From Pseudogymnoascus verrucosus (taxonomy: Eukaryota), in NCBI GenBank assembly GCA_001662655.1, contig KV460262.1: a DNA stretch of 64,000 nucleotides; one strand, given 5' to 3'. The position numbers were made by a program, and so were the translations under genes. How positions within the stretch are numbered: the first letter of the stretch is position 1; each line of letters starts with the position of its first letter. Under the pieces are notes generated by a model that was given only the letters and a program-made list of their open reading frames with translations, was not told the origin of the DNA and made no database searches. This document shows positions 1-64,000 of this stretch, piece after piece.

Positions 1-56
1 CTATTATCAAAAGCTTCATTTTTTTTTATATACGCTATTCCTATTTTTATATACGA

Positions 57-172
57 TATTCAGCCTCATGTATCCGGATACTTACCTACCCTACCCGTCA
101 GATCGTCGCCGGGTATATACCCTACCCGTGGGGTTCACGGATACTACCCGGATACGTATCCGCCGAACACTG
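57..172. mobile_element. Probable right end of a hAT-like non-autonomous DNA transposon/MITE
   Basis: Ends in GTATCCGCCGAACACTG (reverse complement CAGTGTTCGGCGGATAC, a hAT-like CAG terminus). Subterminal GGATAC/GTATCC and TACCCG motifs are densely repeated. The partner end would lie outside the window. Confidence 0.4.
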
Positions 173-291
173 ATATATTATCATTCTACTACTATAACCT
201 CACGTCTACTCTCCACGCACCCAAGCCTCACAGTTTGCGGCGCCGTTATTATTAAAAACACCTATCCACTTACCCCTCCCCCCCCAGAACC

Positions 292-1743
292 ATGGCAACC
301 ACCTCCCTCGAAGCGCTGGAATCCCAGCGCCAGCAACTCCTAAAACAATTCGTCGGGACAAACCTCCAAGACGCCCCCGTCCCCTCCGCAATCCTCGACC
401 TAGCCAAAGTAAAGCGAAACTGCACCCGCATGCTCGAGTCCATAGACGCCCTCGGATTCGGGTGGAGAGCGCATATTAAGACACACAAGGTGCCTCAACC
501 CCACTCCCACTCCCACTCCCAATTTCCATTTCCCCTCTAATGCCCCCTATTTCCCCCCCGGAACCCCCAAACTAACCCCCCCCCCCACCAGACCACCGAG
601 CTCACCCTCCTCCAACTCGGCGGCCCCCCGCCCCGCCCCGCGCATGTCATAACCTCCACCCTCACAGAAGCAGAGCACATCCTCCCCCTCCTGCTCACCT
701 ACCCCCCCGATTCCCGCTCGCTCCTCTACGGTCTCCCCCCCGCCCCCTCCTACGCCCCGCGCCTCGCCTCTCTCTCCCGCAGCCTCGGTGCATATGGACT
801 CCGCATCCTCGTCGACCACCCCTCCCAAGTATCAGTGGTGCGGAAAATCCACGAACTGTCGGGGGTGCCGGTGGGTGTTAGTATCAAGATTGAGATGGGG
901 TATCAGCGTTCTGGCATCCTAGCTGCGTCAGAATTATTCAAAGAGCTGATCGCCGCGTTGCTGCCGCTGATTGAGGGGGGGAAGTGTAAGATCGTGGGGC
1001 TTTATTCGCATGCGGGGCATTCGTATGCTGGGTCTGACCCGGCGACTGCGATTAGTCTTTTGAACGATGAGCTACGCGCGCTTTTGGACGCTTCAAACGC
1101 CCTCCGCGCTCTCGCCCCAGCGGATCAGCTCACCTTCTCGGTAGGCGCGACGCCGACGACCACGGCGGTTTATAACCTCCTCCACCCCTCCGCCAGCGCC
1201 TCTGCATCCGAGACCACCGCGCTAGCTACGCTTCAGGGGACGATAGAGGAGGTGAGAAAAGCAGATGCGGCGATCGAGCTCCACGCAGGCGTCTACCCAG
1301 TGCTAGACATGCAACAACTCGCCACCTCCGCACGTCCTCTTTCCCAGTTATCCACGGATGACATCGCCTTAACAATCCTGGCCGAGGTGGCATCCATCTA
1401 CCCCCACCGCCGCACCGGAGAAGCCTTGATAACCGCCGGTTCCATCGCGCTGGGGAAGGATTTGTGTAAATCCTACGACGGCTCTGGCGTTGTCTCCACC
1501 TGGGGCGCGGTGGGGGGTGAGGGGTGGGTGGTGGGGAGTGTGAGCCAGGAGCATGGGATTTTGAAGTGGACCGGGAGGGAGGGGGAGGGAACAGGGTTGG
1601 AAATAGGGGGGAGGGTGAGGGTGTGGCCGAACCATGCGTGTATTGCTGGGACGGGGTTTGATTGGTATTTAATTGTTGATTCGGAGGGGGAGGGGAAGGG
1701 GGATGTGGTTGTTGATGTTTGGATGAGGTGGAGGGGGTGGTGA
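292..1743 (+). CDS. DSD1: D-serine dehydratase (fold-type III PLP enzyme); exons 292-489, 592-1743
   Basis: WRAHIKTHK PLP-lysine motif, GLYSHAGHSY, SVGATPT, SQEHG and VWPNHACI metal-binding motifs. GT..CTAAC..CAG intron 490-591 joins the exons in frame. Confidence 0.9.
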
Positions 1744-2070
1744 TGTGGGTGGGGTGAATGTTCGGTCATATCTATCTATGGGATATATTTATATGAGTCA
1801 GTGAGTGAGTGAGTGATTTAGTAAAGGCACAAACAAGCAGAGTTGAGAAAAAATCCTGAATTCCTCGCACACAAAACGGAGCTGAGTCGCATCACCACCA
1901 TCATCGTCTATCCTACCCCCTCCCCCTCCCCCACCCCTTAAAACGCCAAATCCCCAAGTTCCAGACCCTTAGGTTCCGTATTCCCATCATAATCATAACC
2001 ATCATAACAATCATACCTCACTCATCTCCTCTCCGCCTGTACCACTTTCACCACCTCCACACCCCACACC

Positions 2071-4008
2071 TCACCGCCTCCCCCCCAACCTCCTCTCCAT
2101 CCTCGCATCCGTCTCCGAATCCGCCCTCTCCCTCTCCCTCTCCCACCTCCTCTCGCGCTCCCTCTCCCTCGCCCTCTCCTCATGACTCACACTCCTGCGT
2201 TCTCTCTTCCCATTCCCAAAGTCCTCTCTTCGGTACTTCTCTCTCCCTCCCATCCCCCCATTCCCGCCACCACCGAAGCCACCAGCACCACCACCAACAG
2301 CAGGCGGCGCATCCGGCGCAACCGGCGGTTCCTTATTAACCCACCCCCCAATCGGAATATCAATATCCACCAAATCCCTCCACCTAACATTATTCGCCCC
2401 CCCACCCCTCGACTCGCTACGCCACGCATTAGGCGGGTAAGAAGGCGCGAATGGTCCAGTAGCGGGGTTGAACTTCCCGTCTGCTGGAGGAGGAGGGTCG
2501 ACGGCGATTTTATAGGATGCGATCTGTGGTCCCCCACCGTTACCAGCGTGTCGGAAGTTAGGCATGCTCAACCCCCGATTTCGGTGGTCTTGGCGGAGTT
2601 TCTCGTTCTGCAACCCACCGCCCAAACCACCGCCGACGGCAGCGGCGGCGGCGGCCGAAGCAGCAGCGGCGAGGGGGTCGGGGTGCGGACTTGATGACGC
2701 GGAGTAGCGTCCTGCGAAGGGTACAGCGGTAGGTTTAGCATTCCTTCTAGATTTCCCCTGCTGCTGCTGCGGCTGCTGTTGCGGCACCGGCTGTTCCTTA
2801 ACCTTCCCCTTCCTCCTCGCACCATACGCCGGACTAGTCGGCGGATCCGTCGTCACGCTCTCAGAACTCGAACTCCACGAACTACTCGAACTACTCCTCT
2901 CCCTCCTATGTCTTGGATGACTATGCCTTCTCCCCCCGGGTCCACCACTATGCGGTCTCAACCCCTCCTGCTGCGGGACGTCAGAGGCGTATTTTGAAGG
3001 TCGGCTCGAGGCGGGGATGTTGCGGTAGTAGTCTTTTGGCACGCTCCTGCGGCGACCGCGCGCGTCTTCGTATTCGAGTGGTGGAGTGGCCGGGCGGCGC
3101 GGGGGTGGCGGCGTGTCACGCGGTTTGGTGGGGGGGTGTGCACCGCCCCGTGTGGGCTTTTGGCGGCGCGGGTGCTGCTCTGGTTTGGGGTTGGAGTAAT
3201 CCCCCCCCCTCGGACTATCGCGGGGTGTCGGCGTATGCGACGTCTTCCCATACGGTGACTGAAATCTCTCATCCTGCGCCTGATTCTGACTCCTCGGCCT
3301 CTCATCCGCCGCCGAATCCCTCCTCAGCCTCTCGGCGCACTTATTATGCCATTTCTCGATCGCGGCATCAGGTTCTTGGGGGAGGCATGAGGCGGGAAGG
3401 TCGGCGGGGAAGCGGTCCCCTGTCTCCGGGTTCAGGATGGGGAAGTCATGGACGGCGCGCTGGAGGAAGGGGACGTGCCCAGAGGGGTCGAGGAGGATCT
3501 CGATGGTTTGCCAGCGGACGAAGCCGCGGGTTGTGAGGGCGGGGATGGTGGGGGGGTGGAAGTCGTCGGGGGTGGGTTGGAGGGTGTGTTGGCAGCCGAT
3601 GGATTGGTAGATGAATGATATTTGGGGGTTGGGGAGGTCGATGAAGACAGCTGTAGGGCATGTGTGTCAGCTCAAGTCATATATGAGGGAGGTTTCAAGG
3701 CAGATGCGCTCTCTCACTCTCTCACTTACAGTCATAGTTCCCCCCGACGGCTTTGTAGAACGCCGCCAGCTTTGGCGGGGTAAGACACTTTGTGTCCTTG
3801 TCCCCGAGATTCTTGACCTTTATTCACACTATCAGAATGGCGCACAGGCAGCGGCAGCCCTATGGTGCCTCCCCAGGTGTTTGCTACATACAATATATTT
3901 TGCGATTCCCGTGAGCAGCGCGACCATGACCCTCGAGGGCTTCTTGTCGCTGTCAAGGAGATCGCCGTAGTACGCCGCAGCAGCGGCAGCGTCTTGTGGT
4001 TGCGCCAT
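2071..4008 (-). CDS. Conserved fungal hypothetical protein with DUF7514-like N-terminal domain and long low-complexity C-terminus (spliced)
   Basis: ATG at 4008 (MAQPQDAAAAAAYYGDLL). Spliced segments LTPPKLAAFYKAVGGNYD and QSIGCQHTLQP..IPALTTRGFVRWQTIEILLDP..HVPFLQRAV are typical of this family. Runs into ORF 2071-3042. Confidence 0.75.
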
Positions 4009-5182
4009 GGTCGGACTGAGCAGGGCACGACAGCGAGGGCGCGGTTTGGTGCATAGGCATCGACGTGTGTGTGTGTGTGTGTGGTGGTGAGTGAGAGGAG
4101 GAATACAGATGCAGGAGGAGGGGTGGTAGGTAGTGTGTGAGTAGGACGGGAATAACGCCAACTCATGCAAGATGCAGTCAAGTAGAAGGTAGAGGTAGAG
4201 GTAGATATGTAGACGCCGTCGAGTCGTCGGGGAGTTCGCAGATAGCCATGCGATGCGCCCAGGACAACGATCAGGACAGGACCAGGCAGGTAAACACCTA
4301 ACCTAACCTAACGATACTCGTCAGGTCGTCGGTTCAGGTCAGTCAGTTCTTGTTGGCGCCCAATACAGCTGCGAAGCGCTGACATGTGAGTTGTGGATCA
4401 GATCAGCTTTGGCTCAGCTTGGATTCGAGGGATGTCTCAGGCGGTGAGTGGACGTGGGATGGGAAGTGGTTGTGGCGGTTGGTTGGTGGTGGTGGTGGTG
4501 GTGGATGTCACCTGCCTGATGACAGTATGTGCACTGCCTGGTGCTGAGTCTTGTAATACTGAGAGTATACCTGCTTATACCTGTTAATAATCCAATAAAT
4601 CCAACTTATTCACCCGTAGAATACTCGTACGATGCTGTATGATGATGTTTGTTGTATGGCTGAGTTCCCTATCCCCAGGTAGACATTCCACATTCCACAG
4701 CGTCTGCCTTAATCCAACATGCTAGAGAGAGACTGCCTGGCCGCCGATGACGACAGTGTGAGAGGCATCTATTTGCCCCCCGACAACCTGTGCTTTGCGA
4801 ACAATATATTTGCGAACAATAACTATCCAGATATCTTCATTCTTTCCCTCTCTTTGTCGCTGTTGATCCCCGCATCTGTCATACATATAGGTACTTTCAT
4901 GGCAGATCCGATCGCTCCCGTTCGCTCCCGCGGGTACCTGGATAGTTTTTAGGAAAAGCAGGCGGCAGAATCACTCACCGCCTTCACCTCTGGAATTCAG
5001 AGGATCATGTATGGACTAGGGCGCTGGGTTCCGATGTCAATGACGTATAGTAGCATACAGTATAGTCATAAAATATTTATATTTCTCATCGGATTCTTTT
5101 TCCTGTGACTCTTAATCCCTTCCCGCCCTCATAATTTTCGTATCAACCTCCCCCCCCAAACGCCCCCTCCCCTTCCCCATCA

Positions 5183-6158
5183 CTAACGACCAAGCATCCC
5201 CCCCCTCCCCCGTCCCCTCTTCTTCTGTGACCTCGTCCCAGCCCCCTCTCTCACCTCCCCATCCTCATCCTGCATATCAACATCCCCATCCCCCGTCGCC
5301 CTCCCAAACCCCTCCCCAAACCCCATAAACCCCCTCTTCGCACCTGGTGCCTTCCCGCCCCTCCCAACCCTCCTCCCATGCGGCCTCTCTGTCTTCCCCT
5401 CACCAGCCTCATCGCCCTTCTCTACCATCTCCCCCACGTATCCCTCCCACTCTACCTCCTCTTTATGCCTCTTCAACGCCTCCGCCTTGATGCTCGCAAC
5501 TTGTTTCTCTAGACCCTCAAGAGTGGCGCTGCATCGCCCTGCCCACTCCTCCAGCGTGTCGATCAGAACCGGTATCTGCGCTGGCTCAACATCCCGCAGG
5601 GGCGCTACAGATGACACCGCCACGAGCCCATCATGCGGATTCAGCGTCGCGGTCAACAGTCCCGCATACACCGCAGTCGTAACCAGCGTCTCCAACTCCC
5701 TCTTATCACCCAACCCCAGCAGCTCAATCAGCCTCGCATACGCCAAATTCTTCGGATCCTTTGCGTGCGTAAGCAAACTCAGCTGGCGCAACTTCTGGGC
5801 CTGGACCGGCGTCAACGGCGGCAGCGCATCGGGGGAGGAAGTGTAGTCGTTGTAGGTCCCGTAGCAGAAGTGGGTGAGGAGCTGGAAGTGCGGGGCGGTG
5901 GCGGGGGAGGAGCGGAGGGCTTGGATGGGGGGGGTGAGGAGGAGGGGAGAGAAGATGAAGGTGTTTGGGGCGGAGGTGGCGCGCTGGATGAGGTCGATGG
6001 AGGCGGTGGGGGAGGTGGCGGATTTGGAGAGGGCGAGGAAGGGCTGGGGGGGGGGGTCGTTAGCTGGGGTCATGGGAGGTGGCGAGGTGGGGAGATGGGG
6101 AGGTTTTGGGGGTGGGTTGATGTACCTCGAGAGCGTTTAGGGCTTTGGTTTGCTCCAT
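5183..6158 (-). CDS. CSN7: COP9 signalosome subunit 7 (PCI domain); exons 6158-6126, 6043-5183
   Basis: Spliced N-terminus MEQTKALNALE|PFLALSKSATSP, plus ATSAPNTFIF, KLRQLSLLT, RELETLVTTAVYAGLL and VAPLRD. GT-AG intron 6125-6044. Confidence 0.9.
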
Positions 6159-7554
6159 GGTGGTGGTGGTGGGTGTGTGGTCGTGGATAGATTCAGTGGT
6201 GGTGGTGGTGACGGAGGGGGTAGCTCCAGGTAGGTAGCTCCAGCCAAGTCTGTGAAGTTCAGATGAAAGTCTGCCGTCGCTCGTACCGCCCTGGCCAACT
6301 CAATAACGGGAATAATCCTGTGACGACTGCCGCCGTTGCCTCATGTACCCGTCTTGGCAAGTTGAAACAATGAGAAACGAAGTCGAAACAAGGTTGTGGT
6401 GGTGGTGGTTCGGTGTTTGGCGTTTGTGGTGTGGTGTTTGAGGGTTGGTTGGTGGTTGGTGGTGGTTGGCAAGGCTCAGGGCGGAGGAGGTGGTGTTTGG
6501 GGTTGTCTGGGGTGGTGTTGCAGGTCGGCGAGGCTGCCGCATGTTTTGTGAGGGCAGGGAAGATGACGCAGGCTAGAGGGTTGAAACATTGTGGTTTTTT
6601 GGTAAGGTTAGGTTTTTCATAAAATGGGTAGAAGGATATAGAGCTGTAAATAAATGTTAATAGATTCTCTTTGATGTGTTACTCTAACTACATGTCTGCT
6701 TCTACCAAGTTAAGTTACTCTCTGTTACTGTACTCATGTGTATCGATCTCATCTATATAATACACCCGAAGTTAGCAGTGAGGGCCGATAACCCGGCGTT
6801 AATTGTTAGATTAACGATTAACCGTGACCCCGTGACCACAATCTGTCCAGATGAATAACTGCCGCGCTAGGCGATACCACAGTGCATTAAGAGAGAACCA
6901 GTAGAGGAAGTTAGTGGTTAGAGTGGTTAGAGTGATTAGAGTGGATAGAGTACGTTAGTGGCCGCGAGTTCGTCCCGTGGCCTTTTGCGTCTCTCATTTG
7001 CTGATTGTAATACTTTGGTGCAGAGTAATCAATGCACAGTAATCACTTTCAGCCTATAAGAAAACTTTATTGTGAGTACATGCTTTGTACAGCACTGGCT
7101 CTAGAGGAGCAACTGCTAACAACTTTCGGAGTCCACGGCCGTACTTGCCACAACTGCAAAGTCTGATTTATCATTTAAACGGCAGGTATACTATACATAC
7201 AACAACACTATAGAGAAAGGAAAGAAGGGCACGAGTCGTCACACTGAGTCGTAGTCGGTCGTATACGTACTGGGTCACACTGGACAGCGACGATATTGAT
7301 GTCGACATCGTCAGTTCCGGAGATGCCTTTCAAAAAGAGTATAGGATGAGCAGCCACATATGCCTCTAGAGTACTACCCTAACCACCTAAATAGTCTTCA
7401 TAATTCCTATAACTCGACGCTGCTAAGCCAGATCCCTACTTTACACTCTCTACTAACCTCGCAATAACTATTGCATTACTACCCCGTTATGCTGATTATA
7501 CTCTACTAACCTCACATTACTACTACATTGCTACCACATTACTACTACGCTATC

Positions 7555-7612
7555 TTAATTATCCCCCATCATCCCCATTATCCCCATTATCCCCATTATT
7601 CCCATTATCCCA
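7555..7612. repeat. Tandem 9-mer repeat (ATCCCCATT)n
   Basis: About 5-6 imperfect copies seen directly, inside a TA-rich intergenic tract that has other short tandems (GTGGTTAGA at ~6914-6950, CTAACTTCAA at ~7791-7818). Confidence 0.8.
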
Positions 7613-8498
7613 TGCACCTAACTATTCCCTCCCACTATCGAAACAGGCGGACCCTTGTCAAACGCACGCCACGCAATGGTTGATTGTTACCCGTGCACAC
7701 CCTCTAACTTTCTCTAACCCTGCTACCTCATTTAAAGTACCACCCCACGCTAATTTACCACTGTTAGTACCCCCGACCCGTGTACCAAAACTAACTTCAA
7801 CTAACTTCAACTAACTTTACTTACTCCGTACTGAAGATCCCAGTGCTAAAAGGTCCCTCGACTGCCCTCTTCCGTAATCCAATTCCCTGTCGAAACCTCA
7901 AAGCACGCAAGCACCAAAAAAGTGCGCCCCAAGCATCTCCAAGCACCCAAGCGTCCACTCGACCTCCTCTTCTCGCCCATCAATCTCCCTCTTGTCTTAG
8001 CCACTCCGATGATGTGATGGTATAGATCTGGAATGATCCCCGGTCTCAAATCTCCTTTGTTTTCTTCTGGAGACACTACCTGAGGTCGTCGCAATCCGCC
8101 CATTCCGAGTATAAGAATCGCAGTGGGGGAGATCCTTTGTCAGGACACAAAGGCGCATATCTTCAACGACCGAACACTCACGGCACCCCACGATCCTCGA
8201 CCGGCTCTCTGACCGCGAGGAAAATAAATAAAACATACCAGGCTCTTCAAAGGGACCTGTACAGACTATTGGGATCACTGCAGGAGCTGGCCTTCTGTCT
8301 AGACCACCGGTCGCTATAGAAATTGTGAGACATCCCACCTCCGATTGCGAGCTGAACTGAATCACGATGCGCACCGTGGCACGCACTGCAAGAATGACCT
8401 CTCTGACTTTTCTTCTAGTAATTAACAAAAAGTAATAATACACCGTCCACGGACACACAACACATTGCAAGCGAACATACACCGAATATCCTGCCACC

Positions 8499-11400
8499 AT
8501 GGCTCCTACATACACTCCCGTCGCATCCGACGACACCGTCGAGACCCTCTTGGCCGCTCCCCCACAGCTCGCCGTCACCACGCTCCGGTGCGGGGGAATG
8601 ACATGCGGCGCATGCACATCAGCAGTCGAAGCCGGAGTAGAGGGTCTACCCGGCGTCCAGAGCGTCTCTGTCAGCTTGATCATGGAGAGAGTTGTTGTGA
8701 ACCACGACCCGTCGAAAACATCAGCGGAGAAAATCGCAGAGGCTATTGAGGACCGTGGGTTCGATGCGGAGGTCTTGACGACCGATGTAAGGACGCCCAC
8801 ATACGACAAGGCTCCCCCATACGACTCGATAGAGGAGAGCGAAGTCGGAGCGCAAACTACAACGACCACAATTGCGGTTGAGGGCATGACCTGCGGTGCG
8901 TGTACGTCAGCTGTCGAGGGGGGCTTCACGGATGTTCCAGGAGTGAAGCACTTCAGTATATCATTATTAGCGGAACGCGCTGTTATCGAGCACGATGCGA
9001 CGATATTAAGCGCAGCACAAATTGCAGAAACTATCGAGGATAGGGGCTTTGGGGCTACCATCATTGACAGCCAATTGTCGACACCGAAGCATGCGGTAGC
9101 GCATAGTGCCAACGAGACCCAGGTCGCGACGACTACGGTGGAGGTTCAAGGAATGACCTGCGGCGCGTGTACGTCGGCAGTTGAAGGCGGGTTCCAGGAC
9201 CTTGAGGGGCTCGTTCAGTTCAATATCAGTTTACTGGCTGAACGTGCTGTTATTGTCCACGACCCGGCAAAGTTATCGCCGGAGAAGATTGCAGAAATTA
9301 TTGAAGACCGTGGCTTTGATGCTAGGATATTGTCAACAACTATTGGAACCTCAGAGCAATCGAACGGCATATCGAGTCAATTTAAGGTCTTTGGGCTGAG
9401 AGATGCAGCTGCGGCAAACGGGCTCGAATCTGCGCTACGTGCGATACCTGGAGTCACGTCTGCGTCAGTTAGCATATCCACCTCGCGGCTTATTGTCAAC
9501 CACAAGCCACGCATTGTAGGTTTGCGAGCACTGGTTGAGAAAATCGAGTCTCTCGGTTTCAACGCGCTCATAGCCGACAACGATGACAACAACGCACAAC
9601 TAGAGTCCCTCGCCAAGACGAAGGAAATCGCTGAATGGCGCAGCGCCTTCAGGACCTCGTTATGCTTTGCGATCCCAGTATTCCTGATCAGCATGATCAT
9701 CCCTATGTTCCTCAAGCCGATCGACTTCGGCAAAATCCTGTTGTACTTCCCAGGGCTGTACCTTGGCGATGTTGTCTGCTTGATTCTCACGGTCCCGGTG
9801 CAATTCGGTGTCGGGAAACGCTTCTACATCTCGGCCTACAAGGGTTTGAAGCATAGGGCTCCGACTATGGATTTGTTGGTGGTGATGGGTACTTCCGCGG
9901 CATTCTTCTTCAGCGTTGCTTCGATGCTCGTGTCGATCTTGTGTCCTCCTCACACACGACCGAGTATTCTGTTTGATACCAGTACTATGCTTTTCACCTT
10001 TGTTTCTCTCGGTCGATTCTTGGAAAACAGGGCCAAGGGCCAGACTTCGAAAGCGCTGTCCACGCTCATGTCTCTTGCGCCATCAATGGCAACTATTTAC
10101 GCCGACCCGATCGCAGCAGAGAAGGCGGCCGAGAACTGGAACAAAGATAAGAATGAAGAGTCTGCATCGGATAGTACTGCGTCAGAAGAGAAAGTCATTC
10201 CCACTGAGTTGCTTGAAATGGGCGATGTTGTCATTCTTCGCCCTGGAGACAAGATCCCAGCTGATGGGGTCGTCACCAACGGCGAGACTTACGTCGATGA
10301 GAGTATGGTTACTGGCGAGGCTATGCCGATTCAAAAATCAAAGGGCAGCATGCTGAGCGCCGGAACCGTCAATGGTGCTGGAAGAGTAGACTTCAGAGTC
10401 ACCAAGGCCGGACGAGACACCCAACTAAGTCAAATCGTGAAGTTAGTCCAGAGCGCACAAACTAGCCGCGCCCCCATCCAGCGCCTGGCAGATACCATCG
10501 CCGGCTACTTCGTGCCTTGTATCTTAGTCCTCGGCATATCGACCTTCTCCGTCTGGATGATCCTAAGCCACGTCATGCACGACCCGCCCAAGGTCTTCGT
10601 CGACGAAGCCAGCGGCGGCAGACTCATGGTCTGCGTCAAACTCTGCATCTCCGTCATCGTCTTCGCCTGCCCCTGCGCCCTCGGCCTCGCGACACCCACC
10701 GCCGTCATGGTTGGCACCGGCGTCGGCGCCGAGCGCGGGATCCTCGTTAAAGGCGGCGCGGCTCTCGAGACTGCTACTACCATCACGCAGGTCGTACTCG
10801 ATAAGACCGGCACCCTCACGATGGGCAAGATGAGCGTTGCGGAAGCTAAACTCGAACCTGAGTGGGAGAACAGCGACGCAAAAAAGAAACTATGGTGGTC
10901 CGCTATTGGGCTGGCGGAAATGGGCAGCGAACACCCCATCGGGAAAGCCATCGTGGCCGCCGCCAGGACATCCCTCCAACTCGGCCCCTCCGACGCCGTC
11001 GACGGCTCCATCGGTGATTTCCAACCCGTCGTCGGTCTCGGGATCAACGCCCTCGTCGAGCCCGCCTCCGCCTCCCGCACGCGCTACAGGGTGCTCATCG
11101 GCTCCGTCCGCTTCCTCCGCTCTCACTCCGTCGACGTGCCGAAATCAGCAATCACAGCTTCGGAAGATATCAACGCCCTCGCCACCACATCTTCTAAACC
11201 CACTGGGTCGTCAGGAACAACAAATATCTTCACCGCCATCGACGGCATCTACACCGGCCACATCTGCCTCGCCGACACGCTCAAACCCTCCGCCGCCGCG
11301 GCCGTCGCAGCTCTACACCGCATGCGCATCAAAACCGCCATCGTAACCGGTGACCAGCGCTCCACCGCCCTCGCCGTCGCGCGCGCCGTCGGCATCCCCG

Positions 11401-12008
11401 CCGAGCACGTCTACGCCGGTGTCTCACCGGACCAAAAACAAGAACTGATCAAGAAATTCCAAGCCGCCGGCGAAGTAGTCGCCATGGTCGGCGACGGGAT
11501 CAATGACTCCCCCGCCTTGGCTACGGCTGATATCGGTATCGCGATGGCGTCTGGGACGGATGTGGCTATGGAGGCGGCGGATATTGTGCTCATGCGACCG
11601 AATGATTTGATGGATGTTCCTGGGGCGATTGCGTTGGCGAAGGGGATCTTTGGGAGGATTAAACTCAATCTTGCTTGGGCTTGTGGGTATAACCTTGTTG
11701 GGTTGCCGTTTGCGATGGGGGTGTTCTTGCCGTGGGGGATGCATCTTCATCCCATGGCGGCGGGGGCGGCGATGGCGTGTAGTAGTGTTAGTGTGGTGTG
11801 TAGTAGTCTTTTGTTGAAGTTTTGGAGGAGGCCGGGGTGGATGGATGATATGGAGGTGGAGGGGAAGGGGGGGATTGTGAAGAAGGGGAGTTGGGGGGTG
11901 GTGGGGAGGGTGAGGGAGTGGGTTGGGGCTATTGGGGGGAGGGGGGGGAGGAAGGAGGAGGGGGGTTATGTGCCGTTGAGTACGTTGGAGGAGGGGGGGG
12001 TTGTTTGA
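8499..12008 (+). CDS. CCC2: Copper-transporting P1B-type ATPase (Ccc2/ATP7 type), single exon, 1169 aa
   Basis: Three GMTCGAC HMA domains plus a fourth lacking the CxxC, TGEA, CPC, DKTGT, SEHP, GDGINDSP, and YN and M-x-x-S-S Cu(I) transmembrane motifs. Confidence 0.97.
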   Translation: MAPTYTPVASDDTVETLLAAPPQLAVTTLRCGGMTCGACTSAVEAGVEGLPGVQSVSVSLIMERVVVNHDPSKTSAEKIAEAIEDRGFDAEVLTTDVRTPTYDKAPPYDSIEESEVGAQTTTTTIAVEGMTCGACTSAVEGGFTDVPGVKHFSISLLAERAVIEHDATILSAAQIAETIEDRGFGATIIDSQLSTPKHAVAHSANETQVATTTVEVQGMTCGACTSAVEGGFQDLEGLVQFNISLLAERAVIVHDPAKLSPEKIAEIIEDRGFDARILSTTIGTSEQSNGISSQFKVFGLRDAAAANGLESALRAIPGVTSASVSISTSRLIVNHKPRIVGLRALVEKIESLGFNALIADNDDNNAQLESLAKTKEIAEWRSAFRTSLCFAIPVFLISMIIPMFLKPIDFGKILLYFPGLYLGDVVCLILTVPVQFGVGKRFYISAYKGLKHRAPTMDLLVVMGTSAAFFFSVASMLVSILCPPHTRPSILFDTSTMLFTFVSLGRFLENRAKGQTSKALSTLMSLAPSMATIYADPIAAEKAAENWNKDKNEESASDSTASEEKVIPTELLEMGDVVILRPGDKIPADGVVTNGETYVDESMVTGEAMPIQKSKGSMLSAGTVNGAGRVDFRVTKAGRDTQLSQIVKLVQSAQTSRAPIQRLADTIAGYFVPCILVLGISTFSVWMILSHVMHDPPKVFVDEASGGRLMVCVKLCISVIVFACPCALGLATPTAVMVGTGVGAERGILVKGGAALETATTITQVVLDKTGTLTMGKMSVAEAKLEPEWENSDAKKKLWWSAIGLAEMGSEHPIGKAIVAAARTSLQLGPSDAVDGSIGDFQPVVGLGINALVEPASASRTRYRVLIGSVRFLRSHSVDVPKSAITASEDINALATTSSKPTGSSGTTNIFTAIDGIYTGHICLADTLKPSAAAAVAALHRMRIKTAIVTGDQRSTALAVARAVGIPAEHVYAGVSPDQKQELIKKFQAAGEVVAMVGDGINDSPALATADIGIAMASGTDVAMEAADIVLMRPNDLMDVPGAIALAKGIFGRIKLNLAWACGYNLVGLPFAMGVFLPWGMHLHPMAAGAAMACSSVSVVCSSLLLKFWRRPGWMDDMEVEGKGGIVKKGSWGVVGRVREWVGAIGGRGGRKEEGGYVPLSTLEEGGVV

Positions 12009-13833
12009 TGAGGGGTTGTTTGAGGGGGGTTTGAAAGGGGGTTGTAGATAAAGGAGGTGGGGGGGGTATATATGGAAATGTAGGATTTTTTGATCTATAT
12101 CCTGTCTTCTCCGGCGTGATTCCTCATAATAACTGTGCGCGAGAATGGTAAGGGATGGTATGAAGAGAGAGAGCTGGCTATAGATTCGTCGTAGATTGGT
12201 TGCGGTTGGGGAAGGGGGGGATGGTATAAACGCTTCCCAACGGCTACTGGTCCACGATACAATTCATGCAGCGCTTTGGGCTCTGATGCGAATCATGAGG
12301 CAAATATTAGTGGGTGCTGTGATTGGGGATGTGAATTGGGAGGGGGAGGGGGAGGGTGATGGTGGTGACGGTGGTGACGGTGGTGACGGTGGTGGTGATG
12401 TGACGACAGTACCGTATCGACGGCAAGAACAGGCCCGACAGCAGCGGCGTCGCGCTTGACAACACCCGCAGGCGCTCAACGAGAGGGAGCCGTGGCCGGC
12501 AATGATATGCCATGAGAGCTAACTCGCCAAACGCGTAATAATCTCTACCATGTCGTATAGGTTTGCGTTTGTGATTTCGCTTGGTACTATCGTGTCATGT
12601 CATGGGTTATTATAGTTTCTGCAACTGTGGGGGGTGAAGATTGACGTGTTGAAAGGGGGCCGGGGGGGTCGGGAACTGTGAATCTTTGGGGAATGGTGGT
12701 TGTGGGATTATATTATCCTCTTTGTGGGAAGTCGGGGGTTGGGGAGGGGGTGAGATAGATATCTTGGCGCTGCTAAGTTTGTTTGGCGATGGGAGGGATG
12801 CTGGGGTTTGGCGTGCTGGGAATGGAGACTGTGCCGGAAAGAGTTCTGTAGAGATGTGAAATATCTGAAACAGCCATATAGTTACTAAAAACGAAGATTT
12901 GCAATAAATCCCTATCTCCAGCCGTCGTCCAGAAAACCCCGCGAAATGAAGATATTGAGAGTCAGCCCCTATTTTTCCCGCATAATAATTTTTGCATCAA
13001 CTCAAAACAAATCGATTTTCAACCTCTCATAGCGGCAACTCAAAATACTTCAGCAATGGCTTCACTTTAGAACCACAGACTCGTTGTTCGATATCGCGTT
13101 GCGGAATAATCTCTGTGGGGTGTGGGGTGTGCGAGTTGGTTTTGCGGCTGTGGTAGATGGGGTCCTTTTCTCACCACCCTGTTTTCTTGTCACAACCTCT
13201 CTTCTTGTCAAGTAGTTCTTGTCGTCGTTTCCTCCATCACCACATCACCTCGCACCAACACTCTCAAGAACATCAACGGCCTCCAGACACAGTATTGTTG
13301 GTTCACACCCCCCGCCTCTTCCGTATCATGTTCTGTATATGTGTATTGAACCGATCTAACGCCATTTTCCACGATATCCATAGCCTTTTATCATATTTTT
13401 CCAACGCCTATTTGCTCCAGTATTCCCACTCCTCTCCAAGGCCTGCCCACTATGATATCCCTAGCAAACATCGGCGGGATGCCCCACAAATATACGACTG
13501 CTGTGACGTGCATGTTGGATCAAAAGGCGTTAGATATTTTTCTTAAGAGAAACCAAGTTGAAAGGTCTCTTGTCAGATTATGTTATAACTCCTCCTTCGA
13601 GTATCTCTTTCAACCAGATACCAACCTTTCTGAGATGATCATGAAGAACCATGCATATCAGAATGGAATTTAGAGGACGGGGCTTGTTAGAACGAGGATG
13701 ATGCAGATAAAGGAGAAATCGAGAAAGACCGAGTCCCAAAACCAACCCCTTAAAGTATGTTGTCGCTGCTAAACTAAATTCTCACCATCATAGCCCCCGT
13801 TTTACTACTTTCCTGTCACCGACACCTCATCTT

Positions 13834-14499
13834 TCAGTATGATTCTGTCATCTCCATCTCGTAGCGTGAATTCGCTCGTAACGACAACAATAATCTCGAC
13901 CATCTCATATAGGTTCCTCTGGGTGACGCTGTTCGTAAGAATGAGGCCGCCAATCGTATTGTTAGGGTCAGTATGCGGGCAGCGTGCGAGGGCTCGCTGA
14001 CGAGGCCAGACCGGAACTGTATCAACTGCTGCGTAAAGGGATCAATGCCTATGGCGAGCAGTGTCACGACAGCTCCAAGCCAGAGCGAGATCCTGTTTCC
14101 CGGGGGAGCACATTAGATTCCGGACATTCCTAACTCGTCTCACGGGCCTAGAACTTACGGGCCTTTCGTCCTCGCGAGGACCCTCAAGCTTCCGAGCGGA
14201 CCGCGGGTCGCAGCATCAATACGGTCGAATTCGATGAGCGGCCGCGCCTCGCGCGCAAATAGAACCCATTTCCACTGTGCCAGACACTCGGCGAGGACGT
14301 AGGCGAGGCTCGCCTTCATGATCAGGGAGAGGATGGAGACGACGGCGTTGAGTGTCACGCCGTTCCATGTCGCGACGACCTTCCCGTCGAAAGCAGCCAG
14401 GAGGGCCACCATGGCGATGAAGGAGGCGAAGGAGCCGAGGAGTGCAGCGTACTCCTGCGCCCAGTCGGTCCATTTTATGTTTTTCGGTGGCTTGAACAT
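13834..14499 (-). pseudogene. Truncated DUF3176-family membrane protein gene; exons 14499-14159, 14092-13834
   Basis: WNGVTLNAVVSILS..LAQWKWVLF..EFDRIDAATRGPLGSL and DPFTQQLIQF are characteristic. The product is only ~200 aa and loses resemblance after QQLIQF, much shorter than typical members. Confidence 0.6.
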
Positions 14500-16536
14500 T
14501 GTGGTCGATGCCGCAGGCGGGAAATCGACGATGCAAGGAGAGATTCAAGCAGTTGGGCGTTTTCTAGGCATTGATCCTATTAAATAGCACCTCCTAGCGA
14601 TCTACTATTGATGCCTGTAGTCGCGCAAGTGTGCCTCGCTCAGCCTCATCCTTCGTCGACCGACCGGTGTATAGAAAGGGCGTAAGATCACCGGTGCATG
14701 CGCACCACGAGGCTGGGAGTTACGTGGAATGAGAAATGATTTTAACGAGCTGCTGTCTGTGCTGAACACTAAGAGATACATCGAGTCGAGAAACCGATAC
14801 TATCCTTTGCAAGCACATTTATAATCTCAGCCAGTGTTATGTTTTTAGCAGAATCATAGGCGGGCATCGACTGTGTGTTTAAGATGTGGTACAGGGATAA
14901 CACCGAATCCACTTCCAACAGACGGGCCTGAGGGTCAACTCAACATCTAACCAACATGACGGCGAGACGAGGGGAAACGACGGCGACATGCAAAGATGAG
15001 TTACTATAGTAGTCTGAGCGTACGAACCACGCGTTCCAGAGCACAGAGACCCAATGTCAGATCTCCCAATCTCTGGCATCCCCAACACTAGCACTATAGC
15101 ACGACACGACCAAGCGACCTCCCATGACCAGCGATGCGGTGCTCAAGCTTTCTCTGCTTGCTTAGGGATCTGCGATCAGAAAACTCGCAACACGTGGTAT
15201 ATGCCTTACCACCTGAATATCCGTCTCCGTCGATCGCAGTCCAAGGCTGAAACGCCCGTGCTGTCGTCACCATCCCTCTCTTCTCACAACCCCCTATCCT
15301 GGTCACCAACCTCTCCCGTCACTACTCTCTCTCGTCACTACTCTCTCTCGCCACCAATCTCCCTCCCCACGCACCCTCACGCACTTCCAAACCGGATCGC
15401 TGGCATCCATCCAGTGCGCGTGGTCGATATAACAGCCCCCCAAGGGGTATTCTGGCTTGTATCGTCAGATGTATGTTTATCAGAATATGGATATAGGTAT
15501 GGAGGTGGTGTATATATAATAAATTTGCTGCTTGAGATGTTTGGTGTTACCTTGGTAGTTGCTCATAGTGCAGCATGGAACCACAACTGTTATAGGAGAG
15601 TGGTTCTTGGTAGCCAGGTTCTGACGAAGAGGTTGTGCTTCGGGGGCATCAATCTCAAGAGATGTCGGTTTGTGAGTACTTTGCCATCTCTACCGACGCC
15701 AGTCACTCTCCTCGTTCGCTTCAAGCACCCAAACCCGACAATGTCACGGCGAAGACACGGAATAAAAGCAATTTACACCACCTTCAATTATTCATCTTTA
15801 TCCTACGTACTCCTCATTCTCCTCCTCTACTCCCCTTCTCCCCTTTCCCATACCTTCCCATCCACCTCCCCTTCCTTCTCTCTCCACCTCCCGCACTCCA
15901 TCCCCATTCCATTCTTTCCCACCCCCCTCCATCCTCCTCCCCCACAAGACACCTCATCTTTCCCACCCGCCCATTACAACAAACCACCCACCCCCACAAA
16001 AAAACGGACCAAACAAAACGAAAACGAAACGAAAAAAACAGAGACTCTGGTATTAACAACAAAAAAGGACACGCAAAGAGAGATAGATAGCGCGCGAGAG
16101 AGAGTGAGAGAGATGTCAAAACGATCGCTGGTCAAAGGTAGAAGAAGGCCAAACTAGGTATCAATCAATCAATTCATGAAACGAAGACGAGAGAGTGGCG
16201 TATGTAAGGTTTCGGTATCGCAGGAGTGAAAAAAGGAGAGATCAGTGATGTGTATGTATGTGTTCCCACGGTGAAAGGGAGTAGTCGTCGTAGATAGCGC
16301 ATAGTGGTATAGTCAAGTCGGTTCGACAACGAAAAAAATGTGACAACGTATGTGAGAAAATTCCCCAGCCGTATATACTAGAAATCTGAGTGACTATCGC
16401 CGTCGGTGCGTGGTGGGTATGTAAAAAAGCGAGTTTTTCGTTACAGGCGAAAGGTTGTTTTTCCAAATATATGAAACCTTCTCTCGAGAAGAGAGAGATT
16501 GAGGAGGTAGGAAGGTCCGTATTAGCGCGGTAGACT

Positions 16537-19500
16537 TTAACGGCGAGGGCTACCAGCAACAGGTGCGCCATTCTCCATATTCCCCGTCAACTCGGCGACT
16601 CTAGCCTTGATCCTGGCGACACGGCTCTCAATCGCTACAAAAACCACCCGTTAGCACAACCCTCCCATCACCACGTCTCAGACAGGACAAAACTTACTCT
16701 CCTCCCCACTAGTCTCCCCCCCATCCCCCTCCGTCCCCGCACTCTTCTGATCCTCACTCTGCCTCGCTGCCGCCCTCTCCGCCGCATTCTTCCTAATCTG
16801 CGCCCAGCGATCCCCAACCGGGCTCACCGTCTTCCCCTCCTCCCCCACCTCTCCCTTTCCGCTAGCCGCCAACGGCGTCTTCGGCGCCTTCGTAAGCACA
16901 GCAGCAGCAGCCTGGTTCTTCTTCTCCAGCTTCTCTATCGCCGCCAGGACCGCCGGGGATTTCCCACCAGTAGGCGCAGAACGAGTAGCATCGACACTAT
17001 GTCTCGGCGACGCCACCGGAGACGCCTCAGGTGCGAAAGCGGGTACGTCCTCGAGAGGCCCTTGGTCGAAGCTCGAGAAAGCCTGGCGCGCTTCGTGGGC
17101 GTCTGCGGTATCTACACGGGATAAACTCTCCTGCACAGACGGGTTATACGAGCGTTCCTGTCCAAACGCCTGCTGCGCAGCTCCCATATCCGGTGACTGC
17201 GTAGGCGTCCTATCCTCGCTCTCCGCAATACTCGCCGGCGCCTGACTCGCCGTCATCGACGCAGCCGGTTTCCCAAACGTCGACACGTCCTGCTGGCTCT
17301 TCTTCCTGAAGCCGGAGAATCTACGTCCCAGCGTCGCGCCACCGGCTTGCAGTTGGCCCTGAGTCTTCTCCACCGCCGCCGCATTAGCCGGGCCCGCAGA
17401 AGGAGGCTTGGATTGGATGGAATCGCGGTTCTTGTTGCGGCCGAACATCTTCTTGAAGCCTCCGCCGCCGCTCTTTTTCTTGAGCTTGTTATGTTGGTCT
17501 GGGGACTCCGGGTTCTGCTTTGTCGCTGCGCTGTTATCAGGCTCTGTCGTCTCGAGGAACTGCGCTAGGCTCTGCTGTTGCGTTTTCTTGGGGGGAGTGA
17601 TAAGGTGGCTCTGCGATGCTGGGTTGCGCTTGAGCGGCGGAGTGGTGGGGCGTGCGCGCTCGGTGGGGTGGGCGTCGACGGGGAGACCGACCTCGGCTGC
17701 TTTCTCAGCGGCGAGGTTGCTCATCACTTTGGGAGGAGTGGGAGGGAGCGCGGCGGGGGCGATGGTGTCCTGTGCTGCGGTAGTCTCTTTAGGGGGGACG
17801 GCGGGGAGGTCGCGCTCAGCAGCTGCGCCGTTGGCTGCGCTGACGTGGCCGTTGCCGTTGGTCTGGGCGCCCTTGCCGGTGGAGTCGTTGGTGAGGTATG
17901 CTTCCCTGACAGCGTCTTTGTCGTATTTGCGCGCCCATTTCATGGCGGGGCTGAGCTCGGTCATGATCACGGGTTGCATGGTGAGGACGCTGTTGGTCTT
18001 CATGTGGCTTCCTGAATCGGATTCTCCGCGGCCGCGACGGGCTTGAATCTCCTGCTCTGCAGCCTGTTGGCGCTGCTTCTGCTGGAGTTGAACGGCCGTG
18101 GCTTGGATACGCGCGTACTGATCTGGGCCAATGTTGGTTCTGCTACCAGTCGACTGCGCGGTGCCGAAGGGAGGGTGTAAGGTAGTCTTGTCCTCGGTCT
18201 TGGCGGTGCTCGATTTTGATCTCGAGACACCCTTCCCTCTCTTCGTCCAGCCGAAGCGGCTCTTCTTCTCGGCCAGATAGGCACCTGCCTCGGGGGCCGG
18301 GGCGGCTCCCTTCACTTGCTCCTCAATGACGAGCCATTTGCCGTGGGGAATGACGGTCTCGACGAGCGCGCAGCGTCCGAATGCCGCTTTGCGCTCGGCG
18401 GTCTCTTCACCAGCCAAACTGCTAATCCAGACCCACCAGAAGGAATCATCGAGGTCGAATTTGGTGATGCTTGCAAGCTCTCCAGGCTCTAGCGTGCGGT
18501 CGGATTCAAGTCGTGGTCTGTGCGACTGCGAGCTGCGTCCGCGGGAAGTTTCAATCGGTGGGAGGATCTTGTCGGGTGGGAGGAGAAGTGGCGTGGGGTT
18601 GTTCATCTTCTCATCCACAAATCCAGATGAGAGGAAATCGGCCCATGAGGGGGTTGTTGGTCGGCCCATATCCATTGCCTTTGAGTGAGGCGCAGATCGA
18701 AGGCTCTGCGCGTTTTCTCTCCTCTTCGCGCTAAACTGGTCCTCTTGGTCCTCTTCAGCCTCATCGAAGGCACCGGAGAATCCAATGTCCTCGAACCTCG
18801 ACCAAGAAGCATCCTTGAGCCCGGTGGAGTTCTTCGAGTTCGAGACTTGGGTTTGGTTGGAGGAGGAGATAGATCGGAGAACTCTTCTGCACTCGTCCGA
18901 TAGTGCTTTGACGGGATCGTCGTAGTTTGAGAACTCCTGGAGAGCGTGGTCCTCATCTCTGTACACAAAGTTGTTTGCGCGACGGAGGAGCGCGAATGGG
19001 GTTGGCGACACTGATTCTACAATCATGGCGACCTTCGGCGTGCTGTACAGCATGAGGGTTGGTGCCATTGGCGGGTACTCGGTCTCCTGTACCAACTTCT
19101 GCAGCGAAATGGGCAGGGTGGAAATGCCATTGACGCCCTTCACTGACTCTGGCGACATCGATCTAAGGTATGCGAAGAACAAATGGCTCGTCGCATCAGC
19201 CGCACTGTAATATGTTAGTAGGTAACCATAAACCCGAATTCATCAGTACGTACGCAGACCAGCCCTTATACCCCCCATCAAAGCCCTCCACCTTACTCCC
19301 ATGATCAAACGCCCACCATCCTGCTAACCTGGACAATTTTCGGCCTCCAAGACCATTTTTCTTTCCATGCGCCGCAACAGCCGCCAGCAGATCGAAGAAA
19401 TCGAATATAATCTTTGAGCGCGCATCTGAATCTGCGCCAACAGGAATGAAAGCGGTGAAGGAATCTCTTGCCATCTCCGAATCTGTCGCGAGGTCAGTAG

Positions 19501-20130
19501 GGGACTATATGATCGCCGAAGGGTTTGACATACCTAGCTCTCCAATTCTGAACATCTCGTATGAATCCCACGTTACAACACCTCCTGCCAATCTGCTCCA
19601 GCACCATTTTACCACGCTGCAGAGAACCTGCGGAATTTGTTAGTTCCCTATCCCCCTAAATGTCGTGCCGGGACCAGAAAGTATATCTCACCATTGGCTC
19701 CGTCAGTCGCAGTTCTTGTAGCAGATCATCGCCCTGAAGAGTCTGCTTCCCATCGAAGTAATTCCTTATGAAGGTGCGCGCCGCGCTCGGGTCTGAGGTA
19801 GGTCGGAAAGGGAGTAGGAAAAACGGGACATCGAGAGCTGTGAGAGGTTCCATATTAGCATTTCTATATCTCTTTACACCTCGGTACACTCTGCGTTCAA
19901 GGTGGTATTGTGTGGCATAGAACTGAGGGCATACCTCTAGATTTCAGTTCGACCGTACACCCCTTCAACAGCTCCTGCACCTCCTCCGCCTCAACACTCG
20001 TGCGCGTCCAGGCATCCGACCATTTCGGCTTCGCGGGCAGGACCTGCGACGCAGCCTGCTGTCCCTTCTTCGTCTTGGTCAGAGTGGTCGGGCCATCCTT
20101 GCCCTTCAGCCTCGAGAAGAAACCGGCCAT
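16537..20130 (-). CDS. MSB1: Morphogenesis-related Msb1/Mug8-like protein (DUF1708); exons 20130-19935, 19837-19692, 19627-19534, 19482-19254, 19204-16698, 16634-16537
   Basis: ELKSRALDVPFFLLPFRP, VKWCWSRL..GVVTWDSY, NGLGGRKLSRLAGWWAF, ADATSHLFFAYLRS and C-terminal IESRVARIKARVAELT. All five introns are GT-AG and in frame. Confidence 0.85.
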
Positions 20131-22931
20131 CTTCTCTGCGATCGATCGGATCGGATCTTGTGTTTATGTTTATGTTTGTGTGTTACGTGACGGTGTTGTA
20201 TTGGACAAGGAGCTAGAGTCGCATAGTCGATCGATCGGGGGTATTCTCGAATAGCTTCGATCGAGGGCAGCAGTGGCCGCCTTGACGGGTGCTTCGTTGT
20301 TCGGCAGGGTGGAGATCAGGGATGGGTGAATTTGAGAAAGCCACTTATAAGCGGAGGTATATCAGCCTTGTTGTTATTTGACCTCGTGTAGGCTTGTTGA
20401 TAATTCGATAATAAGAGTGAGGGTTAGGTAGTAGTAGTAAGTATCAGAAGGGAAAGGGAGTCGGAGGGACAAGAGTTTAATGCGAGGTTGCGATTGACAA
20501 AGATTATCTGGGTTGTTGGCAGATTCAGGGGTGTTGGTCTATCAGTACCGATGTGAAAGGCTGAAGGGGGGCCTTGTAGGTCTCCAACTTTGAAATTAGA
20601 TTTTAGCTTGAAGGGGAAGGCGGTGAGTGGTAGTGGTGGGTTAGTGGATAGTTAGTGGAGGGTGGGAATAGGTGACAACCCCTGGCTTTAGAGGGTTCAG
20701 AGGGTTTAGGAGGGGTCTAAAGGGTTTAGCGGGGGGGTTAGGGGGGAGTTAGGGTGGTTGCAAGTGGCGGCAATACTCTTAATATCACAACCAGGAGCTA
20801 CAAAAAAGACAAGAAGACAAGAAGTTAGTCTACTATAGTTCATAGTATGCAGCGGTAGGGTAGTAGTAGAGTCGTAGTAGAGTAGTAGCAGAGCAAAGTA
20901 GTTCTTACCATACTTACTACCATGTAAAATGTGATGTAAATTGGGATAAAATGGGATAGAGTAAGGCAGAATAAGACGTATAATGAATGGATCATGCCAG
21001 GGGGGCGGGTGTTGCATATTGTTGCCAAGCAACACGGGACGGCCCAATGAGGTAATGCAAGTCTCTAGAACTGCAGCATAAGGGGTAACGAATATAGGGC
21101 CAACAGGGCGAACAAGGGACGGATACCTATCTATACTCTGCCCTGAACCCAACGACGAGAATGAATTGGGATGAAGAGTACAGTATAATACTCGTACACT
21201 CTCCAGGCTGCAACTGGAGTACTCCTGTAACTGTACCTCACCTCCATTTTGTGCATATACACTGTACACACACCCCAGAGAACGTGCACCCATCACCCCG
21301 CCAGCGAAAAGAAGGAAGCAAAAAAAAAAAGGATTCTTGACGTGTTCGGCAATGCAATGCACGCGGTATGCGGCCAAGCACAGCCTAGCCAACGTGTGCT
21401 AAGAGCTATCGAACTGGCTGGTCTCCATTGTCCGTCTGGAGTATTCGTGGTATGCTGTGTATGGTTGGGCGCACGCCTCCCCTCGTCCCGCTTCAGTCCA
21501 AAGTCACTATTCACCAACCGTCAGTGCCCATTGCGGGCGTACAGTGCTGTTGGTACGACGACTTGTGAGGGACAAGAGACACTATGGGATGGATATTGGC
21601 GCTGGAGTTGTCGGTGAAGGGGAGATACTATATATCTCCTGCAGCTCCGGATGGATTAACGGCCGCGTCCGCTGTCTGGAGACCGCGACGAGACATGCCC
21701 CAAGTGACAAGCGAGGGGTTATCCGGACCCATCACGCCCATCACCCCACGCCATCGCGAACCCTTCCAATCCGTCATTTTCGCGTATAGGGGTACCAGCC
21801 GCCACAATGCCAGGTTTTGACTCGTACGTACCGTCACCGTCGCATCGCGGCGTCCCGCTGTCGAAGATCTCGGGGAATATTTTTGCTGCTGTGTTGTTCG
21901 CTTTTCCTTGTTGTCCTCCTCTCCACGTCAGAGTCATTTGATCATCAGAGTAGTACGAGCGGTACGCGTAGTACGCGCCGGCTCCGTACGTGGTTGATCG
22001 GCTCACACGTGCATTATAGCTTATGCAGCCTCCCTCTCCTACACGTAGCCATCTGATCTGTGCGTTCAGACGAGACAAGACTGAATCAATGAAGCTTCAG
22101 GATTGAGAAGAGTGCTCCACTGGTGGAGGACTGTAGAGTAAAGCCGTGTTAATAAGGCATCTTAACCCCAATTCCTACTCCACCTCATTAGCCACCATTG
22201 CTCGGCTTTCGGCACCGCATTTGTGCATCTTCCCCTTAGCGTCGTCACATCAAGTCTTACTGAGCTCACCACTGTTTGTTGCGACAGTCTCATTCTTGAG
22301 TCCAATATGGTATTTCAAAGGAATCAGGTCCTGATATAAGGTCAAAACCGAGAGCATACAGTCAGTTGCCTTTCTCCGCGGCTTTTATATGCCGTGCTGT
22401 TCAATGACAATGTCAGTCCTCATTTCAAAAACTGTAGTGGTAAATTAGCAATGCGCATGATGAGTCTTAAACTGGGCCTGGATCATCACCGAGCCGTCAT
22501 ATTCACTGTCCCGAACGTTTCCAGCAGAACACCAAAATCACGAATACAACTTCAAAGATACCTTCAAAATGCGAGTAATTGTGCTATAGTATCGACATTT
22601 CTAGTAATTATATTTTGGAGAGAGTGGTTGTAGAAGTCCAGACCAACCGCACGTAAAAAAACCGCTTAACCTCGCTCCAGCCTTCCCCTCAGCCTCGCCC
22701 AAAAATTCTTCGGAGCTGGTCCGCCGCGGCTATCCCCGCCGCTATCGCTATCCGCCATCCCAACGTCGAAATTACATACCTCCCCGAATCTCCAACAAAC
22801 CCACCACCACCTACCGTCGTTCGAACCCCAGCCCGCGTCCGCTGGAGAATGCGCAGGATCAGGCAGTCCTAGGAAAATCCCATCAGGCAGTTTTCACTCA
22901 AGAACTGTTTGACGGACTCCAAAAACCCGGC

Positions 22932-24359
22932 ATGTCTGGACACGATGGACGCCGCCGAAACGAGGAGTTTGCCACCCGCGCTCACGACCACAGGCATGGT
23001 GCCAGGGTGGACGAAGAGCCGTATCTAGGACCACCTGTTGGGCCTGCGCCGGGTCGTGATCAGAATGGGAATATCGAGATCACTACGGGGCAGAAGATGC
23101 TGTCCGCGGTATCGGGGAGTTTGTTCACGTCATTAATTGGTAAGGGCTACCCCCGTCTTAACTCCGTCTCCGAGTTTTGCGACAATAGCTAACAGTTACA
23201 CCCAGTCACCCCCCTCGACGTCGTCCGCGTCCGCCTCCAATCCCAACCCAACCCCTCCCTCAACTCCGCCGTCACAAACCTCACCCGCGCCACCACCGTC
23301 GAAGGGCTCGGCGCGCTCCCGGCCAACCTCGGCGTCACCGCCTGCTGCCGCGAAGTCTTCTTCGCCGGCAACGCCATCGAATACTGCTACGCCGGCCCGT
23401 CAATCGGCACAATCCGCCCCGCCAACTCGCTAGGCGCCATCGACTGCTCCATGGAAGAGACGCAACGACGGACATTCAACTCCACCCTCGACGCCTTCCG
23501 CAAGATCTCGCGGAATGAGGGGATTTCCACCCTCTGGCGCGGACTGTCGCCTACACTCGTCATGACGGTCCCAGCGAATATCATCTACTTCACCGGCTAC
23601 GACTGGCTCCGCTTCGCCCCGGCAAGCCCCGTAAACCGCTTCTTCCACGACTCCTACGCCCCCCTCGTCGCCGGCGCATTCGCCCGCGTCGTAGCAGCCT
23701 TCGTGGTGAGCCCCATCGAGATGTTCAAGACGCGCATGCAAGCTAGCCACGGCGCCGTCGTCGGCGGCGGTGGGCATTTCGCAAAGACCCTCAATTCCGT
23801 GCGCGAGATGACAAAGACCTCCGGCTACGCTTCGCTCTGGCGCGGCCTAACTCTCACATTATGGCGCGATGTTCCCTTCTCCGGTATCTACTGGTGGGGC
23901 TACGAAACCGTCCGTGGCCAACTAACCGACGCCCGCGAGCGCGCACGCGGCCGGGAATTCGACCGCGACGGCCCCCGCAGCCGCGAACGCAGCCGTTCCC
24001 AAAGCCGAGAAAACCACACCAACACCTTCACCGACTCGTTCACCGCTGGCGCCGTCTCCGGCGCCGTAGCATCCATCCTCACCATGCCCTTTGACGTGGG
24101 CAAGACGCGGCAGCAGATTTTCAAAGACCGAGTTGGCGTGACGGGCGGTGCGTTGGCGCCGGAGCAGCTGAGTATGCCGCGGTTTTTGATGCATATTTTT
24201 AGAGAGGAGGGGGTGCCGGGGCTGTGGAGGGGGTGGGCGGCTAGGACGATGAAGGTCGCGCCGGCTTGTGCGATTATGATTAGTTGTTATGAGGTGGGGA
24301 AGAGGATGAGTAGGGTGTTTAATGAGAAGGCGGAGGAGAAACGGGTTGGTGGGTTGTGA
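22932..24359 (+). CDS. MTM1: Mitochondrial carrier, Mtm1/SLC25A39-40 type; exons 22932-23139, 23206-24359
   Basis: Three PX(D/E)XX(K/R)X(K/R) signatures (PLDVVRVR, PIEMFKTR, PFDVGKTR), the TACCREVF insert, RDVPFS and APACAIMIS. Confidence 0.92.
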
Positions 24360-24864
24360 GTGCGAGAAAGTAATTTAGAAAAATGGCGTTTATTAGATGG
24401 GGCCGGGCAAGGGGCTGCGAGGGGGGACTGAAGTTCTTCACCAGCATTTGGGGCGCCGCTTTGGTGCTTGCGCGATGCATAGCAATTTGGCGTTGTCTTT
24501 GGATTTATGTATCTGTATTATCTGTAGAATACCATATCGTTCGCACCTCAACTCAATAGTAATAGAGAAAAAATAAAGTAAAGTCGGCAGACAGGCCGTT
24601 TGTGTAGTAAAATAACCACAGGAAATGAACTAGTGAGAGAGATAGATGAGAATATTTGTCTCCTCTGCACGACGATCTTTGGAAATATTTGATAAATTGA
24701 CCTCCTCTAGCTAAAGCTCTGTGTATCCTCCGTTATGGGGTAGGGATAGTAGATTTAAAGCTATATTTTGGATAATAAACCTCTCAGTCTCAGTCCCGGA
24801 ATCTCTTTACTGGGCCCTCTGCCTTCATATCCTCCTTAAGAAAAACATTTCGTAAATCGTAGGA

Positions 24865-26019
24865 CTATTGCATCCTCTGCATAACAAGCCGTAAGAAATC
24901 CTCGACAAACAGGCCCCCCTCCCTCAAAAGCTCCATGAAACCGCTGTCATGCGACAAGATCGCCGAATTGCAGGCCATGTACTGGGCCACCAGCGCCTTC
25001 AACTTGTCATCCCCCAGTGCTCCACATTCCGGGGAATACACGTAGCGAACGAGGTCAATCGCGTCACCCGCATTCTCGCTGCTGATCTCGAAGACGCACA
25101 GTGTTTTGTGGAGCTTGTACAGTGCTAGCGCTTTGAGCGCTTCGATGCCGTGGATATCTGCTATGGCCCAGAGCTTTGCGTGGGAGAGGAAGACTTTGGA
25201 ATAGTTTCGTTCTGCAATGAATAGCTCGGAGGGCTCGCAGGCATCCTTGTAGTTGTCGCGCGGGGCGAGGAGGTCGAAGGATAGGGAGGCGAAACTACTT
25301 GGTTCTGGAACTGGCTCTGGAACTGGCTCTGGAACTGGCTCTGGTTCTGGCGCTGGTACCGGGTAAAAAGAACGCACCTTTTTTGTCTTGACCTTTTTTT
25401 TGGGCGCCGCTTCGCTAAAATACCAAGAGTCTGCCGCTGCCTCGGGTTCTTCTGTGGGCTCTTCAGGGGCAGCCGCCTGGCTCGTATGCCAACCCCTTCC
25501 CCAGCTACTAGTGGAAGGAACAGCAGCCGGCTCAATGTATTCTTCAACAGGGGGAGGCGGCGCCTCTTCTGGTGGTACATCCTCAGCAAGCAGCTCATCG
25601 CCTTCCTCAACGGCCGGAATCTCATTTAAAGTGCTCGATGATGGCTCACTTTCCACAGCCTCCTGCTCATTCACAGCTACACGGCGTCTCGGTGGCCTGG
25701 GAATCGCATAATCGCCGGTATACGCAAATTGGATGAGTCGTTCAAAGGTCCTTCTGGTGACATCCGGCCATACCGTATGAATAACCGCCTGGTCTCCTTT
25801 CAGCGTGTCATGGAGAGGTTGAGAGAGCTGAGCGACGGCTTCCTGGTGGACGAGATACAAGGTCCTTTTCCCATCATCGGTGATTTGTCCGATACTGAAT
25901 TGGACGAGCGGGGATTTGAGGAGTCTGTATTTGTCAGTGACAGTTTCTGCGCGCAGCAAATTGCCTCCACGGAGACAAGGCTGGGGACATGAGACTTGCT
26001 CTTTGAACGAGGCCGGCAT
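24865..26019 (-). CDS. Fungal BTB/POZ-like domain protein with acidic Pro-rich insert
   Basis: SPLVQFSIG..YLVHQEAV..TFERLIQFAYTGDY and FLSHAKLWAIADIHGIEALKALA. Probable 75-nt GC-AG intron at 25999-25925. Confidence 0.75.
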   Translation of the reverse strand: MPASFKEQVSCPQPCLRGGNLLRAETVTDKYRLLKSPLVQFSIGQITDDGKRTLYLVHQEAVAQLSQPLHDTLKGDQAVIHTVWPDVTRRTFERLIQFAYTGDYAIPRPPRRRVAVNEQEAVESEPSSSTLNEIPAVEEGDELLAEDVPPEEAPPPPVEEYIEPAAVPSTSSWGRGWHTSQAAAPEEPTEEPEAAADSWYFSEAAPKKKVKTKKVRSFYPVPAPEPEPVPEPVPEPVPEPSSFASLSFDLLAPRDNYKDACEPSELFIAERNYSKVFLSHAKLWAIADIHGIEALKALALYKLHKTLCVFEISSENAGDAIDLVRYVYSPECGALGDDKLKALVAQYMACNSAILSHDSGFMELLREGGLFVEDFLRLVMQRMQ

Positions 26020-26742
26020 CTTGAACCACGGGTTGTTCTTCTCACTACTCGTTCTTGTTAATCTGTATATCCACTTTGATCCACTGAAGCATTTAAGATA
26101 TATAATCTAGAGACGTCTCCGACTCTGAGATGAGAGGGAAGCTGATGAAATGCGTTGGCTTTGCAGATGCAAGGCTCCCATTTCCGATGGTTTGGCAGAT
26201 ATTGGGGGCCCAACAACCAACACTATTTCATGGCCATCACAGCCTGGCAGACTTTCCATTGGCTTGGGAGAATCTGATGCAATAGAATGTGAACTGATCA
26301 CAGCCATAGCGGCGCATATCTGCAGCATCTTGGCCGCATGTTTGCTTCAATATTGCGATGGGAAAATTATGCAAGGACAGGGAGTATTGAAAAGCCAGTT
26401 GAGCGGCGGGCTTGTCGAAGATATCATTTCAGAATTTGAAATGACATATTATTATCAGACATAACATAATATTCAAAGTTATCGACGGTATGAAACGCTC
26501 ATGTACTTAGCTTTTGCCATAGCTCCTCTTCCAGAATTATGGGTCCGCGGAGGTCCTTACCTGATGAAATCATCCGGCAGGCTGGAAACGGCAATTCGGT
26601 AGGAGAGACCAATTGGGTACGCAAGATGATATGCATTTTCACAAAAAAATGCAGCCTCGTCCAATATGCAGCCTCGATAATACTTGGAAACTTTACAGGC
26701 CCAGCGGTTCAGGGCCTCAGGGGGTAGTGGTGCCTAAATTGA

Positions 26743-26801
26743 ACGCGTGACGACGCGAAAGAACACCAAAAAGATCGCGTCTCCCAATCTCCACACGCGA
26801 A
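26743..26801. promoter_or_regulatory. Cluster of MCB/SCB-like G1/S elements upstream of UNG1
   Basis: ACGCGT (26743), ACGCGAAA (26753), TCGCGT (~26775) and ACGCGAA (~26795) lie within 60 bp, 120-180 bp upstream of the ATG. Confidence 0.55.
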
Positions 26802-26921
26802 TGTGGCGTGCGGCTGACACACAGGAGTAAAATGCACATAACCATAGCCACACCGCCCATTTGATTTCCTCCCCAATTTTTCAAAGTGTCTTTCCTCCTA
26901 GTATTTCAGCGGTCAATTACC

Positions 26922-28007
26922 ATGTCTCTCAAACGAAAAGCCGCCGATGCCGCTCTGGCAGACGCCAAAAAGGTCAAGGCGAATGGCAGCATCACGTCTT
27001 TCTTTGGGCCTCCCAAGGTAGCCGCTGCCAAGACCATCTCGACGACTACGAAGGTTGTTGCGAAGTCGGCCGGTGGAGAGACTACAGAGACTGTGGTAGA
27101 GACTGTTGTTCAAGAAGAGGTCAAGTCCTCGAGGCCAAAGTTCGACAAGAAGAAGTGGGCTGAGAAGCTCACGGCTGAGCAGAAGGAGCTGTTGGGGCTG
27201 GAGATTGAGACGCTGGATGAGAGCTGGTTCGCTGTGCTGAAGGATGAGCTGCTCACCAAGGAGTTTCTTGCACTGAAGAGGTTCCTGGTGCAGGAGCATA
27301 TAGCCAAGAAGCAGATCTTCCCGCCCGCAGAGGACGTTTATTCTTGGTACGGCACTCTCCACTCACATTCCCTCTCCTCTCCTCTGTCAACTTCAAACCT
27401 ACCATACAAGTAATACAGCTAACCCTCCTCCCCCAGGTCCCGCCACACCCCCTTCCACACCGTCAAAGCCGTCATCATCGGCCAAGACCCCTACCACAAC
27501 CACAACCAAGCGCACGGGATGTGCTTCTCCGTCCGCCCCCCCACCCCCGCCCCTCCCTCCCTAAAAAACATGTACAAAGCCCTCAAAATCGACTACCCCG
27601 GTTTCCAACCCCCGCCCAACAACGGCGGTCTCCTAACCCCCTGGGCCGACCGCGGCGTCCTCCTCCTCAACACCTGCCTCACGGTGCGTGCGCACGACGC
27701 CAACAGCCACTCGGGAAAGGGGTGGGAGAGACTGACGCAAAAGGCGATTGATGCGGTAGCGGCGAGGAGGGGGAAGGGGGCGGTGTTTATTGCGTGGGGC
27801 GCGGCGGCGGGGAAGAGGGTCGCGAAGGTGGATAAGAAGAAGCATTGTGTTTTGGTGGGGGTGCATCCGAGTCCATTGAGTGCGCATAGGGGGTTTTTTG
27901 AGTGTGGGCATTTTAGGAAGACGAATGAGTGGTTGAGGGAGAATTATGGGAGGGAGGCGGAGATTGATTGGAGTTTGGATGTTGATCCCAAGGTTGCGGG
28001 TGTTTAG
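26922..28007 (+). CDS. UNG1: Uracil-DNA glycosylase (family 1); exons 26922-27346, 27437-28007
   Basis: GQDPYHN, PPSLKN, GVLLLN and HPSPLSA motifs, plus PIP-like SITSFF near the N-terminus. Confidence 0.96.
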
Positions 28008-28334
28008 ATGGGGGTGTCGTGGTTTTCTGGCGTGGATGTGATACCTTTTCGTTCCTTTTTTGTTCTAATGTTTGGCGTGGCTATGCCTTGAGCATGGACT
28101 GTTTCGAACTATACTATAGTATGGATATTATAACTTGACGCTCTACTTGAAACTTTGAAGATGTGACTGCATTTGCTCTTCAGTCTACAGTAGTGCAGTT
28201 TCCGAAGCAATGATTACTACTGTTTCAGCTTTGAGCAACGCCAACCAAGGCCCAGGTATCGTGAAGTCCATAATGGCGGCCAAGTTAACTGTCGCAGAAT
28301 GGGGGTTTGGTGGTGGTGACGGAAGGAAGGTGGT

Positions 28335-28620
28335 CGCCGGAGGATTATATTGCAGAAGCAAAAGGTCTACATCTCCAAGCAGGAACAAACGCTAGTGGAT
28401 AATTTCAGGTGAAAGACAATTGCAAACAGGTTGCAACAATGTTAATTACGAGATGCGGGATAACGCCCTTCAAGCGATCCCAGAGACAACGGGTAGCGGC
28501 TGAGCTCAACAGCCTACATCAAGGAACCCGACCTCTTGCTGATTATATCGCGGACGCGAAAGACTTGCATTTGCATATTTCTCGGGAGCAAGAGCAAACT
28601 TTGGCCGATAACTTTGTGAC
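28335..28620 (+). mobile_element. Degenerate retrotransposon gag-like fragments (two diverged tandem copies)
   Basis: ELNSLHQGTRPLADYIADAKDL resembles the L-x-Q-G..Y..(F/A) Ty3 gag motif. An upstream frameshifted copy reads EDYIAEAKGLH..QEQTLVDNF. Confidence 0.45.
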
Positions 28621-31457
28621 CCCAGGTTCGCTGATCATATTTGAGGCTGGGCCTCAAAAGACGAAATCAAGGCCTGTGGTGAGAAATGGTAACGGTGGTG
28701 AGAATAGTAGAAGCAGTGGGAAAATATGAACCCCACAGATAGTATGGCAAGCCCACTAAAGCGGATAGTACAGGCATCGTGAGTTACAGTCGGGCTCGGT
28801 ATCACCAGCTTGATTTGGACTACATTGCGAGGAGCCATAGGAAGAAAGAATAGCACATAGTAGACTACCAACTCAACAACCAACACCAGCCATTGCACCC
28901 AAAAGCGCAGACTACTCCAACAAAGTCCGTATAAATTGCAAGTGTGTTGTGCGCAGAGAGTCTATTTACAGTCTGGAAGAGGCGGGATACTAGAGCAAAC
29001 CATCCACTGCGGGCAGTAGTGGACCAAGAAATAAAAATCACATTGCAGGCAGGGAGACCAGTAGCTGTGGGGATGAACCCTGCGACTGTGACTGTAAGAA
29101 TTTACAACTGTAGGCTGCAGTTGCACTCCTGCAGTCTGCAGGAGTAAATGGTGACGAGAATTTGCTGTGGTGAGAAGTAGATGGCGACAGTAAGATATTT
29201 GCAACAGCAACAGAAAGTCAGACAGAAGAGAAGTCGGCCAGTGATTAGGAGAGTTTGTAAAAGGGATCTTTTGCTCGTCTCTCTAGGCTTTCCCTCAAAA
29301 AATCTATTGTCATTTGTGTCATTTTGATTCCAAAGGTTGGATACGAGAGTTACGAGTATCGAGGGGTTGGTATAGGTTTTCTCGTACAGGAGTTACTTGT
29401 TAGTCAGGAACGTGAATTTGAAAACCACCATTCCAAATTCTTCACCGGCTCCTCGACCGACTCTAGTAGAGGCAGCAGAAGCTCTTCTCGATGAGCCTGT
29501 AAGACACGTTGTGATGGCTAACTCTCTTCCTGGATTTGAAACTAAGTTGCCATTATCTCCAAATCCAACCCCCTTTTTCTTACTCACACCCGTCAAACAT
29601 CGGTTCCCAACCTCCAACTCCATTCTCCGTCTTCTCTAACGGTATATATTGGCTGTCCATTCACCTTGCACCACCACGAAAGACGGTGCGAGTGAGCGGT
29701 CGTCACAGCGCCACTCCCAGCATCGGACACCTGCCTTGACGATCTTCAGCCTTCGCCCCCGGCGAACCCGAAGTTTCTTGAGGGACAGCAGCGGCTTCCA
29801 CGCTCTCTTTTCTTGCTATCACTCCTCTTTTCTCACCGCCCCCTTTTCTCGCCACCGCTCCTATCTCTCACCACCCTGTCCCCTTCTCACCTCTGGATTC
29901 CCAACTGTCCTGTCGATTTCTGAGCCTCCGAAAGGTTTTTCAGGACGAGTCCGGCTAAATACAAATGGTTCCCGCGTTGGTAGGCTTCCAGTATGGTTCG
30001 GCTGGCAATGCCTCTGAGAGTTCTGGCTCAAAGCAACTGTAGACAGCCTCGTTTATAAGCCTGGTGTTTCCAAAATTTCTTCACTAAATGTGAGATGCTT
30101 GTATAGTCCCAGTCTATGAAGTTATATTGTATCGTCTCCAATACAGCATTTGCGTAACTGGACGAGTTTTGCGGCACAGGAACACATGAGTTAACATTTC
30201 GGAAATACAAGGTCTAGGCATTGAGGAGGCCTGCTCGGCCATCAGTGTGGCCTCTTGAGCCATCCATCGCCGATGTCTCAAACCCAGCTAATAAAAACCG
30301 ACCTCCAACGTAAAATAAGCATCCTACCTCTCACCACTCTCGAGGCGCAGCAGCGTCTCAAACCCCAATCACAACCCTTGCCCATCCCCAAGACAAGCCA
30401 GCACCAAAACCAAGGAGCCTCATCCTCGCCCAGCGCCATCTTGAAACCCGTAGCCGCCACCAATCTCTCCCCTCCACCAAACCTTACCCACAAGCTGAAG
30501 CTCCACCCTGAGTCAAGACAGCTCCCCGCTCCTCAGAACCACCACCCGGGATCTCCTCCAGCAGACCTCGCCACGGTCCAGACCATCGTGCCAGCGGCCC
30601 CTGTGGTCGAATCACAGCCAGCCTTGTCTTACCGGCGCATAATACGAGCGACCCGCCCGCGCGCCTATCTCGACCCAGTACACTCCTATCCACGATAAAA
30701 TTACTAGCAGTCGCCAAGAGGTCGTCGCTCAAACCGCCGCGGGTTTCCTCCAAGTCGTGGTTACGGCAATGGTGGTACCTGACTGGTTGCCAGGGTATGG
30801 CGGCCGCTTGCGAGCCGCCGCCCCAAGCACATCCCTGACACCGTGGTATGGGGCGCTGATTGGCTAGCTCGGCGGCTGTTAGGACAGGGGGGACGTGTCA
30901 GGAATTAATAGAAGTAGCTTTTGAGGTAGGGCGCGTGAGAAGGTGAGTCTAGGCAAATCAAGTCTTGGTGGAGAATCTAAATTTGTAGGTCTGGATCTCG
31001 ATCGCGGTCTGGTGAGGTAGGTATAAGAGTTGGCGAGTTTCCGCAAGTTAAGTTTTTGGATCAGCAGCTTCTTTCATTGTCAATCTTCTTCAGTCTTCAG
31101 TCCATTCTTACGATTTCCTTTTCGGGTCTTGTTTTTGGGTCGGTCTCCTTACAAACGGTCTCTTCTTGTCTCTATCTCTCAGTCTTGTTTTCGCTCAGAC
31201 TTTATTTACACCACGACTTGATTTGCTTTGATAGCATCACACTCTCTCTATCGATTGATTCGATATCCCTCGTTCTCCAAAAGTTCAACAAAAAAAACAG
31301 TTCGCCATTAAACTCACGATCACTATAACGACATAACATCAACACGGTGCCTTCATCACTCTTTCTCAGACGCACCTCATCCAGACCCAACGTCTTCCCC
31401 AAAGCTCTGCGCATAAACACCAACTTCTCAACCCACACTCCCTCAAAAAAACCAACC

Positions 31458-32084
31458 ATGCCTGCTCCCCAATACGGCGCCCTCGGCGCGTCCTACACCG
31501 TCGCCCGCGGTCTCCAGGGTGTCTCTCTCATCTCCATCATCGGGATGACCGCGAACTTCATCGCGCAAATGGTCTCCTCCAAGACCAATCCCCCTAACGT
31601 CCTCATCGGGACTATCGCCGTCGTGAGTCCCCCTGTCCCCTTCCCCTTTCCCGTCTCTTTTCAAATAATAGCTTTTTCTAACACGCAACTCCAGACCTGC
31701 ATAGCAGTCCTCTACTGCGCAATTTCCTACATCCTCTTCTGGGACCGCCACCTTCCCTTCCTCATCGCAACCGGTCTCGACTCCGCCCTCCTCATCGCCG
31801 TCATCGTTGTCGCCGTCACCATCGGCAAGCCCCTTTCCTACCTCGACTGCAAGGTCCTCTCCAAGGATGGCGGGAGCGCTGAAGCCTTCTTGTCATCTGT
31901 CGGCGCCAATATGGGGAAGGTCGATTATTTCGTCTGGGCCGGGGCGGATAGTTTGACTTGCTACGAGATGAAGAGTATTTGGGGTCTGAGTATTGCGCTC
32001 TGTATCCTTTTCGCCTTGTCGGCGGCGATGAGCGCGCTTTTGTGGAAGAGGACTAAGGGTGGATTCACTGACCTCGAGAAGTGA
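31458..32084 (+). CDS. Four-TM MARVEL-like membrane protein; exons 31458-31622, 31695-32084
   Basis: Four hydrophobic helices and two loop cysteines (PLSYLDC..TCYEMKSIWGLSIAL). 72-nt in-frame GTGAGT..CTAAC..CAG intron. Confidence 0.75.
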   Translation: MPAPQYGALGASYTVARGLQGVSLISIIGMTANFIAQMVSSKTNPPNVLIGTIAVVSPPVPFPFPVSFQIIAFSNTQLQTCIAVLYCAISYILFWDRHLPFLIATGLDSALLIAVIVVAVTIGKPLSYLDCKVLSKDGGSAEAFLSSVGANMGKVDYFVWAGADSLTCYEMKSIWGLSIALCILFALSAAMSALLWKRTKGGFTDLEK

Positions 32085-32754
32085 GAAGTGGTTCTGGGAG
32101 CCACTTCTAGCTGGCCCGAAATCCCAACCTCGAAGTTGGCTGCTCGGGCGGTGGAGTCGCACAAAAGCCCTTTGAGCAAGTGAAGGAGGTGGACGTCTTT
32201 CTCAAAAGTTCAACATCGAAAACAAAACAAAACACCACAAAAAAAACGGTACCAGGTTGTGTTATACTCCGCTCTTACAGTGGGGGGCTCATGATGAGTC
32301 GGTCGGATGGATGAACGGTCTGTTTTTGTTTTTTGCTCTTTGCTTTTTTCGGGGATAATGGTAATAACGTGCATCGCTCCATCGAGGGACGCACCCAGTG
32401 GCGAGATAGATATTAGTACTTTGAATGCAATTGATTCTAAATTTTATGAATCCATTGAAAATTCTAGCATTTTTATGTCAATCACGTTGTGTGGCCGTTG
32501 CTGAACAATTCATGCTACTGAAATTTAGTATCACGACGTCGCCTTCTAAATTTAGAAATTAGGTGATCCCTGGCCACTCGGTGGTTGCTGAGTTGTGGCT
32601 GTGTGTGATACGTCTAACAAACTCATTCTGACAACGTCTGAAAAGGGCGTGGGCTGCATGAAGACACCTGAATAAACCGCATTCCGGCGGGATAACCTCT
32701 ACCCCGCTTTCAACTTCAAATAAGCACAGCTCTCCGCCGGCCAAAAACGTCACT

Positions 32755-33282
32755 ATGAGCCCCAACCAATTCGACTCTGAATCCATTTCCGACCCTGACG
32801 ACTCTACCATTTACACGCCAACTACAACCTCCAACACCTTTACCGCAGATCTCCCGGGAAATCAAGACCAGTCTAGCAGTGTCCCTTCGCACGATTCCAC
32901 CTTCATTATCCGCTCTGTCTCGTCCGGGCATGTAATTACGCTGCTTGGCGGGCAGGTTGTGCTGACCCCGCCAGGCGGCGGGGGCTCCATCCACTGGGCG
33001 TGTGTGGAAACCGAAGGCTGGCTCGGTTTCCGGAATCGCGTTTCGAATAAGTTTCTGTGTCACGATTGGAAGGGGGGACTGAAGTGCTCGGCAGAACAGC
33101 ATGATAGATGGAGACACTTTTCTATCACTCCGGTGCCACAAGGTGGTTACATCATGCAGATGTTAGACTTTTCGACGCTTCGACCCATAGTGATTAAAGT
33201 AGAAGGGGGGCTGCAGACGCTAGGGAGGACTGGAAATAAGTTATCTGACGGAATCATCTGGGAATTTGTGAGGATTTGGTAG
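32755..33282 (+). CDS. Small fungal protein with ricin-B/beta-trefoil-like repeats
   Basis: STFIIRSVSSGHVITL..SIHWACVETEGWLGFRNRVSNKFLCHD..HDRWRHF resembles a fungal uncharacterised beta-trefoil family. Intact 175-aa ORF. Confidence 0.65.
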   Translation: MSPNQFDSESISDPDDSTIYTPTTTSNTFTADLPGNQDQSSSVPSHDSTFIIRSVSSGHVITLLGGQVVLTPPGGGGSIHWACVETEGWLGFRNRVSNKFLCHDWKGGLKCSAEQHDRWRHFSITPVPQGGYIMQMLDFSTLRPIVIKVEGGLQTLGRTGNKLSDGIIWEFVRIW

Positions 33283-33703
33283 CAAGAAAAATTAGTGTAT
33301 AAACCATAGCTGTGTGTGAGACTCCTAAAGCATAGATTCGTCCCGTGACAGAGTGCGTCCTGGACCTAGAGATAGACGTTAGGATAGGATAGCTCTTTAT
33401 GAGTAGTGTGTGGCAATGTCTTTGTCATTTTAACGCAATAATGTGCATTAGCATAGTCACAATAAATATACCGCCACATTCTCGTCCAGCCTTGCTATGT
33501 TTTACTCGGGCACTATTCTCAAGCCAATCCTTGGGCAGAAGTGCATATATCCCACGTGACACACTTTCTTGAGGTTCTAGCCATAGTCAAGAAGGGCAAT
33601 TGCTATTGCTATTGCTACGAGGCTCTGCGATAAGGCAAGTTTGACTCTTCTTGCAAACGGCGCACACTGGATGAGAAACTCCTAAGAACACATTTGCTCA
33701 GAT

Positions 33704-34984
33704 ATGGCACCAGCACTAGTGATAGAGGATTATTACATGGTCCTTGAAGTGGAGCAAACGGCTTCGCTCGAGCTAGTCATCAAATCATACAAACGACTAG
33801 CACTCAAGCTCCACCCAGATCGGAATACCAAGCACGATGCTACTAAGGCCTTTCAACTGGTATGATAATTTTCTGGTGAAATTGCAGTATGCTAAAATCA
33901 AATATGAAAGCTCGGAGAGGCCTTCGAGACATTAAAAGATGAAAACAAACGCCGGGAGTACGACTTAAAGTACCCCACCATAAGACGAAGTGGACCCTCT
34001 TCTCAAACTACACAAACACCTGCTTCGACCCCGCGGACAGGAGCACTTAGTGAAGACGAACAAATCGCCGCACTTCTAAAGTCGAAGCAAGAACGTAGTG
34101 CACGATGGCGGACCGAGAAAAATGTCTTCGACTCCTCGATCTTTGAGTTACGCAGAGAGGTTCGCCGGTTGGAGCAAGAAATCAAAAATTTGGATAGTAT
34201 TGTAGCTGCTGAGGCAGCGGCAGAGGCACGGAAGAATAGCTGGGGAACGTGGTTATTATCACCAATATACAGGAAGGCAGAAGACACTGAGGATGAGAAA
34301 GAACGCAAGGGTATTGAGAGACAGGAGAGGAAACTTGAGAAAGATTGGAAAGAGAGGGTACTAGGGGTAAGGAAGGCAGAATTGAAGAAAGAGGAAAGCC
34401 AGTTACGAAATGCGAAAGAGAAGGTGGATGCTGCGGATCTAGCCGATAATAGGGGGATACAAGCGACTCAATATAGAATATGGCATAGAGAACAGATGGA
34501 GAGGCAAGAGCTTGCCAGGATCGAGAGAGAGAGAGCAGCAATGATTCGGAAACAACAGCAGGAGGAGTGGGAGAGAAAGACGCGGGAAGCAGATGAGGCG
34601 TGGAGAAAACGACAGGCAGCAGAGCAGAAACGACAAGATGAACAGACTAGGATGTGGCAGAAGACTGCCGATGATGAAGCTAAAGAATTCCGGGAACGAT
34701 ATGCAAATGTCAATCTCCCTAGCTACTCTTTTGCAACAGAGGGAAGCACTTACGGGGCTTCTACATCAACCTGCCTCCACGACGGCTGGTGGCCAAAAAT
34801 ACAAGGACGTACGGCGTGCCCGAAGTGCTATGTGAGTTGGAGTTATCTACTCCAGTGCCCGGGCTGTACGATGCAGGCGTGCCCGAAATGTCAAGCGTCG
34901 ATACGGCCGAGGATACAACGTAATGCGAATCGAAGAGCCCCTTTAAGGGCTTCGAGCCCGGATTATTTTTATAATGACTGGTAA
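33704..34984 (+). CDS. DnaJ-domain protein with coiled coil and C-terminal Cys/His-rich domain; exons 33704-33859, 33911-34984
   Basis: DYYMVLEV..KSYKRLALKLHPDRN..AFQL|LGEAFETLKDENKRREYD J-domain. C-terminal CLHDGWW..CPKC..CPGC..CPKC. Confidence 0.88.
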
Positions 34985-35188
34985 GTTGGGGTCGTGAAAG
35001 GAAATCTAATGATAAAATTGGTTGGTTTGGGTTTCGGCATCATTTAGGGGAACATGCTCTTATATATTAGAATTTACAATTCTAAGTTAGTGTCATCGAA
35101 ATAAAACATCTAATTTGTCCCATGACACAAAAATATGAAAAGTTTCAATATATTCACGAATTTATAATCAATTGAATTCAAAGCCCCC

Positions 35189-35972
35189 TCACGCCTTAGT
35201 ATTCAACATAACCCTCCCCACCTCCTTCCCCTTCATTCCCAAAACACGCACCCCTTTCCCCTCTAACTCCTTCTTCTTCTCCCCCCACTTCTCCGGCTCA
35301 ACAGCTCTCGTCCCCTCCTCCACAATCACCACCTTAAACCCCTCTTTCACCGCATCCTCCGCTGTAGCAGCGACGCAGTAGTCCGCTGCTAGGCCGACTA
35401 CATATACATCCGTCACCCCTTTCTCCTTCAATAAAGCTGAGAGCCCGCTATCCCCGACGCGTGGGGAGGAGAGAGGGGGATAGAAGGCAGAGTACATTTC
35501 GACTGATGCCATTTGGCCTTTTTCCACGATCCTATCCACCTTCGACAGATCCAGATCTTTCACCAGTTCCGCGCCTGGACTACCCTGTACGCAATGATCT
35601 GGCCATAACCGACTTTCATATTTCTCAGACGGGTTCTGGGGGTTGGTAATCGTCGCGAAACTGGTAAAAGCCTCCTTCCCCGGGTGTGAAGATGCGAAAC
35701 TGATGTGGCCAGCAGGATGCCAATCCTTTGTAGCGATCTTGAGGACAAAGGGGTAGGCGAGGAGGGTGTTGAGGGTGGTGAGGATAGAGCGCCCTTGGGG
35801 AACTGCTAAGGCGCCGGACTGTGGGGGGTGGGGGGTTAGTGGGGTGGTGGATGGTGGGGAAGTGGGACACAGGGAAGAAGGGAAAGTGGGGAGGGGAAAG
35901 GCGTACGGGTGGACAGAAGTCTTCTTGGAAATCTACTATTATGAGTGCCGGTTCGAATGCTGGTTCCGCCAT
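35189..35972 (-). CDS. PNC1: Nicotinamidase/pyrazinamidase (isochorismatase family); exons 35972-35907, 35818-35189
   Basis: ALIIVDFQEDFCPP|SGALAV, TKDWHP.GHISF, LWPDHCVQGSPGA, YSAF and VVGLAADYCV. Confidence 0.93.
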
Positions 35973-36291
35973 TATCGTGTTGTTGTTATTGTTGTTGATA
36001 GACGGCGGGGTATTTGGCGGGGTAAAGGGTGGTAACGCGTGAGCCTGCTGACGGATGCGATGGATGTGTGGGTTGGCAGGGTGGTCTAGATGCTGGATTG
36101 GGTGGGATTAATAGGAGATTGTATTATTATATTTTTTGAAGGGTGGAGGAGGATGGGGTTTATAGTTTTAAATAGGTGGAATGAAATGGGTGGTGTGACA
36201 TAAACGTCACTCTCCGGAACCTATGCTTCCCATTCTCACCCCAGGTAGCAGATTTGGATGGTATATATGCTCCCCCCACAGAAGAATTGTT

Positions 36292-36352
36292 ACATACGAC
36301 CATAGACTCAAGAGAATTGGACATCCCGTCCGCTCTGCCATACACAAGCTTG
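36292..36352 (+). pseudogene. 5S rRNA 5' half (nt 1-61), interrupted after CAAGCTTG
   Basis: Matches the intact copy at 43856 except for one transition and stops abruptly at 36352. TATA lies about 30 bp upstream. Confidence 0.93.
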
Positions 36353-37010
36353 TAATCCACTTGCTTATTACTCTCAATCGTGCCAATAGGCATAACGTGA
36401 GATCTCAGCCCCGTGCTGCCTTAAGGGGTGAAGCGAGGGTAATCAGGGTTTGCCGAGGGGTGATCACGCTGACCAGGGTGACCACGGTGAGCGGGGTGAG
36501 GCGACGCAACGTTTTCGTGTCAATTTCGTGTCAGTCCCGCATCAATTTCGTAACAGTACTAGAGTGTGGGCGTTTTAGCGGAAGCAGCTTCGTAGGGCAG
36601 GAATTGAGGCACGAAGGAAGAGCGCCTCCGGAAGAAGAGTGTAAGAGCTCTTCTTCGGGCTGGCCTCCCAATTCCTCCGAAATTTGAGGAGCCAATTCCT
36701 GACCTAGAAGCCCCCGAAATTGAGGGCGAGTGCGAGAGCCAGTGCGAGAGCGAGGGTGGGGGCGAAGGTGGGAGTGAGGGTGGGAGTGAGAGTGGGAGAG
36801 GAAGTGATAATTTCGTAGAGTAGGAAAATTATGTACCTTTACATACAAATTACTATGGACAGGTACTTACGGTCGCAATTTTCAGTTGCTGCATATTGCC
36901 TGCCCGGGGCCCCGAGTTGACGCACATTGCTTGTTCCAACCTTTCGCTTCGCTCAAGGTTGGTTACGACGATTAGTTTATACTCTTCTATTAACTTAGCT
37001 TCTTATAGTT

Positions 37011-37040
37011 TGACTACTAGCAAATACCTACTATTGTATG
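37011..37040 (+). pseudogene. Degenerate 5S rRNA 3' fragment
   Basis: TGACTACTAGCAAATACCTACTATTGTATG aligns to 5S TGACCACCAGCGAATACCCACTGTTGTATG with only C>T/G>A changes, followed by a T-run. Confidence 0.8.
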
Positions 37041-37675
37041 GTTTTTGTTTGACGCTTTTATTATTTTTGGCTTTTGGATTATCAATCGTGGCGATGAGGC
37101 GCAATAAGGGCCTGTTTGAAGCATAGTAACGCCAAGGTCGCGAGTTCGACCCTCGTAGTGACCAATATTTTTAATATTTTGCTGGTTGTGCTGGCGAGAA
37201 GGGCGGATTCATTTTTTTTTGCCAGTGGTGGTGATGTAGAGGGACAAGCGACTACAGGGGGATGGTGAGTGGGTGGGCGAGCATAGGGGGAGGAGGATTC
37301 GCGTGATTGTTCCAACACCTCCACTCCTGTAGCTGGCCTAATTTAACAACCATCTTGACGTTTCATCCCACCTTCCCTACTTGCTGGATGGAGAATAGTC
37401 TAGATAAGGTGATTCGCACCTCACTGTCCAAAGAGCACCCGCATTTTGCCTAGCTAGGGTCAATCGTTCTGTTGTACATTCGTTCACTACACCTCTAAAC
37501 TTAGGACACGGTGCATAGCACGCATATCCTCTGTGGTATGATTCGTCAGCCTCTGGAGGAACTCTGTTGGTTTTTGTCTATCATAGTCTCTTTGGTGTGT
37601 CAGGCATCACCACCTGCCACCACCGGCGCTTAAATCAATCACTAGGTAATGGAGATAGATAATCACCCCGATGGA

Positions 37676-37677
<2 letters not shown>

Positions 37678-37712
<35 letters not shown>
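37678..37712. repeat. Compound microsatellite (CT)n(GT)n
   Basis: Seen directly. A (TTTTG)n run also occurs at ~37797-37820. Confidence 0.9.
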
Positions 37713-37714
<2 letters not shown>

Positions 37715-37908
37715 TGCAGAATTTGCCGCTCTGTGTATATCTCTCTAGCCTCTCGTGCTTCCAAACACTACTAATATTGCTAGACCCTGCTTTGCATTTT
37801 GTTTTGTTTTGTTTTGTTTGCCCTCGGTACAGAAATCGTCCTTAGTTAGCCTCGAGATTTGAGAAGATTAGCGATCATTTTGACTAGGCGTCGACCTATG
37901 CAGCCATC

Positions 37909-40900
37909 ATGGAGGATCCACGAGAATTCATTGAGGGGATTGCAAGAAGCAAAGGTTCATTCACCGAATCGTTTAGACAGCAAGCAGATGAGGAGGCAAG
38001 ACAAGGACGCAGAGGAATGCTGCAAGCCATCCAGGGCGCTGAAGAAATCCGGGAGGATCTTTCGAAGGCGCTAAACATGTACTAGATCAATTTCCTTGCC
38101 CGATTCGAACTTCTCATAGTGTAGTGCTAACGTGTTTGCTAGCATATCCGCCGATTTATACACGAGCAGAGCTCGATTCCTCATGGAAGTCATACAAAAT
38201 GCAGATGACAATCAGTATCTTGCGTCATCTACACCAACACTCTGTATCAATGTTACTCGTCGACTTGTCAAGATCGAGTGTAATGAAACAGGATTCACCG
38301 AGGCAAACGTCCAAGCTCTGTGCCGGACAGGACGGAGCTCCAAGCCTCCCGGCCAAGGCTACACAGGAGAGAAAGGTATCGGCTTCAAGTCGGTATTTAA
38401 GATTGCTAAAAGAGCACATGTACGCTCTCCGCCCTACTATTTCCAGCTAGATAGGGCTAGGATGCTCGGGATGATTACTCCTCAATGGGACGAAGAATAT
38501 TTTGCAGCCCATTCGCAGGATTACCAGACTACAATCATTCTGGATCGAATCTGCGATGCTTCGACGAATTTTGCTGCTGCTCTAGAACTCGATATAGAGG
38601 CAATCCACCCTATGGTTATATTATTTCTCCGCCGGTTAGAGAGGCTGCAAATCACCCTACACCCATCTGCCTCCTTGCAAAATGAAGCCAGAATGTCAAG
38701 ACGTTTTCGCCGCTACACCAATGATGCTTTATTCCCAGGAATCACGACTCTCGAGAACGAGGATACTGGGACAAAGGAGCATTTCTATAAGGTACAATAC
38801 ACGTCCGCTTTTAATGGAACAGAGGAACGTCGACCAAACTTGACTCAGACTGATATAGTGCTGGCTTTCCCTGTAGAGCTAGTCTCTAATACATGGACAC
38901 CTAGACCGAAGCAGTTACACACATATGCATATCTTCCTCTTGGAAAATTTGGCTTTCAAGTAAGACCCACGGCGTAGGGAACCAAAACGTGCTTGCTTAA
39001 TTTGATATCAGTTTATTGTACAAGCAGATTTTGTCACTACATCAAACCGCCAATCTGTAGACGAAGACAGTCCTTGGAATACTAATATTGCTAGAGCCAT
39101 CCCGCAAGCGTTTGTCGATGCAGTTGCTGCTTTTAACAGGGTATTCCCCGACTCGGCGCAGTCAGCACAGCTGTCAAAGACTTGGCTAGTGTTCCTTGGA
39201 GTTACTTCCGCTGAGCCAAGTGAGTACTGGCGGAACATACGCAGAGGTATTGTGAAACGTCTAAAGAGACGTGAGGTCATCCAAACTCGATCTGGGAGCT
39301 ATGCATCCCCGCCATCGTTAATGTTCTTGAGCTGGGCAAAGGACCGCGATGGAGAGCCCATATTTGGTTCGAACAACGGTTATGTCTCCTCGGCGTACCC
39401 GGCCTCTGTGCATGGAATCCTTGGCATTCTAGGAGTCGGCACCCCTGACTCGGAGTGGATTTCCACGGAGCTCCAAGATTTACAGCGTAGCGGCTCTCTT
39501 CATGACAGGAGTCGATCATCAGCATGGTACTCTGACCTTGCAAAAGTGATCCTCACACCAGGAAAATCCGCACGCCATCCTACATATAAATATGAGCTGC
39601 GCAAAATACCACTCATACCTCTTGTAGATGGTCTGTGGAGTGTTGCTCCCACAGTGTCTACTCCAATTTACTTCCCTCAGAGTCTAGGAGCAAGGATTCC
39701 GTCCGGATTGCCACTACTTTTGGTCGACGAGGCGGCATGCAAATGTAAACATCGGACAAAGCTGTTTGAGTTGCTGGGCGTGAAGTACTGCGATGCCAGC
39801 AATATTGTGAAGGAAATCGTTGGCTACCATACAAGATTTACAAGAGCCAACCATTCCGATATCGTGGGTCATGCCAAGTATCTTTATCATGCTAAAGATC
39901 AGTTAATAGGGAATGACCTGAAGAAAATATATTTTGCAATCGCTGAAAAAGGTTCGTTCCTCAAAGGATCCGACTTATATACAGATAGTCCGCCCTCAAC
40001 AGAACTTTCCGAGCTATTTTCTGGGTATGGGGATGCTCGGTTTCTTCATCCTGATTACTTCCAAGACCTTCATGCTATAGAGAAGAGGCAGTTCATAGAT
40101 TGGCTGAAATCCGAGGCGGACATTGCTACAGTGCCACGCCTAACAACGCAGTACGATGGGCTGCACGATGATTTCCGCTGGATTTTGGAGAACAGAAGTG
40201 ATCGCGTATTAGATATCATACGCCGACATTGGGATGTCTATAGTTCTAAATTCACAAGCCAGATACAACGACAGTTTGCGCACCGCACCTTCCTCTGCCA
40301 AACCGGAAACCTAGTTCCCTTGCGCCAGAGCTTTATACCCCTCCCCGGTTTAGTGCAAAAGAGTCATGAATTGTGCGGTTCCGATTCCTGCTCTTTCTTA
40401 GTCTTATCCGGTTGTCTGCCAAGAGACTGGAGATTTCTTTCAACGTTTGATGTAGGGACAGAAGATAACCTTGACTTTTACCTGTGGATTCTGGAGCAAC
40501 CCGGATTTAAGGTGAATCCTAGTGTTGAGAGAGCGAAGAGGCTCTATTCTGAGATACAGTCACGAGCAGGATCTAATGCAGAGAAAGTGAGCGTGAGGTG
40601 AGGATGTTAACCCCTCGCACTAACCAATGTCAATATGGCAGTTTGGATTCCCGACCACTGACTTATATAAATAGAAATTCATTCTGCAAAAATGTCATCG
40701 CCTTACCAGATAATACTTTTGTCTCTGCAGGGAACTGCGTTTACTACGCGCCTCGAGGCTTCCAAGCTAAGCCATCTCTATTGGCGATATATGGGAACGA
40801 CCTATCTAATCTGTTCCAAAACATCCTATACATAAAGTTTGCCTCTCATACTGAGGCTCTTGAATATCTTTATCTGATTAGGTCCAACGTATCTACAACG

Positions 40901-43719
40901 ATGCAAGCTGTATCGAGTGTGTACGAATACCTTCAAGTTTTTTGTCCAGCAATGTGAGCAATCGTTAGACTATTAGACTACTACATTACTAACATGCTGT
41001 AGAACAATCGATCCGAGGAATCGTATTATTGCTATACCATCTGAAACAGGATCGCTTGAGTGGAAGATGCCGTCTGAGTGCGTGTGGGATGACTCGGAAT
41101 TCTCTCAAAACGAGCTACAACTTCGAAGCAAAATTGCGATGGAACAGATTATTAAGCAACATGCTCCCGCTGCTGCATCATTCTTCACTGCGATTATCAA
41201 GCTCCCAAACGCGGGAATCGATGAGCTACTTAGTGATCTCAGATTACTGCAGCAAGATGGAAGTGACGATTCGGCAACTGTATTCCGGCTGTACGAGAGA
41301 ATCGAGGTGTATCGTCGCAGCTCGGTAGAAAAGATTAAGTGCGTTCCATAAGACTGACTCTGAAAGGTTTTCACTAACATAATTGCAGAGACGCTTTTCA
41401 AACTAAGCCCCTAGTGTTTCTTCGGGGGTATAATGGTAATCGTGGCCGCTGGCTAAAGCTCGAGGATTGTGTCTGGAGCCGGACGATTCTTCGCACTAAG
41501 TATGCCTTAATGAGCACACTTAACCAATATCGGAGTCTATTCCGAGATACTTTAGATGTGCCGAACGTGACACTGAAGATGTTGGTTCAGGGGTTCATCA
41601 GCACCAGTGATACACCTTGGGAATATAGCAAAGACTTGCTACTTGACATAAGTCGCAAAAGAGAGACAAATAATGAATTAAGGCTATTGCAAGGGGTGAA
41701 GTGCTGGCCCTGTCGTTTGCCAACTGGCGAACCAGCGTTCTGTGCAGTTGGAGATTTCTTCGTTAACGACCGGCAAAACCTCTTTGAAATTTTCAAAGAC
41801 TCTCAAACTTTCTTAGATCTCGATTTTGATGATTCTCGAAGGGTTACAGACCTACTTCATAAGCTGGGTTGCGTTTCGTTTCTTTCGGAGCAAGTCAAAG
41901 TGAATACAGAAGCTCATCTGCCGCTTCAGAGTGACCATGAGATGTCACAAAACTACCAAAGACGTGCTGATGCTCTAAATAGGTATGTTACCCTATTTCA
42001 ACCTAGTGGTGGAATCAGATTACTATCAACTGAAGATCGATTAACGGTAGCACAGGTACTTCGAGCACTACAAGTGCCGTTCTAAGTATTTCCTAAAGCC
42101 CTTGTTGGAGACCGTGAAGGTGTGGATAAGTCCGAACATCGAAACTCATTACCACCTAGCACGCGGATTGTCTCCGCAGATATTTACTGTAACGAGGGTC
42201 GAGGGAGGCTCTTCCGTACGAGTCAACGACACAAGCGATGACGCGAAGCCTGTTCTAGAGATCTATCTCTCTTCGGAACAAAAGAAGCGCGATTGTGCAT
42301 TAGTGACCGACTTTCCGAAACAGCTCCTAGAAGCGCTTAAGGTTCGACCTTTTAATGCTGCAACAGAGCTTCATCAATATCTAGAGGTCCCATTGGAGTC
42401 GCTGAATATGCTGCTGGTTAGGAAAGGCATCATAGGAGAAATCCTGTCTTCATCTGCTAGCTCAGACACTTCTGAGAGTGATGAGATGAGTGATGATGAG
42501 GATCAATTGCAGTGGCGTGGACTGGTTGCCCCTTTGGCAACCCCTGAGCGACGCTCCGGTGTGACGCCTTTTGCAACACCATTGACTGAGTTGTCGAGAC
42601 CCTCAGCAGTGGTAACTGGGCAATCTGTCCCATCTACACAATCGCCTCGGAATCCGGAGTTTATTTCCAGGATATTAGCAGTTGAAACTTCGTTCCGCAA
42701 TCCCTTCTCACGGAGTGGCTTCCTAATACCTCCCGAGAGACCAGAAGAAGCGCCACCTACGGAGCCAGTTACCACTGCAGGTATATATAGCACAAGCAAT
42801 CGTAGTCGAAATACAGATAGACTCCGGCAATTCGCTCAACATTCGCGCACCGGCCTAAATGCTTCAAGAAGTGGAACCAGCAGCGCCGTCAACACCCCAA
42901 TTGCGGCAGCATTCGATATGACAGAATTAGGATCAGCTCTCGAGGATTCTCGGGCTTCGGTAGTTCCCGCCACCCTGGTGTCCGTTTGGAGTGCTAGGCG
43001 CCCACAAGCAAGGCTTATCCCAGATCGCAATCAAGAAGATAGGGCTCGGGATTTTGAAATCGGTTTCCTAGGAGAGCACTATGTAAGTGATCCTGTAACC
43101 TCTCCGATCGGACGGGTGGATTGACTGACTTGGCATCTAGGTGTTCACGGTTCTACGTGACCAGCTCAGGCTGCCCAATTTCAGTGGCCAGGTCCATTGG
43201 ACGAGCTCATTGCGGTCTCGTGCCGGATTCAGCACCTGCCGCGACGGCCCCTCCGACTTTACCTACCCAGACACGGAGGGAGCTCTTACCCGTTACCTCC
43301 AACAAATGCTGTTTCCATACACGAAACCAACTTGGCTTGACACAGTCCTCAGCGACGGCAACAAGCCAACGTATCTCCTCGAAGTGAAAAGTACGCCATC
43401 TCGAAACCCCACGACTCGCTTCTTTATGAGTGGACATCAGCACGCTTTGGTATGTCTAATATAAACGCTCGCCTTACTTTACAAACGAGGATAACATGGA
43501 ATTAATTGCTTACACTCACGCTAGGCAAAGCGCTTACAGGTAACGTCCACTCGACCGACGCAGATATATGTAATAGTTCGCATCTCAGGTCTAGACGCTC
43601 TAGAAGATGGTGCGACTCATAAACCGCAGTGGAGGGTGTACCTCGACCCGTATAGTCTCGGCGAACAAGGCGTCTTGGGCTTCTACGCGCCTACTTATAC
43701 CGTGACCGCTGTTAGTTGA
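37909..43719 (+). CDS. Large sacsin/NO VEIN-like protein: N-terminal GHKL (HATPase) domain and C-terminal DUF3883-like PD-(D/E)XK nuclease fold; ~9 exons
   Basis: RFLMEVIQNADDN, NETGF, GEKGIGFKSVF and FAYLP-like YAYLP..FIVQADF..SNRQ. C-terminal GFLGEHYVF..SDFTYPD..YLLEVKST..FFMS..Q. Approximate exons: 37909-38078, 38143-38959, 39012-~40590, ~40675-40953, ~41002-41338, ~41389-41982, ~42056-43082, 43141-43449, 43525-43719. Confidence 0.85.
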
Positions 43720-43855
43720 GTGCGGAGAAAGGGAGGCCGATGTAATGTACGCAGCATCAGTTAAATACAAGGAGATTCCGAGAAGGCCCTACTAGCATTT
43801 TATAGTTGCAAGTAGTCTACTACAGGATATGTTCTACATATGAGGTGTATTTACC

Positions 43856-43974
43856 ACATACGACCATAGACTCAAGAGAATTGGGCATCCCGTCCGCTCT
43901 GCCATACACAAGCTTGAGATCGGTGGATTAGTAGTTGGGTGGGTGACCACCAGCGAATACCCACTGTTGTATGT
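43856..43974 (+). rRNA. Intact 5S rRNA gene (119 nt)
   Basis: ACATACGACCATAG...CTGTTGTATGT with complementary termini (helix I), ascomycete-type CATCCCGTCCGCTCTGCC and box C-region GGATTAGTAGTTGGGTGGGTGACC, followed by T-runs (Pol III terminator). Confidence 0.97.
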
Positions 43975-44453
43975 TTCTTTTGCCTCATTATTTATTTTTT
44001 TGTTGCTTGTGTGGATAGTTGTCAATGGGTCAGCTCAGGTTAGGGGGATGCTCGGGTCGCCTACGTTCTATATCTAAGGCCCGAGGCTCATAACGGATAT
44101 CCATCGGTATCCCCAACTAGTCACTTACCCGAATAAGTCCAACACTTTGTCTACCGATTCCTCCTGCACGACAAGACCACTTCTCCAGATCATGCTTGGC
44201 ATTGAGCTTAACAGGTCTCAGGAGGTGCGGCATCTACCCCGCATCTACCCCACAACTTCAGCCCGCCAGCAAGGGTTGGGGAATGGAAATGGTTATCCCA
44301 CTTCGAAGTGGGATAACCATTTCCTGTAGAGCCTAATACTCGAGTATATAAAGAGCGACATCCCACTATGATGATTCTAGCCTCGTTATCAGAATTTAGA
44401 TCGCTTCTTTTGTTACAGGTTACTGGGTGAAGCTTGGTGGACTTTTTGCAGAT

Positions 44454-46153
44454 ATGTCGGCCTTAAATGCTGTGGAAGATAAAGCCGGGGAGGAAATTTT
44501 CAAAAATGACGATGGCGAGAAGAAGGATGGGTATAGGGTTGCGGAGGAGGATGTCTCTCTTGAGCAGAGACAGATGGAGGCGAGAATCATGTGAGTCCTT
44601 ACTTTCTTCACTCTCAGATATCAAGAGCACCGCTAAAGTTCACGCAGGCGCAAGGTTGACTGGCGTCTAATCCCCATCCTCGGCATCCTCTACTCAGTAT
44701 CAGGTCTCGACCGCGTCAATGTACTTTCCCTCTCTCTCTCTCTCCCTAACCTCCCAACCCCTCCCACTCAGCCCACATCACTAACAACCCACAGATCTCC
44801 AACGCCCGCGTGGCCGGCATGGACAAAGACCTCCATTTTAATATCGGCAACCGCTACAGCATCGCGCTCCTGGTCTTCTTCATCACCTACCTGCTCTTCG
44901 AGATGCCGTCCACGCTCATCATGCGCTACATCGGCCCGCGGGTGCAGCTGTCTGCTCTCGCTATGAGCTTCGGCGCCGTCATGCTTGGGATGGGGTTTGC
45001 GAATGATTGGCGTGTTATTGTGGTTTGTCGGATGCTGATTGGAATGTTTGAGGCAGGGTTTTTGCCTTGTTGCATGTACCTCCTCTCGTGCTGGTATATG
45101 CGCTATGAGGTGCAAAAACGCATGGCGATGTGGTATGTCGTCAACTTGTTCGTGTCGGCCTTTGGCAATATCCTTGCCTATGGAATTGTGAAACTAGATG
45201 GCGCGCACGGAATTGCGGGCTGGAGATGGATCTTCATCATTGAGGGAGCTCTAACAATCGGCGTTGCGATCATCGGATACTTCATCGTCCTCAACTTCCC
45301 CGACAGCATCCTCGCCTCAGGCAAGAATGGATACTTCACCCAAGCCGAGCTGGAGGTTGTCATGGATCGCGTAGAGCGTGACCGAGGCGACAGTTTACCC
45401 GATAAGTTGACGAAGGAGAAGTTCTTCAGGCATATCTCCTCGTGGCAGCTTTGGGTCTATGGCTTCATGTTTCTTTGCTGCTCGGCTCCGATTTATGCTT
45501 TTGCGTATTTTATTCAGACGATTTTGAAGACGATGGGGTATTCGACTGCAGTCGTGTTACTGTTGTGCGCGCCGCCCTATCTGTTCAGTGCGATTTGGAC
45601 TGTTGCTGTTGCGTGGGCAGCGGACAAGACGAAGCTTCGGATGCCGTACATGGTCCTGAACGCGGTCATCACGCTCGTGGGGCTGCTGTTGACAGCATAT
45701 TGCAAGGTGAGTCCCCATTCCGATTTGCTTTGCATCGACTAACAGAACAGAACAACGGCGTTCGCTACTTTGGCATCTTCCTTGGAGTATCAGGCTGCAA
45801 CGGAAATCTCCCCACAATCATCGCGTTTCAGAGCAATAACGTTCGATCTGACAGCCGCCGCTCAGTTGGTTCCGGTATTCAATTCGCATTCGCCGCCATC
45901 GGGGGGATCTACGCTTCATGCACGTTCATACAGAAGGAAGGTATGAATTCACTATCTGATATGATGTAAAACTTGGATCTGACCTGATATAGCTCCTTCA
46001 TACCCTACCGGAATATGGTGCGCCGTAGCCACCCAGTTTCTCCTCGCGATTTTGGTTGGAGTGATGACTCTGCACTTCAAACGTGTGAACAAGAAGGCTG
46101 ATGAAGAGGGATTTGTCCTCCAGGAGGATGTCCATTTTAGACACACATATTGA
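44454..46153 (+). CDS. MFS transporter, allantoate/nicotinate permease (Dal5/Tna1-like ACS family); exons 44454-44590, 44648-44720, 44795-45706, 45751-45940, 45992-46153
   Basis: RKVDWRLIP..LDRVNISNARVAGM, EMPS, RMLIGMFEAGFLP, LSCWY, GIAGWRWIFIIEG, APPY and C-terminal FRHTY. Confidence 0.92.
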
Positions 46154-46972
46154 GCCGGTCCTCAAGCTTAGTGCGATGTGTCTCTATTATACCATCCTAT
46201 AATAACTCTCAAAATGTTTCCACTTCAAGGCTGCCAATAGGCGTAGAATGGAGAATTGTAGCCAATATTGAAAGGAGTAGGTGGATACAGCCAGTCGGTT
46301 AGGTGATGGATTTGCGGTCTCGGTTGAAATATCCAAGGTTGGTACGGTTGGTGCGCGGCTTCCCACCGTCTCAGTAAGAGTAACTTGTCTGTGTACCCTT
46401 TGCAGCAAGAAAACTAATATCTCCGTTAGCAGCACTATGCACAGTGTTAAGTCTCGCGTACTTTTGGAATACCTCCCCCACGTCCATGTGCTTGACTTTA
46501 GTGGCACTAGAGAGAGAACGTTGTTTAACTTAACTTAATGCATTCTGTTCTTTGGATGTTTTCTGCTTAAAGTAGCCTCGCGACTGTACTAGAACAGCTT
46601 GTCCTTCTTTAGAGAGTGTTTTCTGTCCTATAGTACTAAGAAAGTCCTTAAAAGTGAATGAAGAATGTTATAGATGGTAGACTGCAAAATGTAGACATTA
46701 GGGGAGCGTATCTTTTATACAATTTTCTAGCTCACCCTCGCTCACCTTCGCTCACCTTCGCTCACCTAGGTACTAGATTATCCGTAGCCATCTAAAGGCA
46801 TAGTGCATTATGTTCATTACGTCTTAATACGAGATCCACTTCGTGCGTGTTAACGTGGCTGCCATTAGGTAGCTAAGGGGGACAACTAGATTATCGTAAG
46901 GCATCAAAAACTTAAGGGCGGTAACGCTTACCCACTAGTCTAAATGGCACCGTCCTGAGTATTAATCCACTT

Positions 46973-47038
46973 CAAGCTTGAGATCGGTAGATTAGTAGTT
47001 GGGTGGGTAACCACTAGCGAATACCCACTGTTGTATGT
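46973..47038 (+). pseudogene. 5S rRNA 3' half starting at CAAGCTTG
   Basis: Matches nt 54-119 of the intact copy with three transitions and a T-run terminator. The sequence upstream is not 5S. Confidence 0.93.
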
Positions 47039-47159
47039 TTTTGCCATTTTTTTTTAGCCTTTTCGGAGTATCATAGCTAAATACTAATTAACAGTTTTGA
47101 GTTTGAATATCCATTAGTGTGCATGCTTGCACTTATAGTCCAATAACCGAATCACTATC

Positions 47160-47220
47160 ACATACAACCATAGACTCACGAGAATTGGGCATCCCGTCCG
47201 CTCTGCCATACACAAGCTTG
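47160..47220 (+). pseudogene. Second 5S rRNA 5' half (nt 1-61), interrupted after CAAGCTTG
   Basis: Two mismatches to the intact copy and the same breakpoint as 36352. Confidence 0.93.
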
Positions 47221-47830
47221 TAATTCAGTGAATTGATGCTCTCAATCATGCTGATAGGCATAGCGTGGAATATGTGCCCCTTGCCGCCTTAAGGGGTGAA
47301 GCGAGGGTGAGCAGGGTGAGCTGAGGGGAGAGCAAGGTGAGCGGGGTGAGCAGGGTGAGCGAGGAGAGGCGACGTAACAGTTTCACGTCAAGTTCGCGTT
47401 AATTTCCGTAAATAAAGTCTCGCGCCCTCACTAAATTGAGGGGCCGCGTATCCACGGATCCACCTAATATACGTGGACAACTGTTCTTCACGCCCACTCA
47501 AAATTGGAGCGCTTTGAGAAACTCGATCCAGTCAAAGATAGCTCAGGTCATTCTCATTTATTATTGGCAATAAACGCCGTACAGCTGTGATTCTGGCCCC
47601 AAGAATCATGCAGACTAAGGCACATATTCTGACGTATTGGGTGTAGTTTCGTACAGTAGAGTAGCTGGGAGATGGACTCACACGGTGACGTAGCAAAGTG
47701 ACGTAGAAAATTGACATATCATATTTACTAAGCAAAGGCCACAGTATGATTATTAGAGAGATTTCTTCCATCTCGACCTTTGTTAACCTAATGTCGCCAA
47801 TTCTATTTTCTTCATCACCCTTCTAAATTC

Positions 47831-49784
47831 ATGCTTATAAGTTTAGCAACGAAACTAAACTTAATTACAAGGCCTAAGATTATCCCGTTTACATCAAAGG
47901 CCCTTTCTACATGCACCCTCTCATATATCTTGAAAATGCCGCCGAAAAAATCACCTGCTATTAACGGTAAACGCAAAGGCCCACCTTCAGCAGAATCAGC
48001 TCATAGTAACGAATCTCACAAAAAGCCAAAAGTCAACGATGACTCCATAAATCCTCTCTCAGCATCCCATCCCAAAGCACAAGAAGCGGAAAGAAATGGC
48101 ATCACACTTCGAGCATTTTATGGGCCCGAGATGTCCAATACGCATGCTCTCGCGTACAAGAATGGCCAAATTGCTAGACCAATCGAAGTTCTAAATTCTG
48201 CACTTTTCGAAACCAAGCCGAAGCGGGAGCAGATCGAAGTTAGCAACGCAGTGGTCCATTGGTTCAGGTGTGATTTGCGGATGCGAGATAACAGGTCTCT
48301 CTATGCTGCGAGTAAGAAGGCGAGGGAGAACGGCGTTCCCTTAATCACCATGTACATCGTTAGTCAGCAGGATTTCGAGGCACATCTGGTGTCGCCTGCT
48401 AGAGTGGATTTCATATTGCGGACGCTAAGGGTCTTAAGGGAAGATCTAGCAAAGCTTGATATTCCACTTTATGTAGAGACTCTAGAGAAGAGAAAGAAGA
48501 TTCCCGGGAGGATATTGGAGCTTGTAAAGGAATGGGGATCAGATCATTTATTTACTAATGCGGAGTATGAAGTCGATGAATTGAGAAGAGATGCAAGCCT
48601 AGTCAGAGAATGTCTAGAGATCGGGGTTGCAATGGACGTTCTGTCGGATACCTGTGTTGTGAAGCCTGGGGACCTAGTGAGTAAGTCCGGAACACAGTAT
48701 TCTGTGTACACTCCATGGTATCGTGCTTGGGTTGCATATATCCATGAGAATCCTCTGTTGCTCGATCTTTCTGAAGCACCTAACAAGAATCTCAATGGCG
48801 CAAGGCAAAAATACCTCAAGCTATTCGAGAGCACCATACCCAACGAAGTCGAGCATAAAAAGCTAAGTGACGAAGAAACAGAGAGGTTTTGCTCTATGTG
48901 GCCAGCAGGAGAGCATGACGCACACAGGCGCCTTATAAAATTTATAGACGAACGAATTGGAGGGTACAAAGCACACAGGAACAATCTTTCAGAACAATCA
49001 ACTTCGTCGCTTAGCGTCCACTTGGCTAGCGGCACCCTGAGTGCGAGAACAGCAGTTAGAATGGCGCGAGATCACAACCGTATCAAGAGGCTAGATGGTG
49101 GGGTTGAAGGTATTCTGACCTGGATCAGCGAGATTGCATGGCGAGACTTCTACAAGCATGTCTTAGCCCACTGGCCATATATCTGGTATGTGATTCTTAC
49201 GTTTTTAAGGCATGTGTCTAACGGTTCTTAGTATGAATAAGCCATTTAAACTGGAGTACACTAACATAGAATGGGAATACAATCAAGATCAATTTGAAGC
49301 CTGGTCCAAAGGTCGGACAGGATACCCAGTAGTTGACGCAGCAATGCGCCAACTGAACAGCTGTGGTTGGATGCACAATCGCGGCCGGATGATCGCGGCA
49401 TCCTTCCTAGCAAAGCATCTCCTTCTCGACTGGCGCATAGGTGAGAGGTATTTCATGGAGCACTTAATCGATGGAGATTTTGCCTCGAACAACGGGGGCT
49501 GGGGATTTAGTGCCTCGACAGGAGTTGATCCTCAGCCATATTTTAGAATCTTCAACCCCCTCTTGCAGAGCGAAAAATTCGACCCCGAAGGAGAATATAT
49601 CAAGAGATGGGTTCCCGAGCTAAGGGGTATCGCGGGCAAGGCAATTCATGATCCGTATGATAGGGGAAAGGGAGCTGAGGCGAAAAAGTGCGGGTACCCG
49701 GAGCGGATAGTGGATCACAAGGAGAGTAGGGACCGGTGTTTAGCTAGGTATAAAGAGGGCTTGGGACGAAAGAGCTACTCCTAA
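47831..49784 (+). CDS. PHR1: Class I CPD photolyase; exons 47831 (or 47936)-49185, 49232-49784
   Basis: VHWFRCDLRMRDN, NAEYEVDE, SVYTPW, TSSLSVHLASGTLSAR, EIAWRDFY, GRTGYPVVDAAMRQL..GWMHNRGRM, DGDFASNNGGW and YFRIFNP. 46-nt intron. Confidence 0.95.
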
Positions 49785-50005
49785 ATACTCCAGAGTGCTC
49801 CTTTAAGAAAATGATGTTTCATTGTTGCCCTTGCGCCTGATTTGCTAAGGGTCTGCTTTTATGACGAAGCCGTTGCGTCATCCACCTCCCTCCTCTAAAA
49901 AAGTGTCACATTCCGCAATTCACCTCCTACAAAACCCCCTCACACCTTCCCTTCAAAGGAACTCCCCCCTCGTGGAATCCTCTGTACATACACACACACA
50001 AAACA

Positions 50006-50140
50006 ATGGCAACTGAACTCCCCGTTCTCGGCGCCACTGCCAACAAAGGCGCTAATGGCTCCACCACCGACTCCTTCACCGTAAAGACCAGCCCGGCCCG
50101 TATGTTGCAGGGTAGCGTCATTATGGACGTCGTCGACGCA
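50006..50140 (+). pseudogene. PDX1: 5' fragment of pyridoxal-5'-phosphate synthase subunit Pdx1/Snz1
   Basis: MATELPV..DSFTVKTSPARMLQGSVIMDVVDA versus the canonical [24 protein letters not shown]. Truncated after about 45 codons. Confidence 0.8.
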
Positions 50141-50142
50141 GC

Positions 50143-50370
50143 TCTACTATTATGAGAGCTGGTTTGAAGGCGGGGTCGTTACTCATTGTGGTGGTGGTGG
50201 TGGTGATGTTGTTGTTGATAGCTGGCGGGGTTTTTGGTGGGGTAAAGGGTGGTAACGCGCGGTGAGACTGCTGATGGATGCGATGGATGTGTGGGGTTTA
50301 TAGTTTTCAATAGGTGTAATTAAATGGGTGGTGTGATATGAACGTTACTCTGCGGAATTTATCTTGCTCC
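50143..50370 (-). pseudogene. Diverged duplicate of the PNC1 first codons and promoter
   Basis: ATG at 50186 gives MSNDPAFKPALIIV versus MAEPAFEPALIIV. 50187-50370 aligns to 35973-36230 (GGGGTAAAGGGTGGTAACGCG, GATGCGATGGATGTGTGGG, AAATGGGTGGTGTGA) with an internal deletion. Confidence 0.85.
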
Positions 50371-50530
50371 CTAGGCTGCGTCACGGGGGACTGACCCTAT
50401 CAGTTGACCGACCCCAGACCAGACCATGGTCTGGCCTAGTCTCAAAATTTAGGACCGGACCGTAGTCTAGCGTGAGTTACAGTCTAAAGCCTCTAACTCA
50501 CGGTCCTCGAATGGTCTGCTAAGTAAACCG
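50371..50530 (+). mobile_element. Possible hAT-like element left end
   Basis: Starts TAGGCTGCGTCACGG exactly where homology to the PNC1 promoter ends, with many GACC/GGTC subterminal motifs and a TA-rich tract after it. No matching inverted end was found. Confidence 0.35.
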
Positions 50531-51117
50531 TTTAATAGATAGGAGATTATGTACATAGCTTAAATTGTATGTAAATCCCTAATTACTACAATTAGTCTCT
50601 TAGTGCACTAGAACAGAAGCTTCGTAGTAAATGCAGTATGTAAAGTAAATAGATTAATTGAATTTCTACTCTATGTTATACGCCTACGTATTCTACTTAT
50701 ACGGGAAGCCGCGAAACCCTGACATGATAAGGGCTATTCAGCTTTAGCTGCGAAGGATTTCGTGGCTTGCATAAGGCCTACACCCACGGAGCTTCCGAAC
50801 CAACCAGGGAGTCGGACTTTACGCCGGAGAAATCCTCCGGTTTCAGGGCCAATAGCCCAGCGATCCTGGCGCCTACGTCTTTCCCCCTTCAACATACTTA
50901 TGCCACCATAGTTAATAAAGTCGCTCTTGGCCCCTGCGTGCGGCTGAGGTTGCTGCAAGGAGTCTATTATAGGAAATGAGCTCCCAATGCCTGCTAGACA
51001 ATGATTATGAAGCAGCCTACTTACCCTTTTAAAGGGCAGTGGCACCGGGTGCCTACGACTGTAAATTTTTGTCTTGACTTAGCTCGAGAACTCTAGCACT
51101 CAATCTCCGTGATTAGC

Positions 51118-53325
51118 ATGGAGCTGTCTAGAAGCGAAAAAGATGCCACGGTTTACGACACAAAACCTCATCTTTTATCAGTCGAAGAGAACGATGACCA
51201 GTGGATTCACCGCCCTCCGCTTCATGTTCCGTTAGATGGGGGAGCGCTACCTTCGTTAGATTCGAGTGCAACCAGCTATCGCTTTGAGCGATATATATTT
51301 CGGGCTGTTCTCAACGCTCTTGGCCCCATCATCGTTACGCTGTTCTACTTTCTTATTCTAAGGTATTATCTGTGGGAGCCCGCTGAGAATGGTATCATCC
51401 CCTCTCGCCCTGTGAATTCTAGGGGCGTTTTCTTTGCCTGGCTCATTCTCAGTATTTTCGTCCTCGACTGGGCAAAGTCTGGCCTCGCCGGGTTTGAGGC
51501 GGCGGCTCTTATGAAACCAGAATATGCACCGTTAGACGGTCGCAAGTTCATGTGGCATATCGACCGCGGCTGGGGCTCTTTAAGCAGTTGGTGGCAGGTT
51601 TTGCTCCTCACGTTTCGATATGTCTACAAGAAGATGCGTGCTGGCAAGGAACCGGTGGAGTGGGAAGGGCCCGGGCTACTCTGGTTCTACCTGGCTTTTT
51701 GCAGCTTTTTGTTCTACGCGGTTGTGCCACTCTCTGGGCTATCCATGGAGCCTACGGAGGCCCTGCAACTGGCCAAACGTGCCATTGCGATCTCGGGCAC
51801 CAACCAGACTACGTTCCAAATGCAGCCGTCGAATGCTGTCGCTGATTTGGCCAGTTATAGCTGGCGACAAGGTCGTCCGACAACCCCGGAAGGAGCTACT
51901 ATTCTTTACGCTCCCGATGGTACCCCAGATGTCAGCAGTACATTTTACGAAGATATGATCCAGTCGGACTATCAGAGTCGCCTGCTGGATAACTCTGGCA
52001 GTCTCAACAGTACGATCACTTTCTTCTCCGGTCCCGAAGTTAGTGAACGAGCGCATGGCAGGGCATGGGGAATGCTGACAAGTATTTCCTGTATGCCTGT
52101 CCATCCCTATAGGGACCTCGAGCTTCTCAGTGTCACGGCTATTAATAAATGGAGTAGTCCTGTTTGGACTACGACATCCAAGGACTATGTTAATGGAACT
52201 TCTGGGCCTTACGCCGCGAGCGGATTCGAACCCGTGCATTTTGCGGAGGGGACAGGTCTAGGCTTGAAGTACCAATATCTGATGGCGAGCAATCTGGGCA
52301 TATTTGCCGGCCTCGCCAGGTATGACAACGAGACCCGCCTGCCCGTTCTAGGTGCGATAGAATTGGTTATGTGGCAGGCATTCGACACGATAGTTGGCTA
52401 TATACCCGACGAGACATTCAAAAACATGTCATCTCACCCCCTAGTTGAGTCTTCCTTCTCAAGCCGAGATAACAAGACATACCTAGGCTACGGTGTTCGC
52501 TGCTCTGTGAACTCAACAGTCGGCGCAGCCACTATCTCAGCAGTGACAAATACCTTTACAGACTTCAAGACCCAAGTAGCTAGTCTGAAGGCTACTCGTG
52601 TTGGAGCGCAAATCACCACAACCTCAGGAGTAATGGGACTACAATCCCTGGTCTTCTCCGCATTCACATCAGTCCTCCTCGGCTACCAAGGCTTCCCCAA
52701 ATGCTCCTCCTTCTCCGTCTTCTGCACCGGCCCCATCGGCGCCAACCTAGCCACCAACGGAATCCCCTCTTTCGCACCAATCCAAAAATCCCCCCCCGGC
52801 TCCGAAAGCGAATACACCGGCGGGCTGATGCAGTACCCCTCCATCTCGCCCGAGCGCATGAACCTAGCAATGTACAAGCTCTTCGGCGAGCTCTCCATGG
52901 GCGTCATGTCCACCGGCCCTGGCAACTGGACGTCCACCCCCAACGCGACGTCGGATCTAGGCCTTGTCGGCCTCGAGCCCGCACACGACATCGAGCAGGG
53001 CCGTGTGCCGTATAGGGTGGTGCTCGTGCTCCTCCTTCTGTGGGCTGTCGTCACTGTTCTTCCGCAGCTGCTGCTGCCGGGGTTACTGGTTGAGCGCCGC
53101 TGGGGCGAAAAACTGGATGGCTTTACGATGTTTAGGTTTGGTGCTGAGTGGCGAGATAGCGTGCATAGTTTGCGGTCGAGGGAGCTGGGTGGACCGGGCG
53201 CGGCGGCTTTGGGCGAGATTCCGGGGATGATTGGGGATATGAGGGCTGGGGAGATGGAGACGGGGTTTGTGGGGTTGAGTAGGGAGAAGGCGAAGTTGAG
53301 GAGGGTGTATAGCTATGCTAGGTAG
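51118..53325 (+). CDS. Hypothetical membrane glycoprotein (~735 aa; 3 N-terminal TM helices, large luminal region, 1 C-terminal TM helix)
   Basis: Long intact ORF with hydrophobic segments, N-glycosylation sequons and C-terminal LDGFTMFRFGA. Confidence 0.8.
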   Translation: MELSRSEKDATVYDTKPHLLSVEENDDQWIHRPPLHVPLDGGALPSLDSSATSYRFERYIFRAVLNALGPIIVTLFYFLILRYYLWEPAENGIIPSRPVNSRGVFFAWLILSIFVLDWAKSGLAGFEAAALMKPEYAPLDGRKFMWHIDRGWGSLSSWWQVLLLTFRYVYKKMRAGKEPVEWEGPGLLWFYLAFCSFLFYAVVPLSGLSMEPTEALQLAKRAIAISGTNQTTFQMQPSNAVADLASYSWRQGRPTTPEGATILYAPDGTPDVSSTFYEDMIQSDYQSRLLDNSGSLNSTITFFSGPEVSERAHGRAWGMLTSISCMPVHPYRDLELLSVTAINKWSSPVWTTTSKDYVNGTSGPYAASGFEPVHFAEGTGLGLKYQYLMASNLGIFAGLARYDNETRLPVLGAIELVMWQAFDTIVGYIPDETFKNMSSHPLVESSFSSRDNKTYLGYGVRCSVNSTVGAATISAVTNTFTDFKTQVASLKATRVGAQITTTSGVMGLQSLVFSAFTSVLLGYQGFPKCSSFSVFCTGPIGANLATNGIPSFAPIQKSPPGSESEYTGGLMQYPSISPERMNLAMYKLFGELSMGVMSTGPGNWTSTPNATSDLGLVGLEPAHDIEQGRVPYRVVLVLLLLWAVVTVLPQLLLPGLLVERRWGEKLDGFTMFRFGAEWRDSVHSLRSRELGGPGAAALGEIPGMIGDMRAGEMETGFVGLSREKAKLRRVYSYAR

Positions 53326-53480
53326 AGGGGTTGATATATGGAAGATATTAATGGTATATAATCCAATTGCTAGAGCCGTCGGGTGTCAATACTACCGAAG
53401 TATAGGAACGGGTTCACAAGAACCAGTCTCTTACTCGGACTGAAGACAGTTCGGTCTAACAGATCACATCCTCCCTTTCC

Positions 53481-53530
53481 TAGTAGGTAGGTAGGTAGGT
53501 GACTACTAGCAAATACCTACTGTTGTATGT
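53481..53530 (+). pseudogene. Degenerate 5S rRNA 3' fragment
   Basis: GTAGGTAGGTGACTACTAGCAAATACCTACTGTTGTATGT plus a T-run. Aligns to 5S nt ~75-119 mostly by transitions. Confidence 0.82.
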
Positions 53531-53762
53531 TTTTATCTTATGGCGAAATGCAAATAAATAACTATGTTCTACGGTTTATTTATATTCTAGCCTATTTCGA
53601 ACGAAGATACCGATATAGCTATGATATAGAGCTATTTCCATCCCTCCAAAAGCAGAACCTCAGCCATGCATTCCAGCTATAATCCTCATAACCTAGCGCC
53701 CCAGCAACACCAGCAACACCAGCAATTAAAACTCCCACCCATCATATATACCCCCCAAACCC

Positions 53763-54779
53763 TCAGTTCAACAACACTTCCCCAACCACACCCCCAGCAA
53801 CCACCTCCACCACCTCCACCACCTCCACCACCTCCCCAGCTTTCTCCCTCCTCCTCTTTTCAGCCCAAACCCCCAACTCCCTCCAAATCTTCTCCTTCTC
53901 CGCCTGCGTCGGGTTCGCCGCAAGCCCGCTCGTAGTCGTCGCCACAAAGACCCTCGCACCCTTCCACACCTCCCCCTCCTCCCCCTCCTCCTTCAAACCA
54001 TCAGGCTTCCCAATCGCCTCACTATCATCCTGCCATCCATACCTAAACTCCTCTTTCTTAATCGCCCTCCCATGCCTCACCCTCCAAATGCTCTCCCAAA
54101 TACTTTTCCCGACAATACACACCGCTTCCGGTTTGAACATCCGCATCTTCTCTTCAAGCACCGCTACACTGTCGTCCATCTCCTGCTTACTCAACTCCGC
54201 ACCATTGCGTGTTGGGCGAGCAACGATATTCGTATTCCCCAAACTGTAAAGCGCAGGTAAACTCCTATCCTCAACCGGCTTCATCAACCGCGTAGTGAGT
54301 CCTGAGGAGTAAAGCAGTTTCCAGAACCGGTTGGAGGGGTGTGAGTACGCGTGCCCATCGGTAGCGGTGCGGAGGCCGGGGTTGAGACCGACGAAGGCGC
54401 ATATGAGATTTGGCTCGAGGATGTCGACTAGTTCGTTGAGGTGGGCGTATTTGGAAGGGTGGGCATAGCCGGCGGGGGTGCGGGAACGGGATTTTTTGCT
54501 TGGAGAGGAGGAGAGGGAGGGAGTGTTTGTTCCTCGCTTTCGGGGAGGGGAGGGGGAAGCGGAGGGCTCGATTTTGACAACTGAGGTCTGAGAGAGGGAA
54601 TTGGATGCCTCGACTTTGGGAGTGAGACTCCGAGGACTGCGGCGGAGGGTTTGAGTCGCAGGAGCCTCGAAAGCGAAGGAGGAGAGGTTGAGACGGCCTT
54701 TGAAGCTTGGTGAGGAGACGGGGATTGCCTCGAGAGTGGTATCCTCTGTTTTGAGAGTGAGGATTTTGGTTGCTGCCAT
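53763..54779 (-). CDS. G:T/U mismatch-specific DNA glycosylase (TDG/MUG family, Thp1-like)
   Basis: FVGLNPG..GHAYSHPSNRFW, GNTNIVARPT, VCIVGKSIWE and TTSGLAA. Likely start is MAATKIL at 54779. Confidence 0.92.
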   Translation of the reverse strand: MAATKILTLKTEDTTLEAIPVSSPSFKGRLNLSSFAFEAPATQTLRRSPRSLTPKVEASNSLSQTSVVKIEPSASPSPPRKRGTNTPSLSSSPSKKSRSRTPAGYAHPSKYAHLNELVDILEPNLICAFVGLNPGLRTATDGHAYSHPSNRFWKLLYSSGLTTRLMKPVEDRSLPALYSLGNTNIVARPTRNGAELSKQEMDDSVAVLEEKMRMFKPEAVCIVGKSIWESIWRVRHGRAIKKEEFRYGWQDDSEAIGKPDGLKEEGEEGEVWKGARVFVATTTSGLAANPTQAEKEKIWRELGVWAEKRRREKAGEVVEVVEVVEVVAGGVVGEVLLN

Positions 54780-55946
54780 GGTGATGGGTGTGGGGGGGTT
54801 GAGAATCCCGAGGCTGAAGATTTGAGGATTGAAGTTTAAGACTCGAGTCAGTGGTGTTACTATCGTCGCTGGCGCTGAAAATGATACCAGGGACTGGTTA
54901 AATGGCTTGAGACATGATAATGGGCTGTTAAACTTTAGATATATATGAACACAAGCCGCCTGACACCGTTGATGAGGTTGAAAAGGACCACAGGCAGACA
55001 ATGCCTCAATATTACAAGCCACAGTGGAACTCGACTACTCATATGCAACTGTATTAGTCCGAATCATACCATGGTAGCCTTGCAGCCTTGTCAGGAGATG
55101 GTCTCTCACCGCCTAGAGATTTGAATCGGCAGAATAAAGGAGAAGCCCATCGCAAGCCAAGAGTCCACTAGAGCCACCCACTAGAACCGTGCACAACCCA
55201 CTAAAAATCCAGGATGCAAGTGCCTCGACTGCCCTAAAATATCCCCCCAATACTGCCCGGAACTGCCCCTGTAACCCCCTAACATCCCCTGTAGAGATTT
55301 TCGTGTTATTTGCTGCGGTCGGTACACGGCAGATGCGTCTAATACGAGCATAATTGCCCCTCCAACTACGTACCCCCTACATAAAAATGGTCCAACCACT
55401 CCATAAAATAAACAATAAACACAAACCACAACCACAAACTTGGCTGCTGATTTTTATTTTTAGCACACAGTAATAAGATACTATAGAGATCCTCAATGTG
55501 GGCGGCTTCATCGAATCAGATCCTCCCGTGTTGTCCCGCACTGGCACTTTCCTTGCCTCTATCCCACCTATCCCACATATCCCACTCCCGATTCTCCAAT
55601 AAAGTGGTTCACACTCCGCCCTTGTCCGGCATGGATCTTCGTTCGTGTAAGAGCGTCACCCCGCCAGCCAAGCCCCACCGCCTCAACTGGAACACGAAGA
55701 GAGGGAACGGGTGAGGGGGGGCAAGGGGGGCGGTGGACTCAAATGAATTGAACAGGAGGCCATGACGACTCTCTTTCCAAGCTTTATAAACACCCATTGA
55801 CCACCACCAACTTTCTTTATCCCATTCATTCCCTCTCCATATCCCATTGTACACCTCAAGCTTCAAAGCTTCAAAGCTACCAACCAACCTCTCCCACCCT
55901 CCCACCTTCCACAACCCCCCCAACAACAAAACCACCACCACCCACC

Positions 55947-57479
55947 ATGGAAGCCGCCCAAACCCTCCTCCACAAGCTCACCAGCTCCTCCCCCTCCTCC
56001 CCCCCCCAACCCACCGCCACCGAGCTCCAGCAGCTCCGCGACACCTACGAGCGCGCCTCGCAATCCCACGTCTTCGCCTTCTACGACACCCTCACCCCCA
56101 CCGAGCAAGCGACCCTCTACGCCCAGCTCTCGCAATTCGACCCCGCGCGCATCAACGAGATCACCGACCGCGCCCTCAACCCGCCGAAGGTAGCTGAAGA
56201 TGCACCACACGCGGGTCTCGAGCCGCTCCCCGAAAGCGCTACAGCCAGCATTCTCGACTCCGCACCCGAAGATCTGCAGTCCTGGAATGACGCCGGGCTG
56301 GACCTGATCGCTGCCGGGAAAGTGGCTGTGCTCCTCCTCGCTGGGGGGCAGGGGACAAGACTCGGCAGCTCCGCGCCAAAGGGATGTTACGACATTGGAC
56401 TCCCTTCTAAGAAATCCCTCTTCCAGATCCAAGGTGAGCGCATCCGCAAGATCCAGCGCCTGGCCGAGAAGAAATCCGGCGCCGCGATCGGCTCCGTCAC
56501 CGTGCCCTGGTACGTGATGACCTCCGGCCCGACGCGGGGGCCAACAGAGGCGTATTTCCAGGAGCACGAGTACTTTGGGTTGAAGAAGGAGAATGTGCAT
56601 ATCTTCGAGCAGGGCGTGCTGCCGTGCATCTCTAACGAGGGGAAGATCCTGTTAGAATCTAAGGGCCGTGTTGCGGTTGCGCCGAATGGGAATGGTGGGA
56701 TTTACGAGGCGCTTGTGACGTCTAATATCACGGCTGATATGAGGGAGAGGGGGATTGAACATATCCACGCGTATTGTGTTGATAACTGCCTCGCCAAGGT
56801 CGCAGACCCAGTATTCATCGGTTTTTCGGCCTCAAAGAACGTTTCCATCGCCACGAAGGTCGTGCGTAAACGCAACGCCACCGAGTCCGTCGGCCTCATC
56901 CTCCTCAAGAACGGCAAGCCAGACGTAGTCGAGTACTCCGAGATCGACACCGCGACCGCCGAGGCAAAGGACCCCAAGCAACCCGACGTGCTGAAATTCC
57001 GCGCCGCAAACATCGTAAACCACTACTACTCCTTCGCCTTCCTCGAAACCATCCCCGCCTGGTCGGCGCAGCTCCCTCACCACGTCGCGCGCAAGAAGAT
57101 CCCCTTCGTCGACCCTACCAGCGGCGAGACCACCAAGCCGGAGAAACCGAATGGGATTAAACTCGAGATGTTCATCTTTGACGTGTTCCCCCTCCTCGAC
57201 TTGGAGAAGTTCGCGTGTATGGAGGTGAGGAGGGAGGATGAGTTTAGTCCGCTTAAGAATGCGAGGGGAACGGGGGAGGATGATCCGGATACTAGCAGGA
57301 GGGATGTGATGGCGCAGGGAGAGAGGTGGGTGAGGGAGGCGGGGGGGGTGGTGGTGTCAGAGGGGGAGAAGAAGGGGGTTGAGATTTCGCCGTTGGTGAG
57401 TTATGGGGGAGAGGGGCTGGAGAAGTTGAAGGGGACGGAGATTGTGGCGCCGGCGGTGTTGGAGAAGGAGTTGGAGTAG
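55947..57479 (+). CDS. UAP1: UDP-N-acetylglucosamine pyrophosphorylase
   Basis: [43 protein letters not shown] and EFSPLKN. Likely start is MEAAQ at 55947. Confidence 0.96.
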
Positions 57480-60314
57480 GGAGGGGCTGCGAGGAGGGGA
57501 GTCTTGGTGGGGAGTGTAAAAGGGAATAGTCAGTTTAGGCGTCAGAGTGAGGCTTTGCCTGTAGTTATGTCTGGGCTAGAGAAAAGCAGTAGAAATATGT
57601 TATTTGTTCTCCTCACTTAGTCGCACTTGATTCCTGTGAATAACCATGAACTTCTATTCCAACTCGGAGTGACTGGCCTATCGATTGCAGCTCCGAGTGA
57701 CTGAATACCTTTTATTTTAATTATGGCTACTGTAATCGCCGCTGTTTTGCACAGTTTCTCTAGACATACATATACGCCCAATCCACACAGTCGAGAGAGG
57801 GGGGGGGTATACGATATGCGGGAGTGTTCAAAGTGTCTGCCTGTTCGTCGTTACTGGGGGCGCTGGGGCACTGGGTTATCTCACTCATAGCTAGAATTGC
57901 AATTAAACTTTAGCATTTTTATAGGTTTTACTATGGATGGATCGAAAAAGAGGGTCTATTCTTGGTATATATCATATATCATATATTGGGTATATCTCGA
58001 TTTAAATAACAACAAGCTAGAATACAAAAAACAACCCCCCCCCCCCCCCGGAACAAAAATCCCCATAACCACCGCGCACGCGACCAAAGTCGATCCCCCC
58101 CCCCGCCGCACGACCAGAATATCAAAAAATCCGTACTATTATCGTCTTAGCGAGGACGGTACCAACGATGCGACCACGCATCCCTCTGCTCATCAAGCTG
58201 GTATGTGTCCGAAACCCTTCGTTGCGCCGTGGTGTTTGCACCCCGAGACGATGATGCGAGATCATAGCCTGGGGGGGGCAACCACCGCTGCGTCCAATGA
58301 GTGGGACAGATGCTGGGTTGGAGAGATGGGAGGGTGTGTGTGTGCGTCGGCAGGCGCCTTCTAGGCCAAGACTGTAGGGAAGGGCTTTGATGTAATCGTG
58401 GAGGGAGGAGGGGGGAGGGCTGTTGAGGGGATGCTGCGATTCTCCGTTGGTATGGAGCAGTTGAGGGTGTGTGGGTTTGATATATTCCTGGGTCTGTTAG
58501 TACGAAGCATGTGGATGATATGGTGGAGGGGGATGAAGCATACCAACAGCATGCTCAAAGATATACTATTCCTGGCGAACACGTCCAACTGCCCATATCT
58601 CGGGGGTATATCCTCACTCGGGCGACTTGTATAGTAAAGAGAGCGGTTTGCACAAAACCCACCTCTTCACTGTACAGCCAGCCTCAAAGAACAGAGCTCA
58701 AACCAACCCCAGCTGAGATAGAGACATCTGCCCTGTCGGTGCTGTAACATCACACAGTTCGGAGAGTATAAACGTCCCACATATCCGACTATTCGGCAAT
58801 ACTCGGATAATAGGATATTCACTCCCTGAGACCATATGGAATTGAGACACAAGCGTGGTGACTCCTCTATTCCAGCTGGGATTGGGATGCCAGGAGATCA
58901 TCGTGAGAGTTTGCAAATGCGCCCGCTTGTTTCTGGGAGTCTCAACAGCGGACTACGAACTATTTGTAGACCGGTCTCAACTGTTCGAAGCGAACTGCTC
59001 GACCTTGATCGCTGATGGGTGAAGGGAGCGGTGTGGAAGTCATAAACAACAGGTCGACTTACTTGGGAAGCTGCATGTCAGTGCTTCCAACGCCATGAAT
59101 GTAACACAACCAACCTACTGGATCACCTCCTCCGACCTGTAGTCCAATGCGCCATGCCATCTCCTCGGGCCTATGGTCTCAATCCCAATGTTGCTTACCG
59201 TACATACATCACAAACGGCACCAATTCTCACAACAATCCTCCTCGCAGGATCCCTCCCAACTGAGTAGCTACCGCCGCCGCCCTCTCCACTAACCCTCAC
59301 CACCCAGCGCAACACGTTCAGCCCCTCCAGCACCTGTCACCGAAGCTTATTGCCAGCGCGACGTCAGGCTGACAAGGCATAACAGGTGTCTAACCAGTCC
59401 TGGCTGGCTGCGGATCAGTGGCTGGTGATTGTGGAGATGGGCTCGGGCTTTCGTATGGGCGAGTGATGCGGGCTGAAGGTGGGGTCGAAGGCTAATGGCC
59501 GGCCAGGGGAAATGAGGGTGGGTGGTGTTGGGATTTGGCCGGTTGGTTGTGGCGGTTGTTAGAGCCCAGTAATATCAATCGCTATAGTGCTGCTGGACCA
59601 CATGTTTCTCCATGTGGTAGGAGGTTTGTCGTACTCTTGTTGTTGTACTGTTCCTGGCTCGGTCTTTGTTTGCGCTGCTTTCGTGCGTGGAATGGTCGTA
59701 CTGTGGACCCTCTGGGAACGGAAACTTGGCATCCCATCATTCCAGTACAGTAATAGTTGAAGGAGCAGTCAGGCTGTGCGTGAAGTTAGTTAATTCCAGC
59801 CTTGTAGCCAGGCACAATCGGGCATTATATCCGGTAAGATCATATGAATATCCCTGGCCGAAGATGGTAATAAGGATCCTACGGCGGAGTAAGAAACAGT
59901 AAGAAACAGTACTACAACAGTTGAGAATATCCGCTATACCCGTATTGGTCACTAGCGCATATGCCAACTCTCTGTGGCTGTGTGAACTAGACTCAATTAG
60001 GTATAGCGTCATGCACCAAGATTTGATCGCGGCAGGAATGACACATTACCCCCGACCGAACCTTGCTTTACTTCGCCTCCGACGGCTTCCATCGTATCCC
60101 GTACTAAAAGGGTGCCTGTGCCGGAAAACCCGACTCATCTGAAAGTAAAACAAACAACTACACACAACGAAAACTGTCATACACATAGATATACAGTACA
60201 TCCCCTACAAAAAGTCGCGCTACCCTACTGCGCCAAGAAAGGAGATCATCTTATTGCGCATAAGAAGACTGTTGTTTTAGTCGTACGGTTCTTATTTTAT
60301 TCAGCGACGTCAAG

Positions 60315-61643
60315 ATGAAGTTCTCCGCAGCACTCATATTATCGATCGCGCTTTCGTCGACGGCAAATGCGCTGGTTCTGCGCGCGGAGCTGGTGGTCAG
60401 GGATAGCGAGGCGACAGTCCAGCAATTAGAGGTCCGTGAGGCCGAGGGCACCTTCGATGCGCCCGAGGAGCTGTGGAAGCGCAAGGGAGGCGGCGGCGGC
60501 GGTGGTCGTGGTGGTGGAAGCAGTGGAGGCAGCAGTGGAGGCAGCAGTGGAGGCAGCAGTGGAGGGAGCAGCGGAGGCAGCAGCGGAGGAACAAGTGGAG
60601 GAAGAACTGGGGGTACCGGAACCAGCAGCGGCGGAACAAGCAGTGGAGGAACCAGTAGTGCAGGACGAGGAGGTAGGTTTTCACCATCTTCATCTAGACC
60701 CAAGTCAGGATCAAAGCCACGCCCGAAGTCCAAACCCCGTCCGAAGACCGGTTCACGTCCCGATTCCAAATCACGCCCAGACTCCAAACGCCCTGGATCC
60801 AAACCGCGTCCTCGTATGAGGCCCCAAACACCCGTTTGACAGCGTCGCGTGCGAGTTCATGAGTTGTTTCTATGGCATTCCTATATCGTTTTTCTTTATG
60901 TTTCTGTGGCAGTCCTTACTCCATGAGTGGAGGACATGAAACTAGCACTTTGGCGATCCTTGGCGGCCTTGGTTTCTCTTACGGACAATCACTAACTTCC
61001 AATAGGCTTAGGCTCATCTTCGTCTTCAGCAGGCGGACAAACCAGGACTGGATCAGGACCAAGTCCAGCCTACGGTGGTGGCGGATTCTACGGCGGCGGC
61101 GCTGCGGTGCCATATAGAACTGGAGCGGCGACGAGGAGTGGCATTTCCCCTGTCCTCCTTGGTGTTGGTGTCGGTCTTGGAGCCGGAGTACTCCTCTATG
61201 GTCTCGCTGGCTCGTGGCACCACCCCGTCTACTCGTACCCATACAAGAACTCCTGGACCTTCTACAACATCACCGTCGACGCCAACCAGACGAAGCCGGT
61301 CCAGTGCCTTTGCGAAGAGTACTCTGAGTGCGGCTGCGACGACAACAACGACGCCCAGTACCAGAAGGATATCCTGGGCAACGGCAGCTATGCAGCCCTC
61401 AACAAGAGTGTGGTCTCCGTCGCCGATGTCTCGGGAAAGAGCACCATTATCCTGAATGGCACCCTTCCCAACGGCACAACCGCTGCTGGAGGCACTGAGG
61501 AGGCTGATGGCTCTACCGATTCCTCTTCTGGCAGCAGCACTACTGTCACCGACGGTGCATTCAGTCTCACGCACGGCATGATGCAGTCCGGCGTCTATTG
61601 GATCATGGCGGCTGCGGTCGGCTCCGCAGTCTTCCTGGCTTAA
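60315..61643 (+). CDS. Secreted/GPI-like glycine-rich cell-surface protein; exons 60315-60672, 61006-61643
   Basis: Signal peptide, ELWKRKGGGGG, (SSGG)n, YGGGAAVPYRTG, PVQCLCEEYSECGCDDN, NGTLPNGTTA and a hydrophobic C-terminus. 333-nt GTAGGT..CTAAC..TAG intron. Confidence 0.85.
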
Positions 61644-62133
61644 ATACCCTTGGGTCTATATCTTGACCTGTTAATATGAGTTGGGAACATTCTACCCTTG
61701 TATTCTAAGCGACGACTTATGCGATTATCCGTTTGGCTAGGCGGTTTGGACAGACTTGCGGCAACCTTATATGCATCGAAGGCCCTCGATTAGGGGGCTT
61801 TTTATCAGAATAGCGGGCTGCTGTGCTTTTTATGGCGTTTATGGGACTCGACTATGGTCGCTGTAAATATTGGAATAGGTATCAATAACTACCTATGCGG
61901 ATGCTATTAGACCGAATCAATCATGATTGTTGCGCTCGTTCTTATAATCTAGAATATATATTCACATATTTATCACTCTCTTCAATCTTCACCACAATTT
62001 TAGAGTAGATGCTTCAACAGTACCTCATAATTTCAGCTCTGTCATAAACGGCCGAACTAGTCATGTGACGACCAGGCCCTGCCTTGTGGCGACTAACTCG
62101 TGGGGTTGAGGGTCCGTGCATTCGCGGACCACC

Positions 62134-62146
62134 GAAAGCTCTAGAA
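62134..62146. promoter_or_regulatory. Imperfect heat-shock element upstream of STI1
   Basis: GAAagCTCtaGAA is one mismatch from GAAnnTTCnnGAA and lies ~160 bp upstream of the ATG. Confidence 0.4.
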
Positions 62147-62302
62147 GTACATGGGCTGCATGGTGATAATATTGATATCTTGCACCTCCATCATCACTTC
62201 TTTATACCTCCGAAACGATTCCGCAAGAACGAACAGCTTCTTGACCACCTAATATTATTCTAATCCCAACCCATTAATTATACCATAAACGTCAAATTCA
62301 TC

Positions 62303-64000
62303 ATGAGCGCAGACGAGCTCAAGGCTTTGGGGAACAAGGCAATTGCGGAGAAGAATTTCGACGAGGCTGTGTAAGTTTTACTTCTTCCTGAGCCTGGCCC
62401 CATGACTTCACGGGACCCAGACTCCCCCCGTTGCCAGTTTCTCCGCACGCGTAGGATTCCTCAAGACCCAGCTAGCTGACTTGCCAAACAGTGAGAAATT
62501 CACCGAAGCCATCGCCATCGAGCCAACCAACCACATTCTCTACTCAAACCGCTCGGCCGCGTACGCCTCAAAGAAGGATTACGAGCACGCCCTCGAGGAT
62601 GCCACCAAAGTCACAGAGATCAAGCCAGACTGGGCAAAGGGATGGGGACGCAAGGGTGCTGCTATGCACGGTCTTGGAGACCTCTTGGGGGCGCACGATG
62701 CGTACGAGGAGGGGCTGAAGTTGGATCCGGCTAATGCACAGAACAAGAATGGGTTGGCGTCGGTAAACAAGGCCATTGATGCTGAGGCTAAGGAGGGTAT
62801 GTGAAGAAATGCGATCTAGACGAGAATATGTGTACTGACGAGTGTAGATGGTGTTACAGGCGACCCAACTGGTGGACTGGGCAACATGTTCAACGATCCC
62901 CAGCTCCTCCAGAAGCTTTCTGCGAACCCAAAGACTGCGCCGTTCCTCGCGGACCCAGCGTTCATGTACAAGCTCAACCAGATCAAGTCCCAGCCCAGCA
63001 TGTCGCAAGACCTGTTCAGCGACCCAAGGATGATCCAAGTCCTCGGTGTCCTCATGGGTGTTGACATGGACATGATGGGAGGTGGCGGCGCCGCCGGCCA
63101 AGCCGGCCCTGGCGCCAGAGAGGCCGAGGAGGACGTCCCCATGACCGACGCCCGCCCAACCAAGTCCGCGCCCGCCCCAGCCCCCGAGCCCGAGCCAGTT
63201 GTGGAGGAGGACGAGGAAGCCATCGCCAAGAAGGCAGCCAAGGAGGAAGCCGACAAGGAGAAGGCCCTCGGGACCGCCGAGTACAAGAAGCGCAACTTCG
63301 ACGACGCCGTAGCCCACTACACCAAGGCGTGGGAGCTACACAAGGACATCACGTACCTCAACAACGTCGGCGCGGCCAAGTTTGAGAAGGGCGACTACGA
63401 GGGCGCCATCGCGGCGTGCAAGGAGGCCGTCGAGTACGGCCGCGAGGTCTACGCCGACTTCAAGATGATCGCCAAGTCGTACGCGCGCATCGGCTCCTCG
63501 TACGAGAAGCAGGGCGACTACGTCCAGGCCATCGCCAACTTCCAGAAGTCCCTCACCGAACACCGCACCCCGGATGTCGTGAACAAGCTCCGCGCCGCCG
63601 AGAAGACTAAGATCGACACCGCGAAGAAGGCGTACATCGACCCCGCCAAGGCCGAGGAGGCGCGCGAGCTCGGAAACGCAAAGTTCAAGGAGAGCGACTG
63701 GCCTGCTGCTGTCGCGGCGTATACGGAGATGACGAAGCGTGCCCCTGAGGACCCGAGGGGTTACTCGAATCGCGCGGCGGCGTTTATGAAGTTGCTTGAG
63801 TTCCCGTCGGCGCTGGATGACTGCGATCAGGCTATCAAGCGTGATCCGAAGTTCATCCGTGCGTACCTGAGGAAGGCGCAGGCCTACTTTGGTATGAGGG
63901 ATTATAGCAAGTGTCTTGATATGTGTGAGTTGGCTACGGGCGTGGATGAGTCGGGCGCGAATAAGAGGGAGATTGATCAGCAGCAGCAGAAGGCGCTGCA
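62303..64000 (+). CDS. STI1: Hsp70/Hsp90 co-chaperone Sti1/Hop (3' end beyond window); exons 62303-62370, 62492-62796, 62848->64000
   Basis: MSADELKALGN, NHILYSNRSAAY..KPDWAKGW TPR1, DP repeats, TPR2A (EKALGTAEYKKRNF) and KSLTEHRTPD. Confidence 0.96.

What the first reader, a model, noticed from the sequence alone, without database searches (positions are those of the whole stretch)
36292..47410. Site-specific, cargo-carrying element family that splits 5S rRNA genes at CAAGCTTG (Starship-like but with no recombinase here)
Seen: two 5S 5' halves (36292-36352, 47160-47220) break at the identical nucleotide. Each is followed by a homologous but clearly diverged ~200-bp left end (shared CTCTCAATC..ATAGGCATA.CGTG and GCCTTAAGGGGTGAAGCGAGGGT). 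A 3' half resumes at 46973, giving the 8-bp direct repeat CAAGCTTG. Known: some fungal Starship giant transposons, mobilised by DUF3435 tyrosine recombinase captains, insert into 5S rDNA with short direct repeats. Inference: these are two independent insertions of a small non-autonomous relative. Element A (~10.6 kb) carries an HATPase-nuclease gene, a 5S copy and an MFS transporter, and would be mobilised in trans.
Basis: partly seen in the sequence, partly recalled or inferred. Interest (0 to 1): 0.9.

Follow-up and report, generated by a model that had tools for sequence, protein, structure and literature searches.

The report
Mobile element family splitting 5S genes
A family of DNA insertions in a Pseudogymnoascus fungus cuts 5S ribosomal RNA genes at the same eight letters and carries ordinary genes along, much like the known giant Starship transposons, but here it is small, many-copied and has no recombinase of its own.

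Summary
Two 5S 5' halves (36292-36352, 47160-47220) stop at the same base. Each runs into a ~180-250 bp left end, and the two left ends are about 76-80% alike. A 5S 3' half resumes at 46973, which duplicates the palindrome CAAGCTTG.

New here:
- Element A (36353-46972) starts and ends with the same 10-mer, TAATCCACTT.
- Both ends carry GGTGAGC-type arrays in opposite orientation.
- A third copy with the same breakpoint but different cargo lies in another public record (L001).
- In four related genomes both ends lie on several distinct contigs, while A's interior lies on one.
- In the two most distant genomes, 36.5-50.14 kb is about 99% identical while both flanks are 90-94%.

That shared block runs past A's right end, through the second left end and a photolyase, to a truncated PDX1 gene. 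So A alone is not shown to be the moving unit.

No recombinase, transposase or terminal inverted repeat was found. No empty site could be tested.

Best reading (0.5): a 5S-specific, cargo-carrying DNA element family that integrates by site-specific recombination, with A a captain-less member. Starship membership is untested, because the defining captain is absent. I rate it a new variant of a known kind.

The parts
35932..36224 (-). X: 5' end and promoter of the PNC1-like isochorismatase gene, the native left flank.
   Evidence: Isochorismatase Pfam hit on 35189-35932(-). A diverged copy lies at 50143-50362. X19 lays on 35184-36194 with 70 other letters in 1011.
36292..36352 (+). 5S rRNA gene 5' half (positions 1-61), ending in CAAGCTTG.
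   Evidence: One difference from the full copy.
36353..36580 (+). Left end of element A. It starts TAATCCACTT and holds CTCTCAATC, ATAGGCATA, a GGGTGACCA array (36458-36499) and TTTCGTGTCAA repeats (36513-36551).
   Evidence: Alignments to B and L001. TRF. 8, 8, 11 and 9 contigs at place 36413 in four genomes.
37011..37045 (+). Degenerate 5S 3' tail inside A, followed by 5S-type downstream sequence.
   Evidence: It is 94% identical to 53500-53534.
37909..43716 (+). Cargo: intact Sacsin/NO VEIN-like gene of 8 exons, about 1770 aa.
   Evidence: tblastn of P0001/P0002/P0003 and of P0088 (aligned 37909-43716). Pfam SACS. Homologues.
43856..43975 (+). Cargo: full-length 5S rRNA gene that still holds the CAAGCTTG target.
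   Evidence: Rfam RF00001, 74.2 bits.
44454..46150 (+). Cargo: MFS transporter gene.
   Evidence: Pfam MFS_1, 8e-29. tblastn span of P0092.
46714..46972 (+). Right end of element A. It holds GCTCACCTTC x3.8 (46730-46767, the complement of the left-end array) and ends in TAATCCACTT.
   Evidence: Joints 43981>46714 in four genomes and several contigs at 46554.
46973..47039 (+). 5S 3' half (positions 54-120), beginning with CAAGCTTG.
47040..47159 (+). 120-bp spacer between the two broken 5S genes, made of 5S-type downstream and upstream flank.
47160..47220 (+). Second 5S 5' half (positions 1-61).
47221..47473 (+). Left end B. It starts TAATTCAGTG and holds a GGGTGAGCA x6.9 array (47294-47360). 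No matching right end lies in the window.
   Evidence: 14, 13, 23 and 11 contigs at place 47253.
47792..49784 (+). DNA photolyase gene, inside the block shared at about 99%.
   Evidence: Pfam DNA_photolyase 2e-39 and FAD_binding_7 3e-76. table 8.
50006..50143 (+). First ~45 codons of a PDX1/SNZ-type gene, cut off at 50143. This is the right edge of the shared block.
   Evidence: all 10 PDB hits are PDX1/SNZ1 N-termini, best E = 0.036. records 7 and 30.
50143..50362 (+). X': diverged duplicate (78-89%) of the PNC1 5' end and promoter.
51118..53325 (+). 735-aa gene with no Pfam family and a patchy distribution. It is not a recombinase.
53487..53534 (+). Degenerate 5S 3' tail (about positions 73-120) before the UDG-family gene.

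Best explanation
The window holds members of a 5S-rDNA-specific, cargo-carrying DNA element family in the genus Pseudogymnoascus.

Proposed mechanism: an element integrates by conservative site-specific recombination within the 8-bp palindrome CAAGCTTG (5S positions 54-61). The core then appears at both junctions and the 5S gene is split.

Element A (36353-46972, 10.6 kb) is a complete member that lacks a recombinase. It has a left end, a right end, a 10-bp terminal direct repeat and opposed subterminal GGTGAGC arrays, which could be protein-binding sites. Its cargo is a Sacsin/NO VEIN-like gene, its own intact 5S gene and an MFS transporter.

The second copy is a left end only, sitting in a neighbouring 5S gene. 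What follows it (photolyase, a PDX1 stump) has since been rearranged.

The recombinase would be supplied in trans, most plausibly by a Starship-type tyrosine recombinase encoded elsewhere in the genome.

The composite from 36.4 to 50.14 kb has recently spread between diverged Pseudogymnoascus lineages.

Shown: the anatomy, the recurrence of the breakpoint, ends on several contigs against a single-contig interior, and the identity contrast.

Inferred: the recombination mechanism, the kind of enzyme, mobilisation in trans, and which unit actually moved.
For: 1. Exact, complementary break. 5S positions 1-61 and 54-120 overlap by CAAGCTTG. This 8-mer occurs only in 5S sequence in the window.

2. 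Terminal signature. TAATCCACTT occurs exactly twice, at the two tips of A.

3. Opposed subterminal arrays. 10 of the 19 GGTGAGC matches in 64 kb lie in the three ends: + strand in both left ends, - strand in the right end (9.55 expected; 0 of 100 shuffles reach 19). They form arrays of period 9-10. The inverted local alignment of the ends scores 28, reached by 3 of 300 shuffles.

4. Third copy. L001 has 5S 1-61, the same break, and a left end about 80% alike over ~270 nt. It then carries unrelated cargo: a methyltransferase fragment, a DDE transposase, LysM genes and a GH18 chitinase.

5. Other genomes (X2, X3, X19, X4 in that order throughout).
- 8, 8, 11 and 9 contigs cover place 36413.
- 14, 13, 23 and 11 contigs cover place 47253.
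- 4, 2, 6 and 6 contigs cover place 46554.
- A's interior lies on single contigs.
- 4, 5, 8 and 5 contigs follow a 5S gene to position 61 (43916) and then run on unlike. Three of the four consensus strings hold TCTCAATC.

6. Independent insertion. A versus B: 5S half 58 of 61 identical, left end 141 of 186 identical (Fisher p = 6e-4).

7. Head-to-tail junctions. In X2, single contigs lie on the right end up to 46980 and go on in a B-type left end, with TAATTCAGTGACT between. A second contig joins 46966 to 47214 (table 5c). This is what tandem integration at a shared core would give.

8. Identity contrast (table 8).
- X19 flanks: 77 other letters in 1108, 70 in 1011, 25 in 438.
- X19 interior: 41 in 5806, 22 in 2202, 7 in 526, 7 in 491.
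- X4 flanks: 53 in 963, 50 in 602, 39 in 394.
- X4 interior: 70 in 6055, 12 in 1926, 31 in 2845.

9. Candidate enzymes exist in the genus. The Starship survey lists tyrosine recombinase genes in Pseudogymnoascus genomes. P. verrucosus has tyrCount 8 and elementCount 0 (supplement of PMC11162782).

10. 5S rDNA is a known, repeatedly evolved Starship target, with direct repeats of 6-16 bp (PMC11162782 passages).
Against: - No tyrosine recombinase or other transposase domain was found. I scanned 47 window ORFs of 100 aa or more (13 with an ATG start between 30 and 52 kb; 34 of the 69 stop-to-stop frames of 150 aa or more across the whole window), 83 of the 139 stop-to-stop ORFs of 50 aa or more in 36.2-53.7 kb, and the 10 kb behind the left end in L001, apart from a nested DDE element there.
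- There are no terminal inverted repeats. Beyond the 10-mer, direct similarity of the two ends is at chance level (21 of 300 shuffles).
- No empty site was seen. All 4 relatives laid hold A's interior, and no contig bridges a 5S half.
- The ~99% block does not end at A's right end. It runs on to 50143, which is an illegitimate junction: a PDX1 stump joined to a diverged copy of the PNC1 promoter. Transfer may therefore have been by homologous exchange of a chromosome segment rather than by the element.
- B has no right end. Two degenerate 5S tails (37011, 53487) are not explained by a simple insertion model.
- In X2, two contigs place the left-end body 32-36 letters behind a 5S 3' end rather than behind a 5' half (table 5c).
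- The first metagenome scan, for a 21-mer shared by A and B, found nothing. The second found one locus.
- In A. fumigatus a given Starship is present at most once per genome (preprint 10.1101/2024.06.28.601215, supplemental passage). Here the ends lie on many contigs.
Confidence: 0.5

Rival explanations
1. These are decayed remnants of ordinary full-size Starships (or similar elements) in a small 5S cluster that acted as an insertion hot spot. Captains and most cargo were lost by deletion and rearrangement. What remains no longer moves. The ~99% block spread between lineages by ordinary homologous exchange or introgression.
For: - B lacks a right end.
- There are stray 5S tails, a truncated PDX1 and a duplicated PNC1 promoter at 50143.
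- The shared block ignores A's right boundary.
- A. fumigatus has a 5S-rich Starship hot spot that includes a degraded element (passages of 10.1101/2024.06.28.601215).
- Exchange of genome fragments between Pseudogymnoascus lineages has been reported (PMC4438637 passages).
Against: - A has two clean tips with the same 10-mer, and an intact 8-exon cargo gene.
- Both ends lie on several distinct contigs in four genomes. That is more than a few decayed giants would be expected to leave.
- The exchanged fragments reported for the genus average 878 nt, against about 13.7 kb here.
Confidence: 0.2
2. There is no insertion at all. The unit '5S 5' half plus GGGTGAGC-rich sequence' is a truncated 5S pseudogene family. 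It arose by breakage or recombination at the palindromic CAAGCTTG and was then spread by duplication, ectopic recombination and gene conversion. This would match the 5S pseudogenes with an associated conserved sequence described for Aspergillus nidulans.
For: - The title of Borsuk et al. 1988 (seen only in a reference list) describes 5S pseudogenes with an associated sequence resembling an immunoglobulin switch region. The GGGTGAGC arrays here resemble that.
- Some left-end bodies follow a 5S 3' end rather than a 5' half (table 5c).
- The target is a palindrome.
Against: - A matching right end abuts the complementary 3' half with an exact 8-bp overlap and the same terminal 10-mer.
- The arrays at the two ends are in opposite orientation.
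- Cargo differs completely behind homologous left ends.
- The 5S halves are far better conserved than the adjoining ends. Gene conversion could produce that, though.
Confidence: 0.12
3. This is a cut-and-paste DNA transposon family of another class, whose transposase makes an 8-bp target duplication (as hAT elements do) and happens to prefer this 5S site, or a Crypton-type tyrosine-recombinase element. A and B would be non-autonomous copies.
For: - The duplication is 8 bp.
- There are subterminal repeat arrays at both ends.
- The ends lie on several contigs.
- There are no inverted terminal repeats, which fits Cryptons (recalled, not from a call).
Against: - There are no terminal inverted repeats, which hAT-type elements have (recalled).
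- No transposase or recombinase was found in A, B or L001 beyond a nested Tc1-like DDE gene.
- Strict use of one site in one orientation is not typical of such transposons.
- A carries 10 kb of intron-containing host-like genes.
Confidence: 0.08

Closest known systems
5S-rDNA-targeting Starships: Voyager in Macrophomina; the Enterprise-family Osiris navis in Aspergillus fumigatus; Starship-1_Anig in A. niger
   Same: - Insertion inside the 5S coding sequence with a long direct repeat taken from 5S.
- One orientation.
- Cargo of ordinary fungal genes.
- Fragmentation of the target 5S gene.
- Signs of transfer between species.

   Different: - No DUF3435 captain here.
- A is 10.6 kb, against a quoted range of about 20-700 kb and a smallest type element of 16,357 bp.
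- There are no inverted terminal repeats, whereas 18 of 20 A. fumigatus Starships have them.
- The ends lie on many contigs per genome, against at most one copy per genome.
- The target (5S 54-61) differs from Voyager's, which is 20 bp from the 5' start. It also differs from Starship-1_Anig's TSD ACATACAACAGAAGG, which is the complement of the 5S 3' end.
- Whether 54-61 is one of the five or more published 5S sites could not be checked. That information is in a figure, and the supplement held is cut.
Truncated 5S rRNA pseudogenes of Aspergillus nidulans with an associated conserved, immunoglobulin-switch-like sequence (Borsuk et al. 1988)
   Same: A 5' part of the 5S gene is followed by a conserved sequence rich in GAGC/GGGT-type short repeats. 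Content is recalled; only the title was seen, in a reference list.
   Different: The organism belongs to a different class of fungi. That work described pseudogenes, not element ends with a matching right end and cargo.
Bacterial integrative mobilizable elements and genomic islands in tRNA genes
   Same: - Site-specific integration in a conserved small RNA gene, with a short core repeated at both junctions.
- Members without their own enzymes that rely on a relative.
- Tandem accretion at a shared core.
These properties are established knowledge, recalled. The ICE analogy and tRNA targets are raised in PMC9156397.
   Different: This is a eukaryotic host. No integrase is identified. The element carries a whole replacement 5S gene rather than restoring the target's 3' end.
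Cryptons (tyrosine-recombinase DNA transposons of fungi)
   Same: No inverted terminal repeats, and short direct repeats at the junctions (recalled).
   Different: Cryptons encode their own recombinase and are a few kb long with no host cargo (recalled). None of this was tested beyond the absence of a recombinase here.

Membership tests
Starship | A DUF3435-type tyrosine recombinase 'captain' as the first gene at the element's 5' end. | tested here: not met
   No such Pfam hit in 47 window ORFs of 100 aa or more, in 83 of 139 ORFs of 50 aa or more in 36.2-53.7 kb, or in 26 of the 33 listed ORFs of L001.
Starship | Short direct repeats at both boundaries that reflect the target site. | tested here: met
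   CAAGCTTG at 36345-36352 and 46973-46980.
Starship | Presence/absence polymorphism with a resolvable empty site, or the same element at two loci. | tested here: inconclusive
   All 4 genomes laid hold A's interior. The k-mer contigs break in 5S, so no site could be bridged. No whole genome is held.
Starship | Large size (about 20-700 kb) with many cargo genes. | tested here: not met
   A is 10,620 bp and carries three genes plus 5S sequences. Size range taken.
Starship | Low copy number: a given element is present at most once per genome in A. fumigatus. | tested here: not met
   The left end lies on 8-23 distinct contigs and the right-end region on 2-6 per genome. Comparison figure.
Truncated 5S pseudogene family (A. 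nidulans type) | The 5' part of 5S followed by a conserved associated sequence with switch-region-like repeats. | tested here: inconclusive
   The architecture matches.
hAT-like DNA transposon | An 8-bp target duplication together with terminal inverted repeats and a hAT transposase. | tested here: not met
   The 8-bp repeat is present. No inverted repeat at the tips. No transposase.
5S-derived SINE | A 5S-derived head holding the whole internal promoter, a short body, a retroposon-type tail, and variable target duplications. | tested here: not met
   Only 5S positions 1-61 are present. Both halves have 5S-type upstream flanks (by eye). A holds intron-containing genes. The promoter layout is recalled.

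The most novel reading that the evidence does not exclude
A small, multi-copy, captain-less lineage of 5S-specific cargo elements, a 'MITE-like' offshoot of Starship-type elements. These elements carry their own replacement 5S gene next to the right end. They pick up host genes between their ends and are passed between Pseudogymnoascus species. Here they ferry a NO VEIN-like gene, an MFS transporter and, in the composite, a DNA photolyase.
Probability: 0.25. Interest if true: 0.8.

Novelty: new variant of a known kind. Interest (0 to 1): 0.6.

Why it matters
Starships are the only known eukaryotic elements that move host genes by site-specific recombination. So far they are described as giant, low-copy and autonomous.

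A family with the same life-style that is 10 kb or smaller, present on many contigs per genome and lacking its own enzyme would show that these systems also have parasitic or mobilisable derivatives, as bacterial islands do.

It would also give truncated 5S pseudogenes in filamentous fungi, reported as early as 1988 (title seen), a concrete origin as insertion scars.

It would supply the first element boundaries for Pseudogymnoascus. For P. verrucosus the published survey lists 8 Starship recombinase genes and no resolved element.

The ~13.7-kb block, which is about 99% identical between lineages whose flanks differ by 6-10%, is a candidate vehicle for the unexplained exchange of genome fragments reported in this genus.

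Tried and rejected
- Whole-genome searches: no genome is held for this window.
- Empty-site test with public runs: the contigs break in the 5S repeat, so nothing bridges 36352 to 46973.
- One search also shows no cover in X19 and X4 for about 50.7-53.3 kb (the 735-aa gene).
- Metagenome scan for the 21-mer shared by both left ends: 0 loci.
- The rest of contig RCNJ01000357.1 could not be searched for a captain.
- A tRNA-like string at 37136-37165 gives no tRNA by ARAGORN or Rfam.
- The 735-aa ORF as a hidden recombinase: no Pfam hit. Its Atlas neighbours are DUF3176/CLZ1_N-type fungal proteins. Rejected.
- Direct similarity between the left and right ends beyond the 10-mer is at chance level. 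I dropped a by-eye match of AGGCATA/CTTAAGGG motifs.
- RIP as the cause of left-end divergence: transitions to transversions are 29:26, 19:12 and 25:11, so the divergence is not RIP-dominated.
- Published direct repeats: CAAGCTTG and shorter forms were not found in the held, cut supplements of PMC11162782, PMC12153272 and PMC9156397.
- Rooney and Ward 2005 and Borsuk 1988 are not held.
- Searches for small captain-less Starship derivatives (4 papers, passages of one read) and for Starships in Pseudogymnoascus (1 paper, unrelated) found no description of such a family.

Full report
WHAT IS THERE

Rfam finds one complete 5S rRNA gene at 43856-43975. Using it as a probe, two copies of positions 1-61 lie at 36292-36352 and 47160-47220. 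One copy of positions 54-120 lies at 46973-47039. Degenerate 3' tails lie at 53487-53534 and 37011-37045.

Both 5' halves end in CAAGCTTG and the 3' half starts with it. That palindrome occurs four times in the window, always within 5S sequence. Behind each 5' half lies a homologous sequence, 81.7% alike over 240 nt including the 5S half.

ANATOMY OF THE ENDS

- The stretch between the two CAAGCTTG copies (36353-46972, 'A') begins and ends with TAATCCACTT. These are the only two exact matches in 64 kb.
- Ten of the window's 19 GGTGAGC matches sit in three short patches: + strand in both left ends and - strand in the right end (9.55 expected; no shuffle of 100 reaches 19).
- Tandem Repeats Finder reports them as arrays of period 9-10.
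- The best inverted local alignment of left against right end is this array (score 28; 3 of 300 shuffles reach it).
- There are no terminal inverted repeats. Beyond the 10-mer, the direct similarity of the two ends is at chance level.

So A has two different ends with opposed subterminal repeat arrays and a short terminal direct repeat. This is the layout of a DNA element whose ends are bound by a protein. It is not the layout of a retroposon.

CARGO, AND NO ENZYME

A carries:
- an intact eight-exon gene for a protein of about 1770 aa, Sacsin/NO VEIN-like (37909-43716)
- the full 5S gene
- an MFS transporter

Behind the second left end lie:
- a DNA photolyase
- the first ~45 codons of a PDX1/SNZ-type gene, cut off at 50143 (weak E-values, but all 10 hits are PDX1/SNZ1 N-termini at the right position)
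- a 78-89% copy of the PNC1 promoter and first codons (50143-50362 against 35932-36224)
- a 735-aa gene of no Pfam family
- a 5S tail

No tyrosine recombinase or other transposase domain was found. I scanned 47 window ORFs of 100 aa or more (13 ATG-started ORFs between 30 and 52 kb, and 34 of the 69 stop-to-stop frames of 150 aa or more across the window) and 83 of the 139 ORFs of 50 aa or more in 36.2-53.7 kb. The rest of the window looks like ordinary chromosome: a Cu-ATPase, CSN7, Msb1, a mitochondrial carrier, UDG, a PNC1-like gene, UDPGP and STI1.

The names attached to the best protein hits place the window in Pseudogymnoascus.

OTHER COPIES

A pattern made of the 5S junction plus the conserved TCTCAATC motif found one further locus in the metagenome collection (L001). 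It has 5S 1-61, the same break, and a left end starting TAATTCAGTGG that is about 80% alike to both window copies over ~270 nt. Then comes quite different DNA: a methyltransferase fragment, a Tc1-like DDE gene, LysM genes and a GH18 chitinase. No recombinase lies in its 10 kb.

Contigs of four related genomes were laid on 34001-54000. Counts below are in the order X2, X3, X19, X4.
- Place 36413 (A-type left end): 8, 8, 11 and 9 distinct contigs.
- Place 47253 (B-type left end): 14, 13, 23 and 11 contigs.
- Place 46554 (towards the right end): 4, 2, 6 and 6 contigs.
- A's interior lies on single contigs.
- 4, 5, 8 and 5 contigs follow a 5S gene exactly to position 61 and then run on unlike. The consensus strings are noisy, and three of the four hold TCTCAATC.
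- In X2, single contigs lie on the right end through CAAGCTTG and continue in a left end (table 5c). This is a head-to-tail junction, as tandem integration at a shared core would give.
- In all four genomes one contig joins a 5S 3' end directly to 46714, the start of the conserved right end. A short form with a 5S gene next to the right end therefore seems to exist.

I saw these only as table rows, not as sequences.

Against a simple picture, two X2 contigs place the left-end body 32-36 letters behind a 5S 3' end rather than behind a 5' half.

INDEPENDENT INSERTIONS

Between A and B the 5S halves differ at 3 of 61 positions, while the next 186 aligned positions differ at 45 (Fisher p = 6e-4). 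The differences are not transition-dominated.

Diverged elements entering conserved 5S genes explain this. Duplication of a pseudogene unit does not, unless gene conversion keeps the 5S parts alike.

THE IDENTITY CONTRAST

Other letters per laid letters, table 8:

| Run | Flanks | Interior |
|---|---|---|
| X19 | 77/1108, 70/1011 (left); 25/438 (right) | 12/659, 41/5806, 22/2202, 7/526, 7/491 |
| X4 | 53/963, 50/602, 39/394 | 70/6055, 12/1926, 31/2845 |
| X3 | 54/2191 (left) | 25/6055 |

- For X19 the interior pieces run from 36507 to 50143.
- X2 is nearly identical throughout.
- The depth of the interior contigs equals that of the flank contigs, so they are single-copy parts of those genomes.

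A stretch of about 13.7 kb is therefore about 99% identical between lineages whose neighbouring genes differ by 6-10%. That means recent transfer or introgression.

The block starts at or near A's left junction, between 36194 and 36507. It does not stop at A's right end. It runs on through the 5S 3' half, the spacer, the second 5' half, left end B and the photolyase.

It ends exactly at 50143. There the X19 and X4 contigs go on for 765 and 1048 more letters that do not lie on the window. In the window, the PDX1 stump meets the duplicated PNC1 promoter at that point.

So the unit that spread is the composite, and in this lineage its right side has been cut by an illegitimate junction. Whether it sits between PNC1 and UDG in X19 and X4 is unknown.

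MECHANISM

Three features fit conservative site-specific recombination at a core, as tyrosine recombinases do (established knowledge):
- one 8-bp sequence is shared by target and both junctions
- one orientation is seen in the three copies I could read
- head-to-tail junctions share a single core

A target duplication made by a transposase cannot be excluded.

The enzyme must act in trans, since none lies in A, B or L001. The Starship survey lists many tyrosine recombinase genes in Pseudogymnoascus genomes, with 8 in P. verrucosus and no resolved element (supplement of PMC11162782).

The element's own 5S gene may compensate for the copy it destroys. This is inference.

One lead: the terminal TAATCCAC is the reverse complement of 5S positions 68-75, six bases beyond the core (pair I7). 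I have not tested whether that is more than chance.

COMPARISON WITH WHAT IS KNOWN

[quoted passage not shown] Their direct repeats are 6-16 bp, and at least five different 5S sites are used (PMC11162782, passages and section 23).
- Voyager inserts 20 bp from the 5' start (PMC9156397).
- Starship-1_Anig has the TSD ACATACAACAGAAGG at the 5S 3' end (supplement table S14).
- The Osiris navis fragments 5S genes in A. fumigatus.

The present family works like these. It fails the defining test, since there is no captain. It also differs in four ways: size, absence of inverted repeats, the many contigs that carry its ends, and a target site unlike the two whose position I could read.

The title of Borsuk et al. 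1988 (seen in a reference list) shows that 5S pseudogenes with a conserved, switch-region-like associated sequence were noted long ago in A. nidulans. From recall, those are 5' halves. If they are homologous, such 'pseudogenes' are element junctions.

Leushkin et al. 2015 reported exchange of small fragments (mean 878 nt) between Pseudogymnoascus lineages and suggested a vector (PMC4438637 passages).

NOVELTY AND LIMITS

My searches found no description of Starships in Pseudogymnoascus or of small captain-less Starship derivatives. I read only listings and a few passages, and the supplements are cut.

I rate this a new variant of a known kind.

Mobility of A itself, the enzyme, and the route of transfer remain unshown. 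The supplements I could not see in full (the DR tables of PMC11162782 and PMC12153272) may already list this 5S site.

Noticed in passing
window 44285-44324: A perfect 40-nt palindrome (two 20-nt arms with no spacer) lies between the cargo 5S gene and the MFS gene. By eye, each arm ends in a string like the element's terminal motif, with one extra C.
   Followed up: no
window 50006-50362: A PDX1/SNZ-type gene is cut off after about 45 codons and joined at 50143 to a 78-89% copy of the PNC1 5' end and promoter (35932-36224). This is an illegitimate junction, and it marks the right edge of the block shared at about 99%.
   Followed up: partly
window 51118-53325: This 735-aa gene has no Pfam family and a patchy distribution. 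Identity is 100%, 88%, 84% and 74% within the genus, 71% to a protein named from Uncinocarpus reesii (a different class), and 40-57% in Xylariales, lichen fungi and black yeasts. Its Atlas neighbours are DUF3176/CLZ1_N-type clusters.
   Followed up: partly
window 46963-46970 and 43923-43930: The element's terminal TAATCCAC is the reverse complement of 5S positions 68-75 (GTGGATTA), six bases beyond the CAAGCTTG core (pair I7). It may be a shared binding site or it may be chance.
   Followed up: no
window 37136-37165: A tRNA-like T-arm and ACCA-like string sits just behind the internal 5S tail. The contigs of X2 and X3 break here. ARAGORN and Rfam report no tRNA.
   Followed up: partly
window 36513-36551, 47385-47410; L001 230-262: A second conserved repeat in all three left ends, TTTCGTGTCAA-like units, lies behind the GGGTGAGC array.
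   Followed up: no
window 27423-28007 and 53763-55034: There are two genes of the uracil-DNA glycosylase superfamily 26 kb apart, on opposite strands, on either side of the insertion cluster.
   Followed up: no
L001 1937-3307 and 4860-10118: Behind the third left end lie a Tc1/pogo-like DDE transposase ORF, two LysM genes and a GH18 chitinase with chitin-binding domains. GH18 and LysM are also listed as cargo of an A. fumigatus Starship (table).
   Followed up: no

Follow-up and report, generated by a model that had tools for sequence, protein, structure and literature searches.

Captain-side end of a putative Enterprise-family Starship remnant in a 5S rRNA gene of Pseudogymnoascus verrucosus and its inverted likeness to the 5S internal promoter

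The targeting of 5S rDNA by Starships has already been published and a short direct repeat was described at the insertions, the source of the specificity being left open in the accessible part of that report (PMC11162782). The closest described element is Osiris navis, an Enterprise-family Starship of Aspergillus fumigatus, which occupies the same 5S position as the element end analyzed here and is listed with direct repeats ranging from aagcc to aagccacacg (PMC12153272 Tables S3, S4). Its terminal inverted repeats (TIR) of 13–17 bp are homologous to the arm that we term alpha, its captain belongs to fam06, and the Osiris captains are found about 300 bp past the 5′ half of the 5S gene, in sense orientation to it (PMC12153272). 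The Enterprise captain is likewise placed in fam06 (PMC11162782 Table S4), and so are six Aspergillus captains with aagcc repeats (tables of PMC11162782 and PMC12153272). For another Starship, Hephaestus, a captain-dependent, footprint-free excision was described, together with a circular intermediate that integrates in a captain-dependent manner and an extra one-sided target determinant, TTAC(N7)A (PMC10104507; bioRxiv 2026.09.21.753150).

The DNA considered here, further called the window, is a stretch of 64,000 nucleotides from Pseudogymnoascus verrucosus (contig KV460262.1, assembly GCA_001662655.1) that is fungal in character, with intron-containing genes and one intact 5S gene. Judged from its sequence, the site described below is the recombinase-side end of a decayed Enterprise-family Starship sitting in a 5S rRNA gene; both the kind of element and the target, i.e., a Starship end at 5S, are already known. 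The end itself (46944..46975, minus strand, alpha subfamily) is an inverted look-alike of 5S nt 63–94, made up of a 19-bp terminal inverted arm (46957–46975, minus strand) and an extension to the GGTG-CCA motif. It is followed by the putative crossover core GCTTG (5S nt 57–61), which with the next A forms a 6-bp spacer between the element arm and the 5S arm (46976..46981, plus strand). The 3′ half of the interrupted 5S gene (nt 57–120; 46976..47039, plus strand) carries three transition changes in comparison with the intact copy, and its nt 68–90, which span the intermediate element and run into box C, are found at 46987..47009 (plus strand); this is the stretch that the element end mirrors.

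The mobilizer supposed in the preliminary description, a tyrosine recombinase, was indeed found next to the end. The first ~82 codons of a DUF3435 gene are present at 46386..46631 (minus strand, inward and antisense to 5S), starting 345 bp inward of the element end (at 46631), and this captain remnant has a changed start codon, one stop and a truncation. Its protein is 56% identical to residues 1–66 of P0003 (E 1e-18), a Pseudogymnoascus DUF3435 protein that matches PF11917 with E 6e-41, and its DNA is 87% identical to a copy on contig C52, which runs on into PF11917; DUF3435/PF11917 matches lie ~1 kb inside two other alpha ends (contigs C25 and C52). The captain is the first gene and points inward from one end, as is characteristic of Starships, and terminal inverted repeats, an optional feature of these elements, are present with a length of ~19 bp. 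A metagenome locus, L181, combines the same alpha arm as the window end with a captain gene that has open exons. In these exons the motifs R, K, H-x-x-R and Y were recognized by eye, and we take them to be the catalytic residues of a tyrosine recombinase. The window copy stops short of this region. When it is compared with the open-frame L181 copy, 52 of the 94 substitutions are C>T or G>A, an excess typical of RIP. Stops are present in all captains of the family found in this genome; the element copy in the window is read as dead, its captain being broken.

The family assignment is indirect. P0003 is not itself listed in Table S4 of PMC11162782; of six homologues sought there, five belong to fam06 (37–48% identity to P0003) and one is absent, which places the captain in the Enterprise family (fam06) through the listing of its homologues. 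The insertion lies at the AAGC of 5S where Osiris inserts too, which in either 5S type is 14 nt ahead of TTAGTAG, and since the homologues are fam06 and the insertion point is Osiris-like, the junction is assigned to an Enterprise-family Starship end. Counted by hand, 14 of 21 letters of the listed Osiris right end agree with the window end (PMC12153272). A direct repeat agcttg of A. fumigatus was considered as a further case and rejected, as it comes from a single Logos row of the Prometheus family, for which the accessible table does not give 5S as the target.

When the genome was searched by pattern, the 3′ half of 5S was matched 78 times and the 5′ half 115 times, and 100 of the 5′-half matches were listed. 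The junction set taken from the fetched loci contains 60 left and 38 right junctions, with 15 of the 115 5′-half matches left out and with one left junction dropped (C30:72040), which breaks at another base and has unrelated sequence. Copies of the family share descent, so that the junction and mirror counts are not independent. The direct repeat common to both ends and to the empty target is GCTTG at 33 of the 38 right and AAGCTTG at 51 of the 60 left junctions, and it occurs once in the intact 5S; GCTTG (nt 57–61) is the shared core, the longer AAGCTTG being shared in the alpha subfamily only. At least 60 5S genes are split at nt 57–61, against at least 41 near-full-length copies listed (40 of 173 candidates were scored), and nearly all recovered ends sit at nt 57–61 or at another end. 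In a second 5S isotype (CCTTG; L080, L126) the insertions keep the host base at nt 57 at both junction types. At L013, L018, and L026 a left-end sequence without the core is found 25–50 bp past the T-rich end of an intact 5S, which may be a second junction type or the repair of a split gene. Several times a right junction is followed, within 190–240 bp, by a 5S 5′ half and a left end (window 46980–47220; C3:577059–577257; C63:161773–161962; L177, L179), which suggests that close 5S pairs were hit twice.

The ends of the element form ~19-bp inverted arms around a 7-bp spacer (GCTTG plus 2 bp). The right arm abuts GCTTG, and the left arm starts 2 bp past the core: a score of 15/19 against some right end is attained by 38 of the 60 left ends at offset 2 and by 17 at offset 1, with none at offsets 0 and 3–6. 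Joined ends therefore give the order arm, 7-bp spacer, arm, and L177, from another fungus, shows the same geometry. Left and right arms vary together from subfamily to subfamily, with cognate scores of 16/19 for B and alpha, 16/19 for C and beta and 17/19 for A and gamma, as compared with 8–14/19 for non-cognate combinations. For 15 nearest-neighbour pairs, mis-pairs included, the mean is 11.6 against 9.4 ± 0.7 after permutation (p 0.0016). Eight end-core-end junctions were found in the genome, four of them cognate and four between other subfamilies. Two further ideas about the ends were rejected: 46940–47015 folds as ssDNA no better than shuffled sequence (z −0.10), which speaks against a hairpin or cruciform, and left ends diverge from 5S at positions 19–25, which speaks against the restoration of a working 5S gene by the left end.

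The right end resembles not only its partner arm. In the consensus of 5S genes box A occupies nt 51–65, the intermediate element nt 68–73 and box C nt 81–98 (PMC3369914), and yeast TFIIIA protects bp 66–95 (PMC10245719). The right end is an inverted look-alike of nt 68–90, a stretch that takes in the intermediate element and ten bases at the start of box C. In the window the reverse complement of 46948–46970 matches this stretch at 17 of 23 positions, and at 15 of 23 in its own adjacent, mutated 5S half; the mirror axis lies in the middle of GCT-TGA (46978/46979). Two unrelated places among ~128,000 window 23-mers also reach 17/23 or more against the 5S stretch, and the match is therefore rare in fixed register, but less rare than a binomial value of 1e-6 would imply; none of 2516 interior 23-mers reaches 17/23 anywhere on 5S. 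Over the 38 right ends the mean is 13.0/23 in register against 3.8–8.3 at shifts of 1–3 bp, and on the 5′ side of 5S it stays at 3.0–6.6/23 at every shift. The in-register excess holds in all five subfamily exemplars (12–15/23), in two of which the in-register window is the second best on 5S (12 vs. 13 of 23). Against nt 73–90 left ends score 7.2/18 and right ends 10.8/18. The 5S gene supplies only one arm, from nt 63, which is 1 bp nearer to the core than the left arm of the element, so the spacer is 6 bp at the 5S target and 7 bp between joined ends. With one target arm and unequal spacers (6 vs. 7 bp) the arrangement is not a symmetric site of loxP type. The best-kept sub-motifs are T-x-A-R-T-A-S-T (nt 73–80) and GGTG (nt 87–90), about one helical turn apart; an enrichment of 5S matches among conserved positions was not significant (Fisher p 0.23).

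One metagenome scan, with a search pattern that fixed only TATT on the element side, gave ten loci from other fungi, several of them from the same samples. At positions 17–28, which the pattern left free on the element side, the three loci whose 5S is of the Aspergillus type match it at 10, 11, and 11 of 12; for the host 5S of the others the match is 8/12 in six and 6/12 in L181. At positions 3–12 it is 3–5/10 in nine loci and 9/10 in L181. The proximal match, GTGGA, is confined to alpha, and in other fungi it does not go along with the host 5S: a tracking of the host 5S by the proximal arm positions, suggested by Osiris and alpha, is contradicted by L173–L180 and L182.

The junction had been noticed in a preliminary description, which proposed an att-like site with octamer arms inverted around a palindromic core. 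As an observation this is confirmed in part, and as an interpretation it is supported in part, since the att idea holds in a corrected, longer form. The letters at the right junction are as described (TAATCCAC at 46963–46970, T, TCAAGCTTGA at 46972–46981, GATCG, and GTAGATTA at 46987–46994). The element octamer was said to be the reverse complement of the 5S octamer, which is true at 8/8 positions for the intact 5S at 43923, and at 7/8 positions for the local copy, which has an A, because the local 3′ half carries transition changes. Similarly, TAATCCACTT does stand at the left junction (36353) and the variant TAATTCAG at 47221. The end at 36353, however, is of type A (cognate to gamma, 17/19) and the end at 46975 is alpha (11–12/19 between them), so the shared TAATCCACTT is a coincidence between two end subfamilies. 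The palindrome fails as the centre of the site, its axis (46976/46977) lying 2 bp off that of the arms (46978/46979); nine of its ten letters equal 5S nt 54–62, and TCAAGCTTG is found at only 8 of the 38 right junctions, as a subfamily-specific feature. Conservation of the octamer at other ends was the check named in that description, and in the junction set only 8 of the 38 right ends have TAATCCAC in place, or 12 if one mismatch is allowed, and 4 of the 60 left ends open with it, which decides against the octamer. What stands is a pair of inverted arms around a short crossover core, the arms being ~19 bp long, and an end that mirrors 5S in fixed register in all subfamilies; the conserved part of the mirror lies further out than the octamer, at 5S nt 73–90. 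The placement in box A is right for the core (box A, nt 51–65) and wrong for GTGGATTA, which is the intermediate element (nt 68–73) plus two bases.

Around the junction the window contains further traces of insertion. A split 5S gene at 36292..36352 (5′ half, nt 1–61, plus strand, by sequence match to 5S) is followed by a left element end of type A (36353..36560, plus strand) with a 2-bp spacer remainder and the arm at 36355–36373; this end and the right end at 46975 (alpha) are non-cognate (11–12/19), and no assembled contig from related runs bridges the interval 36353–46975. Another split 5S gene (5′ half, 47160..47220, plus strand), placed 120 bp after the 3′ half that ends at 47039, leads into the left end of a neighbouring insertion (47221..47400, plus strand) of type B, the type cognate to alpha ends. 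The empty form of the target is the intact 5S gene at 43856..43975 (plus strand; Rfam RF00001, 74.2 bits), and degenerate fragments of the 5S 3′ half were recognized by sequence match at 37011..37040 and 53487..53531 (both plus strand). Shortly after the intact 5S, 44005–44035 shows a weak likeness to a shortened left end (GCTTG, TGGATAGT, TCAAT), which could be the lost partner of the 46975 end. Two genes of approximate limits, one with introns and a sacsin domain (37904..43720, plus strand; Pfam SACS, E 2e-8) and one for an MFS transporter (44455..46153, plus strand; Pfam MFS_1, E 1e-28), are possible cargo. Four subterminal GGTGAGC repeats with a 10-bp period (46730..46766, minus strand) are inverted with respect to similar repeats at left ends (36458–36501, 47305–47360), and such arrays may be sites of the arm type or sites for accessory factors. 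In run X7 the region ~37.2–43.7 kb is almost uncovered and 44.4–46.4 kb wholly so, the flanks being covered, and runs X4, X19, and X7 lack ~51–53 kb; because no contig joins across, these gaps are not counted as empty sites in other strains, and the listed joints mostly reflect other repeat copies.

Other observations in the window concern a perfect 40-bp palindrome upstream of the MFS gene (44285–44324) and two related non-coding copies (35932–36219 and 50143–50357; 78–89%), one of which is directly upstream of the split 5S at 36292. A 742-codon ORF without Pfam match (51097–53325), covered in one of four related runs, lies beside a degenerate 5S 3′ fragment. Two ORFs of the uracil-DNA glycosylase superfamily (27423–28007 and 53763–55034), with no tblastx match between the two regions, are present along with a photolyase gene (47792–49784). 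The stretch 37090–37165 looks tRNA-like by eye, and is called neither by Rfam nor by ARAGORN, whose search of the window found no tRNA.

Many paired ends in the genome are 3–14 kb apart, with no captain match in the stretches fetched and with differing genes inside, among them NLR-like genes, MFS and sugar transporters, a GMC oxidoreductase, a sulfatase and a dehydrogenase (42 of 74 listed ORFs were scanned). Captain-less units of 3–6 kb (L119, L132, L131, L124, L122, L115, L047/L078, L044/L069) each hold their own one or two genes, i.e., HeLo-ankyrin NLR-like, AAA NLR-like, MFS, GMC oxidoreductase, alkyl sulfatase or dehydrogenase, and may be termed cassette-like remnants. At two left ends out of 60 and four right ends out of 38, the sequence inward of ~55 bp is that of the opposite end, so that the captain comes to lie on the 5′-half side, as in Osiris. 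Elements of the gamma/A type with the interior inverted relative to the terminal ~55 bp were seen at L060/L079 (C2:379298–388311), L080, L116, L117, and L129. Inside a gamma-end unit an ORF (L116:357–1196) has six near-identical tandem C2H2 fingers and is not TFIIIA. A multi-finger cargo protein on contig C25 was also rejected as TFIIIA-like, its fingers being near-identical in tandem and TFIIIA standing far down its match list.

How would such an element find a 5S gene? The reading we favour, with somewhat better than even confidence, is that an Enterprise-family Starship remnant has its captain-side attachment junction here, and that the captain likely reads 5S as a third copy of its arm. 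The captain would excise the element as a circle and bind both circle arms as well as the one stretch of 5S that resembles an arm, and the circle would integrate by strand exchange inside GCTTG. The 5S 3′ stretch (nt 63–90) would thus be read as a third copy of the captain's own arm, of which the proximal sub-motif (nt 73–80) would suit the recombinase core and the distal GGTG the C-terminal C2H2-like fingers. In the last captain exon three Cys/His motifs are conserved in a 21-sequence captain alignment. The model of this putative finger domain has pLDDT 80, a single-sequence model being unusable (pLDDT 41), and its top fold matches are C2H2 proteins, but weak ones (Foldseek E 0.11 or higher; Z 4.0). 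A Pfam search of the domain gave no match. The putative fingers are a candidate reader of distal GGTG. Because recognition would be one-sided and right junctions keep the 5S arm, the reading would account for termini of fixed orientation and for re-insertion at old right junctions. The 1-bp difference in register between the 5S arm and the left arm of the element counts against it. Cre-type sites do not tolerate a 1-bp spacer mismatch; the 6- and 7-bp spacers suggest a tolerance like that of Tn916. Also unfavourable to this reading are the proximal positions at which the host 5S is not followed, the poorer mirroring by left ends, the non-significant enrichment at conserved positions, the two exemplars with a slightly better window elsewhere on 5S, and the weak fold matches and absent Pfam match of the finger domain. 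A wider proposal, which we put forward only tentatively and expect to fail in some part, is that Enterprise-family Starships find 5S by reading the Pol III internal promoter. The ends would mimic the intermediate element and box C in inverted form and would be bound by the captain C2H2 fingers, convergent with TFIIIA, or by accessory host TFIIIA; the right junction would keep its half of the promoter and stay a target, hence the stacking of captain-less one- or two-gene units at 5S like integron cassettes, with orthogonal arm subfamilies and an interior invertible between fixed termini.

Other explanations must be weighed against arm-reading by the captain. The ends could be a relic of their origin, descended from 5S 3′ sequence that was once captured and retained on the element solely as sites for the captain, with the target chosen through core homology, open chromatin or the Pol III machinery and the 5S stretch not read at all. 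We regard this as unlikely, in spite of several points in its favour: the decay of the match differs between subfamilies, at positions 3–12 the host 5S is not tracked, the 1-bp register difference is easily explained as history, and both junctions carry host-type letters at nt 57–61, the CCTTG isotype (L080, L126) included. By simple arithmetic a 5-bp core is too short to give 5S specificity in 30 Mb, with nearly all the recovered ends confined as described above; moreover, distant hosts share the register, and there is agreement with 5S at the best-kept positions (GGTG, TA, T).

A host factor might be mimicked instead, TFIIIA binding both the 5S control region and its look-alike in the element, and tethering or bending the DNA for the captain. 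IHF plays such a role for phage integrases. The mirrored nt 68–90 lie inside the yeast footprint (bp 66–95), with the core (57–61) outside it, in the bent region (PMC10245719), and GGTGGGTG of box C is intact in L173, L174, and L180, alpha keeping the whole intermediate element. Still, beta ends are numerous though they have lost most of the box C guanines, the mirrored motifs double as the inverted repeat of the element itself and are explicable without a host factor, and TFIIIA on nt 66–95 would presumably compete with a captain subunit placed there; this explanation is given slightly less credit than the relic of origin. Least probable by far is that the site is built literally as it was first proposed, from TAATCCAC octamer arms and a 10-bp palindromic crossover core, or that the resemblance is accidental. 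The letters are present, 8 of 38 ends show both features, and the two unrelated window 23-mers match the 5S stretch equally well. Across the family the literal design is contradicted by a palindrome that is off-axis and missing in 30 of 38 ends and by an octamer missing in 30 of 38, and chance is opposed by the in-register excess in all five exemplars (12–15/23) and in other fungi.

A likeness of the Osiris TIR to 5S is not noted in the accessible text and tables of PMC12153272. In a literature search no description of a resemblance between Starship ends and the 5S control region was found, with the proviso that supplements or subscription papers may hold one, and no paper came up for Starship together with TFIIIA; the promoter mirror and the spacer rule appear undescribed so far. 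The mirror offers a testable explanation of how these elements locate 5S genes, for which the junction series points to key bases (5S nt 73–80 and 87–90), to a rule for the spacer (6 bp at the target as against 7 bp in the circle) and to a domain that may act as the reader. For work in fungi, a recombinase whose safe-harbour target is defined and present in many copies would be of practical use. The genome itself has more split 5S genes (at least 60) than near-intact ones listed (at least 41), and dead elements have left small gene cassettes in it.

Attachment sites of the Cre/loxP, lambda, and Tn916 types have inverted arms, an asymmetric spacer of 6–8 bp and a circle with joined ends. In comparison with these, the site described here has one target arm and a spacer 1 bp shorter than that of the circle, and its arm likeness of ~28 bp is twice a Cre half-site. 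With Hephaestus it shares a DUF3435 tyrosine recombinase and a direct repeat derived from homology between end and target; Hephaestus differs in its family, in its low-specificity target and in that no long target look-alike is described in the accessible parts of the reports (PMC10104507; bioRxiv 2026.09.21.753150). Enterprise of Podospora anserina has a captain of the same family and a zinc-finger domain in KIRC, and its scattered solo ends (bufo, schoutedenella) and re-insertion at earlier copies are as here, whereas its target, RGGTAG, is partly palindromic and non-5S, and no TIRs were found according to the accessible text (bioRxiv 2020.03.25.007153). Osiris remains the closest described system. 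Unlike in Osiris, the alpha and beta captains are at the 3′-half end, antisense to 5S; the shared core is here reduced to GCTTG, there is more than one arm subfamily side by side (alpha, beta and gamma among the right ends), and captain-less units of 3–14 kb make up the majority.
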